64,000 nucleotides of DNA, from IMG/VR virus record IMGVR_UViG_3300032242_000818, positions 32,001 through 96,000 of that record, one strand, 5' to 3'. Position numbers and translations under genes: made by a program. Positions 1-64,000 of the stretch are shown here, in pieces. This DNA comes from a virus. The notes under the pieces were generated by a model that did not search any database, was not told the DNA's origin, and saw nothing but the letters and a program-made list of their open reading frames with translations. The first letter of the stretch is position 1. Each line of letters starts with the position of its first letter.

Positions 1-484
1 ATTGATAAGTCTTGCTATTAAATTTATTTTCTGTTTTACAGTTTGGCTCAACACCATCAATAGTATTAAATGCTCCATAAAATGGTTCGTTTAAATTTGT
101 TCTAGTGTCAGTAAAACAAATCTTATCAAGCCCACCATCAGGTAAATCAACATAATATGTAAACGATAAATGGTGGTCAGCGTGTGAATGCATTGGAACA
201 GCAACTTCTGCATTTACGTATGAAAGCCAAGATTTACCAATAACAATGTAAAAATTATTAAGGTTAATCTCCATTGTTTTTAAATATTCACTGGAAGAAG
301 CCACCACAAAATTATAGAAATTATCTAATTTTGAATTGTGGTGAACGTCATTATGCCCAGTATGCTCTCCAATTTTTTTTATTTCTAGATGTTTGTATTC
401 TTCTAGAAATATTCTTTTTAGTTCTTCTTTATTTGGATATTCAAAAGTTGCTAAAAGAGTTGGGAATATTTCTACTACGTTCAT
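1..484 (-). CDS. putative 2OG-Fe(II) oxygenase (TIGR02466-like), runs off the window edge
   Basis: Hand translation from ATG at 484 (ATGA overlap with upstream stop): MNVVEIFPTLL...KSWLSY...PMHSHADHHLSFTYYV; IFPT start, SW and HxH motifs; not in ORF track. Confidence 0.7.
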   Translation of the reverse strand, partial: MNVVEIFPTLLATFEYPNKEELKRIFLEEYKHLEIKKIGEHTGHNDVHHNSKLDNFYNFVVASSSEYLKTMEINLNNFYIVIGKSWLSYVNAEVAVPMHSHADHHLSFTYYVDLPDGGLDKICFTDTRTNLNEPFYGAFNTIDGVEPNCKTENKFNSKTYQ

Positions 485-1050
485 ACGTAATTTACATTTA
501 TAACTACACGAGTATCGTGATATAGTGGGTTACTTGCAGTATGATAGTGGAATCCATCTAGGATAACTGCACGATTCTCAATTGGTTTTATTCTTTCTTG
601 AATTGTAAAAGATTTCAGATTTTTACCAGTATAATGTTCATTAAATACATATGTGTCACCATCTGTGTCATTCATGTAAAGGATTAAAGTTTTATGTGGG
701 AAATGGTAATCAATGTGCGGTAAATTATAATTTCCATCAATAAATCCATGTTTAAAACATTTCATACCAAGACGAATTCTTTTAAATTTAGTTTCTGGAC
801 CATTTAATCCTATTATACGTTTCATAACTGGAACCATAAAACCCAATGCTTCAGAGTCACCGTATTCTATTTCTGAATTGAATATATCCCTATTGAACCC
901 CCATGTATCTTGCGCCATTGAATCGATAATACCATGTTCATTGTGACCAAGGGATAGATTTTCGCCATAATACCAATGTGGTCTTGGACCTAGTACGTAT
1001 TCTTTTACTATCTTATAATCTTCATCAGACAAAAAATTATCAATTATCAT
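481..1050 (-). CDS. 2OG-Fe(II) oxygenase superfamily protein
   Basis: IIDNFL start, PHID (HxD), LILYMN.DGDT, distal HYH, R.VIN.N terminus. Confidence 0.8.
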   Translation of the reverse strand: MIIDNFLSDEDYKIVKEYVLGPRPHWYYGENLSLGHNEHGIIDSMAQDTWGFNRDIFNSEIEYGDSEALGFMVPVMKRIIGLNGPETKFKRIRLGMKCFKHGFIDGNYNLPHIDYHFPHKTLILYMNDTDGDTYVFNEHYTGKNLKSFTIQERIKPIENRAVILDGFHYHTASNPLYHDTRVVINVNYV

Positions 1051-1811
1051 TTTTCAAATCCAAATGGACATTTAGGTTTAGGATTATTTTCATTATACTC
1101 TTTAATCCAACGTGTATATCTTTCTGGACGAATCATATCATATTCGTCTGGTATACCAATTTTAGAAAATTCTTCTTGAGAGACTAGATGATGTTTTAGT
1201 ATTACAGTTTTATCGGTTACTGGAACCATGTGCACTAATGGTGTACCAGATTCAATCATAAATTTATCAACATTTTTATTTACAAACATATTTACATTAG
1301 TCTGTGACTGGTAATCATATGATACACTGCCAGGCAGAACAGTAAAATTGTTTGTATGTTTATGCAAATTCCATGCTGGTGAATTCCACAAAAACTGAAT
1401 TCCAGTTTTTTCGCGCAACCTCCATGGACCTTCTAATTTTACATGGATATAATTTTCAAAAATATTACCAAATTGTTCTCTTGAGTGTATTTGATACTGA
1501 AATGGTAAACCTACCATCGCAACTGCAGTTTTATTTTCTAATGATGATTTTGGCTCTGCTAAAAAATCTGTCCACATTGGTATAATAAATCCTTGTTTGT
1601 AAAGATTTATTAACCCAATACATTTTCTTATTGTTGCAGATTGATATTTTATTTTTGTGCTATTATCTATTTGATCATAGAAATTAGGCATTACTTTGGC
1701 TTCTTCTGGAAAATACTTTATAGCTGGTCTAATTTTATACAAATCATATACACTTCTATGGATTGTAAAACAGTCGACTATAATTTCTTTTCTTTTAAAC
1801 CAAAATATCAT
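1047..1811 (-). CDS. hypothetical protein (DUF6065/dUTPase-like fold suspected), C-terminal KCPF; paralog of 3249-4007
   Basis: GFIIPMW, PW..EK.G, PG.V, GTPLVH motifs; ends KCPFGFEK. Confidence 0.6.
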   Translation of the reverse strand: MIFWFKRKEIIVDCFTIHRSVYDLYKIRPAIKYFPEEAKVMPNFYDQIDNSTKIKYQSATIRKCIGLINLYKQGFIIPMWTDFLAEPKSSLENKTAVAMVGLPFQYQIHSREQFGNIFENYIHVKLEGPWRLREKTGIQFLWNSPAWNLHKHTNNFTVLPGSVSYDYQSQTNVNMFVNKNVDKFMIESGTPLVHMVPVTDKTVILKHHLVSQEEFSKIGIPDEYDMIRPERYTRWIKEYNENNPKPKCPFGFEK

Positions 1812-2557
1812 TTCTTTTCGAATCCCATATCTTTCATCATGTTCTCAAGCATATCTCCAGCATTATCATCAGTAAGAATTGCTGGGTCTTCATTTAGACC
1901 ACGCCACGCTTCAATTTTAAATTTAGGTTTCTTGCCATCAACAGTCCATTTCTTGCCATTCCAATGAGCAAACTTATAGAATGGCCAATTACCTTCTTTA
2001 GTTTCATAAAAACCTACGTAGTGTGGGTTATTATCAATAGGATACCATTCAGTAACTGTTGCTTCGTATTCCTCACGCTCACGATCGGCTTCTTCTTCTT
2101 CTAACCAATCTTCATGACGACCAATTAGATCAGTAAAATCAAGCAGTTCATCAGGCAAATTTTCTAGACTATCACGATCGCTGATATCATATTCATAGAA
2201 GTCATCATAACCATCAGCAAAGCGACCACAGAAACCCATTCCAGATTCCCAGTACATTGCTTCTACTGTGTATCCATTTTCTTCCATGAATTCATAGAGA
2301 GCCAATGGTGGTGACCAAGCAGAATCAAACGAAACCCAAATAGTATTATCGTCTTGTCGTTCCCAGTCATGAATCATAGCATCCCACTTGGTGCCCCAAT
2401 TATTAACTGACCATTCATAATCCCACTCTCCACTTGGATTAGGATAGATGGTGTTGAATATTTGAATGTTATCACTTTTAAGATTTGCTTCTATCGCATC
2501 AATCTTAGATTTATCTGGATGGGTAATTGTTAATGTATTGTCACACCAATTTGGCAT
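1808..2557 (-). CDS. YubB/Api92-like ferredoxin-like domain protein (DUF1281-like)
   Basis: MPNWCDN start, NNWGTKWD, FDSAWSPP, Y.ESGMGFCG motifs. Confidence 0.75.
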   Translation of the reverse strand: MPNWCDNTLTITHPDKSKIDAIEANLKSDNIQIFNTIYPNPSGEWDYEWSVNNWGTKWDAMIHDWERQDDNTIWVSFDSAWSPPLALYEFMEENGYTVEAMYWESGMGFCGRFADGYDDFYEYDISDRDSLENLPDELLDFTDLIGRHEDWLEEEEADREREEYEATVTEWYPIDNNPHYVGFYETKEGNWPFYKFAHWNGKKWTVDGKKPKFKIEAWRGLNEDPAILTDDNAGDMLENMMKDMGFEKK

Positions 2558-2573
2558 AATATAAACTCCATAA

Positions 2574-2792
2574 TTAAAGGTTTTTGATTTTGGCTATCAC
2601 TTGCTCTGCTGCTTTCATCCCTTCTTTCTCCATCATATCATCAAACAATTCTTCTCGTGCTAGTTGAATGTTGTTTAATACTATCATGGCTTCTCGTTCG
2701 TCCATAGAGTTGAGCATCATTTTGAACTCATCCTCTTCTAAACTTAGAAGGAATAAAATAAAGTTTCTATCTTCGTCTTCAAGATGTCGCAC
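2574..2792 (-). CDS. hypothetical protein
   Basis: 72-aa ORF tiling the operon. Confidence 0.6.
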   Translation of the reverse strand: MRHLEDEDRNFILFLLSLEEDEFKMMLNSMDEREAMIVLNNIQLAREELFDDMMEKEGMKAAEQVIAKIKNL

Positions 2793-3210
2793 TTTCTTTG
2801 GCTTTCTTTTCTAATGGTGGTACGAACCCAGCATCAGTTACCAATTTTCGTGTGATCTTTGGATACTTCTTATGTAGTGTCTGGTCTTTGACTGCAATCA
2901 AGACTTCTGCTTCAGTAGGATGACAACCCTCAAGCATAGAGATAAACAAACTCTCACGTTTTAATGCTGTCAAATCTGCTCGGCAGAAAACATACAACCT
3001 ACGCATTTCACTGAACAGATTAGTTGGGGTCATACCCAATGGTTCAGCTGCAGGTTTAAATGGTGGTTCACCTTCAGGAAGAATCATTTTCTTTGAAGGT
3101 TCAAACGCATATTCAAAAATTAATTTCAGAACAGCATCATCTTTAAAAATTTCAATTGCTTTTGGATCCGAATTTATCTCTTCAAGCATTTGGGTTACAT
3201 ACTTACGCAT
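2779..3210 (-). CDS. conserved T4-like phage protein (DUF6433-like)
   Basis: LPEGEPPF, KRESLFISMLEG.HP.EA motifs; GAGGA RBS; typical position after rnh. Confidence 0.7.
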   Translation of the reverse strand: MRKYVTQMLEEINSDPKAIEIFKDDAVLKLIFEYAFEPSKKMILPEGEPPFKPAAEPLGMTPTNLFSEMRRLYVFCRADLTALKRESLFISMLEGCHPTEAEVLIAVKDQTLHKKYPKITRKLVTDAGFVPPLEKKAKESATS

Positions 3211-3211
3211 A

Positions 3212-3245
3212 TTAAAATTCCTCTAGTTCATTCAGATAGTTCATA
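3212..3245 (-). repeat. internally deleted duplicate of the rnh 3' end
   Basis: 3212-3231 matches 4010-4029 (19/20) and 3232-3245 matches 4057-4070 (14/14). Confidence 0.8.
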
Positions 3246-3248
3246 TTA

Positions 3249-4007
3249 TCAATTTCTTCCAAAACCAAATGGACATTTCTTATCCACTAATTTTGTCATA
3301 CTTTTGTTATTCTTATAATCTACAGCATTTCGTTGATTATGAAGCATTCTTTCCATCTCATGGTCGCTTATGATATGATTCTTTACATTTATTTTTTTAT
3401 CAGAAATGGGGATTAGATGTATTAGTGGATCACCAGCCTTTAATTTAACAATACTTCCCTTTTTTATAAATGTATTTATACTTGTGGATCCTTGAGTTTT
3501 AAAATCAATAACACCAGATAGTAGATGCATATCATTTAAATATGAAGTATTATTCCACATGCAAGCGTTCCAACTAAATTTTACTCCACTTTTCTCACGA
3601 AATACCCATGGAGATACAATTTTTAATTGTGAACAATCTGGGTATATTTCATATCCTGTTTGTTTTCTATCATGATGCTCAACATTAATTTTTACAAGCG
3701 GAGCATGATATCCAGCAACACAAAAATTGTTTTCATCAATCATCTCTATTTGATAGTCTAACCAATTTGGAATAATGAATCCTACTGAAAATAAATCTCT
3801 AAAACCATTACAGTGTTTTAAATTTAATTCCTGTATAGTCATTCTAGAGTTTGGGTGTTTGTTTACTTTTATTTGATTGTTATGCGCTAAAGATTTCCAC
3901 CAAGAAGGTATAAATTCCTTTGCTCTCTCAATTTTAAAATTATTATAAACAAGTTCATCATTGGTGAAACAATCTACAACAATTTCTTTTGTTTTAAACC
4001 AAAACAT
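3249..4007 (-). CDS. hypothetical protein, paralog of 1047-1811
   Basis: MFWFK.KEI.VDCFT start, GFIIP.W, PW..REK.G, G.PL.H, ends KCPFGFGRN. Confidence 0.6.
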   Translation of the reverse strand: MFWFKTKEIVVDCFTNDELVYNNFKIERAKEFIPSWWKSLAHNNQIKVNKHPNSRMTIQELNLKHCNGFRDLFSVGFIIPNWLDYQIEMIDENNFCVAGYHAPLVKINVEHHDRKQTGYEIYPDCSQLKIVSPWVFREKSGVKFSWNACMWNNTSYLNDMHLLSGVIDFKTQGSTSINTFIKKGSIVKLKAGDPLIHLIPISDKKINVKNHIISDHEMERMLHNQRNAVDYKNNKSMTKLVDKKCPFGFGRN

Positions 4008-4009
4008 TA

Positions 4010-4903
4010 TTAAAAGTCCTCTAGTTCATCTAACAATAAACGACATTTGTGTTCAATCAGATAGTTCATAATCGCCATCTTATCTCCAGTCGGTCTATTA
4101 TTTATGTAAGCATCTACGATGGTTTTAGAAACATCCTCTGGGATAAAATCAAAGTCAACCAGAGTTGCATTACGTTGCCAGTTGCGACGTTCTTCATCAT
4201 TTTTACATGCGATGAAACCATTTTCAAAGAATTCTTGGAGACGCTTTGCGCTCATAGGTTTCTGGCGTTCGCCCTTCATAAAGACATCATCTTTACTTAG
4301 AATATTTGGTACTCCATCACCAGCATCACCTTTGACGATATGTTCAATCTTATGCTCAATGATTTCTTTCTTAGTTGCAGTAATATACTTCTTCTGCATA
4401 GGCGACCACTGCTTTACAGTAGGATATAATTGAAGTTGTTTAAAGTCTTTATCAGAGGAAAGGATAAGAATTTTCTGTGGTTCTTCAACTAGACCTTCTT
4501 GAATCAATTCATTATCTTGAGCATATTTTGTAAGAACAGCAATAATATCATCGGCTTCAGCACGATCGATATGCATAACTTTATATGGGAAATACTTAGC
4601 AATGTCTGTGCGCATCTCTGATAAAGTATCAAAGATCAAACCCCAATCAAGATCTGATTTATCTCGATTTGCTTTACGCATACCTTTGTAAAATTCAAAG
4701 TATTCTTTGCGCCAGTACTTACGTCCATCGCAACAGATAACTACATCACCATATTCTTTGCCATACTTTTTCTTATATGACTTGATTGTAGATAAAGTTA
4801 CATGACGAATTAAGTTTTTAACTTCAGATTCTGTTCCTTTCAACTCGCGTTGAAATGTCAAAATGGCTGCGAGGGCTACCTGTGAATAATCAATTAGAAT
4901 CAT
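4010..4903 (-). CDS. rnh: T4-type RNase H / 5'-3' exonuclease
   Basis: MILIDYSQ start (ATG at 4903), YWRK...YK..R, EADDIIA, SSDKDFKQL, GDAGDGVPN. Confidence 0.95.
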   Translation of the reverse strand: MILIDYSQVALAAILTFQRELKGTESEVKNLIRHVTLSTIKSYKKKYGKEYGDVVICCDGRKYWRKEYFEFYKGMRKANRDKSDLDWGLIFDTLSEMRTDIAKYFPYKVMHIDRAEADDIIAVLTKYAQDNELIQEGLVEEPQKILILSSDKDFKQLQLYPTVKQWSPMQKKYITATKKEIIEHKIEHIVKGDAGDGVPNILSKDDVFMKGERQKPMSAKRLQEFFENGFIACKNDEERRNWQRNATLVDFDFIPEDVSKTIVDAYINNRPTGDKMAIMNYLIEHKCRLLLDELEDF

Positions 4904-5540
4904 TATTTTGTCTCGGATCAGTTGTTGATAAAAATATGGCATTACAATATCTGCCGTGACCAGATAATTTTTGGTCAAGTTTGGATTTAATCTCCTTTGC
5001 TTGATGCATAGTAGAAGATAGTATTACTACAGCCCTATTGTGTTTCGGTTCGATTGTTGCTTCTTTATTTGAATTGCAAGAGTAAACTACTAGTTCACCA
5101 CCTTCAAATTGTTTTGGCTCAGTGAAAAAATAATTTAAAATAGTAAAGAAAAATGCATCTTTGTGTGGTTTATAGTATTGAGAATTTTCATAATAAGAAA
5201 CTAAATGACATCTTGAATTACAATCAAATAAACTCTTGAACATTGTATTATATTCTAGTAATTTACTTTTAAATGTTTCATTTCCTGTTTGTTTCATACC
5301 ATGTGATATCAATGCAGAATGTTTCCAGTTCTTGAAAACTTCTTCTAGGAATATACCGTTCTTAGATGTAAGAATCTCTCCATCTCTATCCTCAGCTGCT
5401 TTTAATTTGGTTTCATCTACCATGACCGATGGCTTTGTCAACCATTTTAACTCAAGCATGATTTCTTTAAGTTGATCTTGCGTATAGAAATTATCAATAA
5501 CAACTGCATCAATACCATCTGAAATATAATTAAATTCCAT
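4890..5540 (-). CDS. 2OG-Fe(II) oxygenase (prolyl-hydroxylase-like)
   Basis: VIDNFY, YYKPHKD (HxD), FEGGEL, distal H, GRY. Confidence 0.85.
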   Translation of the reverse strand: MEFNYISDGIDAVVIDNFYTQDQLKEIMLELKWLTKPSVMVDETKLKAAEDRDGEILTSKNGIFLEEVFKNWKHSALISHGMKQTGNETFKSKLLEYNTMFKSLFDCNSRCHLVSYYENSQYYKPHKDAFFFTILNYFFTEPKQFEGGELVVYSCNSNKEATIEPKHNRAVVILSSTMHQAKEIKSKLDQKLSGHGRYCNAIFLSTTDPRQNNDSN

Positions 5541-6676
5541 TAAAATGCGCCGAGGATAATAGTTTCTTCGTTGATACGACCATTTGGTTGAGCTGGTTTT
5601 GTCTTGAGTGTTTTCAAAGCATTACTAAGAGCACGCTTTCCCATAGACAATCCCTTAAAAAATTCTTCTGGTTTGCGTAGTGTGAATGCTTTAGATTCTT
5701 TGATATCAAACCCAATAATAGTTGTTCCCTTAACAGAAACAGTACCATTCTCGGCACGATAAACACCTACACGACGATACTTAGTATTATAGAACCATAC
5801 TTCGCTAGAACCAATTATACCTGTTGGGTTTATAGATTTCAAATTTAGTTCAGCAAACTCTTTGAGATACTTTATCTTTGCAACCATCTTGGTTGGAGAA
5901 ACTTCTTTGCGCTTACGTGGAGCACGATTTGTTTTTGCAGTCTGAACCATTTGATTACAGTCAGCAATAATATTATTAACAAATTCAGAAAATCGTTTGA
6001 GTTCTCTTTTAGTTAGATGTGAATAACCTTCTACCAATTGCTCATCAACTTCTGCAATGGCGTCCTCAATTTCTTTGGCAGTACCAACAAACAACTCTCC
6101 AATGCGTTTAGCAATCGGTCCAGCCACTTGATTCGCCAGCAAATAATTCTTTGTCGAAAAATCGGACTTGCAACCATTGAGCACAAAGTCGTCAATTGCT
6201 CCTTCAATTTCACCAGCCAAGTCATGAGCCTTATCTTCCATTCTTTGTTGAATTGATATAACATTAGATGGCATGGCTTCTTTTGCTGCAGCTGCATCTT
6301 TCTTGTCTTGTTTGTCTTGAGACCTTTGACGCAGTTTTATCTGAGCAAGTAATTTCTCAGTACCTTCATTATAATGTCTCATTTCATTTTCTTGAAGTTC
6401 AGAACCGATATCCATTAGTCGAGCAAGAATACCTGCAGTGCGGAAATGGTATTCATCAACCTTTAGAAGTTCGACTGCTACTTTCTTGTCGATCTTTGCA
6501 TAATGGCTGATGAACCATTTCTTCTTATCTTTATCATCAGTGTTAGAATTATAGTAATTCAACACATGGAGTAAATCACGCATGTAGTTTTCTTGTGTGA
6601 GTACTTGCTCATCACCTTTCATAAATGCCTCAGCCTTTGCTGTTGCTGCTCTACGTTTTGCGGTATTCACTGCCAT
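5540..6676 (-). CDS. conserved hypothetical protein of T4-like phages
   Basis: 378 aa; LVEGYS, SINP..IIG, NTKYR, VKGTTI.GFD, TLRKPEE, NGRINE motifs. Confidence 0.75.
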   Translation of the reverse strand: MAVNTAKRRAATAKAEAFMKGDEQVLTQENYMRDLLHVLNYYNSNTDDKDKKKWFISHYAKIDKKVAVELLKVDEYHFRTAGILARLMDIGSELQENEMRHYNEGTEKLLAQIKLRQRSQDKQDKKDAAAAKEAMPSNVISIQQRMEDKAHDLAGEIEGAIDDFVLNGCKSDFSTKNYLLANQVAGPIAKRIGELFVGTAKEIEDAIAEVDEQLVEGYSHLTKRELKRFSEFVNNIIADCNQMVQTAKTNRAPRKRKEVSPTKMVAKIKYLKEFAELNLKSINPTGIIGSSEVWFYNTKYRRVGVYRAENGTVSVKGTTIIGFDIKESKAFTLRKPEEFFKGLSMGKRALSNALKTLKTKPAQPNGRINEETIILGAF

Positions 6677-6685
6677 GATATATCC

Positions 6686-6874
6686 TTACTTAGATTTAAA
6701 AGAGAGACCAGTTGAACCACCCACTACGCCACCAAGAATTAAAGCAGCACACCAAGTGTCAAATGAGATCGGAATGTTAAGAACAGGGAACAATGTATTC
6801 AATGACCAAATAGTTGCGACTGGCGCAAGAATAAGCAAGAGAACAACAAAACCAATTGCAAATAGATATTTCAT
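6686..6874 (-). CDS. small membrane protein
   Basis: two hydrophobic segments, IWSLNTLF motif. Confidence 0.65.
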   Translation of the reverse strand: MKYLFAIGFVVLLLILAPVATIWSLNTLFPVLNIPISFDTWCAALILGGVVGGSTGLSFKSK

Positions 6875-7167
6875 AGTGAGAACTCCACTTTAGTTACTGA
6901 TTCCCAGCGGAAAGATCTCCACTCGGACTTTTCGGTATCAAAGACCCGAACTGCGGATCCATTAGACGTGGTAGGCGAACCTGTGGTTTTTGGGATTTTA
7001 TCTGTTGGGATATTACTTTCGACAAGGGTGCAACGCATTGCTCTTTCGCTGCCATCTTGTTTGGTGAAAGTAACGCACAAATCTTTGATGTTTGCATCGT
7101 GGAGTACTCCGAGAGTCCAGGTTTTAAATTCTTCAAATTCTTTGTCATTCTTGAATACTGTTTGCAT
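6871..7167 (-). CDS. SH3/WYL-like fold protein (DUF2693-like)
   Basis: VTFTK.DG.ER.MRCT and VFD.EK.EWRSFR motifs. Confidence 0.8.
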   Translation of the reverse strand: MQTVFKNDKEFEEFKTWTLGVLHDANIKDLCVTFTKQDGSERAMRCTLVESNIPTDKIPKTTGSPTTSNGSAVRVFDTEKSEWRSFRWESVTKVEFSL

Positions 7168-7390
7168 TATCTAATCTCACTTTCAATTCATTAATTATAG
7201 GTCCAAAAAATTCAATAAACTCTTTTGTTGAATAGAAACTTGTATAACCTGTGTCAGTTATATTCTTTCCATTTTCATCATCGAGTTTTTGTTTGATGGT
7301 AAATTCAACGAGATCATACGCATGAGTCTTAACCTTAATTTGTCTGGTCAATCCAGCAGTATGAATTTCCCATTCATAATCCATTGACAT
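7145..7390 (-). CDS. hypothetical protein
   Basis: 81-aa ORF with AAGGT RBS, tiles operon. Confidence 0.6.
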   Translation of the reverse strand: MSMDYEWEIHTAGLTRQIKVKTHAYDLVEFTIKQKLDDENGKNITDTGYTSFYSTKEFIEFFGPIINELKVRLDNANSIQE

Positions 7391-7517
7391 AATCTACCTT
7401 TCTATGTTTTGGTTGACGTGTATACTTGACCTTGGAATCCACTGTACGCATGCGGTACTTTGGTGTTCGCAAATCTTTTGCTACTAGATTTCTTGGTCTC
7501 ATAGGTCTATTATACAC
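7374..7517 (-). CDS. small basic protein with ArfA-like sequence
   Basis: Hand translation (GTG after GAGGA): MYNRPMRPRNLVAKDLRTPKYRMRTVDSKVKYTRQPKHRKVDYVNGL; not in ORF track. Confidence 0.6.
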   Translation of the reverse strand: MYNRPMRPRNLVAKDLRTPKYRMRTVDSKVKYTRQPKHRKVDYVNGL

Positions 7518-7526
7518 TTTATCCTC

Positions 7527-7748
7527 TTACAAAGCAAATTTCTTTAACAGTTCTTTTGCATCAGTTGTATCACGAACTTCGTTATCAAGTTCAGCCATGA
7601 TAACCAATCGTTGTAACAACTCAGCTTCCTTCTGCAAATGTTCATCCAGAGAATTATACCATTCAAAGTAGTCTTCCTCTGAATCAAGATTCCACATAAT
7701 ATTCAACATCCTTTTTTGACGCTTACTAACACCTTGGATTTGAATCAT
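7527..7748 (-). CDS. hypothetical protein
   Basis: 73 aa, ATGA-coupled to upstream gene. Confidence 0.6.
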   Translation of the reverse strand: MIQIQGVSKRQKRMLNIMWNLDSEEDYFEWYNSLDEHLQKEAELLQRLVIMAELDNEVRDTTDAKELLKKFAL

Positions 7749-8047
7749 GCTGCTTCCTTAAAAATACTTGTCCACATTTTAAGTTTATTCAACTTCTCGG
7801 CTTTTGCAGTCAACACAGATGACTCACTAACCATACCTGAATCAATTAGTAGGTCAATCATACACATTAAATCACCAATTTCTTCTTCTAGGTGTTCACG
7901 ATTAGAGAGACCCTTGTGGGTATCTTCCATTCCAAACCTAAAAACTTTACTTATGGCTTGGGTAACTTCAGCACATTCTTCTTGAGTGATCAAGAGGATC
8001 TCCCGATTCACTTCATTAATTTCTTTCATTTTCATAAATTTATTCAC
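7745..8047 (-). CDS. MazG-like nucleotide pyrophosphohydrolase
   Basis: QEECAEV.QAISK..RFG and LEEEIGDL acidic motifs. Confidence 0.8.
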   Translation of the reverse strand: MNKFMKMKEINEVNREILLITQEECAEVTQAISKVFRFGMEDTHKGLSNREHLEEEIGDLMCMIDLLIDSGMVSESSVLTAKAEKLNKLKMWTSIFKEAA

Positions 8048-8192
8048 TTGTTACCTCATTCCAACGCTGTTCAACAATTTCATTCACAAACTCAATAGGA
8101 CAATTCAAAGAGTTTGCAATTTCTTCACAAGACCACTTAGTAGTGTCAAGAAGGTAATTAATATTTTCCCACAAATCTTTCATAGCAGCCAT
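8040..8192 (-). CDS. small hypothetical protein (possible HTH)
   Basis: Hand translation MAAMKDLWENINYLLDTTKWSCEEIANSLNCPIEFVNEIVEQRWNEVTSE; GAGG RBS. Confidence 0.6.
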   Translation of the reverse strand: MAAMKDLWENINYLLDTTKWSCEEIANSLNCPIEFVNEIVEQRWNEVTSE

Positions 8193-8199
8193 AAAAACC

Positions 8200-8400
8200 T
8201 CACTCAACAAATTGTTTAAAAATCACATTATTATAAACTTCACCGATATAAGAACCGAACGTAGTTTCATAAACAAAAACATTAGAATCAGCAGCACCGA
8301 CCGCAAATTCATATTCAGAAGCCATCATATCAGCATCAGCCCGATTATCAGTCACAGCGATAGTAGCTTCACCATCAAAAACTAAAAAAACTTTTTTCAT
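8200..8400 (-). CDS. hypothetical early protein
   Basis: first ORF after promoter at 8432-8460; AAGGTG RBS before MKKVFLV. Confidence 0.6.
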   Translation of the reverse strand: MKKVFLVFDGEATIAVTDNRADADMMASEYEFAVGAADSNVFVYETTFGSYIGEVYNNVIFKQFVE

Positions 8401-8431
8401 TTTTATCACCTTTTTCATCATTTATACAACT

Positions 8432-8512
8432 ATTATACCCCATCATGCAATGAAAGTAAAGCGAAATGTTGTGATCCCCTCAGAAAGTGAGGGGATTCGT
8501 AAGTTGTTAATA
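8432..8512 (-). promoter_or_regulatory. sigma70-type early promoter with upstream inverted repeat and IHF-like site (copy 1)
   Basis: TTTACT-17 bp-TATAAT; ATCCCCTCA-N5-TGAGGGGAT at 8474-8496; TATTAACAACTTA on minus strand. Confidence 0.8.
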
Positions 8513-8520
8513 CTAAAGGG

Positions 8521-8739
8521 TTATTTAGAGGGGAATAATCGGTCTATGAAGTGAGACTCAAACATTCGGTCTATTTTGCGCCCAAGAGCAGGATGCAAAG
8601 TTAAAAGCATTTGGAAAATGATAACTATTGCAACAGCAGAAATTATCCAAAGAGCCGAAAGGATTGGTACTGTTACAAATGCAAGAACCCATGCTAGAAT
8701 CTGGCAAAGTTTTAATAAGATTTTGTATAAAGAAGTCAT
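8521..8739 (-). CDS. small membrane protein
   Basis: long hydrophobic stretch; ATGA-coupled. Confidence 0.55.
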   Translation of the reverse strand: MTSLYKILLKLCQILAWVLAFVTVPILSALWIISAVAIVIIFQMLLTLHPALGRKIDRMFESHFIDRLFPSK

Positions 8740-8861
8740 TTTGCTTCTTCTTTCTTGCGTTCAATTGGTGTTGGAAAATATGGTTCAATGACATAGTGGT
8801 TTGCGCCATACCATCCAATAGCAGAAAAGAATCCAACAACTACCCATCCAGCGATTATCAT
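8736..8861 (-). CDS. small membrane protein
   Basis: Hand translation MIIAGWVVVGFFSAIGWYGANHYVIEPYFPTPIERKKEEAK; GGAG RBS; coupled on both sides. Confidence 0.6.
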   Translation of the reverse strand: MIIAGWVVVGFFSAIGWYGANHYVIEPYFPTPIERKKEEAK

Positions 8862-9512
8862 TTATTTCTCCGTAAGTTCATTTACAAAATTCAAAAGTAA
8901 TTGATGGTGCCTCCCATCAGTGTAGTATTTATTTATGTATTGCCATGGTTTCTGAAACCAATATTCAGGTGCTTCAGGATGACAACCAATCAAACCAATT
9001 CTCTCTTGGATGATTGCCATTGGATCACCATTAGCATATTTAGCGATTGTTTTAAATTTTGTTTCATCACCAATCAAAGCACAACCATCATAGAAATACA
9101 TATGTTCTTTTTGGTTCTTCCATGTGACTGGAGCTACAGTTCCGTAGCTCCTTTTTATGTCAGCGTTTGGACGTTTAATATATTGCTCTGTATCTACATA
9201 ATCCAAAATATCAAAGTAGCGACTTCCAGCCCAATAAGCACCCATACATATACCAAGATAGTGACCACCACCTGATATGAACTCGGAGATTTTATTCGCT
9301 CTTCTTCTAGTGAAGAAATTAGAATACGTGTCGCTATCGCCAATCCCACCAGGAAAAGCAATAACATCAAGATTATTGAAAAATTCAGGATCATCTAATT
9401 CATCTTCAGAAAATATTCTTATTTGATAATCAGAAGATAGAGCATGCACCATTGCATATGCACAATCCTTAGAACATTCAGGATGGCGCATAAACAATGC
9501 GAGTTTTTTCAT
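8862..9512 (-). CDS. BPL_N-like class I glutamine amidotransferase-fold protein
   Basis: AFPGG, YLGICMGAY nucleophile elbow, GCHPE; likely start MKKLALF at 9512. Confidence 0.8.
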   Translation of the reverse strand: MKKLALFMRHPECSKDCAYAMVHALSSDYQIRIFSEDELDDPEFFNNLDVIAFPGGIGDSDTYSNFFTRRRANKISEFISGGGHYLGICMGAYWAGSRYFDILDYVDTEQYIKRPNADIKRSYGTVAPVTWKNQKEHMYFYDGCALIGDETKFKTIAKYANGDPMAIIQERIGLIGCHPEAPEYWFQKPWQYINKYYTDGRHHQLLLNFVNELTEK

Positions 9513-9513
9513 A

Positions 9514-9825
9514 TCATACGCTGAAAGAACTGCCGCAGCCGCAAGTAGATTTTGCATTAGGATTACTAATGACAAATTGTGAACCTTTTAGTTTATCTCT
9601 AATAAAATCAATAGTAGCATTATCAAAGTAGGTCATGCTAAGAGCATCAACTACGAGGTTATCAATGACAAAATCATCTTCTTCCTTTTCTTCTTCAATA
9701 GTAAATCCGTAATTGAAACCAGAACATCCCCCACCAGATATAAATGCTCTTACGTATTTTCCATTTGGTTCATCCATAAGGATTTCATCAAGTTGTTTTT
9801 TTGCAGATTCTGTTATTGTAATCAT
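9514..9825 (-). CDS. iscA: A-type Fe-S carrier (IscA/ErpA/HesB)
   Basis: GGGCSGF.Y, NPNAKSTCGCGSSF. Confidence 0.92.
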   Translation of the reverse strand: MITITESAKKQLDEILMDEPNGKYVRAFISGGGCSGFNYGFTIEEEKEEDDFVIDNLVVDALSMTYFDNATIDFIRDKLKGSQFVISNPNAKSTCGCGSSFSV

Positions 9826-10205
9826 GAGCATGCACACTTTAATTGGTAGTCGTGTATCGCTGCCTTAATCGCATCTTCCGCAAGTATAGAGCAGTGAATC
9901 TTAACTGGCGGGAGGGCAAGTTCGTTAGCAATCTCGCTATTTTTAATGTTTCCTGCTTGGTCAAGTGTTTTCCCTTTGACCCATTCAGTAACAAGTGAAC
10001 TCGATGCAATAGCCGAGCCACAACCATACGTTTTGAATTTAGCATCTGTGATAATTCCTTCTTCTACTTTAATTTGAAGTTTCATCACATCACCGCACGC
10101 TGGTGCGCCAACCATTCCAGTACCAACTGATGGATCATCTTTATCTAGAGATCCCACATTGCGTGGATTCTCATAGTGGTCAATAACTTTATCTGAGTAT
10201 GCCAT
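9822..10205 (-). CDS. iscU: Fe-S cluster scaffold IscU
   Basis: YSDKVIDHYENPRNVG, GAPACGD, GCGSAIASSS, LPPVKIHCS. Confidence 0.97.
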   Translation of the reverse strand: MAYSDKVIDHYENPRNVGSLDKDDPSVGTGMVGAPACGDVMKLQIKVEEGIITDAKFKTYGCGSAIASSSLVTEWVKGKTLDQAGNIKNSEIANELALPPVKIHCSILAEDAIKAAIHDYQLKCACS

Positions 10206-10262
10206 TTATTTCTTTGGATGTTTGCCACCGCAAACTGGGCAGCCTTCTTCTGTACTAAACAT
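10206..10262 (-). CDS. 18-aa CxxC micro-peptide
   Basis: MFSTEEGCPVCGGKHPKK exactly fills the gap between the nuclease stop and the iscU ATG. Confidence 0.4.
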   Translation of the reverse strand: MFSTEEGCPVCGGKHPKK

Positions 10263-10263
10263 A

Positions 10264-11085
10264 TTAATCATCCGATGCAGTTGCGCCACATTTAGCGCGT
10301 TTTGCTTTAGTAAGAGCACCAAAGTCTACTGGCCATTCAGCTCCAGGTGCTAATTCTTTTGCGCCAGCTGGGAATGAATATGCAACAGCAGCTTCTGTTT
10401 GAAGCTGAGCAATTGGTTTACGAAATTTAGTTAGATCGTTACCCAAATTAGGATATGGTGCTACGTGAGGGAATTCCCATGCAGCTACTTCTTTGGTTTG
10501 ATTATTGATAACAATTTTGTAAAAACTATGTGGAACAATAACGCCACTGCCGATTTTCTTGTCTTGAGCATTATAAATGCCTCCAGCAATAATTGTAAAA
10601 CTCTGGTTATGCTGAACAGCCCATCCACGCACTGAAGTTTCTAATAACTTCCAGATACCACGATTTAAACTTCCAGCCTGTGGGCTCATATTAGTCATAA
10701 GGAATGATTCAAATTCAACTTGAGTATCCCAAGATAAATCGCCATCAGGACTCATATGACCTTTGTCATATCCAGTACCAGCATAGTCAGCGGGAACTGC
10801 ACCACCTACAACTGATTGGTCTGCAGCAAAAGCGTTGGTGCGAGCAACACATCCTAATGCATTTTGTGGTAACAAAGTATAACTTACATAACGTGGCAGT
10901 TTTGCTGGAGCATCATACCCAACAAGATATGCTTGACGGCAGATTGGTTGAACAGCTGGATTTGCAACTGGCCATCCATAAGGACTATGAGTAGCGCAGT
11001 TGGCTACTGGTTCTGGTGGACGTTGAGTCCATGCTAACGCATTAAGACTTAGGGCACAAAGTGCTATTAGTAAGAGTTTTTTCAC
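10264..11085 (-). CDS. secreted DNA/RNA non-specific endonuclease (NucA/EndoG family)
   Basis: signal peptide KKLLLIALCALSLNALA; GYDKGHM, F.MTNM.PQ..LNRG.W..LE, VP..FYK. Confidence 0.9.
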   Translation of the reverse strand: MKKLLLIALCALSLNALAWTQRPPEPVANCATHSPYGWPVANPAVQPICRQAYLVGYDAPAKLPRYVSYTLLPQNALGCVARTNAFAADQSVVGGAVPADYAGTGYDKGHMSPDGDLSWDTQVEFESFLMTNMSPQAGSLNRGIWKLLETSVRGWAVQHNQSFTIIAGGIYNAQDKKIGSGVIVPHSFYKIVINNQTKEVAAWEFPHVAPYPNLGNDLTKFRKPIAQLQTEAAVAYSFPAGAKELAPGAEWPVDFGALTKAKRAKCGATASDD

Positions 11086-11172
11086 TTGTTTTTCCAATCA
11101 ATTTGTAAGGTAAAAAATAATATTCTAACATAAGATATGCTACCATATCAAAGAAAAAATACGGATCCACCT

Positions 11173-11703
11173 CTATTTAGCCAAAGGATTATCTAGTGCT
11201 CTTTGAATCTTACGATCAACATCACGTTCTAGATTCTTAGCAACTTGCTCGGATTCTTTACGAATTTGTCTAACTTCGTTCTGAACTTCTTTAACTGACT
11301 GATCAGTTTCTCTTGATGTTTGTTTAGATGCACGTTCAACATTCTCAACAACACCTTCTAAACGACGGATATCATTCTTCAAGTCGCCTTTAATATCACG
11401 TGTATAATCGCTAGTCTTTTGGCTGTTCTCTTCAATAACTGCAAGTTTTTTATAAACTTCTGTCAAATCTGGAGAAACATACTTAGAGATTTTAGATTTC
11501 ATATCTTGGTAGTCTTTATATACTTCAAATGCACCATAGAGACCACCTAGTGTTGAAGAAACAATAGTAAAAGCAATCATTAGTTTGGCTGGAGTGAACT
11601 CATATCCACCGATACTAATAACTGTATCTTTACTAGCGTATTTCTTTACACCTGCTTCTAATTCATCGATCTTTGCATCGACACTTTTGATTTCTTCTGA
11701 CAT
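11173..11703 (-). CDS. single-pass membrane coiled-coil protein
   Basis: TM IAFTIVSSTLGGLYGAFEVY, heptad region, ends ALDNPLAK. Confidence 0.7.
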   Translation of the reverse strand: MSEEIKSVDAKIDELEAGVKKYASKDTVISIGGYEFTPAKLMIAFTIVSSTLGGLYGAFEVYKDYQDMKSKISKYVSPDLTEVYKKLAVIEENSQKTSDYTRDIKGDLKNDIRRLEGVVENVERASKQTSRETDQSVKEVQNEVRQIRKESEQVAKNLERDVDRKIQRALDNPLAK

Positions 11704-11704
11704 C

Positions 11705-11872
11705 TTAACTTCCTTTTATTAATTGTTTTATTTCTTGTGGAATTAAATCATTCCAATGTTTTGAACATGTAGCCATGTAACGAATGTTATCACCTGTTTT
11801 AGATAATACTTGTGAATCGTGTTTACAGTTCGGAACTTTACAAATTGGAGCAACAATTACTGCCATTTTCAT
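11705..11872 (-). CDS. small putative Zn-finger protein
   Basis: Hand translation ...PICKVPNC...ATCSKHW (C-x4-C...C-x2-H); ATGA overlap. Confidence 0.55.
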   Translation of the reverse strand: MKMAVIVAPICKVPNCKHDSQVLSKTGDNIRYMATCSKHWNDLIPQEIKQLIKGS

Positions 11873-12645
11873 CTCCCCACATAAACTTGTTTTTGGGATT
11901 CTTTTTGCTGTTGTAATTCAGTTTTTGGTATCCATCCAGTACCATACTGTGGATACTTTCTAATTCTATCTTCTACCACATATGATAATACTAATCCAAC
12001 ACCGCAACAAACTATCAATCCACCTATACCAATTAACATATTAACATGTAGTTGATGTAATTTTTGTTTTCTTCTTTTTTCATCAATCTCATGTTGTTTC
12101 ATTTGTTTTAGGATAAGACCTTTTTGCTGCTTTCCCATAATCTCCATCATCTCTTCAACTTCAGTGTATAGTGCACCAAGTTCAGGTGGACTTTGATATA
12201 CCATAATTTCACGCAACTCAGTGCCCATTTGCTCTAGTTGCTTTCTCATTAAAACTCTTTGTAATGCTCGTTTGCCTAAACTAGCATCACCTGTATAAAC
12301 TTCGTTTTTACTACGCTTTTCTTCTTCTTCAAAGATAGTCATGCACTTATGATAATTATCGTAGTATGTACCAAGATGTTCACCGATCTCAGTATAAATT
12401 CCAGCTGTTTCACCATCACGTTTGTTCAACTCAATAACACGATTCTTTTCTTTTATGAACGCATTATGTTGTTCAACAGTTGGTGGTTTCTCTGGTGGAT
12501 GTAACTTAGCAAATTGCTGATCTAAATCTTTAAGTACATCTTTGACATCTCCAGCTGCGCCTTTGATGTCTTTGTATAGTTTACACCCAGCCTTTACTGC
12601 TGATACTGCACCATTAGCAAGAGCAAATAGTGTTAATGGATCCAT
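11869..12645 (-). CDS. hypothetical protein with C-terminal TM helix
   Basis: MDPLTLFA start, helical body, TM near C-terminus. Confidence 0.7.
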   Translation of the reverse strand: MDPLTLFALANGAVSAVKAGCKLYKDIKGAAGDVKDVLKDLDQQFAKLHPPEKPPTVEQHNAFIKEKNRVIELNKRDGETAGIYTEIGEHLGTYYDNYHKCMTIFEEEEKRSKNEVYTGDASLGKRALQRVLMRKQLEQMGTELREIMVYQSPPELGALYTEVEEMMEIMGKQQKGLILKQMKQHEIDEKRRKQKLHQLHVNMLIGIGGLIVCCGVGLVLSYVVEDRIRKYPQYGTGWIPKTELQQQKESQKQVYVGR

Positions 12646-14333
12646 TATCTACCTTCATATTGTTTCTCCACCATTTCATTGTGAAGTCTATCAGTACCAC
12701 CAAACATTCTTGCTGTGTAACGATTATCAATATTCTTTTGATTGTTATATACTGATACAACAGGATAAAACTGTTGCTGAACTATCATTTGTCTACTGTA
12801 AGCATCAAATCCAGGTGTGAAACCCATTGCTTGAATAACTACATTTTGAACTGCTTTCTGTGCTTCCAAGTCTGATGCTTTACCCATTTCACCAGCAAGA
12901 TTCTTACCTTTTTCTACGGCATCTGCTTTTGCTGCAGCTTCTCTTCTTGCTTGAATTTCTTGTCGAGCTGTTGGTGCTGCTGGTTTATCAGATGATGCTT
13001 GAGCAGTATTAGTATTCGGTGGCGGAGAACTGCCTCCAGTGCCTTTCGGAGCATCATCTTTTCTATCCTCTTGTTTATTACCACCCCTTGGTTCATTTTG
13101 CGACATTTGTTGTGGTGCAGGTGGAGGTGGTGCTAATTGAACAGGTGCTGCTGGCGCAGCAGCAGAGTTAGCAGTTGGTGGGGGTGCGGCAATTGCTTTA
13201 TCAACTGTTGTGCTACCTGTTGCTGAAACACCAGTAGAAACTGTGCCATCAGTATTAACTGTTGTAGTTGCTATATTAGTTGCAACCTTAACTGTAGTTG
13301 GATCATTTGCTTTAGTTGCAGCAGTATTAGACAATGATTGATTTACTACTGTTGAATCAATGCCTGTCACCAAATACTTTATAGCATAAGCAGTGGCGTA
13401 TCCTTTACAGTCTTTACTGAATAAAGAATCTTTGATACATTGATCATCTAAGTACGCTTGCGCATATCCTGGACATGTAGTACTGTATAGGGGATTAACA
13501 GAACACTGATAATTTAAGTAAGCAGTGGCATATCCAGGACAAGTTGGATCAGTCAATGGGTTGATTGTGCACTGTTGAATCTGATAAGCAGCAGCATAAC
13601 CTGGACAGCTTGTATTATAGAGCGGATTTGCTACACATTGCTGAGCCTGATAAGCAGCAGCATAACCTGGACATGATGGGCTTGATAATGGGTCAGATGA
13701 ACATCGATCAAATGTATAATTTAGCGATAAGGATGGATCCTTAACTTGTGGTCCATAATATCCTGCCCAGAAACGAGAATCTTTACCATTAAATGTTAAA
13801 GAGAAATTAGCAATACTTGATACTGCCATTCCATTGTTAGCGAATGTTTCTGTTCCAGAAATATTAGTCCAATCAGTCGTTGTTCCTAGAACCCAACTTT
13901 TTGAATACAGAGAAGTTCCATTGGTACCAGCAAAGTTTACGGCAGCTGTAAGATTACCAGATGTTTGCCCTTGATTCAAATAACTCCATGAGTAGTTATA
14001 ACCAAGAATTGTCATGCCACTGTTTCTTAATGCTTCATTAAATGCATAAGTGTAAGCAGCAGCTGACTGAGTATAACCAAAATATATGGTATTAGTAGTA
14101 GAGTTGTATCCAGGAGTTGAACCACCAGAAAGTCCACCACCAGTTCCAGTATATGGAGTTGTTCCTGTTATATTGCTATACGGAGCACCAACAAGATTTG
14201 GTGACTGCATTGGACCAGTTGGCATTGCTACTGCTGCGCCTGCTGTTGAAGCATTAACAGTCTGTGCTTTGACTGAGCAGGTGCCAAGACCTGCTGCCAA
14301 AATTACGACAGCAAGGACAGAAACCAAATTCAT
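12645..14333 (-). CDS. exported protein with beta-rich domain, five Cys repeats and Pro/Ala-rich linker
   Basis: signal peptide; FWAGYYGP; C..NPL....CPGY repeats. Confidence 0.75.
   Translation of the reverse strand: MNLVSVLAVVILAAGLGTCSVKAQTVNASTAGAAVAMPTGPMQSPNLVGAPYSNITGTTPYTGTGGGLSGGSTPGYNSTTNTIYFGYTQSAAAYTYAFNEALRNSGMTILGYNYSWSYLNQGQTSGNLTAAVNFAGTNGTSLYSKSWVLGTTTDWTNISGTETFANNGMAVSSIANFSLTFNGKDSRFWAGYYGPQVKDPSLSLNYTFDRCSSDPLSSPSCPGYAAAYQAQQCVANPLYNTSCPGYAAAYQIQQCTINPLTDPTCPGYATAYLNYQCSVNPLYSTTCPGYAQAYLDDQCIKDSLFSKDCKGYATAYAIKYLVTGIDSTVVNQSLSNTAATKANDPTTVKVATNIATTTVNTDGTVSTGVSATGSTTVDKAIAAPPPTANSAAAPAAPVQLAPPPPAPQQMSQNEPRGGNKQEDRKDDAPKGTGGSSPPPNTNTAQASSDKPAAPTARQEIQARREAAAKADAVEKGKNLAGEMGKASDLEAQKAVQNVVIQAMGFTPGFDAYSRQMIVQQQFYPVVSVYNNQKNIDNRYTARMFGGTDRLHNEMVEKQYEGR
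13385..13703 (-). repeat. five tandem 66-bp (22-aa) Cys-containing repeats
   Basis: CSSDPLSSPSCPGYAAAYQAQQ / CVANPLYNTSCPGYAAAYQIQQ / CTINPLTDPTCPGYATAYLNYQ / CSVNPLYSTTCPGYAQAYLDDQ / CIKDSLFSKDCKGYATAY. Confidence 0.85.
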
Positions 14334-14336
14334 TGG

Positions 14337-14810
14337 TTATTCCTTGCTCTTAACTTTCTGTGGTTGGCGATCTGGTGCTGCAGCCCAAATCTCTTTGGCA
14401 GACTCACCAATTTTACCATCAACTGGACAAGGAGTTCCTGCATTCATCATTGCTGAGAATACACGTTCGTCTTGACACATAATAGCAACTGCGGCAACTT
14501 TCATACCCATATCGTAAATACCACGAGCAAGTTTTAATCGTTCGCAGTTTTTATCAACCATGGTTGAACCAAAGCTGATACCTAAGATTTGAGTTTGTGC
14601 TGCGCCAGATACACCTACTGCACAAACATCAGAGTTAATAACAGTAACTGCTGGTGCAACAGCAGTTGGGGGTGGGGACTTAACTGTAGTTGTGCTAGTA
14701 GAGTTAGAGTCTGTCGTGCTTCTTGAAGTCGAGTCGGTTACGATGGGATCTGCCATCGCAAGTGATGTAGTCATGACAAAAAGCACCGCTGTAGCGATTC
14801 TTTTGTACAT
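14337..14810 (-). CDS. exported Cys-containing hypothetical protein
   Basis: signal peptide; SPPPTA.AP, D.NCERLKL, GMKVAAVA.MCQD.RV, AGTPCP. Confidence 0.75.
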   Translation of the reverse strand: MYKRIATAVLFVMTTSLAMADPIVTDSTSRSTTDSNSTSTTTVKSPPPTAVAPAVTVINSDVCAVGVSGAAQTQILGISFGSTMVDKNCERLKLARGIYDMGMKVAAVAIMCQDERVFSAMMNAGTPCPVDGKIGESAKEIWAAAPDRQPQKVKSKE

Positions 14811-14825
14811 TTGAATTACCTTTTG

Positions 14826-15383
14826 TTATAGTGTTATAGGAATCCATAACCACAATGCTTGAGACATTAATAATGCAGCAGTAACGCCAACACCAATACT
14901 TGCCCAATACATACGCATATTTACTGCTAAAATTGATGCTGTTAGAAGAACAATTGCGATTTGAAATAACGAACCAGCGTAAGTATAGAAAGGGCTGCGT
15001 GCTTTTGCTTCCGCTCTGCCTGCTTCTAATCCTCGTGCTTTTGCCATCAATTCTTTTTTACCTTCACCAGTAGCTGGATCAGATTCATAACGAGCAATTT
15101 TTGCCTGTAGTTTTTCGGCTTTTACTTTATCGTTACGATACATAGCATCATCTAGAGACTGCTCAGCCAATGTTTGTTTGATTGCTTTTGCTTGGTAAAA
15201 TGCCCAAGTATTATTTGCTTCAATAGTATTATTCAAAATTTTACTAGAGTTTGAACCACCCATTAGTGTGTTGATGGCAAGTAATGCTGCCAAAACGCAG
15301 ATTACTAAACCAGCTTTGTCTTTAATCTGTGCTTCTCTCTCAGAACGAGAAAGAGGTTTTGTTTCTACTTTTACTTCTGCCAT
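14826..15383 (-). CDS. DUF4337-like membrane protein
   Basis: N-terminal TM, WAFYQAK.IK, LFQIAIVL..AS, C-terminal TMs. Confidence 0.75.
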   Translation of the reverse strand: MAEVKVETKPLSRSEREAQIKDKAGLVICVLAALLAINTLMGGSNSSKILNNTIEANNTWAFYQAKAIKQTLAEQSLDDAMYRNDKVKAEKLQAKIARYESDPATGEGKKELMAKARGLEAGRAEAKARSPFYTYAGSLFQIAIVLLTASILAVNMRMYWASIGVGVTAALLMSQALWLWIPITL

Positions 15384-15432
15384 TTTTTGCTACCTTTTTG
15401 CCTAAAAAAATATGTATATTCTATATACGTAT

Positions 15433-16584
15433 CTATTTAGGTTTTTTGTCTTGCAGATCGTCTACTTCTTTTTCGATGGTTTTGACGCCAATGCTTGAAA
15501 ATACTTCTTTTGCTTTGTTCAGAAATGATTGAGTTTTTTCTGGTAGAGTTTCATCACGTTTTTCTAAGCGATTATATAGATTTGGTTCCCAATCCTTGCC
15601 TTCATCAACAGTGATGTTTAATTCCTCGTCAGTAACTTCGGCTGGGGCATACCCAGTAACAGTGTGTTCTATTGGATTTTCTTCTGGTTTAATATTAACA
15701 CGAACTTCTTCCCAAACTGGAACTTCATCTGTTAATTCAACTTTAATTGGTTCAATTATTTCTGTTTGGTTAATTTCATCAGGTACAGGTGGTAACTCAC
15801 CCTCATCAATAAAAACTTCTTTTGGTTCAGTTTCTTCTCGTTCGCGTTTTTGTTGCCAGTTTGCAGCAACTAACAATAAAACTGCCAGTGGATCAAATAC
15901 TAGCACAATCATAATGATAACCCAACGAACTGCTTTTTCTAATACATCAGTTTCTGGGTTATCACCATATAATAATGCTGCAATATATTTTATTGGACCG
16001 ACTTCGGCTTCGACTTTGCGGACTTCGCTGGCGATTGGCGCACGCTCTTCGTTGTACTTGGCGATCTTGGCTTGCGCTTGACCGATTTCGTTGAGGATTC
16101 TGTTACGGTCTTTTTGTTGGCTTCGTCTAATGACAATGGAACGATCGGCTCCACTGGCTTCGGTTGTTCTACTGAGGGTTTGATCAACTTGTGCATCCAG
16201 TTGAGTAAGTTCTTTACGATTTGCATTTATGTTCTCCTTTTCGGTTTTAATCTTCTCATCAATTAATGCCAATTTGGCAGAAACATCACCAGTTGGTATT
16301 GCTTGATCCAAGTGTGCCTTTGATAGATAACCAAAGATACCCATTGAAGTTAACATCATCAAAATAATTAAAGACACAGTAAAATATGATTTCATCAATA
16401 CTGGGACTTCTTTCCAATTGCGATATAACCATGAGGCAACTACTAATTTTGATGCTTCAAGTAGTGATCCCATGATGAAAATAGGAATAGCTGCTGCTGC
16501 GAAAATTGCAACTAATCCCATAATAGAATAATAAGCAGCACAAGCCGACAACGCTAATGCTGTTCCGAATAGTAGATATGTCAT
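15433..16584 (-). CDS. multi-TM coiled-coil membrane protein with acidic tail
   Basis: AAYYSI.GL, LE.SKLV.ASWLY, TSMGIFGYLSKAH, EVGPIKYIA, VFDPLAV. Confidence 0.8.
   Translation of the reverse strand: MTYLLFGTALALSACAAYYSIMGLVAIFAAAAIPIFIMGSLLEASKLVVASWLYRNWKEVPVLMKSYFTVSLIILMMLTSMGIFGYLSKAHLDQAIPTGDVSAKLALIDEKIKTEKENINANRKELTQLDAQVDQTLSRTTEASGADRSIVIRRSQQKDRNRILNEIGQAQAKIAKYNEERAPIASEVRKVEAEVGPIKYIAALLYGDNPETDVLEKAVRWVIIMIVLVFDPLAVLLLVAANWQQKREREETEPKEVFIDEGELPPVPDEINQTEIIEPIKVELTDEVPVWEEVRVNIKPEENPIEHTVTGYAPAEVTDEELNITVDEGKDWEPNLYNRLEKRDETLPEKTQSFLNKAKEVFSSIGVKTIEKEVDDLQDKKPK
15434..15440 (-). promoter_or_regulatory. possible T4-type late promoter (CTAAATA)
   Basis: CCTAAATAG at the stop of the upstream gene, ahead of an intergenic gap. 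Confidence 0.45.
15990..16226 (-). CDS. nested out-of-frame gene, small basic Lys/Ser/Pro-rich protein
   Basis: AAAGGAGAACATAAATG RBS; 78 codons open inside 15433-16584; host gene is GC-shifted over the overlap. Confidence 0.6.
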   Translation of the reverse strand: MQIVKNLLNWMHKLIKPSVEQPKPVEPIVPLSLDEANKKTVTESSTKSVKRKPRSPSTTKSVRQSPAKSAKSKPKSVQ

Positions 16585-17006
16585 AACTTGTTTTTAATAT
16601 GAGAACCATGGACTCGGACAGAAATTTGTCCATTATAATAGTCGTCAGATTCTAATACTTTTCTCCCGAATTGCTCTCGTGCTTCAACATACGAGCACTC
16701 AGCTTTTGATTTACAAAAAAATAAAATCTCTCGAGTAAAATTATCTTTACCCAGAGACTCTATATCTTTATTTAGTTCTAAACTTGAACCATAATATTCT
16801 AGCCAATCAGAGTCTATTTTAGACTTAATCTTCTTTCGTTTCTTAGTTCCGTTCTTTAACTTAACCATTTTATAAGAAGTTTTACTAAACTTGGATAACT
16901 TCTTACCGATATACATGCGACTGTTGGCTTTGTTCGTAATTAAATAAACAAAGCCAACGCAATCTTCAGGCAATTCTTCAACGATTTTATTATTAAATGT
17001 CCACAT
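16581..17006 (-). CDS. GIY-YIG family nuclease-like protein
   Basis: GFVYLITN...MYIGKK, SDW..YYGSS, F.REIL, YYN. Confidence 0.8.
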   Translation of the reverse strand: MWTFNNKIVEELPEDCVGFVYLITNKANSRMYIGKKLSKFSKTSYKMVKLKNGTKKRKKIKSKIDSDWLEYYGSSLELNKDIESLGKDNFTREILFFCKSKAECSYVEAREQFGRKVLESDDYYNGQISVRVHGSHIKNKL

Positions 17007-17016
17007 AGTGGACTAT

Positions 17017-17166
17017 TTATTCTTCTTCGTTAAGTTCCTCTTCTTCATAAATGTCAGCTGAACATAATGGACAGTAAACAATGTCTTCATACTTGAAGTC
17101 ATCACCTTTTACTGTAATCTTACCCTCAGCATCACAAGATAGACATTGAAACTGTTTTACTATCAT
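17017..17166 (-). CDS. small Zn-ribbon protein with acidic tail
   Basis: Hand translation MIVKQFQCLSCDAEGKITVKGDDFKYEDIVYCPLCSADIYEEEELNEEE; ATGA-coupled to nrdB. Confidence 0.7.
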   Translation of the reverse strand: MIVKQFQCLSCDAEGKITVKGDDFKYEDIVYCPLCSADIYEEEELNEEE

Positions 17167-18155
17167 GCTGCTTTGCCCCATACTTCATTCCAAGAACCAG
17201 ATAATGCACCTTTAGCATAATCAGTTACACGATTCTCAAAGAAGTTTCCATGAACTGGTGCGTTGATCATTTCCTCAACCCATGGTAGTGGATTTCTTTT
17301 TACTTTGAAAATACCTTTCATGCCTAAAGAAATTAGGCGACGATCAGCAATGTAACGAATATATTTCTTAACATCTTCTGCTGATAAGTCGCGCATGTCG
17401 CCATTCTGATAACAGAGATCAATAAACTTATCTTCCAACTCTACCATCTTTTCAGCAATTGTATAGATTTTAGATTTTAAATCATCGTTCCAGATTTCAT
17501 TATTCTCTTTGATAAACTCTTTGAACAAACGAATCATATTCTCAGAGTGCATTGTTTCATCAACGATAGACCAAGTAACAATCTGCCCCATACCTTTCAT
17601 AATACCATGGCGAGGGAAATTAAGCAACATAATAAAAGAACTGAAGAGCTGCATACCTTCAGTAAATGCGCTAAACACAGCGATGTGAGTAGCAGTAGAC
17701 TCAAGAGTCCCATTGCGACTAGAAAGGTCAGTAACATAGTCATGCTTATCCCTCATTTCTTGATATTCGAGAAACTCATTATAAGTAGACTCAGGCATGC
17801 CGAGAGTTTCTATCAGATGTGAGTAAGCAGCAATATGTAGGGCTTCACGAGCAGCAAAACCCATAAGCATCATACGAATCTCAGGCTGAGGGAAATAAGG
17901 AAGATAGTTGTTAACATACCCACCAGCAACATCAATATCACCTTGTGTAAAGAATCTGAAAATGTTCGTAAGAAATTGTTTTTCTTCATTTGTTAATTTT
18001 TTCTTCCAATCTTTTACGTCTTCAGCCATTGGTACTTCAGAATGAAGCCAATGCGCTTGTTCGTGTTTCAACCATGCATCATATGCCCATGGATAGTTGA
18101 ATGGTTTAAAATAAGTGCGTTGATCGGTTAAATTGTTTTTTGTTTTAGTTATCAT
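17163..18155 (-). CDS. nrdB: ribonucleotide reductase class Ia beta subunit
   Basis: FFTQGD, REALHIAAY, FTEG.QLFSSF, DETMH di-iron ligands, NFFE. Confidence 0.97.
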   Translation of the reverse strand: MITKTKNNLTDQRTYFKPFNYPWAYDAWLKHEQAHWLHSEVPMAEDVKDWKKKLTNEEKQFLTNIFRFFTQGDIDVAGGYVNNYLPYFPQPEIRMMLMGFAAREALHIAAYSHLIETLGMPESTYNEFLEYQEMRDKHDYVTDLSSRNGTLESTATHIAVFSAFTEGMQLFSSFIMLLNFPRHGIMKGMGQIVTWSIVDETMHSENMIRLFKEFIKENNEIWNDDLKSKIYTIAEKMVELEDKFIDLCYQNGDMRDLSAEDVKKYIRYIADRRLISLGMKGIFKVKRNPLPWVEEMINAPVHGNFFENRVTDYAKGALSGSWNEVWGKAA

Positions 18156-18748
18156 AGTGGTTTCTCTTGTGGTTCTAAAAGAATTTCTTCTTCATCTGAA
18201 TCTTCTTTTATTTTAAATTTAAATGCAATACTAATTCGTTGGTCTCTACAATATACTGATGGTTCAATTGCGCAGTGTTTTACTCTTGAATTAAATAATA
18301 CAGCTGAATTTGTTTTTGGAAAAAATGTATTAGTTACTTTAGTTTCATCCTCATTTACAATATTTAAATTTCCACCATAATGTGGTTTCCAATTTCTATG
18401 TAAATAATAAACTACAGATCCCCATTCCCCATTAATTATAGTATCTTCAATATCTTTATGAATCCATGCTGTTTGTCCATGAGATTGACCATTACCATAT
18501 AAACGTCGGGTAACAATTTTATTATTTAAAAATAATTCAGTTTTAATTTTAAAAACTTGATGTATAAATCCAGCACCCCCTAGATCTTTATACCAAAATA
18601 ATCTTTCTGTTTTTAAACCTTCTTCATCAGAAGCAGCATGACCTTTCATTTCCCATTTGAATTTATCAAATTCTTCCCAAACTAATTCATATTCATCTAA
18701 TGTTAGGAATTCTTCCCAGTAATAGATTTGGTCAATCGTTTTAATCAT
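18152..18748 (-). CDS. 2OG-Fe(II) oxygenase inserted between nrdA and nrdB
   Basis: NGQ..GQ..WIHKD, W...YGG, distal H, RISIAFK; AT-rich. Confidence 0.8.
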   Translation of the reverse strand: MIKTIDQIYYWEEFLTLDEYELVWEEFDKFKWEMKGHAASDEEGLKTERLFWYKDLGGAGFIHQVFKIKTELFLNNKIVTRRLYGNGQSHGQTAWIHKDIEDTIINGEWGSVVYYLHRNWKPHYGGNLNIVNEDETKVTNTFFPKTNSAVLFNSRVKHCAIEPSVYCRDQRISIAFKFKIKEDSDEEEILLEPQEKPL

Positions 18749-20584
18749 TTATCCCTCACACGCTAAACACGTATCAGCATCTCCTGTTAGTGCTTGTAGA
18801 TTAATTTCTTTAATGACCTCACGTTCAATACGCTTAGAAACTTTGTCAGCCTTAGCAATTTTATCAGAACGGCAGTAGTACATAGTCTTTAAACCTTGCT
18901 TCCATGCTTGAAAGTGAACAGCATGAATATACTTAATATGACTATCTGGTCTAAAGAAAACATTTAATGACTGCGCTTGGTCTACATATACTTGCCTGTC
19001 TGCGGCATGCTGGACGACCCAACGCTGGTCAATTTCCATAGAAGTCTTGAACACATCTTTTGTCCACTCTTCCATCCAATCGAGGTGTTGAACTGAACCA
19101 TCGTTCGCAATAATTGAACTCCAAATTTGTTGATATTCATCTTCGCCTTTCGGTGTTAATGGAGCACCTGAAGGTGAAAGATGCTTCATAATAACCTTGT
19201 CAAGATAACGATTCTTATTTAAGTGAGAACCCGATAGAGTGTCTTGGCGATAAGCATTGGCACGATAAGGTTCAATACTAGGACTAGTGTTGCCCATAAG
19301 AATGGAAGAAGAAGCATTGGGAGCAATAGCCATAAGATGACTAAACCTATTCCCAGTACCCACTGCATCAGGTGCTTCACCTCTTTCCAATCCAAGTTTT
19401 TTATTCGCTTCATCTAACTGTCCTCTGATGTGAGCAAAGATTTGTTTGTTACGTCCAACTGCTTGTGGAGATTCCCACGGTAACGAATTTCGTTGTAGAT
19501 AAGCATGCCAACCGAGAGCACCGATACCAATGCTTCGCTCGCGCATTGCAGAATACTTGGCTCGTTTGATTGTAGAAGGAGCCTTATCAATAAAATATTG
19601 CAGAACATTGTCAAGCATCTCTGCAACATCAGCAAGGAATAAAGACTCTTTCTTCCACTCATCATAGTACTCCAAGTTCAATGAAGATAAACAACAAACA
19701 GCAGTACGTTTCTCATTTGTTGGTAAAATAATTTCTGAACATAGATTAGATTGATGAACCTTCAAACCTTTATCTTTTAACCACTGAGGTAGTTTACGAT
19801 TTGATTCATCAATAAAGTGAATGTATGGTTCGCCAGTCATCATGCGCATTTCAAGAATACGTTGCCATAATTCTTTTGCTGAAACTGTTTCACGAACTTC
19901 ATTACTTGCTGGATCAATTAAATTCCATGAGTCATCAAAGTTTGGATCAATCATTGATTGTTCAATAATTTCCATAAATGCATCAGGAATATTAATACCA
20001 TGATGCATATTCAGACAACGCATGTTCTGGTCACCTGTTGGTTTTCTCATCTCCAAAAAATTAATGATATCGGGGTGAGAAATATCAAGATAAGCAGCGT
20101 AACTACCACGACGAGTGCGCCCTTGACGGTACGCCAAAGAAGAAGCGTCATACATTTTAAGGTGCGGCATAACGCCAGTAGACTTATCATCAGCAGACCT
20201 AATACCAAAACCAATGCCCACTCCACCCCCAAGCATAGATAACCAATTAGTTTCTGAGAGATTATCCACCAAACCTTCTGCAGTATCTTCAATGTAATTA
20301 AGGAAACATGATATAGGCATACCACGCTTACTGCGACCAAAAGAAAGAATGGGAGTAGAATAAGACAGCCAATGTTTACTGCTGTATTCGTATAATCGTT
20401 GCGCATGTTCAGGGTTACTCCCAAATGTACTTGAAACAAAAGCAAACCTTTCTTGTGGGCTTACTTCATCATCCTTCATATAACTTTCTTTTAATCTTAA
20501 CTTACCTAATTCGTCAAACAAACCATCACGAGAATAATCTACCGTTATGCCATGCACAATGTCATTCATATTTACTTGCCCCAT
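18749..20584 (-). CDS. nrdA: ribonucleotide reductase class Ia alpha subunit (no ATP cone)
   Basis: PISCF, GGGVG, QSNLCSE, AIAPNASSS, DQAQS, TMYY, C-terminal CLACEG. Confidence 0.97.
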   Translation of the reverse strand: MGQVNMNDIVHGITVDYSRDGLFDELGKLRLKESYMKDDEVSPQERFAFVSSTFGSNPEHAQRLYEYSSKHWLSYSTPILSFGRSKRGMPISCFLNYIEDTAEGLVDNLSETNWLSMLGGGVGIGFGIRSADDKSTGVMPHLKMYDASSLAYRQGRTRRGSYAAYLDISHPDIINFLEMRKPTGDQNMRCLNMHHGINIPDAFMEIIEQSMIDPNFDDSWNLIDPASNEVRETVSAKELWQRILEMRMMTGEPYIHFIDESNRKLPQWLKDKGLKVHQSNLCSEIILPTNEKRTAVCCLSSLNLEYYDEWKKESLFLADVAEMLDNVLQYFIDKAPSTIKRAKYSAMRERSIGIGALGWHAYLQRNSLPWESPQAVGRNKQIFAHIRGQLDEANKKLGLERGEAPDAVGTGNRFSHLMAIAPNASSSILMGNTSPSIEPYRANAYRQDTLSGSHLNKNRYLDKVIMKHLSPSGAPLTPKGEDEYQQIWSSIIANDGSVQHLDWMEEWTKDVFKTSMEIDQRWVVQHAADRQVYVDQAQSLNVFFRPDSHIKYIHAVHFQAWKQGLKTMYYCRSDKIAKADKVSKRIEREVIKEINLQALTGDADTCLACEG

Positions 20585-20590
20585 TTATTA

Positions 20591-21256
20591 TTATTTTGTT
20601 AATTCTTTTGCTAAAGGAAATACTTCAGCAATAACCTTTGCGCACTCACGTGCGACTTCTTGGTGTTCTTTTTGTGTACCATTTGCAGAACGGAGTTCAA
20701 TAAAATGAATCCAGCTACGCAATGTACCATTCATATATAAGCGAGAAACAGTAAGTCCTTCTGGTAGAACTGCTCTTGCTTGCTCTTTAGCAATGCCATT
20801 TTGTATTGCCCAATTATATGCTTCTTGGGCTTCATTGATAACACGCTTTTGTCTTTCTTCCCACCATGCTGCCAATGCTAGATTTGTATTCTCAACACTA
20901 TTTTGACGATTCTTCGTATCTTGAAGTCGGGCTTCTCTAAGAACGAAAGATAAGTCTTTTGTTGGATCAGCATATCGCTGGCTAAATTCCTGGAATGAAA
21001 AAGAACGATGACGTAATATTTGTCTTGCTATATCGCGAGTAGTTTCAATTTCTAAGCAAGCACTAACCATCTCTAGAGGTGACCAGTGTTGATGCTTAAT
21101 TAAATATTTAATTAACTTCTCTGATGTATCTGTGTTGAACTGGTTGCTTGGATTGCTCACACGTGCACAGAACGCAACTAACTCCTGTACATCTACTAAA
21201 CCCTCTTGAAACATTTTATCATCAGGTTTACTATAACTAATCATTCTAACATTCAT
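20591..21256 (-). CDS. thyX: flavin-dependent thymidylate synthase
   Basis: ARVS, HWSPLE, RHRSFSFQEFSQRY, EQARAVLP, TQKEH. Confidence 0.97.
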   Translation of the reverse strand: MNVRMISYSKPDDKMFQEGLVDVQELVAFCARVSNPSNQFNTDTSEKLIKYLIKHQHWSPLEMVSACLEIETTRDIARQILRHRSFSFQEFSQRYADPTKDLSFVLREARLQDTKNRQNSVENTNLALAAWWEERQKRVINEAQEAYNWAIQNGIAKEQARAVLPEGLTVSRLYMNGTLRSWIHFIELRSANGTQKEHQEVARECAKVIAEVFPLAKELTK

Positions 21257-22284
21257 ATTTTTTTCCAAGTACTATATTTCAATTTTGCTTCAATTCCTTT
21301 GAAGGTATTTGTATTTATCGTATTGACAATCTCATCTACCGTCATATTACCATATAAAATCATATCATTAATATCTTTCTGTTGTATATGATCAGGAAAC
21401 ATACAAACGCTGTAACCAGCATTAATATTTTTTTCAAGAAACTTAGTTATCTCTCGGCTTCTTGGTTCATTATCCATTACAATTGTTGCGTTAGCCAACA
21501 ACTGCCTAATAGTAGGAGTATCGAAACTTGCTCCAGAAACTGCGATAGCATTAGGTAAGAATAACGAGTCAATCGGTCCTTCCACAACAAGTATTCGCTT
21601 ATTAAAATCAACTCTATCGAGCCCATAAATTTTCTCCTGTGTTTCGTCAACCTTAATTGTATAATACTTAGGTTCTTCTGTGCCATATGCTCTGCCCTGA
21701 AAAGCAAAACATTTACCTGCTGGTGTAAAGAATGGTATTATCATTCTTGGGTGTTCATCTTTAATTGGCTCTTGGAATTTAGCAGTAACTGAATTAGTAA
21801 ATGCTTTAAACTTTGGAGCAAAATACAAAAGATGCCATTTATCTCTTGGTATCTTTCTATTAATAAGATACTCAACAGCAGGATGTGTTAGTGGTAGTTT
21901 ATCTAAACGAGACAAACTAGAAAGGATATCATCCTCTAATAATTCTACAGTGGGAGTTTCTAAGATGACGCTTGTTTTCTTAACGTCTTTGTGATCAGTG
22001 TATTTTGAAGCACCTGCTTTATAGCGTTCCAAAACATATTCATCATAAAGCATTGGATCAACATACTTGATAAGATTACCAATGTTGCTACCATAACCAC
22101 AATTGTGGCATTTGACCAATAGATCTTGTTCACGTGGATAAATGTAACCACGTGCTTTCAATTTATTCTTCGAAGAATCTCCACAAACTGGACACGAGAA
22201 GTTCCAAGTATTGTCTTTCTTTTCTTTGAAGTTCCTTAGACGAGTGCCAAGGATTTTTGCGTATTTGTTGTCAATATAGAGCAT
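21253..22284 (-). CDS. gp61: DNA primase (T4 gp61-like)
   Basis: CPVCGDS...CHNC Zn finger, FQGR, VVEGPIDS, DNEPR TOPRIM, KDINDM. Confidence 0.95.
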   Translation of the reverse strand: MLYIDNKYAKILGTRLRNFKEKKDNTWNFSCPVCGDSSKNKLKARGYIYPREQDLLVKCHNCGYGSNIGNLIKYVDPMLYDEYVLERYKAGASKYTDHKDVKKTSVILETPTVELLEDDILSSLSRLDKLPLTHPAVEYLINRKIPRDKWHLLYFAPKFKAFTNSVTAKFQEPIKDEHPRMIIPFFTPAGKCFAFQGRAYGTEEPKYYTIKVDETQEKIYGLDRVDFNKRILVVEGPIDSLFLPNAIAVSGASFDTPTIRQLLANATIVMDNEPRSREITKFLEKNINAGYSVCMFPDHIQQKDINDMILYGNMTVDEIVNTINTNTFKGIEAKLKYSTWKKI

Positions 22285-22292
22285 ATAGAGTA

Positions 22293-22322
22293 ATTATACC
22301 CCATATACTCTTGCAAAGCAAA
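22293..22322 (-). promoter_or_regulatory. early/middle promoter for primase-thyX-nrd operon
   Basis: TTTGCTTTGCA...TATAAT, TTGCTT-17 bp-TATAAT; same upstream box as 60493-60522. Confidence 0.7.
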
Positions 22323-22324
22323 CT

Positions 22325-22648
22325 TTATTTAAAAAACTTATCTAATAAATTTATATGAGAGATTAGATATCCAACTGCAATTGCGCCACCAACAATCATC
22401 CATTTCCAGCGTTCAAGTAAATCTACACGATCTTTAATTGCATCAATTTTCTTTGACATTGCAACATGCTGTTCTTCATCGCTTCTAGCAAGGTCATCAA
22501 TCTTACGATCAATATGATCAGTAATCTCACGAGTAGTTGTTGTCACACGAGAGTGCAACTCTTTGATATCCTGCTTTACAGCAGCAACATCTTCTTTGAT
22601 GCCTTCTACTTGTGCTTCCATTTTGGCGATTCTCTCTGGCAATTCCAT
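22325..22648 (-). CDS. coiled-coil protein with C-terminal TM helix (lysis-associated, holin/XhlA-like candidate)
   Basis: ERIAKME heptads, LERWKWMIVGGAIAVG; follows spanins. Confidence 0.55.
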   Translation of the reverse strand: MELPERIAKMEAQVEGIKEDVAAVKQDIKELHSRVTTTTREITDHIDRKIDDLARSDEEQHVAMSKKIDAIKDRVDLLERWKWMIVGGAIAVGYLISHINLLDKFFK

Positions 22649-22652
22649 ACGA

Positions 22653-23243
22653 TTACTTGTTGTATATTGATTGTTGAGTTCTAATCCACTCTTGTAGAGA
22701 CTTTAATTGTTCTGCTACTTTATAGTAGGTTGTGTAGTTTTCTGTGACTGTTGTGGCAACGCCAGAGAGTTTAACTTCGGAGGTTCCTGCATCAACGCTT
22801 CTGGTGGAGTCGGGAACTTCATTGCGACTGGCACTGTCGTGGAGCACGACGAAACCATTAGGCACAGGACACTTAGCGTCAGCATCTTGGCTAATATACT
22901 TTGGAATTTCTTTGATGATTGCATCACCCTTCTCCTTAACAACTTCAACTTTAGTTATGTACTTCGTTACTACTTTCGTAGACGCTTCAGCAGATGCAGC
23001 ATCTTTTTTTGCCATTTCTAATTTGACTTCGGCAACTTTGGCTTCCCATTTCTCTTGATTGGAAATCCCGCCTTCCATATAAAAACCAAATATAATTAAA
23101 ACAACTCCAATTATATTTATTGGTATATTATATGTTCCAATAAAAGGGATTTGTCCAAAAGCAATTGCACCAACTGTTAATAGAATACCAACAATGGCAA
23201 TAATATGAAAAATAAAATCAGGAACAAAATTTAATAGAAACAT
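22653..23243 (-). CDS. inner-membrane spanin (Rz-like)
   Basis: N-terminal TMs, helical periplasmic part, C.VP.GFV.LHD.A, QL..LQ.WI. Confidence 0.75.
   Translation of the reverse strand: MFLLNFVPDFIFHIIAIVGILLTVGAIAFGQIPFIGTYNIPINIIGVVLIIFGFYMEGGISNQEKWEAKVAEVKLEMAKKDAASAEASTKVVTKYITKVEVVKEKGDAIIKEIPKYISQDADAKCPVPNGFVVLHDSASRNEVPDSTRSVDAGTSEVKLSGVATTVTENYTTYYKVAEQLKSLQEWIRTQQSIYNK
22715..22924 (-). CDS. embedded outer-membrane spanin lipoprotein (Rz1-like)
   Basis: AAGGAG RBS; MQSSKK...LSVLCLMVSS|C lipobox; Pro-rich mature part KFPTPPEALMQEPPKL. Confidence 0.75.
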   Translation of the reverse strand: MQSSKKFQSILAKMLTLSVLCLMVSSCSTTVPVAMKFPTPPEALMQEPPKLNSLALPQQSQKTTQPTIK

Positions 23244-23782
23244 TATGTAATCTCTTTAACTGCCAGTGGTTTACGTCTTGCCATTCCAAAGATAGGTTTG
23301 TTCTTGCTCTTTGGATAAATCTTTGGCTCCTGTGTTGCAACTGGACCAGATGTATTATTAGTTGGAGCACCACCTACTGCACCAACACCCATTCCATCTT
23401 CTCGTAAGAAACGACCAACTAGAATTTCTTCTTCAACTAAATGGATATTTGTTTCCATTAGTTTTTTAAATCTTTCTTCTAACTGAGAAGTAGTTTTCGA
23501 ACCACTCTGATAATTTTCTCTGATTAACCAAATAGCAGCAGCCATACTCTTTAGTCTATTCTCACCACCAAATCTATTAATAAGTTTCTTAAGATTAAAT
23601 ACTAAACGATGTAGATAACTAAATGCGTTACGTTCCGCATCTGTGCTAAATTGGTTAGACTTTCTTAATACGTTGCCGTGCTGGTCTATAATACCAAGTT
23701 TAAATGCCTCGGTATCAGTAAAGTTAGTAACTAACATTCTAAGAACTTTAAATGCTATTACGTTGTCTATAACACGGCTCAT
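23243..23782 (-). CDS. conserved T4-like late protein
   Basis: AFKLGIID..G, HRLVFNLK, APTN motifs. Confidence 0.7.
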   Translation of the reverse strand: MSRVIDNVIAFKVLRMLVTNFTDTEAFKLGIIDQHGNVLRKSNQFSTDAERNAFSYLHRLVFNLKKLINRFGGENRLKSMAAAIWLIRENYQSGSKTTSQLEERFKKLMETNIHLVEEEILVGRFLREDGMGVGAVGGAPTNNTSGPVATQEPKIYPKSKNKPIFGMARRKPLAVKEIT

Positions 23783-24159
23783 TAAATTTTCCTTAGTGTG
23801 GAGATAACTCTCTCATCTAAAACTGTTTCTGATAATATAATTCCATAATCTGTTATAACTTCTGGCATCCGATCAAGATATACTAAAAATGTTATAAGGA
23901 TATCCCAACATTCTTCATCTACTTTATAAAAAAGCATCTTGGTAGTTGCATCACCAAACAGATTATAAAGAACGATTATATGATTGAGTATTAGTCTTTC
24001 TTTTAAATCGCCATTGTTTTTATACCTAGAGATTAATTTCTTAAGATATAAAAACTTTTTTAAATCATCTTCGAATTCTGATAAACTATAACACTGCGTA
24101 TTATCGTAGTGATGCATTGCATAGATTAGAAAATTCGCTTCATTTAACTTTTCATTCAT
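23782..24159 (-). CDS. conserved T4-like protein (DUF7207-like)
   Basis: NFLIYAM.HY.N..C, EF.DDLK, LKERLILNHII. Confidence 0.75.
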   Translation of the reverse strand: MNEKLNEANFLIYAMHHYDNTQCYSLSEFEDDLKKFLYLKKLISRYKNNGDLKERLILNHIIVLYNLFGDATTKMLFYKVDEECWDILITFLVYLDRMPEVITDYGIILSETVLDERVISTLRKI

Positions 24160-24182
24160 ACCACATCATATCTCTCAAACGA

Positions 24183-24203
24183 ATGGGGGAACAATTCCCC
24201 CAT
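24183..24203 (-). terminator. stem-loop after structural gene
   Basis: ATGGGGAA-TTG-TTCCCCCAT on minus strand; weak U-tract. Confidence 0.5.
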
Positions 24204-24219
24204 CATACATAACTACTTA

Positions 24220-25029
24220 TTAAGCGTAAACTAGAGTTGCAGCTGTAGAAGTTACAGTTGTGTAGCCAGTTGCGCTAACTTGACAACGGAACTGATAGTT
24301 GTTGTAAGTTGCTTTAACAGCAGAAGTTAGAGTCAATGTAGCAGTTGTGTTACCTGAGTAGACACCACCTGATGCGTTAGCCCAAGTAGATCCGCTATTT
24401 GTAGAAACTTGCCAGTTGTAAGATAGAGACGCTGTTGGAGACGCAGTTGCGGCAACAGTGAATGTACCAGTGTAAGTAGCTGCAGCACCAGATACGTTAG
24501 CAGGGTTAGTACCGATAGTGATAGTACCATCTGGTAGGATTGAGTCATCGGCTTGGTCGCCAGTAATAGAATTATTAGCAACTAGAACTTCAGATTTGTT
24601 ACGTACGTTACCTTGAGCATCAGTATAGCTGTGGTAGCGAACCCAACCAGCATGAGCAATACCTTTTGCTTTGGCTTCAGTTTGTGCTTCTTCAGTAGAG
24701 TCAACACCGTAAATCTTGCTTGAGTTACCCATGATAGAAATACTATCAGTAGATCCGTGAGCAACGTATACTGGTTTCTCAGATAAAGTATATGATTGAG
24801 CAGAACAAGTAGTAACTGCTCCGTTACCATTGTTAGTACCCATAATTACTTTAGCAACAGTATTGCTAGTAATAGATACGATTTGATATTCTACGCTATT
24901 TGCTTTGATAGTATTACCGATTGCAGCTTCTGTAGTGAACAGAGTGCTAGAACCAGTAACTACGCCTGCAGCATCGATGCTAACTGTACCAGTAGCAGAC
25001 TTGCTGTCTTTGTTTCCCCATAGTGCCAT
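24220..25029 (-). CDS. virion structural protein with C-terminal Ig-like domain
   Basis: MALWG start, HAGWV, R.KSEVLVA; Ig motifs SYNWQ, TATLT, YQFRC.V, TS.AATL; late promoter and AAGGAG RBS. Confidence 0.75.
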   Translation of the reverse strand: MALWGNKDSKSATGTVSIDAAGVVTGSSTLFTTEAAIGNTIKANSVEYQIVSITSNTVAKVIMGTNNGNGAVTTCSAQSYTLSEKPVYVAHGSTDSISIMGNSSKIYGVDSTEEAQTEAKAKGIAHAGWVRYHSYTDAQGNVRNKSEVLVANNSITGDQADDSILPDGTITIGTNPANVSGAAATYTGTFTVAATASPTASLSYNWQVSTNSGSTWANASGGVYSGNTTATLTLTSAVKATYNNYQFRCQVSATGYTTVTSTAATLVYA

Positions 25030-25056
25030 TTTGATTCTCCTTGAATTTGGACTTGT

Positions 25057-28000
25057 TTATTTATAAGTTGCGCCAGCTGACTTCAGCTTGGACATAGTTG
25101 CACGTGGTTTATATACGCCAGCACCTGCACCAGCCTTACGACCTGCTTTTTCTGGTTTCTTCATGTCTTTCTTAGTCTCAAATGCGCCTTCTGGATCCTC
25201 ATAATCAGCTCCATAAGATTTACCTTTGATCATACGTGAAGGAACATCTGCCATTTTAATTTCATCAATTTGAAGTTCTTCATTCATTGATTTACACTGG
25301 CTTTTAACCTTAGCATCGCCATGATAAGCATGAACTACTTTATGACCATTCTTAGTTTGTTTAACAGAATAGTTGCCATCATTATGTTTTTGTTTTAATG
25401 CAGAAGCAACAGCCTTTGCCTTATCAGCATCTGCATAAGTAGACTCATCTAATTCTTCAGTTTCTTCTTTGAGTTTACCTTCACGCTTTTCTGCTTTTAA
25501 TTCTGCAGCAAGAAGCCATGCTGGTTTCTTTTTAGAAGCCTCACTTAATGATTGTAAAAAGTCTTTATATGATTTCATAGTTCCCTCTTTAATTTTTGGT
25601 TTTGCCCAACCCTCTTCAGTGTCAGAAGCAACACCATTGGGATGTAATTTAATTACTGCAGTTTTAGTTGTAATCTTTTGTGGTTTTCCAACTGGAGTAG
25701 TTTCTTCTTTAACAGCTGGTTTTGGATCATTCATTTCTGGACGATAGTATTTCATAAACTTTTTAAAGTCTGACTTAATATGGTCATGATCTTCTTCACG
25801 TCCAGCAAGTTTTTCACCATGCCCTGAATCTAGATAATGTTTAACTGTCTTATCATCACCATCAGTTAAATTCTTAACATGCTTATGCATTTCTTCATAC
25901 TTCTCATCAGCAGTACCGCATGCGCCATGATAACCTTTACCTGGATTGCCAGTCATGGATTCATTACGTAAAGCACGACCAATTGCTTTGTTCTTTTCTT
26001 GAGCAGTTTTATGGTCTGTGTCAGGGACTGGATTATTTAATTTAAATTTTGCACCACGAATTGTATCCAACATATTCTTCATAGTCTTATTACGACGTGC
26101 TTGATCAGATTTCTCGTCAAGAACTTCTTCATTAGTTGGGTGACCATTGATTGGTTTGCTTGCAGCCTTTGCTGCTTTGTTCTCTGGTGTACCTTTGATA
26201 TATTTACGAGCAATAGTTGGTGCTACTGGAGTTGGATCAGGTACATGGTACTCATCATCTTCTCTTTCTCTTTTACCAAATCCGCCACCACCATAAGCAT
26301 GACCATGGCTTCTACCAGAGTAACTTCTATAACCTTCTTTAACTTCAGCCTCAGAGTATAAGTAATCAGCTGCAGTTTGAATATAATCAGTGGCAAGAGT
26401 AATCTTAGATTGTACCCATTCTGGCAAATCAGTATCTGGCTTTAAACAATCTTCAATCATTTCAGCACAACGAACTAATGTCTTCAATTGATTCATTGCC
26501 ATATCACCTTCGTAGCCATATTCTCTTTTGTCTTTTGTTTCGTCTAACTCAACTTCTTCTGACCATTCTCTTCTTTTTCTCATAAACTCAGAGCGACCAC
26601 GCCCAACAGTACCACCGATTCTATCTGTTTTCTTTGCTGCAGTTTGCGCATTGTCGAAATGGCGTTCTTCGCTATCCATGTCACCCTTTGCATTAGCATT
26701 GGCTGCTTTCTTCATATGCTTAAATACTTCGTCACCATGAACTTTTTTGACTACCTTTTCAGTTGACTTAGTATCGTTACCGTTAACATGAGCATTTGCA
26801 AATTTATTATAAAGAGTTCTGACTGTTAAATCACCTTCTTCTAACTCAATTTCTTCTTTAACTGGTTTCTGTTTATTAACTTGATCCATTGCACGTTGAG
26901 CCAATGAACGAGCAGAATCCATTCCAGTACGATTTGGATTAGATGGTTTTTTAAACGATGAAGTATATGGACCATCGAAAGGAACATCAGTTTTAGAAGA
27001 ACCACCACCTATTTCGTCACCCTTACGACGATAAGCAGATGCTGGTTTTTCGTAGTATCCTTCTTTAACTGGCTGATTCATATTCATTTGTTTATCATTC
27101 TCTCCACTAAAGAATTTAAATCCTTTGATCTTTTTGCCCATAGTAGTATCCTTTGCCGTTGATGCTGATGGAGCAGATGTTGATGTTTCAATTTGATCAG
27201 TACCATTTGTTTGAATAGTACCTTCTTTTATTTGACCATGTTTCTTTAAATCATTGTCAAATTGTTTATTAGTTGCTTTGTTAATGCCTTTGAAACGCTT
27301 ATCGCCTTTTGCATAGTTACCAGAAGCATCAGCTGTTTTGGCAGATGCATGGGCTGCAGTTTTATATTTACCTAGTAGATCAGTTGATAGTTCATCAATC
27401 TGAACTTCTTCTTTTGCCATTACTTTTTTCTTAATTGAACCAGCAATTCTTCCTGCTGCTTCTTTACCATACTTTGGTGTAAGTTTCTTTACTAATGGTT
27501 TAAAACCAGTTGTTGCATTATTGTGTTTACCGATATCTTCTTCAGAAACAACTTCTTCTTTCATACCATTTGCTTTGGCAGCCATGTAAGCACCAATAGC
27601 CATACGACGACGTTCTGCTTTAGACTTGTTATTGAAGCGTGGATGAGTTGACTTAATAAAGTCATTAATGTAAGCACCTGCGCCCATATCTGGACGTAGA
27701 ACTTCTTGAACTTGTACCATTGCTTCTTTTTCTTTTTTATCTAAACCAAGTTCAGTGTCTTTCTTTGGACCATTTGCTTTAGTCATTTGATCTTTGAAAC
27801 GCTTTAATTGCGCTGCGCGATCATCTTGTTGTTCTTTAGTTTCTTCTTTAAGACTCATACCTTTACGCACGTCATTATACATTGCGTCCTTATGTTTGGT
27901 TGACATTGTTGATGGAGCACCTTTGTGGAATTCTGCTTTGTTACCAGAAGCAGCATGTTCGCGCATTTTACTTCCAGAAATACCAGAAGTACCTTCAGAA

Positions 28001-28482
28001 TCTGGATCGCGTTCACCAGAAGAGTGCATGGTGATAGATTTAAAATTATAGTGTCCATGAGCCCCATGCTGACCATTATACTTATGAAGTAAATCATGCA
28101 TGGCTTGGTGACGATCAGAACCAGCAACTACGTGTAGGTGGTTAACGCCAGCAGCATGGGCTTGTGCCGCATGATGAAGGATAGTAGGATGTTCTTTGCT
28201 TGCTGCAGTTATGTTAGTTCCAGAAAATGCGTTTCTGGCGTGAGTAACTTTCTGTTCAGGACTTAATGGATTCTTTTTAGGATCATGACTATGAGAAAGA
28301 ATAACTGCATGGTCAGCTCCATGTTCTTTAGCAACAGAACGAACTTTATTTACTACTTGTTCATGTCCAACAGTTGGAGGATTCATGCGACCAAATGCAA
28401 TTACTTTAGATTTAAGAGAAACAGATTTATCTGTCTTTTCTTTCCCACCCAATTCTTCTTGTAGTTTTTTATATATTAACAT
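25057..28482 (-). CDS. cytidylyltransferase-like domain fused to a modular, probably capsid-internal polyprotein
   Basis: FGRMNPPTVGH, VVAGSDR, G.RDPD.EG..G.S.SKMR; then basic modules separated by KEE/LDE/IDE/KEG/NEE motifs. Confidence 0.75.
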   Translation of the reverse strand: MLIYKKLQEELGGKEKTDKSVSLKSKVIAFGRMNPPTVGHEQVVNKVRSVAKEHGADHAVILSHSHDPKKNPLSPEQKVTHARNAFSGTNITAASKEHPTILHHAAQAHAAGVNHLHVVAGSDRHQAMHDLLHKYNGQHGAHGHYNFKSITMHSSGERDPDSEGTSGISGSKMREHAASGNKAEFHKGAPSTMSTKHKDAMYNDVRKGMSLKEETKEQQDDRAAQLKRFKDQMTKANGPKKDTELGLDKKEKEAMVQVQEVLRPDMGAGAYINDFIKSTHPRFNNKSKAERRRMAIGAYMAAKANGMKEEVVSEEDIGKHNNATTGFKPLVKKLTPKYGKEAAGRIAGSIKKKVMAKEEVQIDELSTDLLGKYKTAAHASAKTADASGNYAKGDKRFKGINKATNKQFDNDLKKHGQIKEGTIQTNGTDQIETSTSAPSASTAKDTTMGKKIKGFKFFSGENDKQMNMNQPVKEGYYEKPASAYRRKGDEIGGGSSKTDVPFDGPYTSSFKKPSNPNRTGMDSARSLAQRAMDQVNKQKPVKEEIELEEGDLTVRTLYNKFANAHVNGNDTKSTEKVVKKVHGDEVFKHMKKAANANAKGDMDSEERHFDNAQTAAKKTDRIGGTVGRGRSEFMRKRREWSEEVELDETKDKREYGYEGDMAMNQLKTLVRCAEMIEDCLKPDTDLPEWVQSKITLATDYIQTAADYLYSEAEVKEGYRSYSGRSHGHAYGGGGFGKREREDDEYHVPDPTPVAPTIARKYIKGTPENKAAKAASKPINGHPTNEEVLDEKSDQARRNKTMKNMLDTIRGAKFKLNNPVPDTDHKTAQEKNKAIGRALRNESMTGNPGKGYHGACGTADEKYEEMHKHVKNLTDGDDKTVKHYLDSGHGEKLAGREEDHDHIKSDFKKFMKYYRPEMNDPKPAVKEETTPVGKPQKITTKTAVIKLHPNGVASDTEEGWAKPKIKEGTMKSYKDFLQSLSEASKKKPAWLLAAELKAEKREGKLKEETEELDESTYADADKAKAVASALKQKHNDGNYSVKQTKNGHKVVHAYHGDAKVKSQCKSMNEELQIDEIKMADVPSRMIKGKSYGADYEDPEGAFETKKDMKKPEKAGRKAGAGAGVYKPRATMSKLKSAGATYK
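25058..25065 (-). promoter_or_regulatory. T4 late promoter
   Basis: exact TATAAATA about 30 bp upstream of the 25029 start. Confidence 0.75.
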
Positions 28483-28483
28483 A

Positions 28484-28903
28484 TTAGCAATTCCATTTTC
28501 TTAGAGCAAGTGCTTTACGAGTTGGTTCACCATTAGGTTTCTTCATTGGACCGTCAACACCACTCATACGTGCACAGAAAGACTTACGACGATTTGCTGC
28601 TTTGCTACCAGCCTTTAACTTTGAAGGTGGAGTTGTTACTGGTGCTTTTAGATGACCGCCCTGAGCATTATAATGATCGCGTCCTTTTTGAGTCAGACCA
28701 CCAGTAGATGATTTGTAACCCTTGGCATCAACTGCAGCTTCGTTGGTTTGAGAAGCCTTTAATGCAGCAGCAGTTGGAGCACCTTTGCTTCCTGGTTTGC
28801 GCATGTGTTCACCAGAACCATTCTTGATTCTTTCTTGTTTAGCGTGAATGTTATCCCACAATCCACGTTTACCTTCTTCGAGGTATTCTTTAAATGAGAT
28901 CAT
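28484..28903 (-). CDS. DUF6321-like basic protein with capsid-targeting-like N-terminus
   Basis: MISFKEYLEE; GGLT.KGR..YN, LKAPV, RRKSFCARMSG, ALRKWNC. Confidence 0.75.
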   Translation of the reverse strand: MISFKEYLEEGKRGLWDNIHAKQERIKNGSGEHMRKPGSKGAPTAAALKASQTNEAAVDAKGYKSSTGGLTQKGRDHYNAQGGHLKAPVTTPPSKLKAGSKAANRRKSFCARMSGVDGPMKKPNGEPTRKALALRKWNC

Positions 28904-30114
28904 TTTTTATAAACCTTTAACAAGTTTGCTTTACTAAACTCTTTACGATTAACTAATTTAGTTGGTTGTTCTTTACCATTGTGTTCATGATTAACAACAA
29001 ATCCTTCTGGATCTGTTTTGTTATCGCCAATGTGATGCTCAAGACCACCAGTATGAGTATTTAAATGTTTCACTAAAACATTCTTGGCAGCAGCCAAATG
29101 ACTGTGCATGTTCAATAGATTATCGTAATGTGACTTATTCTTTTCGATATGCGCTACTTGCGCAGCACCTTCGCTAGTATGTTTTGCTTTTGCTGCATCA
29201 GACTTAACACTAGCTGCTTTCTTTTCATAGTGAGCAGTAACATGTCCTTGCAAACCTTTTGCAGTTGGAACTGAATCTGTTTTAACTGTATGATTAATAT
29301 AAGAAGCCAAGTGTCCAGTATCACCACTATGCGCTGGGTGAACCGCATCATACATTTTATGACCATGAGTATCATGAATATCTTTTGCAGCATTCATATG
29401 CTTATGGAATTCGTCTTGGGCTTCTTTTGGATAATTTACTTTAGAAGTGTCATGATTAGCAGTCTTAAGGTGAACATCTTTATGTTCACCAAAGTTATGA
29501 GTATCTGGATGCGGAGTAACATGCATTGATTCTAAAGACTTAGGATCTGCACCTTCACCATGCTCATATTTTTGGTGAACAGCTACACCAATCTTTGAGC
29601 CAGATGCTTTCTTTGCTTCATCGCCATGAGCAGTATAAGAGATTGTATTTGGAGTAAACTTAGCAGAACCTGATTTCTTATCAGTCTTGACATCACCTTC
29701 TGAGTGCATAATGTCGCCTTGGTAAACGCCAGTCTTTGGAGTTACTTTTGGTAGATGTTTTAATGCTGCTTTTAATTTAACTGCTAATCCAGGAGCATGA
29801 CCATGGTTCTTATCAATGTCAGCTTCTGTGTGATTAATCTTTGGATCTTTATTGAAAGCACCTTTTGTGCCAACAAAGAACTTACCATTCTTAGGATGAT
29901 GACCGAAAACAACTGAAGGAGAACCATCATACTTCATTGTTAGTTTACTATTGTTTGCGCCAGCAACAGTATGATTATGGGCTTGCATTAGTGCGCCATG
30001 AGCATGCTCGAAACCTTCATGTCCATGCATCAATGGACGATCTTCAGCATGAGTAATATGCTTTAGTTTTTCGCCTTCAGCTTCTTCTTTTAAAAATGTT
30101 TGAAACGATTTCAT
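28900..30114 (-). CDS. DUF6267-like protein with ATP-dependent ligase-type motifs
   Basis: start MKSFQTFLKEE at 30114; KYDGSP, YQGD, PEGFVV, KLVNR. Confidence 0.7.
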   Translation of the reverse strand: MKSFQTFLKEEAEGEKLKHITHAEDRPLMHGHEGFEHAHGALMQAHNHTVAGANNSKLTMKYDGSPSVVFGHHPKNGKFFVGTKGAFNKDPKINHTEADIDKNHGHAPGLAVKLKAALKHLPKVTPKTGVYQGDIMHSEGDVKTDKKSGSAKFTPNTISYTAHGDEAKKASGSKIGVAVHQKYEHGEGADPKSLESMHVTPHPDTHNFGEHKDVHLKTANHDTSKVNYPKEAQDEFHKHMNAAKDIHDTHGHKMYDAVHPAHSGDTGHLASYINHTVKTDSVPTAKGLQGHVTAHYEKKAASVKSDAAKAKHTSEGAAQVAHIEKNKSHYDNLLNMHSHLAAAKNVLVKHLNTHTGGLEHHIGDNKTDPEGFVVNHEHNGKEQPTKLVNRKEFSKANLLKVYKK

Positions 30115-30116
30115 AC

Positions 30117-30563
30117 TTACCCTATTTTCTTTGCAGAAGCACGTAAGAACCAACCATGCTTCTGATGCGTATCTATTCTATCAGCAATAAAATTGCAAAT
30201 ACCTTGTTGTTTATTCGCATTTGCAATAGTGAACACTTTATTTAGGCTGGCAAGGACTTCGTCGTTTGCCTGTATCAAACTCGCTAGAATATCAGAAAGA
30301 AGGATAACTCTAGTTGTTTCTTCTTCTAATGTTTTATATGTGTAAAGTTCATCAATACTAACTGGAGCATACTCATCTAACTTACGTAGTAGTTCAGCAG
30401 TTGGATCTACAGAGTTATAAACATCAGTATATATTTCTTCAAAGAATGTATGATACTGAGTAAATTCAATACCTTCTACGTTCCAATGAAACTGGTGTGT
30501 CTTATAATACATTACTGTTGCATTAGCCAGTAATACTTTAATTGCTGTTTTTAACTCATCCAT
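30117..30563 (-). CDS. dps: Dps/ferritin-like DNA protection protein
   Basis: H.FHWNV.G..F...H..FEE.Y, D..AE, K..WFL. Confidence 0.92.
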   Translation of the reverse strand: MDELKTAIKVLLANATVMYYKTHQFHWNVEGIEFTQYHTFFEEIYTDVYNSVDPTAELLRKLDEYAPVSIDELYTYKTLEEETTRVILLSDILASLIQANDEVLASLNKVFTIANANKQQGICNFIADRIDTHQKHGWFLRASAKKIG

Positions 30564-30565
30564 TA

Positions 30566-31450
30566 TTATATTCCAGGTGTAACTGTAGTGTTTGACATAG
30601 GGTCAGAAGTCTTAGAAGTAAAGTCCTGTGGACATTCTCCAGTATGTTGCATATTACAAACAGGGCAATAGTTCTTAACAGTAGATTTAAAAGACTTCAA
30701 TTTTTTCTTTTCTACTTTCTTCTCTACTAATTTTACATTTTGAAGCCACTTGCTAACTAACTTGCCAGTAGATTCTTTTAATAAAAGGTGATTAGATCCA
30801 CGCTTAACAATTTCATATTGTTCGCCATCGGACTCTACTTGCTCACCAACATTAAAGATTTCACCACGGAAATACTGTTCGCGTAGTTCGTCTTTAACTA
30901 ATTTAATTTCTTCTTTGATTGGTTCAAGTCCTGAACCAATTCTGATATCATTCATCAATCTACGAGAATCAATGTCGCGAATCGATGATGGTAAATTATT
31001 TTTAAAATCTTCGTATAATCCCTTTACAGCATAACTACGAGTAGCGTCTTCGCTGTCAGGATCTTTTGCAAAAGCTGAAATAACAGTGGCTTCTTTCAAA
31101 GATCTCTTTAATGGGACAACTTTATCCGCACTTGTTACAACTATAACATTACGGTATGTTTCTTTTAATTTAGAAACTACTTCACTTAGGTTATCTGAGT
31201 AAGTAGAGAAAGTAATGTTCGGAAACAACAGATTCAAATACTGTAACTTCTTTTCTACTATTAGAGGATTCTTTTTAGCGTCGCTGATATCGGACGCATA
31301 GATGGCGTAACTAGCATTCTTCTGCTCAGCTACAGATTTGACAGCCTTGATTAAGAGTTCATGTCCGATCGTCGGAGGGTTGAACTTTGAACAGGCTAGA
31401 ACTATCGTTTTACTCGGTAGTTCTCTAATTAATTGTCTATAATCTTTCAT
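30566..31450 (-). CDS. second, degenerate cytidylyltransferase-like protein
   Basis: FNPPTIGH and KKNPL retained, GSDR and SxSKMR degenerate; REQYFRGEIF.VG domain; CPVC..H..C tail. Confidence 0.7.
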   Translation of the reverse strand: MKDYRQLIRELPSKTIVLACSKFNPPTIGHELLIKAVKSVAEQKNASYAIYASDISDAKKNPLIVEKKLQYLNLLFPNITFSTYSDNLSEVVSKLKETYRNVIVVTSADKVVPLKRSLKEATVISAFAKDPDSEDATRSYAVKGLYEDFKNNLPSSIRDIDSRRLMNDIRIGSGLEPIKEEIKLVKDELREQYFRGEIFNVGEQVESDGEQYEIVKRGSNHLLLKESTGKLVSKWLQNVKLVEKKVEKKKLKSFKSTVKNYCPVCNMQHTGECPQDFTSKTSDPMSNTTVTPGI

Positions 31451-31481
31451 TTAATCCATCAATTTAATAGTGTTATATGGT

Positions 31482-31489
31482 TATTTATA
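31482..31489 (-). promoter_or_regulatory. T4 late promoter
   Basis: exact TATAAATA about 30 bp upstream of 31450. Confidence 0.75.
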
Positions 31490-31496
31490 AGAGGTA

Positions 31497-32864
31497 TTAT
31501 TTCATTGAGAACTTAATACCAGTATTATCCGAGTCTTTGGCGTTCGCTCCATAGGCAAACTTAAAGGTAGCATTAGAGAATAATTTCTTTTCGAAGCCCA
31601 TAGACTCTCCAGGGAATGTTAGATATACCTGTTCTGTCTTCATTTCTCTACTAATATTATTTAAGATCTCCTGATAAATCGGAGTCTTGTTCATATAATC
31701 AACAAGGGCATAGCCCATTGGAGCCAATACTAGAGAATAGTATTTCTTATAAGTTGGGGTGCTAAAAACAACTTTTAAAGAATCATCGGAAGCATTCTTA
31801 CCCAGCGTATCATACACATCTTTAAATTCTGCATTAAAAGATTTCATTCTATTCTCTGCTTTTTTAGAAGCGTCGGCAATCTTTTGAATTTTAGCTGAGA
31901 CATGTTCAATAGTAAAATCTGCTTTTGCTCCAATAGCACTCTTTAGTTTAGTATATGCTGGTAGGTTTAGAGTTTTATATGCAGCAAGAATTTTAGTAGA
32001 AGTATTACCTGAATCAGAAGCAAGTGCTTGGAGAACTCCAATTGCTTTCTTTTCTTCAGCTGTTGGTGTTTTATACACAGTTTTGATATTTTCAACAATC
32101 GCTCCGATAGAAGGAGCAGCACCTGCTTCAAATTTAGCAGATACATCAACAGGAACAATCTTTGTACCTATTTTAATTTTAATAACATAGTCAACTAATG
32201 CAGCGTTACTTTCTAGAGAAAAGTAACACTCAGTCCAACCCTTAGAAAAATTTTGCGTTAGATACCAACGTAAAGAAAGAACTTCCCCAAAGTCTTTACC
32301 AATGGCTTGTTTGTCTTGTTGCTTTACAATTTTAAACGCTTTCTTTGCAGCAGCATTCATAGGAATGTTATCTCTATGAGTTGTATTTGCTGCAACGCTT
32401 TCATATAATGTTTTGATACAATCTTTAACATCATTAGGAACAGATACTGCTTTAATACCAGCATAAACTGCTTTATCAAACTCAGCAAGTGTTTTAAATT
32501 TCTTATCTGTCAATAGAAGTTTATCTGGAGCAAGATCTTTAGTTTTAAGACTACCTTTCTCAGTAAAGGTATTTACAATTAAGAATTGTTCTTTTGCTGC
32601 GCAAGAAGCAACTGCTGTTTTTATTGTTATTAGTTTTGCTTTGTATTTACCCGAAATTGATTTTTCTTCAGTTGGAGTTAAATCTGAAATAGTCCCAACG
32701 ATTTTGGCTTCTTTTAAAAGGGCATCTAAAGATCCAGGGTATGCTACTTCCACTGCATTAATCTGAGTTTGATAACGTGATTTTTTAATTGATGATTTTA
32801 TTTGTTTACCCTTTAAGTAAACATCAATCTTTTTGGCAGTTGCCGTAAGTTTAGTATAATCCAT
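31497..32864 (-). CDS. Lys-rich hypothetical protein, possible PD-(D/E)xK nuclease fold
   Basis: KDFGEV...SN.ALVD...VSAK pattern. Confidence 0.5.
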   Translation of the reverse strand: MDYTKLTATAKKIDVYLKGKQIKSSIKKSRYQTQINAVEVAYPGSLDALLKEAKIVGTISDLTPTEEKSISGKYKAKLITIKTAVASCAAKEQFLIVNTFTEKGSLKTKDLAPDKLLLTDKKFKTLAEFDKAVYAGIKAVSVPNDVKDCIKTLYESVAANTTHRDNIPMNAAAKKAFKIVKQQDKQAIGKDFGEVLSLRWYLTQNFSKGWTECYFSLESNAALVDYVIKIKIGTKIVPVDVSAKFEAGAAPSIGAIVENIKTVYKTPTAEEKKAIGVLQALASDSGNTSTKILAAYKTLNLPAYTKLKSAIGAKADFTIEHVSAKIQKIADASKKAENRMKSFNAEFKDVYDTLGKNASDDSLKVVFSTPTYKKYYSLVLAPMGYALVDYMNKTPIYQEILNNISREMKTEQVYLTFPGESMGFEKKLFSNATFKFAYGANAKDSDNTGIKFSMK

Positions 32865-32889
32865 AGTAACCTAATAATCTATAATTTGA

Positions 32890-32896
32890 TATTTAG
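32890..32896 (-). promoter_or_regulatory. possible late promoter (CTAAATA)
   Basis: CCTAAATAT 25 bp upstream of 32864. Confidence 0.5.
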
Positions 32897-33588
32897 GTCA
32901 GTCTATTATACTTGCGATCCCATTTACCTATCTGGTCTATGATCTTACGAGTGGCTTGATTGTTTCTTAAATCATAGTTAAATGTTTTTAAGAAATAGTG
33001 AAGTGTAGAAGAATCTCGTTTCTTTAAGTAACGATTCAACAGGATGTTGATATCTACATTTGGTCTGCGCATTTTATAGTCTAGATACACACAATGCGCA
33101 TATGCTTGTATCTCATCAAACTCAGAGAGATATGCTCTCTGTTCATCTTTCTTAGCGTTTCCTACTTTCTTATAGGGAACTACATAATTGCTCCATTCAT
33201 CACCACGTCTATCATATTGCATAAAATGAATCATCTCATGCATCAGAGTTTGTAGTAAACGAAATTTAAATGATGCCCAAGATTTATCGCTGAATGGGAA
33301 TATGTTATATTTTTGTGTATAGATTTGAAGAGTTATCTGGCGTTTTTCTGTGTCATACTCGCCACCGATAGCCACATAGTTTTCAGTCCACTTTGCTTTG
33401 GACTTTTCTTTGCGCCACTCAATTTTAGTGCGCCATTTTCTTACGTAATTTGATAACCCTATTGGATTGTTTTTATAAGAATCTAGATCCACCCATACTT
33501 TTGATGGAATGAGTTTTGCTCTGAATGGACGCTCATAGAAATTGAGTAAGTCCAGCCAGTCGTAAGTTGCGTTCTCTAGGAATTTCAT
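32893..33588 (-). CDS. HExxH zincin-like protein
   Basis: LMHEMIHFMQ plus downstream YL...DEIQAYA. Confidence 0.6.
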   Translation of the reverse strand: MKFLENATYDWLDLLNFYERPFRAKLIPSKVWVDLDSYKNNPIGLSNYVRKWRTKIEWRKEKSKAKWTENYVAIGGEYDTEKRQITLQIYTQKYNIFPFSDKSWASFKFRLLQTLMHEMIHFMQYDRRGDEWSNYVVPYKKVGNAKKDEQRAYLSEFDEIQAYAHCVYLDYKMRRPNVDINILLNRYLKKRDSSTLHYFLKTFNYDLRNNQATRKIIDQIGKWDRKYNRLT

Positions 33589-33608
33589 GGTTCCCAGAAG
33601 ATACTTGC

Positions 33609-34217
33609 TTAACTAAATTGCTTCTCCAAAAATGCAAGAACCTTCCCCTGCTCCTCTAAGTTAGTATTTGCAAACTCAGTAATATATGGCATAAGGTCAA
33701 AATTAGACATCAAGTTACTATATTTAGTTTCTCTTCCACGTAGGAATTGCTCGGACTGATCGGATCCACGATCTCGATATCTTTGTTCTAGGATATCCTT
33801 TGGAGCCTTTAAAAATACCACTTCTAGTTGGGTGTTCGGGAGACACATACAGAACTCTAGGAATGATTGGTTAAAAACCCTATCTCCCTCGAAAAGGATA
33901 TTACAGTTGTGGGAAGCGACCCATTCTTGAAGAGGTGGTTGAACAGCCATAGAAAGTCGATCGGTTCCAGCAAAGGTTTCGCCCTCGTCATATTTACCGA
34001 GGATGTATAGATCTCGTTCTGTATTATAAGAGGCATTTACTAATTTAGCAGGAGAAACTTCTAGCCAAGTTTTATCTTCCATAAACTTACGGAACAAAGT
34101 AGTCTTGCCAGTTCCAGGAGAACCACCAACTGCGATAATCTTTCTGGTCTTCATAGGATTAGTTACCCTTTCTACATTAATAGTGTCAACTACACCTACG
34201 TTCTCATTAAATGCCAT
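33609..34217 (-). CDS. P-loop kinase, 5-hydroxymethyluracil-DNA kinase-like
   Basis: GGSPGTGKTT, LGKY...FAGTDRLS, LFEGDR; next to aGPT-PPlase gene. Confidence 0.8.
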   Translation of the reverse strand: MAFNENVGVVDTINVERVTNPMKTRKIIAVGGSPGTGKTTLFRKFMEDKTWLEVSPAKLVNASYNTERDLYILGKYDEGETFAGTDRLSMAVQPPLQEWVASHNCNILFEGDRVFNQSFLEFCMCLPNTQLEVVFLKAPKDILEQRYRDRGSDQSEQFLRGRETKYSNLMSNFDLMPYITEFANTNLEEQGKVLAFLEKQFS

Positions 34218-34623
34218 TTCTAATTTCCTCAATCATTTTAATCAGTTCTTCTTTACTAAAAACCCAAACACGTCCACGAAAAGAATGTGTATCAGTATTC
34301 TGATCAGTTCTCTTTGTAAAGGTCATCTTGTTAGTAACTTCTTCTGAAGCATACTTTGATAGATTACGTTTAATCTCAGTAGCATAATCTACATTACTTT
34401 CACGTAGTTTCATAAGTTCAAACTCTTGAACTCGATGTTCAACAGTCAACTCATTTAGTGAGTAACGATCTAAAATCATTTCAACTGGTGGGCGGACAGC
34501 AATAGTTGCACCAGTGGTATTCATAGTTATAGTATTACCAGTAGTATTTGAAACTGCAATATTATTCATATCTTCCCAGATAGCATTAGTAAGCCCAGTC
34601 ATTTGTCCTTTAGTCACAGCCAT
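34207..34623 (-). CDS. hypothetical protein
   Basis: 138 aa, coupled on both sides. Confidence 0.6.
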   Translation of the reverse strand: MAVTKGQMTGLTNAIWEDMNNIAVSNTTGNTITMNTTGATIAVRPPVEMILDRYSLNELTVEHRVQEFELMKLRESNVDYATEIKRNLSKYASEEVTNKMTFTKRTDQNTDTHSFRGRVWVFSKEELIKMIEEIRNGI

Positions 34624-35639
34624 TAAAAATTCTCCAATCCAATTAAAACAGGTTCTTCATCATCAAACATCCACTCCAAGTTTTCTATTTTACCTGAACT
34701 TAGGAAAGAAGAAAACTTTTCTTTATCAATTCCTCTTTTGTGATCAAGACGAAAGTCAATAGTCTCTTCACGTGATTGCCAAAGAACATCCCAATCAATA
34801 CCATACCAACCATCGTTTTCTGCTTTAATAATCTCTTCTGCCTGACGATCTAAGTAGTAACCAAGATAACGACCATGATGTTCTCTAAAGATTTTCTTAA
34901 AAGAACATAAGCAGGTTTCCATTGTAAAGAAGTCTACTTGCGTTTCCAAATCTGGGAATCTATCTTTGGTTTCGGTGAGAATATATCTGGCTTCTGACTC
35001 AAGATTCGTATACTCGCTACTAGTGAGTTTTCTATCCATATCGTCGTGTCTGCCGAGGGCGCAAAGTAATCCATTACGATGAGAACGAGAGCCATCAAAA
35101 TCATCCAGCATGAGACTAGTAGGGCTGATGCGAATACCAGCGGTATGCTTAAGATGCTGAAGGTAAAACCAAGTGGAATAACGACCAAACTTATGCAGCC
35201 CAGACTTAACGCTTTCCCACAGATTATCAAAGTTGACTTCCTCATTATCTCCATAAAATCTTTCCAATCTTTCTCGTTGAGATCTGCCACCAATGAACTG
35301 TTGATATGAAGCAAACATGGCAGGTAGATGCCCCTTGTTCCACTTTGTATCAGTTTGGTAGCGTAATCGTTTATAGTTTGTTGCGTTCCACTGCGTAATG
35401 CGATCAACTGTTGCTAATTCAAAATCAGGAAACTCATTCATCAATACCCATGCAGTTGGTAATTGATAAGTGTTGCCGTATAGCCAAGCGAGCCAAAGAC
35501 GTTGTTCATCATTATGCTCGTAACGCTTATTGAGATAGTTCGTGCACCAAACAGCTGGGTCACAATCATCATACTTTAATGACCATGCATACCAGCGGAT
35601 GAACGCTTCTCTATTATTTTGCGGAAGTCTGTAATCCAT
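34623..35639 (-). CDS. amino acid:DNA transferase (alpha-glutamyl/putrescinyl thymine pyrophosphorylase clade 2-like)
   Basis: D.DP, WL..LYG.TY, HhH-like FGRYSTWFY, METCLCSFKK, RYLGYY. Confidence 0.8.
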   Translation of the reverse strand: MDYRLPQNNREAFIRWYAWSLKYDDCDPAVWCTNYLNKRYEHNDEQRLWLAWLYGNTYQLPTAWVLMNEFPDFELATVDRITQWNATNYKRLRYQTDTKWNKGHLPAMFASYQQFIGGRSQRERLERFYGDNEEVNFDNLWESVKSGLHKFGRYSTWFYLQHLKHTAGIRISPTSLMLDDFDGSRSHRNGLLCALGRHDDMDRKLTSSEYTNLESEARYILTETKDRFPDLETQVDFFTMETCLCSFKKIFREHHGRYLGYYLDRQAEEIIKAENDGWYGIDWDVLWQSREETIDFRLDHKRGIDKEKFSSFLSSGKIENLEWMFDDEEPVLIGLENF

Positions 35640-35952
35640 CTAGATGTTCAAATTCCATTTTTAATTCATTAATTAACATATTTAATTGCTTGATTGCAGT
35701 TTTCTCTTCACGAATTTCTCTTGCTGCTTTATTCTGATCATCAAAACATACGCAACAATATCCACGAACATCGTTTTTGCGTTTCCTTGTGCTTTGAGAT
35801 TTTAAATAAAATGCGCTTAGTGGTTTATATACCCTACAGCATTTACACCAAGATACTGCTCTTGATTTTGTTCCATCAAGATTAGTTACCCATGCATCTT
35901 CAGCAATTTTCCTCGTAACAACTGCTAAATTTTCTTTTCTTAAGTGTGTCAT
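35614..35952 (-). CDS. Zn-finger protein (CxxC...CxxC)
   Basis: CKCC...KPLSAFY...YCCVC. Confidence 0.6.
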   Translation of the reverse strand: MTHLRKENLAVVTRKIAEDAWVTNLDGTKSRAVSWCKCCRVYKPLSAFYLKSQSTRKRKNDVRGYCCVCFDDQNKAAREIREEKTAIKQLNMLINELKMEFEHLDGLQTSAK

Positions 35953-35971
35953 AGTGTGTTCCCAAAATTAT

Positions 35972-36000
35972 ATTTTACTATAAAAATGAATGAAAGTCAA
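35972..36000 (-). promoter_or_regulatory. internal sigma70-type promoter
   Basis: TTGACT-17 bp-TAAAAT overlapping the GNAT stop. Confidence 0.6.
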
Positions 36001-36532
36001 GTTGTTTTTGATTCTCTGCAAGACTGAATAAGGTTACGCAACCACCCTTACCCTTGCGATTAACAGCCTTATTGATAGTTGTATCAGAGTAATCGTAGTC
36101 AGCATCTGCATAAGTATCTCCACCTATACGAAAGATAGATAACTGACACCCACTCTTTTGAGCACCCCAAAACTTAAATCCAAGTCGTTCATAGAAACCA
36201 ACTGCCGTCTTCTCGGATGATACTCTAAAGTAAAGAGCACCATTAGATCTTGCACGCTTCAATGAATCTTCACATAATAATCTTGCAGAACCTTTGCCTC
36301 TATGTTTTGAAAATGTATGTAAGAGTTGTAAGTTTGCTACGTGAGGTTTGGTCTTTGAGATTGTAGTAATTATGGCAGCAGTTAATTCATTACCATCATA
36401 TACGCCAATACAGCAATTCCATTGATCCTGCATATCTGCTTTGGCAACAAATGTTTTGGCAAAGTTATCTTCTTTGTCTTCAGTAATTGCTGCTATAAAA
36501 TCAGCACGTGAACACTTAGACAACTTCAACAT
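35978..36532 (-). CDS. GNAT family acetyltransferase
   Basis: HRGKGSARLL (motif A), AVGFYERLGF (motif B). Confidence 0.88.
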   Translation of the reverse strand: MLKLSKCSRADFIAAITEDKEDNFAKTFVAKADMQDQWNCCIGVYDGNELTAAIITTISKTKPHVANLQLLHTFSKHRGKGSARLLCEDSLKRARSNGALYFRVSSEKTAVGFYERLGFKFWGAQKSGCQLSIFRIGGDTYADADYDYSDTTINKAVNRKGKGGCVTLFSLAENQKQLDFHSFL

Positions 36533-37400
36533 ATGTTCTTACTTTTTCTCCGCGATCTTCTGGATGTTTAGTTTTCTCCCAGCCAATAAACTGAAGTAGA
36601 TCCCACTGCATTGGAGGGAATGTATAATGATTGTTTGAAATTAATTCTAATACACTTTGACCATCATTCAATGCAGCATCAAGGAAGTCTTGAACGAAAC
36701 GAAAACAAGATTCAAGTTCAGTACGATCCATTGTACCACGAAATAATCTAAACTCTACAGTATCAATATGCTTCAGTGCGTACATATTAATAGCGTAGCG
36801 GAATGGGCGACCCATTGATACTCCATCTTTACCAGCAGCGTGCATCTTAATGAATGAATCAAAGTCAGTTGCTTTGTTGATAATGTTATCTGACATATAG
36901 TCAGGCATTGCTCGACCACCATCAAACTTCAAATACATCTTTGCGCCTTTGGCACCTTTCATTTGGTTATGCTCAAAGTAACCATAGACGTGCTCAATAG
37001 TATCTGTTTGGTTTTCTTTAATGTATTTTGTTAATCGTTTCAATGCTTCGATATCGTCCCTAAGACCAGGAACTCTACAATGAATATGAGTGTGAGCGGT
37101 AACACCCACAGTGGGAGGAGTGCCATTATCATCAAACATTTTATAAAGTTCAAAATATCTGTCAACCTGTTCTTCCCAAGTCTTAGTAGGTTTTGTATTA
37201 ATCTCACCACCAACTGGTGGAGTTTCTCCAAGTGGGTCAGCGCAGACATATTTGTATGGTTCTCTTAGGTTAATAATATCTCGTTCTGAGTATTCCCAAG
37301 AACCAAGATGCTCTGGAATGGAAAAAGAGCGAGGAACATCACCCCACTCTATTTCCATACCGTATGTATATTTGTCAGTTGGATATGGTTTCAGTTTCAT
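36516..37400 (-). CDS. putative amidoligase (carboxylate-amine ligase, GCS2-like fold)
   Basis: TYGMEIE, GEINT.P, HTHIH, RYAIN, TVEFRLFRGT. Confidence 0.8.
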   Translation of the reverse strand: MKLKPYPTDKYTYGMEIEWGDVPRSFSIPEHLGSWEYSERDIINLREPYKYVCADPLGETPPVGGEINTKPTKTWEEQVDRYFELYKMFDDNGTPPTVGVTAHTHIHCRVPGLRDDIEALKRLTKYIKENQTDTIEHVYGYFEHNQMKGAKGAKMYLKFDGGRAMPDYMSDNIINKATDFDSFIKMHAAGKDGVSMGRPFRYAINMYALKHIDTVEFRLFRGTMDRTELESCFRFVQDFLDAALNDGQSVLELISNNHYTFPPMQWDLLQFIGWEKTKHPEDRGEKVRTYVEVV

Positions 37401-38082
37401 AATCTACTTTCTGTAAATCTGGTTTGTTAGTTTTAACAAGATTAACATTCATTGTCATATTTGAATCAAATGTCAAGTAAGTGTTCATTGGCACTTCAAC
37501 TGCTGGAATTCTAATACCTGCACGTTTAGGAATATCCGCAGTAGAAGTAATTATAACTCCATTCACTAAAGAAGTCAAATATAATGGACGCTTACCATTT
37601 CTGAAAACAACAAGATGTTTATCATTAACTGATAACTCACAAACTGCCATAGATGCATCTGGATATTCACCAAGAGCATTTGCAGAATGTAAAACAAGTT
37701 CTGAATCATTCTTTGTTTCACAAGGGTAATGAAATAACTTACCCCAATTCTCTGGGAGTTCTTGAGTGATAACTCCGTTGTGAACAATAGAATGTGTTTC
37801 GCTTGCTATCGGCTGGTTATACAATAAATCGCTAGTACTATATCTACAGTGACCAATAAGGTAAAGATTACCGTCATCATTAACCATCTCCTCTAAATTA
37901 TCTAGATGAACAAATTTATCCGCAGGAACTGATTCCTTAAATGTAGTAATCCTACCATCTTTGATATAAGATAAACCAGTTGCATGCATTCCTCTAATCT
38001 TGGACTCGAGGAACACTTTACGGATAGATTCAAAATCCTTGGCAGTAGGATTCTGAATCAAAGCACCAATAACACTACACAT
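37375..38082 (-). CDS. class II (Ntn) glutamine amidotransferase domain protein
   Basis: MC start, RG..ATG, GHCRYST, NQP, HNGVI, NDSE, RN..RPL. Confidence 0.88.
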   Translation of the reverse strand: MCSVIGALIQNPTAKDFESIRKVFLESKIRGMHATGLSYIKDGRITTFKESVPADKFVHLDNLEEMVNDDGNLYLIGHCRYSTSDLLYNQPIASETHSIVHNGVITQELPENWGKLFHYPCETKNDSELVLHSANALGEYPDASMAVCELSVNDKHLVVFRNGKRPLYLTSLVNGVIITSTADIPKRAGIRIPAVEVPMNTYLTFDSNMTMNVNLVKTNKPDLQKVDYETETISN

Positions 38083-38678
38083 TATTTTAACTCCAAAAAT
38101 GACATTGTGTTTTCTATACCAATACTTCCTTTAAAGAATGTATTAAAAGATAATGAAATTCTATTTTCAGAAGATAGATTAGTATCTACCGAATGTGTTA
38201 GATCAGAAGGAAACAAAATTAACATACCTTTTTTTACATTTAAATTAAATTTTTTACAATTGAATTGATTAACTATTTTTGTATTATAAAATAAATTATT
38301 TTCTTTTTTCTTGTACAATTTTATGCTTTCTGGGATGTCAGGACTAATATAATAAACTCCACTGATTATACTATTATCGTGTGTATGCATATGGTGTGAT
38401 GTGTTTGGTTTATTAACATTTATCCATGATTGTGTTACTACTAATGATACATCTGTTTCTGGACATAAAACATTTTGAACATATTCATCTAACTTTTCAG
38501 AAATCTTTTCAGATATCTCAGGCATACTATTTAAAACATATGTGTTTAAACTGTAAGAATTCCCAGAATAATGATTAAACTCAGTTTCTAATGAATTAAC
38601 AAATTCTAATTCATTATCGTTTAATAATCCAACATCTTCAATATAAAGTGGAATTGGAAATAATGGCAAGAGAGTCAT
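38082..38678 (-). CDS. putative 2OG-Fe(II) oxygenase (TIGR02466-like)
   Basis: LFP.P, QSWIN, HH.HTH.NS.ISGVYY, LFPS.L.HSV, RISLSFN; AT-rich. Confidence 0.85.
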   Translation of the reverse strand: MTLLPLFPIPLYIEDVGLLNDNELEFVNSLETEFNHYSGNSYSLNTYVLNSMPEISEKISEKLDEYVQNVLCPETDVSLVVTQSWINVNKPNTSHHMHTHDNSIISGVYYISPDIPESIKLYKKKENNLFYNTKIVNQFNCKKFNLNVKKGMLILFPSDLTHSVDTNLSSENRISLSFNTFFKGSIGIENTMSFLELK

Positions 38679-39991
38679 TAAAAGAAACTTTCTAGTGAAG
38701 AAGCATTAGATTCTGGATGATACTTATGAAGTTCTTCAGTACCAAGTTTAGATTCTACGTAATCATACCATTCTTGAGTAGTCCACATACCCTCAGAAAC
38801 ACCATTCCATAGTGGTTTCCATAAAGGATGTTCTTTATTCAATCTACGAGATTCAACAAAGTTATAACGGCATTCTTCATACTCATGAGAACCAAGATCT
38901 AGCATCTTCTCACGGAAATAACATACCAATGATACACGCTCAGAACCTTCGTCACATTTGATTTCAGTATTACCGTGCATAACTTCATGATTATTAATTA
39001 AGAGCAAGTCACCTGGACGAACATTAACTGCAACACGATACTCAGGGGCAATCAAATATCCTCCAGTATACTTACCATCATTAGATAATGTTAGCAAGTT
39101 AGATAGACCTGAATTCAAATCACCTGCATCATAATGAGCAGCAGTTCTAAATGTTTTATTGACAGTGATAGTTGTAAATGGAGTTCCAGGAACAAGGAAT
39201 CTTGGATCTAGTTTTGATGCTGCTTCCATTTGTGCAGCAAATCGTTCTGGTAAAAGATTCTTAAAACCTTCAGAAAGATTTTGAAGGAATGGATATGACA
39301 TTTGAAACTTCTCAAAATTGTCACGGGTATAAGAAGTTGCACGACCATAAGGGATACGTGGGTAACGATCAAACCAACCAGCAATACCTGAGTTAACAGC
39401 ACTACCATAGGTAGTTGTGCTAACCATCTTCATGACTTCTTCAGTAGCCTTTGCTCGTTCTTCGCGTGTAAAAGTTTTAATTGAATCAAGCCATGCTTCA
39501 AAATCAAACTTACCACGGAAACGAGAGATGACCCATACATTATTTTTACCATCACCACCAGCCATCTTCTTATCTACTTCACGTGGATATTTGGCACGAA
39601 CAGTATCGATGACATCTTCATTATCAAGAGCAGAGTTACGATTCTTAATGAGGGCACGCATCATCTCATCTTGATAGTTTGTTACCCATTCTCTTCCTTC
39701 AGTTGTGGCAAGAATGCCATCTTTGATACCAGAAGCAAGTCCTCGATTCTCTGTTCGAATAGCTGCTTCTCTAAGTCCGACATATGCTGCATCTTGCTGC
39801 TCTTTACTAAAATAATTTTTACGAAACTTCAATACGATTCGTTTTTCTGAGATTGGATCTTCACCAAATTGTGGTGGCATATAAACATCAGTATCTTCTT
39901 CAATAAGAAAATCATAATTTGATTCGTCAACAAACTTACCAAGAAGATGTTCACAATTATGTTTTTGTTCAGCTACAATTATCTTAACCAT
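38678..39991 (-). CDS. TET/JBP-family DNA pyrimidine dioxygenase
   Basis: SGIAG.FDR, FTTIT.N..FRTAAHYDAGD (HxD), HGNT, RVSLVCYFRE. Confidence 0.85.
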   Translation of the reverse strand: MVKIIVAEQKHNCEHLLGKFVDESNYDFLIEEDTDVYMPPQFGEDPISEKRIVLKFRKNYFSKEQQDAAYVGLREAAIRTENRGLASGIKDGILATTEGREWVTNYQDEMMRALIKNRNSALDNEDVIDTVRAKYPREVDKKMAGGDGKNNVWVISRFRGKFDFEAWLDSIKTFTREERAKATEEVMKMVSTTTYGSAVNSGIAGWFDRYPRIPYGRATSYTRDNFEKFQMSYPFLQNLSEGFKNLLPERFAAQMEAASKLDPRFLVPGTPFTTITVNKTFRTAAHYDAGDLNSGLSNLLTLSNDGKYTGGYLIAPEYRVAVNVRPGDLLLINNHEVMHGNTEIKCDEGSERVSLVCYFREKMLDLGSHEYEECRYNFVESRRLNKEHPLWKPLWNGVSEGMWTTQEWYDYVESKLGTEELHKYHPESNASSLESFF

Positions 39992-40000
39992 ATCTTTCTC

Positions 40001-41398
40001 CTAAAACTTAAACCCACTGAAACCTTCTGCTTTCTGTCTCTTTCCAAACTCACTCTTATCAAACATAGGAACATCAACTTCCTTTGTCTGCCCAGAGTCA
40101 GATAAACCTACTTGAGCAGATGCTTCAACATCATATAACTTCATCTTCGCTCGATCAACTCCGATAACAAATCTCTTATAGAAACTAGGATCGTTGTAAC
40201 GATTCTTTAATTGTTTCACAATAATCTGATTCAGTTGTTCAAGTTCTTCATTTGAAACTAACGCAAACATCAAGTCAGCAGTGGCAGGTAATCCAAACGA
40301 TTCAGAAGTATCTTCCAAACCTGGATCGCTATTTGTAAATCCACTTCGAGTAGTTTGTGTGGCTGAAACGATTGGAACATTATATTCAACAGCCAAACCA
40401 CGCAACTCCTCAGCGATGGACTTAATATATGTATAAGAATTAATACTTCCACCTTGCTTCATACGCTGGCTTGCGCAAATGTTTAGATAGTCAATGAAGA
40501 TAATATCAGGTAAGAACTCACGCTTCAACTTCAACTCTTCAAGCAATGCTCTAAAGTGCCCAGCATGCGCACCTGCAGTTGGATATTCTTTAACGATTAA
40601 TTTACCTTGAGTCTTACTTGAGATTTTCTTAATACGATTATCAAAGATATCTTTATCAATAACTTTCAACTCATCCATGGTAAGGTTCAACAAGTTGGCA
40701 TCGATACGTTCAGCGATTCGTTCCTCAGCCATTTCCATAGTAATGTAAAGAACATTCTTACCTTGAACTAAAACACCAGCAGCCACGTGACACATAAACA
40801 AAGATTTACCAACACCAGTGCCAGCCAATACGATGTTAAGGGTTTTCTTCGATAGACCACCCTTAGTGATCTTGTTAAACATATCCAAATCGAAAGGCAA
40901 CTTCTCTTCAACCCTATGATAATATTCATAACGAGCATCACTATCTTCGATATAGTCATGACCAACATGGTTATCAAAAGAAACGGCAAGAGCATCAGAG
41001 AGTATAGAAGGAATTGAGTCCTTGGTGTGGACTTTATCTCCTCCATCGATGATTTTAATAGAGTGTAGAATCGCATTATAAACTGCCTTATCTTTACAAA
41101 ATTTCTCAGTTTGTTCCATCATCCAAGAATCATTAACTTCCTCATGAGTCATTGTTTCTACGTAAGTATTAATGTCAGAAAGTTCTTTGTCATTAATGTC
41201 AGTTCGATTACCAACTTCAATAGAAAGAATTTCTTTTGTTAATGGCTTATTATATTTGGTAAAGAAATCCACAATGATCTTAGCAATGATTGCTTCTTTT
41301 CTTTCAGAGAAATAATCAGTGCGGATAAAAGGGATTACTTTACGACAATATTCTTCATCATATACAAGATTAGTTAAAATCTTTGTTTCAATTCTCAT
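40001..41398 (-). CDS. gp41: replicative DNA helicase (T4 gp41-like)
   Basis: AGTGVGKS, TMEMAE, IDYLNI, SATQTTR, SESFGLPATAD, KQLKNRY. Confidence 0.97.
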   Translation of the reverse strand: MRIETKILTNLVYDEEYCRKVIPFIRTDYFSERKEAIIAKIIVDFFTKYNKPLTKEILSIEVGNRTDINDKELSDINTYVETMTHEEVNDSWMMEQTEKFCKDKAVYNAILHSIKIIDGGDKVHTKDSIPSILSDALAVSFDNHVGHDYIEDSDARYEYYHRVEEKLPFDLDMFNKITKGGLSKKTLNIVLAGTGVGKSLFMCHVAAGVLVQGKNVLYITMEMAEERIAERIDANLLNLTMDELKVIDKDIFDNRIKKISSKTQGKLIVKEYPTAGAHAGHFRALLEELKLKREFLPDIIFIDYLNICASQRMKQGGSINSYTYIKSIAEELRGLAVEYNVPIVSATQTTRSGFTNSDPGLEDTSESFGLPATADLMFALVSNEELEQLNQIIVKQLKNRYNDPSFYKRFVIGVDRAKMKLYDVEASAQVGLSDSGQTKEVDVPMFDKSEFGKRQKAEGFSGFKF

Positions 41399-41691
41399 TC
41401 AGTTCCGCCAGTGTAAGTAATGTTGTTTCTTTGTAGTTCTTCTGCCATAATAAACTGAAGAAGTTCACCAATATAGAATTCAAATTCTTCTTTGTTGTAC
41501 TCTATCTGATTGTTATGGACTTCATACTCAAAGTTAAGTTTGCAAGTGTCATCAGGTTGCTCGTCAAACTTAACTTTACCGTAAGAATATATTATACCTT
41601 CAAATGGTCCAGAAGTCAACTTTATCGCATCATGTCCTGTTTTGCGATTCTCAACTAGAATATAAGGTTTCGCAAGATGTTCACTCATCAA
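41395..41691 (-). CDS. conserved hypothetical protein between uvsX and gp41
   Basis: GIIYSYGKV.F motif; syntenic with T4 gene 40 position. Confidence 0.6.
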   Translation of the reverse strand: MMSEHLAKPYILVENRKTGHDAIKLTSGPFEGIIYSYGKVKFDEQPDDTCKLNFEYEVHNNQIEYNKEEFEFYIGELLQFIMAEELQRNNITYTGGTE

Positions 41692-42748
41692 ATTCTAGAG
41701 CCTCAAGTGCTTCATCAAGATCATCGCGCATCATTACTTCACCCTGACCAATTGAGTATTTGTTCTTAATGAAATCATAGAAGGTTTTGCTTGTGAGAAT
41801 TGATATCCAAAATTCTTTCGAGTCAGTATCTTTAACACGATATTTTTTATCTTCTACAACCCCATCTTGATCCACCTTACTGTACCAGCCGTTCGATGGC
41901 TTGACCACGTGTCCTGACTCAAGTGCAACGTCAAGTAGACCAGACCACTTAGACAAACCACCATCAAAAGTAACACTAACAGGGATTTTGGATTTTTCTT
42001 TGACATAACGACTTTTCTCCACGTTGATAATAAAGTTATAACCAACAATCTCACTACCTTCTTTCTCTTGCTGACGTCCGAGGATATAGACATTGTCTGC
42101 TGAATACATTGCACCAGTACCACCACCAACGATGGCTTTTGGAAATAAACCGATCTCCATATATGTATGGTTGACAACAACCAGTGGAATATCTTTTAAG
42201 TTCAAGTGTGGTGTTACCATACGGAACAAAGACTTCATTTGTTTTGCTCGAGTCATGTCTGCAGTAGACTTACCTTCTAGTGCGTCATCAACTTCTTTCT
42301 TAGAAGCAAGGTTACCGATTGAGTCAATAACAATAATTAAATGATCACCACGCTCTACGTTTTGTAGTTGTTGCATAATGTCAAACTTTAATTGTTCTAC
42401 ATCGGTAAGTGGAGTATGAACAACTCTGGATGTGTCGATCCCGAAAGTATCAAAGTAAGACTGAGGAGTACCGAACTCGCTATCATAAAAAAGTAAAGCA
42501 GCATCTGGATATTTGTCCAAGTAAGATTTTGCCATCAGTAAACTGAAAGCAGTTTTAAAATGTTTTGATGGACCAGCCCACATAGTAATGCCTGGAGTTA
42601 ATCCACCATCAAGGCGACCTGATAGGGCTACGTTGATAATAGGAACAGAAGTAGGAATCATATCCTTCTTCTTAAAGAACTTTGATTCAGATAGAATCGC
42701 AGAGTCTTTGATAGTTGAATTCTTTTTAATTTTGTCTAAGATGCTCAT
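41681..42748 (-). CDS. uvsX: RecA-like recombinase UvsX
   Basis: AGPSKHFKT, YDSEFG, IDSIGNLASKKE, VNHTY, GGGTG. Confidence 0.97.
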   Translation of the reverse strand: MSILDKIKKNSTIKDSAILSESKFFKKKDMIPTSVPIINVALSGRLDGGLTPGITMWAGPSKHFKTAFSLLMAKSYLDKYPDAALLFYDSEFGTPQSYFDTFGIDTSRVVHTPLTDVEQLKFDIMQQLQNVERGDHLIIVIDSIGNLASKKEVDDALEGKSTADMTRAKQMKSLFRMVTPHLNLKDIPLVVVNHTYMEIGLFPKAIVGGGTGAMYSADNVYILGRQQEKEGSEIVGYNFIINVEKSRYVKEKSKIPVSVTFDGGLSKWSGLLDVALESGHVVKPSNGWYSKVDQDGVVEDKKYRVKDTDSKEFWISILTSKTFYDFIKNKYSIGQGEVMMRDDLDEALEALEFDE

Positions 42749-42749
42749 A

Positions 42750-43001
42750 TTATACCTTTAGAAATTCTAACAATTGTGTTTCATTCATCATACCTGTATG
42801 ACGCTTTATTTCTGTTCCATGTTCATCAAGTAGAATCATAGTAGGAACAGAACGAACCCCATACTCAACTGATGTCATAATTTCATTATCAATATTAATT
42901 TCTTCAATAGGAACAGTAATCTTATCTGCTGCTCCTTTAATAATCATACTTAATCCTTGGCATGGACCGCACCAGTCTGCGTAAAATTTTAATACCTTCA
43001 T
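42750..43001 (-). CDS. thioredoxin
   Basis: WCGPC, VRSVPT. Confidence 0.9.
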   Translation of the reverse strand: MKVLKFYADWCGPCQGLSMIIKGAADKITVPIEEINIDNEIMTSVEYGVRSVPTMILLDEHGTEIKRHTGMMNETQLLEFLKV

Positions 43002-43009
43002 ATAATCTC

Positions 43010-43558
43010 CTATGGGTTGCTCTTTGAATGTGGAACATCAAACACAAATGTGATTCTAGTACAGTCTCCAATGTTTTCTGTTCCGTGTAGTAGTTTATTA
43101 TTGAACCAAAGTAAAGTTCCAGGTTCAACATCATAATGTTCATCACCTACAAAATATCTATATCTTCCTTGGATGGATAGATGATAACGATCTCTTGTAA
43201 GGTAATATTTTCCTTCATCAATATGGCGTCCAACATATCCTCCAACTGGAAGAGATAAGAATCCACAACGACTAAATTTTTTAAAGTTTCTTTTAAGGAA
43301 ACCAACTATCTCTGTGTGATGTTTGATTGCTTCAGTTGGTATACATATCTCACTATCGCCAACAAAGTCTTCTAATTTTTCTACGCCACCAACAACAAGC
43401 TGAAGATTGCCAACTGGTATGTCGTCATATCCTCTATCGATAAGTGATTGAGCACCTTCAATACTTTTCTGAGCCATCCAATCTTCAGGATGTTCTTTTA
43501 GTTGTTTCAATATCTTTGAAACATTAATCCCAGTTTTAATGATACGAATATTATCCAA
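43010..43558 (-). CDS. aspartyl/asparaginyl beta-hydroxylase-like oxygenase
   Basis: HIDEG.YY, RYHL, WFNN...H, RI..VFD. Confidence 0.8.
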   Translation of the reverse strand: MDNIRIIKTGINVSKILKQLKEHPEDWMAQKSIEGAQSLIDRGYDDIPVGNLQLVVGGVEKLEDFVGDSEICIPTEAIKHHTEIVGFLKRNFKKFSRCGFLSLPVGGYVGRHIDEGKYYLTRDRYHLSIQGRYRYFVGDEHYDVEPGTLLWFNNKLLHGTENIGDCTRITFVFDVPHSKSNP

Positions 43559-46037
43559 AGAAATCCTCTAATGAACTTTGTTCTGATGTATTCCAACCCA
43601 GTGGCTCAATAACAATCTGAAGAGCATCGAGAAATACTTTCTCAAATTGTTTATCATAATCTATGTAGGAATGCAATTCAAACTCTGGTGGCAACTCTTG
43701 ACTAAACGCAATGACATCTTCTTGAAATGGATTTGGTTTACGAACATAGACAAACTTAATCTTATCACCATCACGGATTGGTTGATACTTTTTATCAAGA
43801 CCCATCTTCTTGGTGTAGTGATTAAACAATAATGCGCCACGAACATGAATCGGAGTTCCCTTAGAATAGATAGGTGAACCAGCATACTGTTTCATACCAT
43901 TTACGCCACGAGGGAATGCGATATCTTGAACAGGTAGTTTGTCAAACTCTTTACGGAAATCCATAATATAATTCTGAAGATCTGACTGATTACCTTTAAG
44001 AATAACCTCAATCGAGTCACGCAACTTATCACGAATGACTGCAGGTGTTGAAGACTTGACCATCTCAAGACCCATAACTTTAATCTTAGGTTTCGCATAT
44101 TGAACACCTTCAGAGTTATGAACATTAAGAATATATCTTTTCTTGGCAGTCCAGATACCTTTATCAGCAAGAACTTCTCGCTTCATCTGCATCTTTTGAC
44201 TATACGCATTCATATAGTCAGCGAGTTCTTGATAGCCTGTATCAATAAATGGTTGAAAGATACCCTCACAAACCTTATCCATAAACTTAATCTTTTGTTC
44301 ATCAGTTTGGCCAGCACATGCTTGCTCAACTAGAGTTTCAAGAGTAAGATAGATTGAGTCAGTATCAATCGCAACTACATAATCTTTATCCTCAGTCTTG
44401 AGAGTTTTGTTCATGAACGCATTTAACTTGTTAGCCATCCAGCGAATAGATAACTGACCAGAAGTAGTAATACCTTCAGCCATACGGATATCGAAGTATC
44501 GGAAATACTGATTACCCATGGCACCATAAGCAGAGTTCAAAGCAATCTTCATAGCCATCTGAAGATTATTCAAACGAGAAATATCTTTGAGCAAGTGTTT
44601 TTGAGACTTATCTTTCTCATACTCTTGTTGAACTTTCAGCATTTGTTTCTTAAATTTGCTTCGGTCAACATACATCTTTTCCATTAACTCAGGCATGAAC
44701 CCTTTGAACTCTTTTGTATAAGTCCAACCATTTGCAGTCAAAGCAAGATCTCGTTGCTTAACATAAGTTGTATCAATTTCTTGATTCAAAAGTTTGTCAA
44801 CAGTCACGCTAATCTTTTCAGAAGTCAAAGTCTCAGGACTGATATTATACTGCATAATCAAATGCGGATATAATGAGTTCAAATCAAATGAAGCCATCCA
44901 TTTATGAAGACCAATGATTGGATCTTTAACGTACGCACCCTCGAACTGAGCATCTTTACCAGAGTGTGACTTCGCAGGAACAACAATACCCTTCTTGCGT
45001 AAATGGTTATAGATGATTGTATCCCACATACGAACCTGCGAATAAACATCTTCGAAATTAATCTTAGCGTTATATGCCATGGTTAAATGCAGTTCAATCA
45101 AACGCATCTTATCTTCTAGTTTGTCAACCAACTCTACGTCATGAATATTATAATCTACGAATTGTTGCCAGTGATTAGTATAGAAATCCTTGAAAGATTC
45201 TCCTGGATTAACCTTCTTCTTGTCACCAAGTTCTTGTTCAGCGATATAATCAAGGCGATACGATTCTTGTTTAGAATATGTATATTTCTTATACAGTTCA
45301 AGATAATCCAACTGAGCGATACCAATAATGTCATAGTGAATCTCTTCATTACCTTTAATGAAAGTCTTGCGTTCATTGACATAACCCCATGGACTCAATT
45401 TATTAGATTCACCATCACCAAGTTCACGTTCAATCCTACGGATAAGATACGGCATGTCAAAGAAGTCAGTATTCCAACCAGTGATAACATCGGGATGACT
45501 CTTAGTCCAAAACTCTAGAAATTGAATAAGAAGATTATGTTCATCTTTACAGTTAACATAGATTACATCTTCGCGTGGATTGACGTATGCTTTGCTACCA
45601 AAAGTAATAATTCGTTTAGTAGAAAGTTCCTTAACAGTGATTAATAGGATCTCTTCATTGGCAGACTTGATATCAGGGAAACCATTCTCAGTTGAAGTCT
45701 CAATGTCAATGGTAAATACTTTAATCTGCTCCATATCCCAATTGATATCATGGGAATAATTGTCGCTGATGTATTGGTATGCGTAGTTTGAGTTTCCATA
45801 AACATCAAACCCCTGAACACCCTCATATCGTTTAATGAAGTCGCGTGTTTCTTTAATAGTCCCAGGTTGGACTTCATCAACGAATGTTCCCTCCAGTGTC
45901 TTCCACTTGGAGGGTTTCTTTGAAGTTACGTAAAGGGTAGGACTGAAGTCTAGTTTACGTTGGTAGCGTTTACCATTCTCCACACCACGAATGAAAATTC
46001 GATCTCCAATCGGATGCACCGAAGTATAAAATTCCAT
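43551..46037 (-). CDS. gp43: family B DNA polymerase (T4 gp43-like), uninterrupted
   Basis: DIET, GWN..FFD, YNI.DV, SFDLNSLYP, KIALNSAYG, DTDS, KKRY. Confidence 0.98.
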   Translation of the reverse strand: MEFYTSVHPIGDRIFIRGVENGKRYQRKLDFSPTLYVTSKKPSKWKTLEGTFVDEVQPGTIKETRDFIKRYEGVQGFDVYGNSNYAYQYISDNYSHDINWDMEQIKVFTIDIETSTENGFPDIKSANEEILLITVKELSTKRIITFGSKAYVNPREDVIYVNCKDEHNLLIQFLEFWTKSHPDVITGWNTDFFDMPYLIRRIERELGDGESNKLSPWGYVNERKTFIKGNEEIHYDIIGIAQLDYLELYKKYTYSKQESYRLDYIAEQELGDKKKVNPGESFKDFYTNHWQQFVDYNIHDVELVDKLEDKMRLIELHLTMAYNAKINFEDVYSQVRMWDTIIYNHLRKKGIVVPAKSHSGKDAQFEGAYVKDPIIGLHKWMASFDLNSLYPHLIMQYNISPETLTSEKISVTVDKLLNQEIDTTYVKQRDLALTANGWTYTKEFKGFMPELMEKMYVDRSKFKKQMLKVQQEYEKDKSQKHLLKDISRLNNLQMAMKIALNSAYGAMGNQYFRYFDIRMAEGITTSGQLSIRWMANKLNAFMNKTLKTEDKDYVVAIDTDSIYLTLETLVEQACAGQTDEQKIKFMDKVCEGIFQPFIDTGYQELADYMNAYSQKMQMKREVLADKGIWTAKKRYILNVHNSEGVQYAKPKIKVMGLEMVKSSTPAVIRDKLRDSIEVILKGNQSDLQNYIMDFRKEFDKLPVQDIAFPRGVNGMKQYAGSPIYSKGTPIHVRGALLFNHYTKKMGLDKKYQPIRDGDKIKFVYVRKPNPFQEDVIAFSQELPPEFELHSYIDYDKQFEKVFLDALQIVIEPLGWNTSEQSSLEDFFG

Positions 46038-46438
46038 TATTTTGTTTTCTCAGCTAATTCTTTATACCCTGCCCATGATGGATGGACACCATCTGGTTGC
46101 ATACGATCTGTTCTTAGAATAACATCGTTATATTCGTTTGCCACATGCCAGACTGCTGACTGCGCCTTTGGAAACTTATCACTTGGCATTACCCAGTAAA
46201 CTCTCTGAGCATTTGTTAGTTGACGGATAGTTCGTAATTCTTCTTCAGTGTTCTTTACGTATGCGTCATTTGAACCAAGTGAGATAATAACATGACGTGC
46301 TTGAAGTGGTGTGTTCTTAATATTTGTATTTAACCATTGATGAGAATTAATTCCACCTTTAGAATACGAAACACATTCTTTCCTTACGTTGGCAATTCCA
46401 ACTGCTATTGAATCTCCTGCAATTAAACATTCTAACAT
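46037..46438 (-). CDS. SGNH/GDSL hydrolase-like protein
   Basis: GDSI, SLGSND, DGVHP...GY. Confidence 0.8.
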   Translation of the reverse strand: MLECLIAGDSIAVGIANVRKECVSYSKGGINSHQWLNTNIKNTPLQARHVIISLGSNDAYVKNTEEELRTIRQLTNAQRVYWVMPSDKFPKAQSAVWHVANEYNDVILRTDRMQPDGVHPSWAGYKELAEKTK

Positions 46439-47007
46439 TAGTTTTTCCCATACATTAACATCATAGCATCAAGAGCACAGTCATGAACAGGGTGATGCTT
46501 AATGACTTGTGCTCGCTCAAATAAAGGATGGTTCACTTCACAATAACCATTAGTTCCACCACTGAGTAAATCAACAGCAGTTCTAACATCCCTCCACATA
46601 TTATACCCAGTAATAGGTTGCATGTCAAGTTTTTTAGCGAGAGAATCAATAGCCATCTGATCAAGAGAACCTCTTGCCCACATAGTCTGACCATTTGCAT
46701 TAATAAACTTGTTCATATAGTTATGCAATTCTTTAAGTGCATCTTCTGCAAACATATCTACTGAGTTTGCATCAAACGATACGCTGCGAACATATTCATG
46801 CTGGTTCGCCCACCATTCTAGTGTTCCAACATCAACAGTTCGACCAAGACGTTTCGCTTGATCCTTTGCGTTTAACTTAACAAAGCAAGCACTATCTAAC
46901 AAGTCTTGGTAGGTTGGACGTTTCTCTGGATCAAAGTGAATCAATGCTGCTGAAAGAATAACTGCATTAGATTCAACACCCAAAGTTTCTACGTCAAATA
47001 TAAACAT
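46438..47007 (-). CDS. dexA: DEDD 3'-5' exonuclease (DexA-like)
   Basis: FDVETLG, WW..Q, WARG..D, RDVRT, H.PVHDCALD. Confidence 0.8.
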   Translation of the reverse strand: MFIFDVETLGVESNAVILSAALIHFDPEKRPTYQDLLDSACFVKLNAKDQAKRLGRTVDVGTLEWWANQHEYVRSVSFDANSVDMFAEDALKELHNYMNKFINANGQTMWARGSLDQMAIDSLAKKLDMQPITGYNMWRDVRTAVDLLSGGTNGYCEVNHPLFERAQVIKHHPVHDCALDAMMLMYGKN

Positions 47008-47300
47008 TAAAAGTCCCTCGTTTCACCATCTTTAGTAAAGAATGCTTTGATCTTTTGTTCTTCTGTCCAGCCTTGACAATAATCATTATCTACATCACAA
47101 ATATCAAGTGCTTCTAGTTCTGAAACTACTCGATGACTTGTGATTGTTTCACCAAGATATTTCTGAGAGAATTCTTTTGGACGCTCCATTGTTACATCAT
47201 CAAGTGCATATTCTGGATGCGCTTGATCAACTTCAACCATATATCGTTGACGAAACATTCCAATCGTCTCAACCATAACCCATACTTTATCACTCATCAA
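47007..47300 (-). CDS. hypothetical protein
   Basis: FR.RY.VE, ALD.VTM, EFSQ..LGE. Confidence 0.65.
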   Translation of the reverse strand: MMSDKVWVMVETIGMFRQRYMVEVDQAHPEYALDDVTMERPKEFSQKYLGETITSHRVVSELEALDICDVDNDYCQGWTEEQKIKAFFTKDGETRDF

Positions 47301-47658
47301 TCATCTCCTTAGTTAAAGCCAGCGAGTTTTTCAATGCCTTTTCAGCAACTCGCAATCCATATTCCATCTCATGATTCTTTCGTCTAGCAAGTCTCAAATC
47401 ATTACGAGTTTTTTGATTCTCTTCATACAACTCTGTGGTATCTTTCTTAAGTTTCTCAACCCAATCATTTACTTTATGAATTGTTACCCAAGTACCATCT
47501 GCTAGTTTAGTATGACCATCACGAATACGAAATTCGTCAGTCCATCTTTCAGTATTTTTATAACTTGGCATTGGTTCAAACAAAAACAATTCTTGTTGCT
47601 GTAGTTTCTGTAAAAGAACATCAAAGTTCTTTTCCATATTTTCTTTACCATAAAACAT
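47290..47658 (-). CDS. hypothetical protein
   Basis: 122 aa, C-terminal coiled coil. Confidence 0.6.
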   Translation of the reverse strand: MFYGKENMEKNFDVLLQKLQQQELFLFEPMPSYKNTERWTDEFRIRDGHTKLADGTWVTIHKVNDWVEKLKKDTTELYEENQKTRNDLRLARRKNHEMEYGLRVAEKALKNSLALTKEMIDE

Positions 47659-48194
47659 TATTCATCTCCTTCATCTTCATCAGACTGATATTCTTCAGTA
47701 CGACCAGCCATTGCTGCATGGATATCGCAAAGAGTACGATGCCAACCATCAGTATAAGTTTTACCTGGACTACCGCATTCTTCACAAGTGCGATAACTAA
47801 AATTCTCAGCAACTGAAATATAATTCCAGTGCTTATCGGTTGCTCCATTAACATAGAAACGAAGTCCACCGAACTTTTCTTTTACTTGAGAAGCCACTGG
47901 AACCTTAACAGTTTCTTCATCAAGTTTTGCTTTGGCTTCATCGATTGCTTCTTGTGTTACGAGTTTAGTGCCATAGAGAACACCACCAACACCAACATCA
48001 ACAAGATAATCATAACGACTCTTCGCTTGGCGATAATCACCATACAACATCCCACAAAGAACATCAAGGATATTATACCAACCATCACCATGTGAGAAAC
48101 CCCAGCACATGGCTGTGTGTTGCATATTCTCATTTCGATCTTTAAAGATCAGCGGATATTTTGCACAGAGTGCTTCATCAAGTTCTTTTCTCAT
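47658..48194 (-). CDS. conserved phage protein with Zn ribbon
   Basis: GDGW, QVKEKFGGLRFY, CEECG...W..TLC..H. Confidence 0.75.
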   Translation of the reverse strand: MRKELDEALCAKYPLIFKDRNENMQHTAMCWGFSHGDGWYNILDVLCGMLYGDYRQAKSRYDYLVDVGVGGVLYGTKLVTQEAIDEAKAKLDEETVKVPVASQVKEKFGGLRFYVNGATDKHWNYISVAENFSYRTCEECGSPGKTYTDGWHRTLCDIHAAMAGRTEEYQSDEDEGDE

Positions 48195-49702
48195 ACTGCT
48201 CCAATCATTTGTTTATACATCATCAATCTCATATCATTCAATACTGGAATATTATACATTCTCTGCAATTCAACTTCAGTATAGGTGGTAATATGTTCAA
48301 GGGGGATACCCAGAGCAAGATATGATATTACTTGAAAATCTGGAACTAAAGTTTTATTACCCATACTTCTGCTAAAGTTATCTGCAATCTGAGAACACAT
48401 TCTAAAATTTAAACCCTGTTCTTCATGAACCCATCCATCATTATTAAATGTGTAACCATAGATTTCAGGATTCATTGCAAACTCAGAACCATAAAGATTA
48501 ACACCTTTTGTTTTATCTGTTATGTGTAAAGCATTAAATGATGTATGTTGTACTGGGTATTCATCGCTATGGACATATTCCCAAAGTTCTTCAAAATATT
48601 TTTCATCATCATATGGCAATCCGATAATTAAACCTACACCAGTATTAACTTTACCTTTCCATTTTTCACGAACCCATTTTAATCTTTCTTTAACTCTATC
48701 TGGATGAAGTCCTTTACCAATTGCTTTTGCGCTCTTATGATTAAACGATTCAATACCAAAGAAGTTGCCAACTAATCCTGCCTCAAGAAGTAAATCTGCT
48801 TGGTGTGGGAACCTATCAATCAAATCAAGTCTTAAGAATGCAGAAAATTTTGGTTTGAATGGCAATGATGTAAACAACTTATAAAATTCTTCCATCTTAT
48901 CATTATCATCATTGAAGGTATCGTCAGTTATGTAATATGAATCAGTTCCTCTAGTTTCCCAGAGTTTAACTAACTCATCACGAACCTCTTCCATATCTCT
49001 AATGTAAGTGCCTTTCTTTTTACCAAGTAAAGGATAAGAACAAAATTTACATTTGAAAATACAACCACGAGCAAATTCAATAGGCAATCCCTCACCTGGA
49101 AGAAGATGCACATCATCATCATGATAAAATGTTTGTAACTGATCCATTTGTGGTTCTGGATATTTACCTGAGTCTATAATGATAGAAGTCTTACCATCAA
49201 TAACCTTCTCAGTAAAATTTTCTAGTTTATCTTTTTTACCAGCAAGAAAATTAGTAAGATCAACTGAAGACACATCCCCATATCCAGCAACATAATAATC
49301 TACCTGATGATCCGCATGAGCAAGTAAAGCATATGCGCCACCAAAAACAATCTTGGCTGAACTGGTAGCCTTAACATAATCATAGATTTTAGAAATCTTT
49401 TCATATGATGTACTTTGATACATCTTTAAAAGATTATCATTGATCATGGCTACCTTACCATCTCTACGTGCATAGAAGAAGGTAGAAGAGTATCCAACCC
49501 AAAGAGTTTCTGGTGTAAGAACTTTTTCTATTGCATTAATGACTTCTTCAGCAGACATATACTGAGTATAGTCAATAACAACTGCACTATACCCATGCTT
49601 CTTCAATTCTGATGTAATCCTGTAAGGTCCAAGAGACCTTTGAATCCTAGGAAAGATTGGGTCATTATGTTTAGACCCACTCAGAATAATTACATCTGCC
49701 AT
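48191..49702 (-). CDS. cobalamin-binding (class B-like) radical SAM enzyme
   Basis: N-terminal B12-binding-like domain (VG.S, VFGG, GYG), RGCIFKCKFC, DDTFND, GIES, IIGLP. Confidence 0.85.
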   Translation of the reverse strand: MADVIILSGSKHNDPIFPRIQRSLGPYRITSELKKHGYSAVVIDYTQYMSAEEVINAIEKVLTPETLWVGYSSTFFYARRDGKVAMINDNLLKMYQSTSYEKISKIYDYVKATSSAKIVFGGAYALLAHADHQVDYYVAGYGDVSSVDLTNFLAGKKDKLENFTEKVIDGKTSIIIDSGKYPEPQMDQLQTFYHDDDVHLLPGEGLPIEFARGCIFKCKFCSYPLLGKKKGTYIRDMEEVRDELVKLWETRGTDSYYITDDTFNDDNDKMEEFYKLFTSLPFKPKFSAFLRLDLIDRFPHQADLLLEAGLVGNFFGIESFNHKSAKAIGKGLHPDRVKERLKWVREKWKGKVNTGVGLIIGLPYDDEKYFEELWEYVHSDEYPVQHTSFNALHITDKTKGVNLYGSEFAMNPEIYGYTFNNDGWVHEEQGLNFRMCSQIADNFSRSMGNKTLVPDFQVISYLALGIPLEHITTYTEVELQRMYNIPVLNDMRLMMYKQMIGAV

Positions 49703-50061
49703 CAACCCCAAGTCCTATGATTTTCTGCTACGTGTTCCATTCCATCATAGTCGTGGATATGCCATTCCACATCGTCAGGAATTTCAACGATAGCAATATC
49801 CGCAGCCCAACTATTTGCTGCAGTGCCCATCTCTTCAATAACTGCGATCAAATCTGGATCAGATCTATTGTTACAGAAGTCATAGTCGCTTAGATAATGA
49901 TCATCGTCGCCAGAATGACCTGCTTCAAAATAAGAGTTACCCAACAGTCTGGATTCATTCTCTACTTTGTCAAAGGCAATACCTTTACGATCAAGTAGTT
50001 TCTCAAATGCTTCATTTGAGATACCAAACCCACCAAAACAACGATTGATTGCTACTTTCAT
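49702..50061 (-). CDS. conserved phage hypothetical protein
   Basis: IN.CFGGFG.S, R.DP.L..V.E, IVEIPDD, YDG.E. Confidence 0.75.
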   Translation of the reverse strand: MKVAINRCFGGFGISNEAFEKLLDRKGIAFDKVENESRLLGNSYFEAGHSGDDDHYLSDYDFCNNRSDPDLIAVIEEMGTAANSWAADIAIVEIPDDVEWHIHDYDGMEHVAENHRTWG

Positions 50062-51356
50062 TTTATATCCTTTGAATAATCTGCTTCATCTTTATCATCA
50101 CGAATCTCAACAAAGATTGGCAGGAATAAACTTTCATCACCCAACTTGTTCTTAATTCTACAATTATACTTGATTGAAACAATTTTGTCAACTATTTCTT
50201 GACCATAACTCTTGCGTTGAGCATCAGTCAATCCAGAACCTACACTTACCTTAACTATACCATCAGCTGATTCGCAAATTAAAGAACCAAGCATTCCTGC
50301 ATACTTACCAGTGCCTTCTTCGATTGCAACAATCTTAAGATCGCATTCTAGTTCACCTTTGAATTTAATCTGATGCTTTGCACGCTTATCTTCCCATGGA
50401 CCACTACCATCTTTGAGAATAATGCCTTCATAACCCTCTGAAAGATATTGTTCAAAAATAACAAACGCTTCTCTATATGTTTGCACAATGGTACTGGTCA
50501 CAGTCCAAATCTTTTTACCTTCAGACTTTTGGTTTGATACAATCGCTTCAAGGGTTGAGAATCGTTTTGAGTATGGGGTTAGGCATTTACCATCAGCAAA
50601 GTATGCATAAGGAATTAAATCCCAAACAGAAGCATGAACCATTGCTGCTTCTTCTTCAGAGATAGTTCCTTTGTTGGCTTTGTTTAAGATTCCATTGCCA
50701 GTCTGGCGATCAGCAAACTGATAATCACCATCAAGCATAACCAATAACTCACCATCGAACACACAATCGACAGAGCCAGCAAGAGCAATAAATTCTTGCT
50801 CAAGGTTACCAAGTAATAAAATTTCTTTTCCATTTCTACTCCTAAATTCACATTTACCATCTCTGACGATTGCGTTGAAGCGCATGCCGTCCATTTTCAT
50901 TTGTGCGTACGCTGGGAAATTTATCTTGTCTACGAGTTTCTGCTCGAATGGGCTGCACAACATTACGGGATATTCGCTCACCAAACCAGTCCACACTGCG
51001 TTTGCGGTTGATACTTGAACCCCACATTTTAAATCCTTTTGAATAATTCGCTCAATAACTTTAGCATTACAAGAATCTAAGTCGCTTAGAATCTCAGTCA
51101 ATCGTTGAATTGCTGCATTACCTGTAACTTCTCTACTGGATAAATCATAAAGACTATCAATTGCGTGCTTCAAACAACCCTTGCCGTTGGCAGTATATGC
51201 AGGAATCTTGCGCTGATAGAATTGAGTGAATGGATCAAGAGCCAAACGAATGACTTCTCGAAGCATCTCATTATCTTTATTCTTTTCCAACTGCTCAATT
51301 TTGTAATTACGTGATGCATTTGCAGCAAGATCATTTAAAAAAATATTGATATTCAT
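50058..51356 (-). CDS. gp30: ATP-dependent DNA ligase (T4 gp30-like)
   Basis: KMDGMR, FDGEL, EGIILK, KFK, VGSG, LFLP.F...R.DK. Confidence 0.97.
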   Translation of the reverse strand: MNINIFLNDLAANASRNYKIEQLEKNKDNEMLREVIRLALDPFTQFYQRKIPAYTANGKGCLKHAIDSLYDLSSREVTGNAAIQRLTEILSDLDSCNAKVIERIIQKDLKCGVQVSTANAVWTGLVSEYPVMLCSPFEQKLVDKINFPAYAQMKMDGMRFNAIVRDGKCEFRSRNGKEILLLGNLEQEFIALAGSVDCVFDGELLVMLDGDYQFADRQTGNGILNKANKGTISEEEAAMVHASVWDLIPYAYFADGKCLTPYSKRFSTLEAIVSNQKSEGKKIWTVTSTIVQTYREAFVIFEQYLSEGYEGIILKDGSGPWEDKRAKHQIKFKGELECDLKIVAIEEGTGKYAGMLGSLICESADGIVKVSVGSGLTDAQRKSYGQEIVDKIVSIKYNCRIKNKLGDESLFLPIFVEIRDDKDEADYSKDIK

Positions 51357-51541
51357 TTATGTTTCAACTCCTTGAATTTTCTATATCTCATATCAAAACG
51401 AATTGGCTTGATAAACTTCTTTACCTCACCAGTGTTCACATTATAGAAAGCAACCATCTTTGACTTATCATCAGTCAAGTAATAGATATGGTTGGTTACG
51501 TTCCCAACCCAATCTGAAGTTATCTCTTGGAAGACCCTCAT
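51353..51541 (-). CDS. hypothetical protein
   Basis: start MRVFQEIT at 51541 (AAGGA RBS, ATGA overlap); NH.Y, F..PI.FD.R.RKF. Confidence 0.65.
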   Translation of the reverse strand: MRVFQEITSDWVGNVTNHIYYLTDDKSKMVAFYNVNTGEVKKFIKPIRFDMRYRKFKELKHK

Positions 51542-51900
51542 GCTACTTCCTTGAGATAACCATAAGGTAAGCCAAACAAGTAGCAAGCATACTCAGCATC
51601 ACCACCTGCGTCAACAGAATCCATGAGCCAAGCGATAACACGAGCACGATTAGTGCCAGTGTGCATAAGGTTGGTGACCTTATCTTCAAATTTGAGGATC
51701 GCTTCTGCCTCATCAATTTTGCGACAAAGTTCTTCGTGCTCAATAGCAGTAGCGAGGACTTCAAATTCTTTCTCGAAGTCTTCCAGCGTCCACTCGCTGG
51801 TATCGATGCCACGTGGTCGAGTGCCGTAAGCATCTTTATACATATCCCAATAAGTGCATTGGGCTTGTTCAAGAGGTGACATTTCATTCCATGATAGCAT
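51538..51900 (-). CDS. hypothetical early protein
   Basis: YWD.YKDAYG.RPR, GLPYGY; AGGAG RBS. Confidence 0.7.
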   Translation of the reverse strand: MLSWNEMSPLEQAQCTYWDMYKDAYGTRPRGIDTSEWTLEDFEKEFEVLATAIEHEELCRKIDEAEAILKFEDKVTNLMHTGTNRARVIAWLMDSVDAGGDAEYACYLFGLPYGYLKEVA

Positions 51901-51914
51901 AGCGATCTCCTAGA

Positions 51915-52115
51915 TTAAACGAAAGACTTACGTGGAAAACCAACAGCGAAACCCGATGTTCCAGTGGAAGCAACTCGAGTTGTTTTTCCACGCATCAACA
52001 TCTTAGGTGCTTTACGGGATTTTACAACCTCAATAGAACCACCTTGTTTCAAAAACTTCTTCAGTGCTTTTTCAGTCTCAGCACGTAACTCGGTTTTGGA
52101 TTTATACATAGTCAT
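51915..52115 (-). CDS. small basic early protein
   Basis: AAGGA RBS, FLKQGG.I motif. Confidence 0.65.
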   Translation of the reverse strand: MTMYKSKTELRAETEKALKKFLKQGGSIEVVKSRKAPKMLMRGKTTRVASTGTSGFAVGFPRKSFV

Positions 52116-52139
52116 TTCCTTTTCATCATTTATACAACT

Positions 52140-52219
52140 ATTATACTCCAAGGTTGCATTAAAGTAAAGCGAAATGTTGAAAAACCCTACTAAAAGTAGG
52201 GTTTTGTAAGTTCTTGAAA
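52140..52219 (-). promoter_or_regulatory. sigma70-type early promoter with upstream inverted repeat and IHF-like site (copy 2)
   Basis: TTTACT-17 bp-TATAAT; AAACCCTAC-N5-GTAGGGTTT at 52182-52204; TTTCAAGAACTTA on minus strand. Confidence 0.8.
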
Positions 52220-52330
52220 AGTAAACCTTTTTTATTACTTTTTATAGCCCGAGAGAGCCTCTAGGCAGGTAGGGGTGGGTTATCCCCTGTTAGAAACCGT
52301 AAAACGTCCCTACGGTCGTTTTGGCACGTC

Positions 52331-52633
52331 CTACGAGACGATTTTTAGTCCGCTCAGGGCACTGGCGGAAACGACCTCAATACCCGAGCCAAAGATTCGG
52401 TTATATTCGTTCGCCATATTTGGGGCTGGGATACCCTCAGTGGCGATTGCGGTAGCGTAAAGGGTAATGTCGCTTTCAGCGTATGGCATGTATGGAGCAA
52501 GTCCAACACCAACACCTTTTTCTGTTTGCTGAATTACGATTGCAGCTGGATCGCTTAATGTATAACCAAGTTCAGTTAATTCAGTCTTGGCGATAATCTC
52601 TTCACCATTCAATAGTTTAAAAACTTTAATCAT
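52331..52633 (-). CDS. conserved T4-like small protein (Sm-like fold suspected)
   Basis: KL.NGEEII, L.PYMPY, Y...FGSGI. Confidence 0.7.
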   Translation of the reverse strand: MIKVFKLLNGEEIIAKTELTELGYTLSDPAAIVIQQTEKGVGVGLAPYMPYAESDITLYATAIATEGIPAPNMANEYNRIFGSGIEVVSASALSGLKIVS

Positions 52634-52634
52634 A

Positions 52635-52838
52635 TTATTCCTCTATCATGTATTCAATAAAATCTGCTGCTTGGTTTTGATCATGGAAGTATTGCATAAC
52701 AATTTTATCCATATCATATACATGTTGCATAAAAACTAGAATCTGTTTATTTTTATAAACAGATACCTTGAGCATCCAATTCCCTCTGCGAACCAGAAAG
52801 AAAGAGATTAGGTTTGGTGATAGTTTTGCTTTCATCAT
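52635..52838 (-). CDS. hypothetical protein
   Basis: 67 aa, preceded by CTAAATA at 52845-52851. Confidence 0.6.
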   Translation of the reverse strand: MMKAKLSPNLISFFLVRRGNWMLKVSVYKNKQILVFMQHVYDMDKIVMQYFHDQNQAADFIEYMIEE

Positions 52839-52848
52839 AACAAGTATT

Positions 52849-52872
52849 TAGGGGAACTCGAAAGTCCCCCTA
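52849..52872 (-). terminator. stem-loop after rubredoxin
   Basis: TAGGGGGACT-TTCG-AGTTCCCCTA on minus strand (UUCG loop). Confidence 0.55.
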
Positions 52873-52886
52873 CTTGCTACGATTAC

Positions 52887-53024
52887 TTACAAAGTTTCGT
52901 ATTCGTCTTTGCCAACACCACACTCAGGACATTCAAAGTCAGCAGGAAGTTCATCCCACTTACCTTCTAAGTCTTCATCATGAACGTGACCACAGACTAT
53001 ACACATACGTACTAGTTCCATCAT
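52887..53024 (-). CDS. rubredoxin
   Basis: Hand translation MMELVRMCIVCGHVHDEDLEGKWDELPADFECPECGVGKDEYETL; not in ORF track. Confidence 0.9.
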   Translation of the reverse strand: MMELVRMCIVCGHVHDEDLEGKWDELPADFECPECGVGKDEYETL

Positions 53025-53473
53025 AAATCCTCCAAGACTTTTTTATAAGCATTAGCATGGCGCTCTTCAACTTTCTTTAAAGCATTGAAACGCTTTTCAG
53101 CTTTTGCTAAAACAGCCTTGAACTCTTGCGCATGTTCAAAAGATTCTTGGATCTGTCCACGCATTTCTTTTTCTGCATGCAGGTCTCCCTCTGAAACTGC
53201 AATCGCTTGGAACTGTGGATACATTTCTGTATACTCATAAGTCTCACCATCAATTGCTTTTTGTAAACATTCCTTAGTGGATGGTTTACCGATTAGCAAT
53301 TCTAGATGACCCCAAGCATGTTTAATCTCTTGATCAGCAGTATGTTCAAAGTGTTTTGCAACATCTTCGAATCCTTCTTCACGAGCGATCTTAGCAAAAT
53401 AACGATACTTGATATGAGCCATTGACTCACCAGCAAGCGCACTTTCAAGATTCTTTAATGTTGCAGAAGTCAT
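53021..53473 (-). CDS. rbr: rubrerythrin (short form, no fused rubredoxin)
   Basis: NL..A.AGES.A..KY..FA..A..EG, E..HA, GETYEY.EMYP, VEERHA. Confidence 0.93.
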   Translation of the reverse strand: MTSATLKNLESALAGESMAHIKYRYFAKIAREEGFEDVAKHFEHTADQEIKHAWGHLELLIGKPSTKECLQKAIDGETYEYTEMYPQFQAIAVSEGDLHAEKEMRGQIQESFEHAQEFKAVLAKAEKRFNALKKVEERHANAYKKVLEDL

Positions 53474-53622
53474 AGAAACCTCGACTTGTTATCATAAAAG
53501 TAACGAGTCCAATGTTCTACATCTGCAGCACTTGTTGGACGTTTGCTATTAATAAATTGTTCAAGCGCAGATTGCTCTCTTGGAAGGGTAAAGAAACTCT
53601 TTATTAGATCTAGAAAATTCAT
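53470..53622 (-). CDS. DUF3563-like small protein
   Basis: Hand translation ...QSALEQFINSKRPTSAADVEHWTRYF...; ATGA-coupled. Confidence 0.6.
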   Translation of the reverse strand: MNFLDLIKSFFTLPREQSALEQFINSKRPTSAADVEHWTRYFYDNKSRFL

Positions 53623-53726
53623 CTTCCGATCCCCCTTGTGATTGCTTCTGCTCTTGCTTTACGTGCCTCAGCGATAGATTCAAACATTGACATAGCAAAT
53701 CTTTTTAAAAATTTTAAAAATGCCAT
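53619..53726 (-). CDS. small hypothetical protein
   Basis: MAFLKIFKRFAMSMFESIAEARKARAEAITRGIGR; AAGGAG RBS. Confidence 0.55.
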   Translation of the reverse strand: MAFLKFLKRFAMSMFESIAEARKARAEAITRGIGR

Positions 53727-53727
53727 A

Positions 53728-54222
53728 TTATTCTCCTTCGTTAAGAACCTGTGGCTTACCAGCAGTTTTAATCTTAACTTTCTTTGGCTTTTGTTCTTCT
53801 GGAACTAAACGCTCCAAAGCAATCTTAAGCATACCATTGAACATTTCTGCGTTCTTTACTTCGATGTGATCATCGATAGCAAATGCGCGAGTAAAGGCAC
53901 GAGTAGCAATACCTTTGAACAAGAAGTTATCTTCTAGTGCATCAGTAGCTGCATCAACATTACCTTTAACAATCAACTTACCACCATCAATCTCAATATC
54001 GATCTCAGACTCACCGAAACCAGCAACTGCGATTTCAATCGTGTATGAGTTCTCATTATTCTTGCGAATGTTGTATGGTGGGTAGTTGGGGATATTTTTA
54101 GTTAGATCAGCATGCAATGTTTGGAATTGCTTTGCAGAATCTTCAAAACCGACAAAGAATTTGTCGAAATCTTTAAATGCATCTTGTGAAAAGAATGCGG
54201 GTACAAAAGTCTTATTGACCAT
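53728..54222 (-). CDS. hsp20: small heat shock protein (Hsp20/IbpA-like)
   Basis: NYPPYNI, IEIAVAGF, GIA.RAF.R.F, A...NG.L.I.L. Confidence 0.95.
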   Translation of the reverse strand: MVNKTFVPAFFSQDAFKDFDKFFVGFEDSAKQFQTLHADLTKNIPNYPPYNIRKNNENSYTIEIAVAGFGESEIDIEIDGGKLIVKGNVDAATDALEDNFLFKGIATRAFTRAFAIDDHIEVKNAEMFNGMLKIALERLVPEEQKPKKVKIKTAGKPQVLNEGE

Positions 54223-54360
54223 GAGTTTCTCCTATTAAGCGAGTAATAAATTTGACACCCCGAAGGCATGTCGATTAAATGCTGGTTACTGGTTCCAGCG
54301 ACAGCTTAACGTACTGACAGCTTTACCAACGATTCGTACTTAGCGGTCCTAAGGTGAATA
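54223..54360 (-). ncRNA. structured 5' leader of hsp20 ending in a ROSE-like thermometer hairpin
   Basis: hairpins CTTAG/CTAAG, GCTGG/CCAGC, GACATGCC-TTCG-GGGTGTC, and CTCGCTTAATAGGAG over the RBS. Confidence 0.55.
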
Positions 54361-54362
54361 CT

Positions 54363-54524
54363 TTACGCAGCTGGTGTTTCAGCAGCTGCAGCAATTGCTT
54401 CTGCTTGTGGGTCGCCTTGGTTTTTAATTTTAACAACCAATGAGGCAACTTCCTCGAAAGGATGCTTACCCAACACTGCAAGAATCATATTTACTTCATT
54501 AATTTCAAGTTCAAGTTTAATCAT
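54363..54524 (-). CDS. small hypothetical protein
   Basis: Hand translation MIKLELEINEVNMILAVLGKHPFEEV...; ATGA-coupled to regA. Confidence 0.65.
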   Translation of the reverse strand: MIKLELEINEVNMILAVLGKHPFEEVASLVVKIKNQGDPQAEAIAAAAETPAA

Positions 54525-54940
54525 TTTGATTTTTTTCCTATGTTATATTTCGGTACTAGTTCCCATTGATCCTTCTCTTTGAAGGACACAACTTTGATTT
54601 GCGAAAGAGATGCTTTCTGATCCGCTTGAGAATTATTTAGGATCTTTAATAGATCCCAATCCTGAAGCAACCCAGTAATCGCATTTCTACGCTCAATATC
54701 ACCTGCAGTGATATTCGATTCCTTACCGTCCAAAGCAAAGAGTTCTTTGAAATGAACGATAAAATACCTACCTTGCTTATGCAAGATATGGCAGGATTGG
54801 TATAATTTGTTTTCTTTCCTAGACGCGATTCCAATGCGAGTCAAAGTTTCACGAACCTTTAGGAAGTTGTCAGGTTCAGGTAAAACCACTTCAAGCATGG
54901 ACTCAGGGGTCCAGTCGTAATAAATCATTTCAACAGTCAT
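54521..54940 (-). CDS. regA: translational repressor RegA
   Basis: FLKVRETLTRIGIA, LYQSCHILHKQGRY.IVHFKELF, W.LVPKY.IG. Confidence 0.97.
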   Translation of the reverse strand: MTVEMIYYDWTPESMLEVVLPEPDNFLKVRETLTRIGIASRKENKLYQSCHILHKQGRYFIVHFKELFALDGKESNITAGDIERRNAITGLLQDWDLLKILNNSQADQKASLSQIKVVSFKEKDQWELVPKYNIGKKSK

Positions 54941-55320
54941 GATTTTCCACCTTTATATAGTTTTTCTTTTATCATAATCAAGTTCTCTTCGGATAGCACT
55001 TTGAGTGCTTCATTCGCTTTCTCACTTGAATACCCATAATACTCTTTAACAAGGTCAAGCGATTCAGTAGTTTCATCCTTTTTGGACCATTTACTAAAAC
55101 GCTTTTTCCTCGAAATAATATTTAGGAAAAAGAAAAACTGCATATCCTTATCCAAACCTGGATGTTGATTCATCTGGTTGGCATAGAATACAGTGTCTGG
55201 AAAATATGATAACCCTCTATTTATAAGGAAAGGTTTATAATCCTTACCTGCTTGTGAATCCTTTTCAAATAAATTTTCTTTGGTAGTGTTTATAGCATTT
55301 AAAAAATCAAAGGGGCTCAT
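54937..55320 (-). CDS. gp62: clamp loader small subunit (T4 gp62-like)
   Basis: F..NR.LS, RKKRFSKW, YYGYS..KA, KGG. Confidence 0.93.
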   Translation of the reverse strand: MSPFDFLNAINTTKENLFEKDSQAGKDYKPFLINRGLSYFPDTVFYANQMNQHPGLDKDMQFFFFLNIISRKKRFSKWSKKDETTESLDLVKEYYGYSSEKANEALKVLSEENLIMIKEKLYKGGKS

Positions 55321-55639
55321 TGAACACCTTTAGATTTTCTGTAGATGCCGCAAATCTTTTATCAGGAAATCTTTTTGCAAGAGCATCTTCTAACTGTCTA
55401 CGAGTTCCTCCCTGTGCCATAAATTCATGAGTCTCTTTATTGAATACAAGGAAACCACCATTATAATTTTCAATAGTAATAGGAATTACAGAATCTTTAA
55501 CAACTTCTACTTCTTCATCAACAAACTGAGTAATGAAACGATCGATAGTTCTTTTTGCGTGGCGTTCTCTGGCATGCCAACCATAAACTGCACCCATGAT
55601 CCAAAATACAAGCCACAGCAAATAATCATATATGTCCAT
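55307..55639 (-). CDS. membrane-anchored hypothetical protein
   Basis: N-terminal TM, F.AQG motif. Confidence 0.6.
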   Translation of the reverse strand: MDIYDYLLWLVFWIMGAVYGWHARERHAKRTIDRFITQFVDEEVEVVKDSVIPITIENYNGGFLVFNKETHEFMAQGGTRRQLEDALAKRFPDKRFAASTENLKVFNEPL

Positions 55640-55646
55640 ACCAACC

Positions 55647-56600
55647 TCACTTAAACTTACAGTTGGCCATAATCTCAGTCAACGCTGCCATAATATTTAA
55701 TTCATGATCAGCTACGAATGCTGCTTTGTATTGATAGTCAGCAAGAACCAAAACTAAAGATGGGATACTTTCTGGAACCATATATGATACTGAAGTATCA
55801 TAGAGTTCACGGAACAATGCTACTGTGTCTGAATCAGAATTCTTACCGACCCACTTACGAACATTGGTGAAATCTTTTTCTTTCATTAACTTGATTAAGT
55901 CTTTGAAAGACTCTTGACTCATGTTAACTAAAATACCTGAATCGATCTTACCAGAAACACTATAACGCTGAAGTTCATTTAGAACCCTACGATAATCTGG
56001 AAAGTGTTTAGTAATAAGTTCGGCAACTACTTTCTGATCAAACTCAATATTCTCCTGTTTAAGAATTTGAGATGCTCGTTTAAAGAATTGACCAAGAAGA
56101 ACCTGCTTATCTTTAGCATCAATCTTAAAGTCGATACAAGCGCAACGAGAATGAATCGCTTCTAAGATACGATTCTTAAAGTTACAAGTAAAGATAAAAC
56201 GACAGTTAGCTGAAAACTCTTCAATGAAACTACGCAATGCTGGTTGAGTAGAGTTGGCTTGAAGATAATCTGCCTCATCGATAATAATAATCTTTGGGGA
56301 ATCAGTCAAAGATACGGTAGAAGCAAATCCCTTAATCTTAGTTCGGAGAGTATCAATACCTGATTCCTCTGAGCCGTTGATCATAATGTAATCAGCATTA
56401 ATTTCATAACATAGTGCTTTGGCAATAGTAGTTTTACCAATACCTGCAGTTCCCGATAGTAGGAAGTGTGGTAGTTCCCCCTGTGTTACATATTGTTTAA
56501 AAGTTTCCTTCAACGCATCAGGAAGAACACAGTCATCAATTTTCTGTGGGCGATATTTCTCTACCCAAAGAAATTGGTCATCACGAAAATCAATCATCAC
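55647..56600 (-). CDS. gp44: clamp loader large subunit (T4 gp44-like)
   Basis: LWVEKYRP, GTAGIGKTT, IDEAD, SRC, FPD.RR. Confidence 0.97.
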   Translation of the reverse strand: MMIDFRDDQFLWVEKYRPQKIDDCVLPDALKETFKQYVTQGELPHFLLSGTAGIGKTTIAKALCYEINADYIMINGSEESGIDTLRTKIKGFASTVSLTDSPKIIIIDEADYLQANSTQPALRSFIEEFSANCRFIFTCNFKNRILEAIHSRCACIDFKIDAKDKQVLLGQFFKRASQILKQENIEFDQKVVAELITKHFPDYRRVLNELQRYSVSGKIDSGILVNMSQESFKDLIKLMKEKDFTNVRKWVGKNSDSDTVALFRELYDTSVSYMVPESIPSLVLVLADYQYKAAFVADHELNIMAALTEIMANCKFK

Positions 56601-56608
56601 TTACTCCA

Positions 56609-58099
56609 TTATTTAATATAATCAAATTTAACAACAATGTTATTTTGTTCGAGCAATACCTTATGATCAATATAACTCGCTACTTGGATATCTTCCAAGT
56701 AACTATTATACTTCATTAATTCTTGCTCCACAAGTTTTTCACCATAGGTTTTTGTTAAGTTCTGCAGGATATATTCACGATCAAACATATCCATACCTGC
56801 CATAACCTGAGCATAACTATACGCATTAAACAAATTGTATTCATTCAAGAAATATGTCTTTGATGGTAAAGTCTTTTTCCAAATATCTAAATGCTCTTTA
56901 TTAAAATCAGTAACAGTCATAATCTCTGGAATTGTTTTCCAGAAATCGCTATCTTTTCTTTTACCAAGATAATGTATCTGAATGAAATCAACAATGTTAT
57001 CAAAACATTCAGTAAATCTTTTATTATATTGTTTAGTAATTTTATCTCGTTCAACTTCCCAAACTGGTAACATTCTAACGAAACCAAATGCTTGCATAAT
57101 CGAGTTTCCGATACTAGATGCTTCTAAAGGCTCAACAAATGAAGCAGATAATCCAATACTTACGCAATTGTTTATCCAAAATTGGTCAACTCTTCCAGCA
57201 TCAAACTTAATATCCTTTGCGACATTAACTTTCTCAGAATAGTGAGATTGAATCTCATCGTGGGCTTGAGTTGCGTTAATAAAATCATCACAGAAAACAT
57301 ACCCATTACCATATCTTCCCTGAGTTGGAATTCTCCAATTCCATCCAGAGGATAATGCTTTAGATAATGTATATGGTTTAAGTTCAGTAATATTTTCAGT
57401 AGGAAATGCCAAAGCATGATTCATTGGTAGGTACTTTTTGTATGATACCCACTTAGAACCTAATTTTGTTGATATGATCCTTTTGAATCCACTACTATCA
57501 ATAAAGAAATCTGCGTTATGCAAAGTTCCGCTTTCACCAACTAGAGCAGAAACATCTCCATTATCAGAAACCATAACATCAGTTACAGTTGTCTTTACAA
57601 AATTAATACTTGCTTCTTCACAAACTTTGTGTAGAAACTCGTTCAACTTGAATGTATTAAATTGATATTGATTAACTGAATTAAGACCAAATGATGTATT
57701 AATTAAATTGGTTTCATTAAGAACATCTTCAGTCTTAATGTTATTTCCAATTAAGGTTTTAATAAAAGTTAATTTCTCTGATAAATCATCAGCAGAAGTA
57801 TATTCACTATAAAATGGATCAACGATTGCATGGAAATAACTTTTTCCATCACCATTCCAATTTTCAAACTTGATACCTTTCTTTAAGGTACCATGAGTTT
57901 CTCTAACTAATCGTTGCATTGAAATGCCACAATATTCTGCGAATATTCTCCAATGCTCAGTTGAGCCTTCACCAACTCCAATAATACCGATTGAATCTGA
58001 TTCAATTACAGTAACATTACAAAGAGGAAATGACTTTTTAATTATAAGTGCTGAAACTAACCCAGCAGTTCCAGCACCGAGAACAATAATGTTTTCCAT
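56609..58099 (-). CDS. flavin-dependent (tryptophan) halogenase family protein
   Basis: GAGTAG, IGVGEGS, LK.GIKFENW, IDSSGF, GWNWRIP (WxWxIP), FVEPLEAS. Confidence 0.9.
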   Translation of the reverse strand: MENIIVLGAGTAGLVSALIIKKSFPLCNVTVIESDSIGIIGVGEGSTEHWRIFAEYCGISMQRLVRETHGTLKKGIKFENWNGDGKSYFHAIVDPFYSEYTSADDLSEKLTFIKTLIGNNIKTEDVLNETNLINTSFGLNSVNQYQFNTFKLNEFLHKVCEEASINFVKTTVTDVMVSDNGDVSALVGESGTLHNADFFIDSSGFKRIISTKLGSKWVSYKKYLPMNHALAFPTENITELKPYTLSKALSSGWNWRIPTQGRYGNGYVFCDDFINATQAHDEIQSHYSEKVNVAKDIKFDAGRVDQFWINNCVSIGLSASFVEPLEASSIGNSIMQAFGFVRMLPVWEVERDKITKQYNKRFTECFDNIVDFIQIHYLGKRKDSDFWKTIPEIMTVTDFNKEHLDIWKKTLPSKTYFLNEYNLFNAYSYAQVMAGMDMFDREYILQNLTKTYGEKLVEQELMKYNSYLEDIQVASYIDHKVLLEQNNIVVKFDYIK

Positions 58100-58755
58100 T
58101 AAAACTCGAAAGAAGAATCTGCCTCAACTGCTACATAATAAACCAAATCACCTGCGCCTTTAAAACGAGAGATCTTCTTGCTCGAAACACTAACAGCATA
58201 ATCACCTGGGATCATCTTTAGATTTTCTACTTTCAAATTAACTTTGAATTTCTTATCGCTCGCGCCAACAGTAGAGTTATAAGAGTTACCAGTGGCGTTC
58301 TTTTTGTCGCCAACCACAACAGTCATAGTTGAACCATCACCAACGATTGATACATCAGAAGCACGCAATACTGAAGCAGTACGTTGGATCATACTGAGCA
58401 TATTTGCGCTCATGTTAAATTCAATTTCTGGATCAGGGAATGTAATTGCTTTCTGTGGTGCAGTTAGTACGCTTGCATCTGCTGCAAAGTATTTGATGCT
58501 GTTGCCACCTTGCTCGATAGTAACCCATTTGTCATTGAATGTCAATTCTGGATCTTCAAACAAAGACATCGCACCCAAGAACTCATTGAGGTCGTAGATA
58601 CCAAAGTCTGGGAAAGTTTCAGTAACAACTGCATCAGCCATTACATTCTTTTGAGCCGAGATAGTGGCTAGTTTATTGCCAGACTTCAAAAGTAAATTGC
58701 TATTAATACCAGCAAAGTTCTTGATCAAGCCTACAGTTTCTTTACTTAATTTCAT
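58099..58755 (-). CDS. gp45: sliding clamp (T4 gp45-like)
   Basis: KNFA.IN, FGIYDLNEFL, ENLKMIPG.Y.V, YYVA.E. Confidence 0.96.
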   Translation of the reverse strand: MKLSKETVGLIKNFAGINSNLLLKSGNKLATISAQKNVMADAVVTETFPDFGIYDLNEFLGAMSLFEDPELTFNDKWVTIEQGGNSIKYFAADASVLTAPQKAITFPDPEIEFNMSANMLSMIQRTASVLRASDVSIVGDGSTMTVVVGDKKNATGNSYNSTVGASDKKFKVNLKVENLKMIPGDYAVSVSSKKISRFKGAGDLVYYVAVEADSSFEF

Positions 58756-58786
58756 AGTTTCTCCAAGTTATAATATATGTATAAAA

Positions 58787-58815
58787 ATTATACATCAAAA
58801 TTGACATTTTTTCAA
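58787..58815 (-). promoter_or_regulatory. sigma70-type promoter for gp45 operon
   Basis: TTGAAA-17 bp-TATAAT. Confidence 0.6.
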
Positions 58816-58817
58816 AT

Positions 58818-59171
58818 TTATTTGATTAAATGTTGAGCCAAAACCATGCAGCTGATCCAAGTCCAAAGGGTATTGAATGCTACAAGAGTAGGTAGAAGTT
58901 TCTTATTGCTTGCCCAAATTAATGATACGCTTGTTGCTAGAGTCAAGAAATATAACCACCAAATCTGAATACCAAAGATAAGTCCAGGAACAATAATCAT
59001 TGCTTTAGTAAACCAACTGGCAAATTCAACTCGATTATAGTCAGTCCAATACTCTTTAGTGAACCACATCTTATAGCAATCAAGAATTGCTGACCAGTTA
59101 CTGTGTGTGTAAGAAACACCAATCAATACTGCCCATACTACTGTTGCTACTAAGATCTGTTCTATTGTCAT
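58818..59171 (-). CDS. small multi-TM membrane protein
   Basis: four hydrophobic segments; II.PGLIF, LPTL..FN..W. Confidence 0.7.
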   Translation of the reverse strand: MTIEQILVATVVWAVLIGVSYTHSNWSAILDCYKMWFTKEYWTDYNRVEFASWFTKAMIIVPGLIFGIQIWWLYFLTLATSVSLIWASNKKLLPTLVAFNTLWTWISCMVLAQHLIK

Positions 59172-59509
59172 TTCTTTTCCTCGACAGAATAGTATACATC
59201 ATGTTCATACAAGAACATTAAGCAACACATTGCATGCGCCAAATGATTCTTTCCAGTTTCGGGATCGTTTTGCTCTCCCTCTTTCCATGCCCAAAGATGT
59301 CTTTGCATTGCGTCAAAGTATCTGCGTTTTGAGTCAGGAACATTCTTCCAATTATTTGGCTCGTATTTCTCTGCACCAAATGTTAAAATTTCCACAGTTG
59401 CTTTTAATGCAAGTGGAGGTAGTAAACCATATTGTAGTTTACCACCATCAAATTTGCGTCCACCAGTAGTGGCAGTTTGAGATTTCTTTACGTCTTCTTT
59501 AGTCGCCAT
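59168..59509 (-). CDS. dATP/dGTP diphosphohydrolase domain protein (DUF5664-like)
   Basis: GRKFD.GK...LLP, GA.KY...NW, A..RH, DPETG..HLAHA. Confidence 0.85.
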   Translation of the reverse strand: MATKEDVKKSQTATTGGRKFDGGKLQYGLLPPLALKATVEILTFGAEKYEPNNWKNVPDSKRRYFDAMQRHLWAWKEGEQNDPETGKNHLAHAMCCLMFLYEHDVYYSVEEKK

Positions 59510-59610
59510 TAATCCTCCGATGTCTCACTATGATTTTTCATACAAGAAATTCCCTTGTATACAATATAGATAACGGCAAGAAATGCAATACTAAAAATAA
59601 TTTCAATCAT
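59509..59610 (-). CDS. small membrane peptide
   Basis: MIEIIFSIAFLAVIYIVYKGISCMKNHSETSED; AGGA RBS; TAATG coupling. Confidence 0.5.
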   Translation of the reverse strand: MIEIIFSIAFLAVIYIVYKGISCMKNHSETSED

Positions 59611-59627
59611 AACCATCCTAAAATAAT

Positions 59628-59650
59628 TTGGGGTTGGACCGCAACCCCAA
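59628..59650 (-). terminator. stem-loop
   Basis: TTGGGGTTG-CGGTC-CAACCCCAA. Confidence 0.5.
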
Positions 59651-59656
59651 TCTCAT

Positions 59657-59920
59657 TTACTTCTGTGCAGTAAAGATGCTTGCGCCAAATACGGCATTAG
59701 CAATACGAACCATGCGCTTGCTTGGTTGACCAAGGCGATACTTAGTTACTGGCGTACCATCAGCGAGTTTGCTGGCGTTGCTATAAATTGCGTAACCTTG
59801 CTCACGTAAATTACGAACAGCGGATGCTGGATGAGCGATACGGAAAGAGCCTTTGATCTGCGCAGCAGTCAACTCTTTACCAGCCTGAAAGTTCTTCAAC
59901 AACTGATCTTGTTTTGACAT
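59657..59920 (-). CDS. winged-helix DNA-binding protein
   Basis: LTAAQI...F.I..P...V..LR.QGY.IY, YRLG.P; GGAG RBS. Confidence 0.75.
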   Translation of the reverse strand: MSKQDQLLKNFQAGKELTAAQIKGSFRIAHPASAVRNLREQGYAIYSNASKLADGTPVTKYRLGQPSKRMVRIANAVFGASIFTAQK

Positions 59921-59954
59921 TAAAAATATCTCCATAATTAAACCATCATAAATG

Positions 59955-59990
59955 AAAAAACCAGAGGGGAGATGGCAGTAACCCCTCTGG
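59955..59990 (-). terminator. intrinsic terminator-like hairpin, possible pseudoknot
   Basis: CCAGAGGGG-12 nt-CCCCTCTGG followed by TTTTTT. Confidence 0.65.
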
Positions 59991-60004
59991 TGAAAAGACG
60001 TGAG

Positions 60005-60463
60005 TTAGACTTCGATGCCGTTCTCACGTAGAATCTGATTGAAGTCTTCGACATCAGCGTCAACTTCAACAGAGTCATTAATAATCTTTTCAAGACGACT
60101 AGTCTCGGAAAGATCCGTAGTTGAGGTAACTGGCTTGGCAGTCTTAACCTTAACTAATTTTTTATTCTTAACAATCTTGCTACTAGCAGGTTTGCTTGTT
60201 AGATCTTTTGTGTACTGAGAAAGTTCAGCAGCAGTTGGAACTGGTAGTTGATACATACCACGCTCAACTTTATTAGTCTTGAACAACCAGTTAGGATATC
60301 CAATCTTTGGCGCACCTGCACTACGCTTCGCAGCCAAATCTTGAGTAATACTAACAACTTCTTTCAAAGAGATCTTACTATTTTTCTTAAGAGATGGTTG
60401 CGCTTCAATCAAAGCAACAACGCATTTCTTTTGAGCCATGCTCAGGTCAGCGAATTTCAACAT
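60005..60463 (-). CDS. hypothetical basic protein
   Basis: AAGGA RBS; KIGYPNWL, RG.Y..P. Confidence 0.7.
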   Translation of the reverse strand: MLKFADLSMAQKKCVVALIEAQPSLKKNSKISLKEVVSITQDLAAKRSAGAPKIGYPNWLFKTNKVERGMYQLPVPTAAELSQYTKDLTSKPASSKIVKNKKLVKVKTAKPVTSTTDLSETSRLEKIINDSVEVDADVEDFNQILRENGIEV

Positions 60464-60492
60464 AATCAATTTCCTTTTCAGTTTCAAATAAT

Positions 60493-60522
60493 ATTATACT
60501 ACAAATTTACCTGCAAAGCAAA
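60493..60522 (-). promoter_or_regulatory. early/middle promoter
   Basis: TTTGCTTTGCA...TATAAT with 17-bp spacer. Confidence 0.7.
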
Positions 60523-60523
60523 T

Positions 60524-61681
60524 TTAAAATGGAACTTCATCACTTGCAGGGGCTACAACCTCAGGTGTTACTACCTCAGGTGCAGGGTTTGCAACTTTTT
60601 CATAGAGATCGATGAACGCAGACTTGGTTGCAGAGTCGAAACGATTGCAACAAAGTTCAACAGCCTTCTCACGCTTCTTGAAAATTGCATAAGCACGGAC
60701 GATATGAATCATACGACGAGTCGTAATAGTTTCGTCCACACCACCATCAGCAAACGTGCGACGGATTGCGTCAGCCCATTTGACTAATGTCTCAGCAAAC
60801 TCTTTATCGGGACAACCAAAAGAGTCCATAAGATTCTCGATGATCTTCAGCTCGATCTTTGCATTAGGATAATCCTGTTCAAAGGTTACAGCAAATCGTT
60901 CCAAGAATGCTTCATTCAGTACGTTGGTACCGATATAACGACCATCATCTGAACCCTTACCCTTGGTATTCGCAGTCGCAAAGACATTGAATCCAGGAGC
61001 AGGAACGATCATCTCGTTTTTAAGTTTGAAGTAATAAGGTTTACCCTCAAGGATCGGTTGCAAGCAAAGCAAAGTATTTGCTGAGCCAGCGTCAATCTCA
61101 TCAAGAAGCAAAGTGCAACCAGTTCGCATAGCGATAAGAACTGGACCTTCAACAATTTCCACGTTACCATCTTCAAGAGTTTTGGTACCGATGAGTTGTT
61201 CTTCGTCAGTCATCATGTTCAGATTAACACGAATCAGCGGACGTTTGTGTTTGGCACAAATCTGTTCGATCATAGTTGACTTGCCATTCCCAGTTGGACC
61301 AGAGATATAAGCAGGATAGAAGATCTTTGCTTTGATAATATTCTCAAGATCAGCATAGTTGCCAAATGGAACAAAGTTTTCATCCTTGGAAGGAATCAAT
61401 GAAGTTACATCAGTATAATCCACAGTGAATGACTCAGGTTGTGGCTGAGGTTTCAACGCAGTGTTACCAACAACCATAGGTTTCGAACCATCGATGGCAT
61501 ACAAGCCACGACTTACTTTATTTACCATCAACCACTTGGGTGATGTTTTGGTGTTAAGAACACGCATGGTTTCTAGCAGTTGCGCATTTTGAACAACACC
61601 CTCTGTCTTAACATCGGGAAATAATTCAAAAAGTTTTGATTCAAACTCAGCCTGAAACACGGGATCAATTTTAGCCATCAT
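60524..61681 (-). CDS. cobS: CobS/MoxR-like AAA+ ATPase
   Basis: GPTGNGKS, LLLDEID, ATANTKG.G, NEAFLERF, TRR. Confidence 0.9.
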   Translation of the reverse strand: MMAKIDPVFQAEFESKLFELFPDVKTEGVVQNAQLLETMRVLNTKTSPKWLMVNKVSRGLYAIDGSKPMVVGNTALKPQPQPESFTVDYTDVTSLIPSKDENFVPFGNYADLENIIKAKIFYPAYISGPTGNGKSTMIEQICAKHKRPLIRVNLNMMTDEEQLIGTKTLEDGNVEIVEGPVLIAMRTGCTLLLDEIDAGSANTLLCLQPILEGKPYYFKLKNEMIVPAPGFNVFATANTKGKGSDDGRYIGTNVLNEAFLERFAVTFEQDYPNAKIELKIIENLMDSFGCPDKEFAETLVKWADAIRRTFADGGVDETITTRRMIHIVRAYAIFKKREKAVELCCNRFDSATKSAFIDLYEKVANPAPEVVTPEVVAPASDEVPF

Positions 61682-61728
61682 ATATCTCACTTTCAAAAAA
61701 ACATAATAATTAACGAACTAATACAATA

Positions 61729-61821
61729 ATTATACGCCAACTTTGCATTAAAGTAAAGCGATATTTTGTATAACCCTACAGGGTTGAGGGGATTAAAATC
61801 CCCTCATAAATCAACAACTTA
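61729..61821 (-). promoter_or_regulatory. sigma70-type early promoter with upstream inverted repeat and IHF site (copy 3)
   Basis: TTTACT-17 bp-TATAAT; TAACCCTAC-N5-TGAGGGGAT at 61771-61793; extra ATCCCCTCA; AATCAACAACTTA matches WATCAANNNNTTR. Confidence 0.8.
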
Positions 61822-63993
61822 CGCAACGTAGCCAACGAATTGGTTCAAGAGGACACGAGAGGTCTTCTTTACGTTGAGAAATTTGCTGAAATCACGAGCA
61901 ATAACCTTTGCATTCGCATCGGCTTTCACATCTAATTCACCCTCAACAATCTTCGTTGCAGTTTGAGGAATTAGGAACAAGTCATCACGACCAGTATTCT
62001 TGATTGAAGCAAACCCTTGGTCGCGGAATGATTTTCTCCAAGAATCAATTTGCGCTTCAACCTGACCTTTGAACTCAGGAAGATTAGCATTCAAAGCAGA
62101 GTGCAAATCACGACGAGCATTGCGGCAGATATAGAAACCAACAATATTAATATTGTGACGATCTTTAATCATACGCAAGTATGTGTTTGTCTGTGGACCA
62201 GAATATCGGCTCAACTGATAAGTCTTTTGAGTAACTTCATCACGGATAAAATGTTTCTGTTTGACTTTCTTAGGAAGACCATTGTTATCATAAGAATATC
62301 TTTGATCAGATAAGTCGCCATTGCTAGAGTATAAAGATCCACCCTCACCATCGGTCAAAGTAATCAGAGTCAATTTCTCAATTGAATTTTGTTTGATATA
62401 CTTGTCGATGTTAAGATACATCCAAACCAATGCTTCATTCAGCGGAGTACCACCAGTGTTGTAACCATCATTCCATTGGAAGCGACGATCGATAACACGT
62501 TTTGCCATAGAATGGAATTCGCTGGTAGTCATCTTGCTAGAGAACAACTCAAGCAAATTAAAACAGGTACTAGCATTTGTAAGAATACTTTTACCTTCGT
62601 TACGAGCATTCTTGGCAACAGTAAAATCACGATGTGCAATACGCTCAGACTCAGATGGATAACGACGATCGTTATATTGTGAAGTAAAAGCCATAACACG
62701 ATATGGAATTTGGATACGATTACAGAACATAGCCAAATTGATAACTTGTTTCAGGGTATCTTCCAACACGTGATCCATAGAACCAGACCAGTCAAGCAAG
62801 AATAACATGCCGTGGTTTTTACCTTGAGGTAAAACAGTAACACGTTTGAACAAATCGTCTTGCAACTTATAAGACCAGATACGCTTCATATCCAATGTGC
62901 CAGACTTTGAGATCGCAGCACGTTTGTATAGGGCTGCAGATTTACGCATCTCAAATTCTTTGACCAAATAGTTTACAGCACTAGTAGTCTCAGATTTGAA
63001 CTTCTCGTATTCAGCAGCACGCAATGCGGCATACTTACGATCTTCTTCAGTGTTCTCGCTAGAAACCCATACTGGACGTGTTTCACTGAGCACTGTACGA
63101 TAGTCAATAACTGGATCTTTGAAGAAGTCCTTGTCAAACTCATGGTACAAATATTCAGTGCTTTCGTCAGCGAGATCTTCTAATTTATCAGCAAATGCTT
63201 TATCGGTTTTTGACTCTAGTTCTTGATCACCAGCAGAAGGCGATTCCTGCTCTTCATTCTTTTCTTCTTCAGAAGAAGATTTTTGTTTCGCTGGTTTCAA
63301 TTCTTGATCTTGTTCTTCATCAGTTTCTTCGAAATTGTCAAAGTCAATATCGTCATCATCAAACTCGCCTTTGGTATCTTCTTCTAAGTCTTCAAGATCT
63401 TCAGGTGTTGCATTTTGCAATGCTTGTTTCTTCTTTTCTTCGAGTTGTTGTTTTGAGTAAGCCCAAATTTCTTCAGCCAATGAAATTACTTCGTCAACAG
63501 TCTCGGTACGTTCAGCACGATTAGCAAAATCTTTTTCATCGGAGTTGAACTTAACACCACAAGAAAATCCTGCTTTGAAGTATAGATTGATTTTGTCGAT
63601 CAACAATAGATCATCAAGATTCTGAACTTGTTTAACACCAAAGAAGTCGCGATCGTTCAGTTGTTTATATCCTTCATTCATACGCTTACGCAGACCTGGA
63701 TATTTGCGTTTGATGAGTTTCTCAATACGCACATCTTCTAGTACGTTGAGGTATGACATCATTTTAGGGTTTTCCTGAATAGGAATAAAATAATCATCGG
63801 TCGTGTATAAGGCATGACCAACTTCATGACCCACGAGCATGTCTTCAATCTCGGGTGTCATATCTTTCCATAGGGGTAAAGTTAGAACACGATTCTTAAC
63901 ATCGAAAGATGCAGTACGAGTTGGAGCACGTTGGACTGAAAGGTTTTCAGTAGCAAGTAATCGTGCGGATAGATCTGATGCTTTGATATCCAT
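61819..63993 (-). CDS. CobT-like protein: HExxH metallopeptidase-like domain, acidic linker, VWA domain
   Basis: HEVGHALYT, NVLEDVRIE, MIDAS DWSGSM, GGTPL, LTDGE. Confidence 0.88.
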   Translation of the reverse strand: MDIKASDLSARLLATENLSVQRAPTRTASFDVKNRVLTLPLWKDMTPEIEDMLVGHEVGHALYTTDDYFIPIQENPKMMSYLNVLEDVRIEKLIKRKYPGLRKRMNEGYKQLNDRDFFGVKQVQNLDDLLLIDKINLYFKAGFSCGVKFNSDEKDFANRAERTETVDEVISLAEEIWAYSKQQLEEKKKQALQNATPEDLEDLEEDTKGEFDDDDIDFDNFEETDEEQDQELKPAKQKSSSEEEKNEEQESPSAGDQELESKTDKAFADKLEDLADESTEYLYHEFDKDFFKDPVIDYRTVLSETRPVWVSSENTEEDRKYAALRAAEYEKFKSETTSAVNYLVKEFEMRKSAALYKRAAISKSGTLDMKRIWSYKLQDDLFKRVTVLPQGKNHGMLFLLDWSGSMDHVLEDTLKQVINLAMFCNRIQIPYRVMAFTSQYNDRRYPSESERIAHRDFTVAKNARNEGKSILTNASTCFNLLELFSSKMTTSEFHSMAKRVIDRRFQWNDGYNTGGTPLNEALVWMYLNIDKYIKQNSIEKLTLITLTDGEGGSLYSSNGDLSDQRYSYDNNGLPKKVKQKHFIRDEVTQKTYQLSRYSGPQTNTYLRMIKDRHNINIVGFYICRNARRDLHSALNANLPEFKGQVEAQIDSWRKSFRDQGFASIKNTGRDDLFLIPQTATKIVEGELDVKADANAKVIARDFSKFLNVKKTSRVLLNQFVGYVA

Positions 63994-64000
63994 ATTATTC

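What the first reader, a model, noticed from the sequence alone, without database searches (positions are those of the whole stretch)
33609..39991. TET/JBP-initiated DNA hypermodification cluster with amidoligase, Ntn amidotransferase and GNAT: candidate pathway to an undescribed base
Seen: a co-oriented, mostly translationally coupled run right after gp41. It encodes a TET/JBP dioxygenase (HxD...H...RxS), a 2OG oxygenase, an Ntn amidotransferase (Cys at position 2), an amidoligase, a GNAT, a Zn-finger protein, an aGPT-PPlase2/AADT, a hypothetical protein and a P-loop kinase. Established: in phages such as ViI, M6, PhiW-14 and SP10, a P-loop kinase phosphorylates 5hmU in DNA and an AADT swaps the phosphate for an amino acid or amine. 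In those phages 5hmU comes from a dUMP hydroxymethylase at the nucleotide level. Similar gene neighbourhoods have been predicted computationally, but I know of no characterised product for this enzyme set. Inference: this phage has ThyX, and the window shows neither a hydroxymethylase nor a C5-methyltransferase. So T is probably oxidised to 5hmU after replication, then phosphorylated and substituted. The amidoligase, amidotransferase and GNAT would build or tailor the substituent by amidation, gamma-glutamyl protection/deprotection or acetylation. The likely role is shielding DNA from restriction and Cas nucleases.
Basis: partly seen in the sequence, partly recalled or inferred. Interest (0 to 1): 0.93.

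Follow-up and report, generated by a model that had tools for sequence, protein, structure and literature searches.

The report
Phage thymine hypermodification gene cluster
A complete T4-like phage genome carries a tightly packed set of enzymes that most likely oxidise thymine already in its DNA and build an amide-bearing, acetylated side chain on it. This type of cluster is already published from metaviromes, but the base it makes is still unknown.

Summary
Nine co-oriented, mostly overlapping minus-strand ORFs follow gp41. They encode a TET/JBP dioxygenase, a 2OG oxygenase, an Ntn glutamine amidotransferase, a GS-fold amidoligase, a GNAT, a Cys-rich protein, an AADT, a small unknown protein and a P-loop kinase.

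The complete 164.7-kb genome has ThyX but no ThyA-like hydroxymethylase, C5-methyltransferase or ParB. The likely route is therefore T to 5hmU, then 5-phosphomethyl-U, then AADT substitution, then amide and acetyl tailoring.

Synteny in 61 related contigs defines the core as TET, GATase, GNAT, AADT and kinase. The amidoligase sits in only 14 of the 61. The 2OG oxygenase and the Cys-rich gene are sporadic inserts. The small protein is a general T4-like replication-module gene.

This cluster type is published (Lee 2021; O'Toole 2026) with no characterised product, and this scan met it before in at least six other genomes.

One added feature: TET, AADT, GNAT and kinase end in polymerase-like tails, and the TET tail co-varies with gp43's. 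This hints at sliding-clamp tethering in place of ParB; a complex prediction gave only weak support.

Interest is moderate: a good experimental target, not a new kind.

The parts
38678..39991 (-). TET/JBP-family (5mYOX) dioxygenase, 437 aa. Predicted DNA thymine C5-methyl hydroxylase. Has a family-specific N-terminal ~215 aa and the C-terminal tail SSLESFF.
   Evidence: Pfam Tet_JBP 87.1 bits. phrog_24024 matches full length. H286/D288/H339/R352/S354 are invariant. AF2 plus Foldseek hit CcTet, NgTET1 and hTET2 at E 1e-7 to 1e-5. The N-terminal region is always fused to Tet_JBP in 1434 homologues.
38082..38678 (-). 2OG-Fe(II) oxygenase (2OG-FeII_Oxy_5), 198 aa. Accessory or sporadic insert.
   Evidence: Pfam 78.4 bits. 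An insert at this slot occurs in only 4 of 56 related loci, and those inserts are 27-55% identical.
37375..38082 (-). Stand-alone class II (Ntn) glutamine amidotransferase-like protein, 235 aa. Core gene.
   Evidence: Pfam GATase_6 37.4 bits. Cys2, R80, N102-G103 and D126 are invariant in 45 unique homologues. Present in both cluster types.
36516..37400 (-). Glutamine-synthetase-fold carboxylate-amine ligase (amidoligase), 294 aa. Variable module, type A clusters only.
   Evidence: Pfam Amidoligase_2 16.7 bits, below the cut-off. AF2 pLDDT 85. VIA Z 11.0 to 1tt4, 10.5 to YbdK and about 10 to GS. Atlas TM 0.81 to an Amidoligase_2 cluster. A homologue lies between the AADT and HMUDK genes in phage Simon.
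35978..36532 (-). GNAT N-acetyltransferase, 184 aa. Core; type B clusters carry a divergent 213-aa GNAT in the same position.
   Evidence: Pfam Acetyltransf_10 44.5 bits. The type B counterpart is also a GNAT and is 24% identical, E 4e-5.
35614..35952 (-). Cys-rich 112-aa protein. Sporadic insert in a variable slot, probably not a pathway enzyme.
   Evidence: Only weak endonuclease VII PHROG hits, E 1e-4. Found in only one other long locus. Relatives hold an HNH-like, a 428-aa or a 242-aa gene in this slot.
34623..35639 (-). Amino acid:DNA transferase (AADT, formerly aGPT-Pplase2), 338 aa. Core; the most conserved gene of the cluster. Tail GLENF.
   Evidence: Pfam ADDT 86.2 bits. The E241...C245 motif METCLC is invariant in 64 homologues and aligns with the catalytic E243...C247 of PaMx11 gp46 (PMC11472151). 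254 viral contigs carry relatives; the 80 kept are at least 80% identical.
34207..34623 (-). 138-aa protein of unknown function. Conserved here, but its distant relatives are not tied to modification genes.
   Evidence: No Pfam or PHROG hit. Only 49 representatives among 1.84 billion proteins. Distant homologues lie between gp44 and gp62, or near gp46/47, in other T4-like contigs that lack AADT and kinase.
33609..34217 (-). P-loop kinase, 202 aa from the conserved ATG. Predicted 5-hmdU DNA kinase.
   Evidence: Pfam Ploopntkinase3 28.5 bits. Walker A and many residues are invariant, and Met6 of the TTG-start ORF is conserved. 23% identity, E 7e-6, to the characterised 5-hmdU DNA kinase PaMx11 gp49.
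32893..33588 (-). 231-aa HExxH protein (weak SprT-like hit) downstream of the kinase in nearly all relatives. Possible associate; function unproven.
   Evidence: Pfam SprT-like 16.3 bits, below the cut-off. Found in nearly all long related loci. No homologue in cultured phages.
40001..41398 (-). gp41-type replicative helicase. Upstream context; the cluster sits in the replication module.
   Evidence: Pfam DnaB_C 75.3 bits. Adjacent in all long related loci.
20615..21190 (-). ThyX flavin-dependent thymidylate synthase. Context: it supplies dTMP, so the DNA is made with ordinary T.
   Evidence: PF02511 158.9 bits at G000:52615-53190.
43551..46037 (-). gp43 DNA polymerase with the C-terminal tail SSLEDFFG. 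Context for the tail comparison.
   Evidence: Pfam DNA_pol_B and exonuclease domains. Tail.
58099..58755 (-). gp45 sliding clamp. Context: the proposed docking partner of the tails.
   Evidence: Pfam gp45-slide_C 41 bits.

Best explanation
This is a post-replicative thymidine hypermodification cluster in the replication module of a T4-like phage.

Inferred steps:
1. DNA is made with ordinary T, because ThyX is present and no hydroxymethylase is.
2. The TET/JBP enzyme hydroxylates the thymine C5-methyl in DNA to give 5hmU.
3. The P-loop kinase phosphorylates it to 5-phosphomethyl-U.
4. The AADT displaces the phosphate with an amine nucleophile, using covalent Cys245 catalysis. The always-linked Ntn GATase probably supplies or processes a glutamine-derived nitrogen at this step.
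5. In this (type A) version, the ATP-dependent GS-fold amidoligase adds an amide-linked unit.
6. The GNAT caps a free amine with acetyl.

The product would be an uncharacterised amide-bearing, acetylated 5-substituted uracil. Its likely role is to shield DNA from host nucleases.

Status of the steps: gene identities, conserved catalytic residues and synteny are shown. Every chemical step and the product are inferred.
For: - Family assignments are.
- The complete DTR genome has ThyX but no PF00303, PF00145 or PF02195 match. Two further complete genomes of the lineage are the same for PF00303 and PF02195.
- Related viral contigs keep the order gp41-TET-GATase-(amidoligase)-GNAT-AADT-x-kinase. 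Of 61 loci holding both GATase and AADT, 14 have the amidoligase and 47 do not.
- Catalytic residues are invariant in GATase, AADT and kinase.
- The kinase is homologous to PaMx11 gp49, and the AADT catalytic motif aligns with PaMx11 gp46 (PMC8989533, PMC11472151).
- A homologous amidoligase lies between the AADT and HMUDK/Nmad5/ThyA-like genes in phage Simon. This is an independent link to thymidine hypermodification.
- Phage T-dioxygenases are experimentally established, and their clade C1 neighbourhoods include GATase, kinase and AADT (PMC13229309).
- A GNAT acetylating 5-aminomethyl-dU is known in PaMx11 (PMC8989533).
Against: - There are no chemical or expression data.
- The clade of this TET relative to the tested enzymes could not be placed. 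ParB-less clade C1 members were reported inactive in E. coli assays (PMC13229309).
- The AADT is only about 27% identical to any characterised AADT, so its nucleophile is unknown.
- The kinase Pfam score is marginal.
- The genome strongly avoids some T-containing palindromes (AACGTT 0 observed versus 49 expected; AGCT 432 versus 1118). This argues against global protection of every T.
Confidence: 0.8

Rival explanations
1. Only TET, kinase and AADT act on DNA. The GATase, amidoligase and GNAT make or modify a small molecule or a protein (peptide-tag type systems), or merely prepare the free substrate that the AADT transfers.
For: Stand-alone Ntn GATase relatives occur in many Pseudomonas, Proteus and Vibrio phages; whether those phages have an AADT was not checked. 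An amidoligase homologue in Vibrio phage 2.275.O sits beside 7-deazaguanine genes, not thymidine genes. From memory, unverified here: Iyer et al. 2009 predicted peptide or metabolite roles for phage amidoligase-GATase sets.
Against: The genes are interleaved between TET and AADT, with overlapping reading frames, in 61 loci. The amidoligase is embedded in phage Simon's AADT/HMUDK cluster. A GNAT acting on DNA-borne 5-NmdU is already documented (PMC8989533). Preparing the free substrate would still place them in the same pathway.
Confidence: 0.1
2. The TET oxidises T iteratively to 5-carboxy-U, and the amidoligase ligates an amine directly to that DNA carboxylate. This would resemble CmoY on 5-carboxymethyl-C, running parallel to or instead of the kinase/AADT route.
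For: Phage T-dioxygenases support iterative oxidation (PMC13229309). ATP-dependent amide ligation onto a DNA carboxylate is established for CmoY in phage S-B43 (PMC12783734). The amidoligase has a carboxylate-amine ligase fold.
Against: In phage Simon the same amidoligase family occurs with a dUMP hydroxymethylase-type route, and no TET homologue was found in the 16.8-kb stretch searched, so no 5caU source is evident there. Type B clusters lack the amidoligase yet keep everything else.
Confidence: 0.05
3. The TET acts on 5-methylcytosine, or produces 5hmU only as a sparse regulatory mark, and the cluster does not give bulk protective hypermodification.
For: Tested phage T-dioxygenases are sequence-selective and modify at most about 35% of T in E. 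coli (PMC13229309). Several T-containing palindromes are strongly avoided in this genome.
Against: There is no C5-methyltransferase or dCMP/dUMP hydroxymethylase anywhere in the complete genome. A kinase, AADT and tailoring enzymes are pointless for a bare 5hmU mark. Sparse, motif-limited hypermodification remains compatible with the main explanation.
Confidence: 0.05

Closest known systems
Metavirome TET_JBP + 5-HMUDK + aGPT-Pplase2/AADT contigs with amidoligase and glutamine amidotransferase genes (Lee et al. 2021, NAR, PMC8989533, Fig. 2 sequences 22-25)
   Same: Same enzyme families and the same inference: no hydroxymethylase, so the TET makes 5hmU in DNA for the adjacent kinase and AADT. 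The amidoligase and GATase are noted there as of unknown function. The source is also IMG/VR.
   Different: This report adds a complete genome context, shows which genes are core and which are variable, confirms the amidoligase fold, and describes polymerase-like C-terminal tails. I could not check whether this very contig was in their set.
Clade C1 ParB-dependent phage T-dioxygenase (5mYOX) cassettes (O'Toole et al. 2026, PNAS, PMC13229309)
   Same: A TET/JBP enzyme linked with GATase, P-loop kinase and AADT. Post-replicative T to 5hmU was shown for relatives.
   Different: No ParB_N gene is found in this or five related genomes. This TET is 437 aa, with a ~215-aa N-terminal region and a gp43-like tail. 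The tested enzymes are ~290-300 aa (ParB-independent subclass) or carry a C-terminal extension (ParB-dependent subclass). Clade placement was not testable here.
Pseudomonas phage PaMx11 gp46-gp49 pathway to 5-acetylaminomethyl-dU (PMC8989533, PMC11472151)
   Same: The logic is kinase, then AADT (Cys-covalent catalysis), then tailoring, then a GNAT cap. The kinase and AADT are homologous.
   Different: There, 5hmU comes from a dUMP hydroxymethylase before replication, and the amine is unmasked from glycine by a FAD lyase. Here the source is a TET. There is no FAD enzyme, and a GATase and an amidoligase take its place.
CmoX/CmoY of Synechococcus phage S-B43 (PMC12783734)
   Same: It sets a precedent for ATP-dependent amide-bond formation on a DNA-borne side chain. 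Some CmoY relatives carry a glutamine-hydrolysing domain.
   Different: That system acts on cytosine, through carboxymethyl-SAM chemistry, with an asparagine-synthetase-type ligase. It has no GS-fold amidoligase and no TET, kinase or AADT.
Sliding-clamp-binding C-terminal epitopes of T4 gp43, gp55 and gp33 (PMC2988020)
   Same: These are short hydrophobic-acidic C-terminal tails. Here TET (SSLESFF) resembles gp43 (SSLEDFFG) of the same genome.
   Different: In the library searched, such tails were not found reported on DNA base-modifying enzymes. Binding is not shown here.

Membership tests
TET/JBP (5mYOX) dioxygenases | Pfam PF12851 match above the curated cut-off | tested here: met
   87.1 bits versus 34.9; 89.8 bits in the genome search.
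TET/JBP (5mYOX) dioxygenases | HxD...H iron triad and the 2OG-binding Arg | tested here: met
   H286, D288, H339, R352 and S354 are invariant in 23 homologues.
TET/JBP (5mYOX) dioxygenases | TET-type double-stranded beta-helix fold | tested here: met
   Foldseek hits to CcTet, NgTET1, hTET2 and CMD1 at E 1e-7 to 1e-5, on a model of pLDDT 73.5.
TET/JBP (5mYOX) dioxygenases | Thymine (rather than 5mC) as substrate | not testable with these tools
   Indirect only: the complete genome has no C5-methyltransferase and no hydroxymethylase.
ParB-dependent 5mYOX subclass (clade C1, PMC13229309) | A cognate ParB-like activator gene in the neighbourhood | tested here: not met
   No PF02195 match at E<=1 in the complete genome, and none at E<=0.01 in five related genomes. 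A very divergent ParB cannot be excluded.
Amino acid:DNA transferase (AADT / aGPT-Pplase2) | Pfam PF18724 match above the cut-off | tested here: met
   86.2 bits versus 26.2.
Amino acid:DNA transferase (AADT / aGPT-Pplase2) | Catalytic Cys with the upstream Glu (PaMx11 gp46 E243/C247) | tested here: met
   E241 and C245 are invariant. The local alignment pairs METCLC with VETILC. That pairwise E-value alone is weak (0.65).
Amino acid:DNA transferase (AADT / aGPT-Pplase2) | Identity of the transferred nucleophile | not testable with these tools
   At most about 29% identity to any cultured-phage AADT.
5-hmdU DNA kinase (P-loop) | P-loop kinase homologous to a characterised 5-HMUDK and linked to an AADT | tested here: met
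   The Walker A motif is invariant. E 7e-6 to PaMx11 gp49. Ploopntkinase3 28.5 bits versus 27. The kinase lies two genes from the AADT (hyp138 between) in 75 of 77 loci that hold AADT and hyp138.
5-hmdU DNA kinase (P-loop) | Match to Pfam HMUDK_HMUD1/HMUDK_hel | tested here: not met
   Not among the hits at E<=0.01. This kinase belongs to the Ploopntkinase3-type branch instead.
Class II (Ntn) glutamine amidotransferase | N-terminal nucleophile Cys after Met1, plus the Arg, Asn-Gly and Asp glutamine-site residues | tested here: met
   C2, R80, N102-G103 and D126 are invariant in 45 homologues. GATase_6 37.4 bits versus 27. The residue roles are assigned from my knowledge of PurF and GlmS.
Class II (Ntn) glutamine amidotransferase | A fused or identified acceptor (synthase) domain | tested here: not met
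   The protein is a stand-alone 235 aa. The partner is inferred, AADT being favoured because the GATase is kept where the amidoligase is absent.
Amidoligase_2 / glutamine-synthetase-fold carboxylate-amine ligases | Pfam PF12224 match above the cut-off | tested here: not met
   16.7 bits versus 22. None of the 120 best homologues has a precomputed Pfam domain.
Amidoligase_2 / glutamine-synthetase-fold carboxylate-amine ligases | GS/GCL-type fold | tested here: met
   VIA Z 11.0 (1tt4, rmsd 4.0, 209 aligned), 10.5 (YbdK 1r8g) and about 10 (GS). Atlas TM 0.81 over 265 residues to a viral cluster in which 30% of members carry PF12224, and TM 0.62-0.70 to clusters in which 96-100% do.
GNAT acetyltransferases | Pfam GNAT match above the cut-off | tested here: met
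   Acetyltransf_10 44.5 bits, Acetyltransf_1 36.3 bits.
gp45 clamp-binding proteins (T4 gp43/gp55/gp33 type) | Hydrophobic-acidic C-terminal epitope resembling that of the cognate polymerase | tested here: met
   TET SSLESFF versus gp43 SSLEDFFG. The tail is conserved in 59 TET homologues. It co-varies with gp43 in DLP6 and C48C1. A loose form of the motif occurs in 10 of 206 ORFs, 4 of them among the 9 cluster genes (p 3e-4).
gp45 clamp-binding proteins (T4 gp43/gp55/gp33 type) | Physical binding to the clamp | tested here: inconclusive
   Complex prediction gave weak support: score 0.37, best control 0.01. The mark was reached by 58 of 80 solved complexes and 2 of 110 mismatched pairs. At 0.60 or under it was reached by only 7 of those 80, and by both mismatches that passed. 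The runs agree in at least 80% of contacts; partner pLDDT is 45-46. A similar clamp-peptide complex is solved, so the pass may only reflect likeness.

The most novel reading that the evidence does not exclude
The modifying enzymes (TET, AADT, GNAT, kinase) are tethered to the phage gp45 sliding clamp by polymerase-like C-terminal tails. Modification would then follow the replisome, and the clamp would replace the ParB clamp that other phage T-dioxygenases need.

The stand-alone GATase would feed glutamine-derived ammonia to the AADT, making 5-aminomethyl-U directly. The amidoligase would then acylate that amine and the GNAT would cap it, giving a base not yet described.

This could also explain why ParB-less clade C1 enzymes were inactive in E. 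coli assays.
Probability: 0.3. Interest if true: 0.75.

Novelty: new variant of a known kind. Interest (0 to 1): 0.55.

Why it matters
Thymidine hypermodifications protect phage DNA from restriction enzymes, and they supply new chemistry for DNA tools.

The combination of TET with kinase, AADT, GATase and amidoligase is known only from sequence surveys. Neither the GATase nor the amidoligase step has been characterised, and no product has been identified.

This locus offers a compact, complete and widely replicated example. Natural variants act as dropouts: with or without the amidoligase, and with an added B12-radical SAM enzyme. Together they form a ready-made design for working out each step.

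If the clamp-binding tails are functional, they would show a new way of coupling base modification to replication. They would also give a practical reason why such enzymes fail in heterologous assays.

Tried and rejected
- Megablast of the cluster against 50,697 phage records found no match.
- Single-sequence phmmer against PDB chains was uninformative for the AADT, the amidoligase and the TET.
- The closest cultured TET homologues are DLP6, Cr30, C48C1 and S-CBWM1. The three neighbourhoods examined (DLP6, Cr30, C48C1) lack this gene order, and DLP6 and C48C1 have no AADT at all.
- The 138-aa protein gave nothing from Pfam, PHROGs or the ESM Atlas. Its homologues are unannotated. Its distant relatives lie outside modification clusters, so I dropped it as a pathway-specific factor.
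- The 231-aa downstream gene has only sub-threshold SprT-like signals, and I did not fold it.
- Promoter and terminator scans showed no meaningful excess inside the cluster, and no late-promoter TATAAATA lies in it.
- No supplementary sequences of the published 5mYOX set were available. Clade C1/C2 placement could not be done.
- GATC is not depleted.
- I rejected the gamma-glutamyl protect/deprotect reading, and a split asparagine-synthetase-like GATase+amidoligase as the only GATase role, because the two genes occur independently.

Full report
**What is there.**
- The window is bases 32001-96000 of a 164,717-bp IMG/VR virus record with direct terminal repeats, rated complete.
- Between 33609 and 39991 the minus strand carries nine co-oriented ORFs directly downstream of a DnaB-type gp41 helicase.
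- Pfam places them above cut-off as Tet_JBP (87.1 bits), 2OG-FeII_Oxy_5 (78.4), GATase_6 (37.4), GNAT (44.5) and ADDT (86.2). Ploopntkinase3 is marginal (28.5 versus 27).
- Amidoligase_2 is below its cut-off (16.7 versus 22). Two small proteins have no family.
- Reading frames overlap by 1 nt at three junctions and by 11-26 nt at four. No late promoter lies inside the cluster and no promoter excess is seen there; terminator-like sites are 11 against 4.3 expected, several of them inside coding sequence.
In the TET these are H286-x-D288, H339 and R352-x-S354. In the amidotransferase they are Cys2, R80, N102-G103 and D126. The kinase has its Walker A motif.
- The conserved kinase start is the ATG at 34217, not the TTG at 34232.

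**The doubtful members.**
- The amidoligase has 610 homologues, and none of the 120 best carries a Pfam annotation.
- Its AF2 model (pLDDT 85.3) aligns with YbdK-type carboxylate-amine ligases, glutamine synthetases, gamma-glutamylcysteine ligases and PafA at Z 9-11. It also matches ESM Atlas clusters annotated Amidoligase_2 at TM 0.62-0.81. The fold assignment therefore stands.
- The TET model (pLDDT 73.5) matches CcTet, NgTET1, human TET2 and CMD1.
- The TET's first ~215 residues are a family-specific region, always fused to the oxygenase domain in 437-454-aa proteins (phrog_24024).

**Source of the hydroxymethyl group.**
- The whole genome has ThyX. It has no ThyA-like enzyme (the fold of dUMP and dCMP hydroxymethylases), no C5-cytosine methyltransferase and no ParB.
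- Two further complete genomes of the lineage likewise lack ThyA-like and ParB genes.
- So the DNA is made with ordinary T, and the only evident route to 5hmU is oxidation of T in DNA.

**Synteny.**
- 254 viral contigs encode relatives of the AADT; the 80 best, which were kept, are at least 80% identical.
- Among those 80, 61 hold both GATase and AADT, all behind gp41 and TET. Fourteen have the amidoligase (type A, as here). Forty-seven lack it (type B) and carry a divergent GNAT directly after the GATase.
- The 2OG oxygenase slot is filled in 4 of 56 loci, by proteins only 27-55% identical.
- The Cys-rich gene's slot holds unrelated genes elsewhere.
- Four loci insert a B12-binding radical SAM enzyme after the AADT.
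- The core is therefore TET, GATase, GNAT, AADT and kinase, with swappable tailoring modules.
- The 138-aa protein is conserved here. Its distant relatives, however, lie between gp44 and gp62, or near gp46/47, in contigs without AADT or kinase. It is not pathway-specific.

**Links to characterised enzymes.**
- The kinase aligns with PaMx11 gp49, a biochemically defined 5-hmdU DNA kinase (23% identity, E 7e-6).
- The AADT motif METCLC aligns with the catalytic E243...C247 of PaMx11 gp46 (PMC11472151).
- The amidoligase family recurs in phage Simon between an AADT and HMUDK, Nmad5 and a ThyA-like enzyme. That is a classical pre-replicative thymidine hypermodification cluster, with no TET or GATase homologue in the 16.8-kb stretch searched.
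- It also recurs beside 7-deazaguanine genes and an Ntn hydrolase in a Vibrio jumbo phage.
- Because GATase and amidoligase occur independently, the GATase's constant partner is more likely the AADT. This suggests glutamine-derived nitrogen enters at the substitution step. That is inference only.

**Literature.**
- Lee et al. 2021 (PMC8989533) already describe IMG/VR contigs that combine TET_JBP, 5-HMUDK and AADT with amidoligase and glutamine amidotransferase genes of unknown function. They draw the same inference about T oxidation, and they showed a GNAT acetylating 5-aminomethyl-dU.
- O'Toole et al. 2026 (PMC13229309) proved phage T-dioxygenase activity. They link the ParB-dependent clade C1 with GATases, kinases and AADTs. 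They note that ParB-less C1 members were inactive in their assays.
- No paper in the library characterises the GATase or the amidoligase step, or a product.
- This scan has met the same cluster type in at least six other genomes.

**The tails.**
- The TET ends in SSLESFF and gp43 in SSLEDFFG. RNase H ends in ELEDF and the AADT in GLENF. The GNAT and the kinase have weaker versions.
- The TET and AADT tails are conserved across homologues of 46-96% identity.
- The TET tail tracks the polymerase tail in other phages. In DLP6 it is ATLGDFFV against ATLDSFFA. In C48C1 it is ISLEEFFV against ATLEDFFG.
- A loose form of the motif occurs in 10 of 206 ORFs, four of them among the nine cluster genes (p 3e-4).
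- T4 gp43, gp55 and gp33 bind gp45 through such tails (PMC2988020).
- A complex prediction of gp45 with TET residues 385-437 gave weak support only. The score was 0.37 and the best control 0.01. The mark was reached by 58 of 80 solved complexes and 2 of 110 mismatched pairs. At 0.60 or under it was reached by only 7 of those 80, and by both mismatches that passed. The runs agree in at least 80% of contacts, and the partner's pLDDT is 45-46. A solved clamp-peptide complex exists, so this may reflect likeness only.

**Verdict.**
The cluster type is published.
- What remains open is the chemistry of the GATase and amidoligase steps, the final base, and whether the tails tether the enzymes to the clamp.

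Noticed in passing
window 32893-33588 (-): A 231-aa protein with an HExxH motif (MHEMIH) and a sub-threshold SprT-like hit lies directly downstream of the kinase in nearly all related loci. It has no homologue in cultured phages. Speculation: a protease that clears trapped covalent AADT-DNA adducts.
   Followed up: partly
L018:11017-12513, also L016, L012, L015: Four related clusters insert a 498-aa B12-binding radical SAM enzyme between the AADT and the 138-aa gene. This is a further natural variant of the pathway.
   Followed up: partly
window 35614-35952; L018:9589-10026; L006:8715-10001; L044:9277-10005: The slot between GNAT and AADT is a hot spot. It holds a Cys-rich 112-aa gene here, an HNH-like 145-aa gene, a 428-aa gene (faint ParB-like PHROG hit, E 3e-4) or a 242-aa gene in relatives.
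   Followed up: partly
whole genome G000: There is strong palindrome avoidance: CCGG 0 observed versus 76 expected, GGCC 56 versus 209, CGCG 98 versus 241, AGCT 432 versus 1118, AACGTT 0 versus 49, GGCGCC 2 versus 20 (both strands). T-free sites would not be shielded by a T modification. Avoided T-containing sites suggest motif-limited modification.
   Followed up: partly
L177:5984-6460, L180:6001-6423: Distant homologues of the 138-aa protein sit between the clamp-loader genes gp44 and gp62, or near gp46/47, in other T4-like contigs. It looks like a small replication-module protein of unknown role.
   Followed up: partly
L169 (phage Simon PQ683277) 4882-13114: This unannotated record carries a thymidine hypermodification cluster: AADT, a 456-aa unknown, an amidoligase homologue, an LMW phosphatase, HMUDK, Nmad5, a ThyA-like enzyme and an HD phosphohydrolase.
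   Followed up: partly
L168 (Vibrio phage 2.275.O) 7896-13104: An amidoligase homologue lies next to QueF-like, QueC-like, Ntn aminohydrolase and GTP cyclohydrolase I genes. This suggests amide tailoring of a 7-deazaguanine base.
   Followed up: no
L002 (Caulobacter phage Cr30) 9001-17894: The cultured phage Cr30 has a TET homologue (42%), an AADT (180 bits) and a kinase homologue (36%) within 9 kb. I found no report of its DNA chemistry. It is a tractable model.
   Followed up: partly
window 4010-4978 (-) and 22325-22648 (-): The T4 RNase H homologue ends in ELEDF. A 107-aa coiled-coil protein (DUF7201) ends in LLDKFFK. These are further candidate clamp-binding tails.
   Followed up: no
window 4890-5540 (-): A second, unrelated 2OG-Fe(II) oxygenase (2OG-FeII_Oxy_3) lies elsewhere in the genome, overlapping the RNase H gene's start region.
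   Followed up: no
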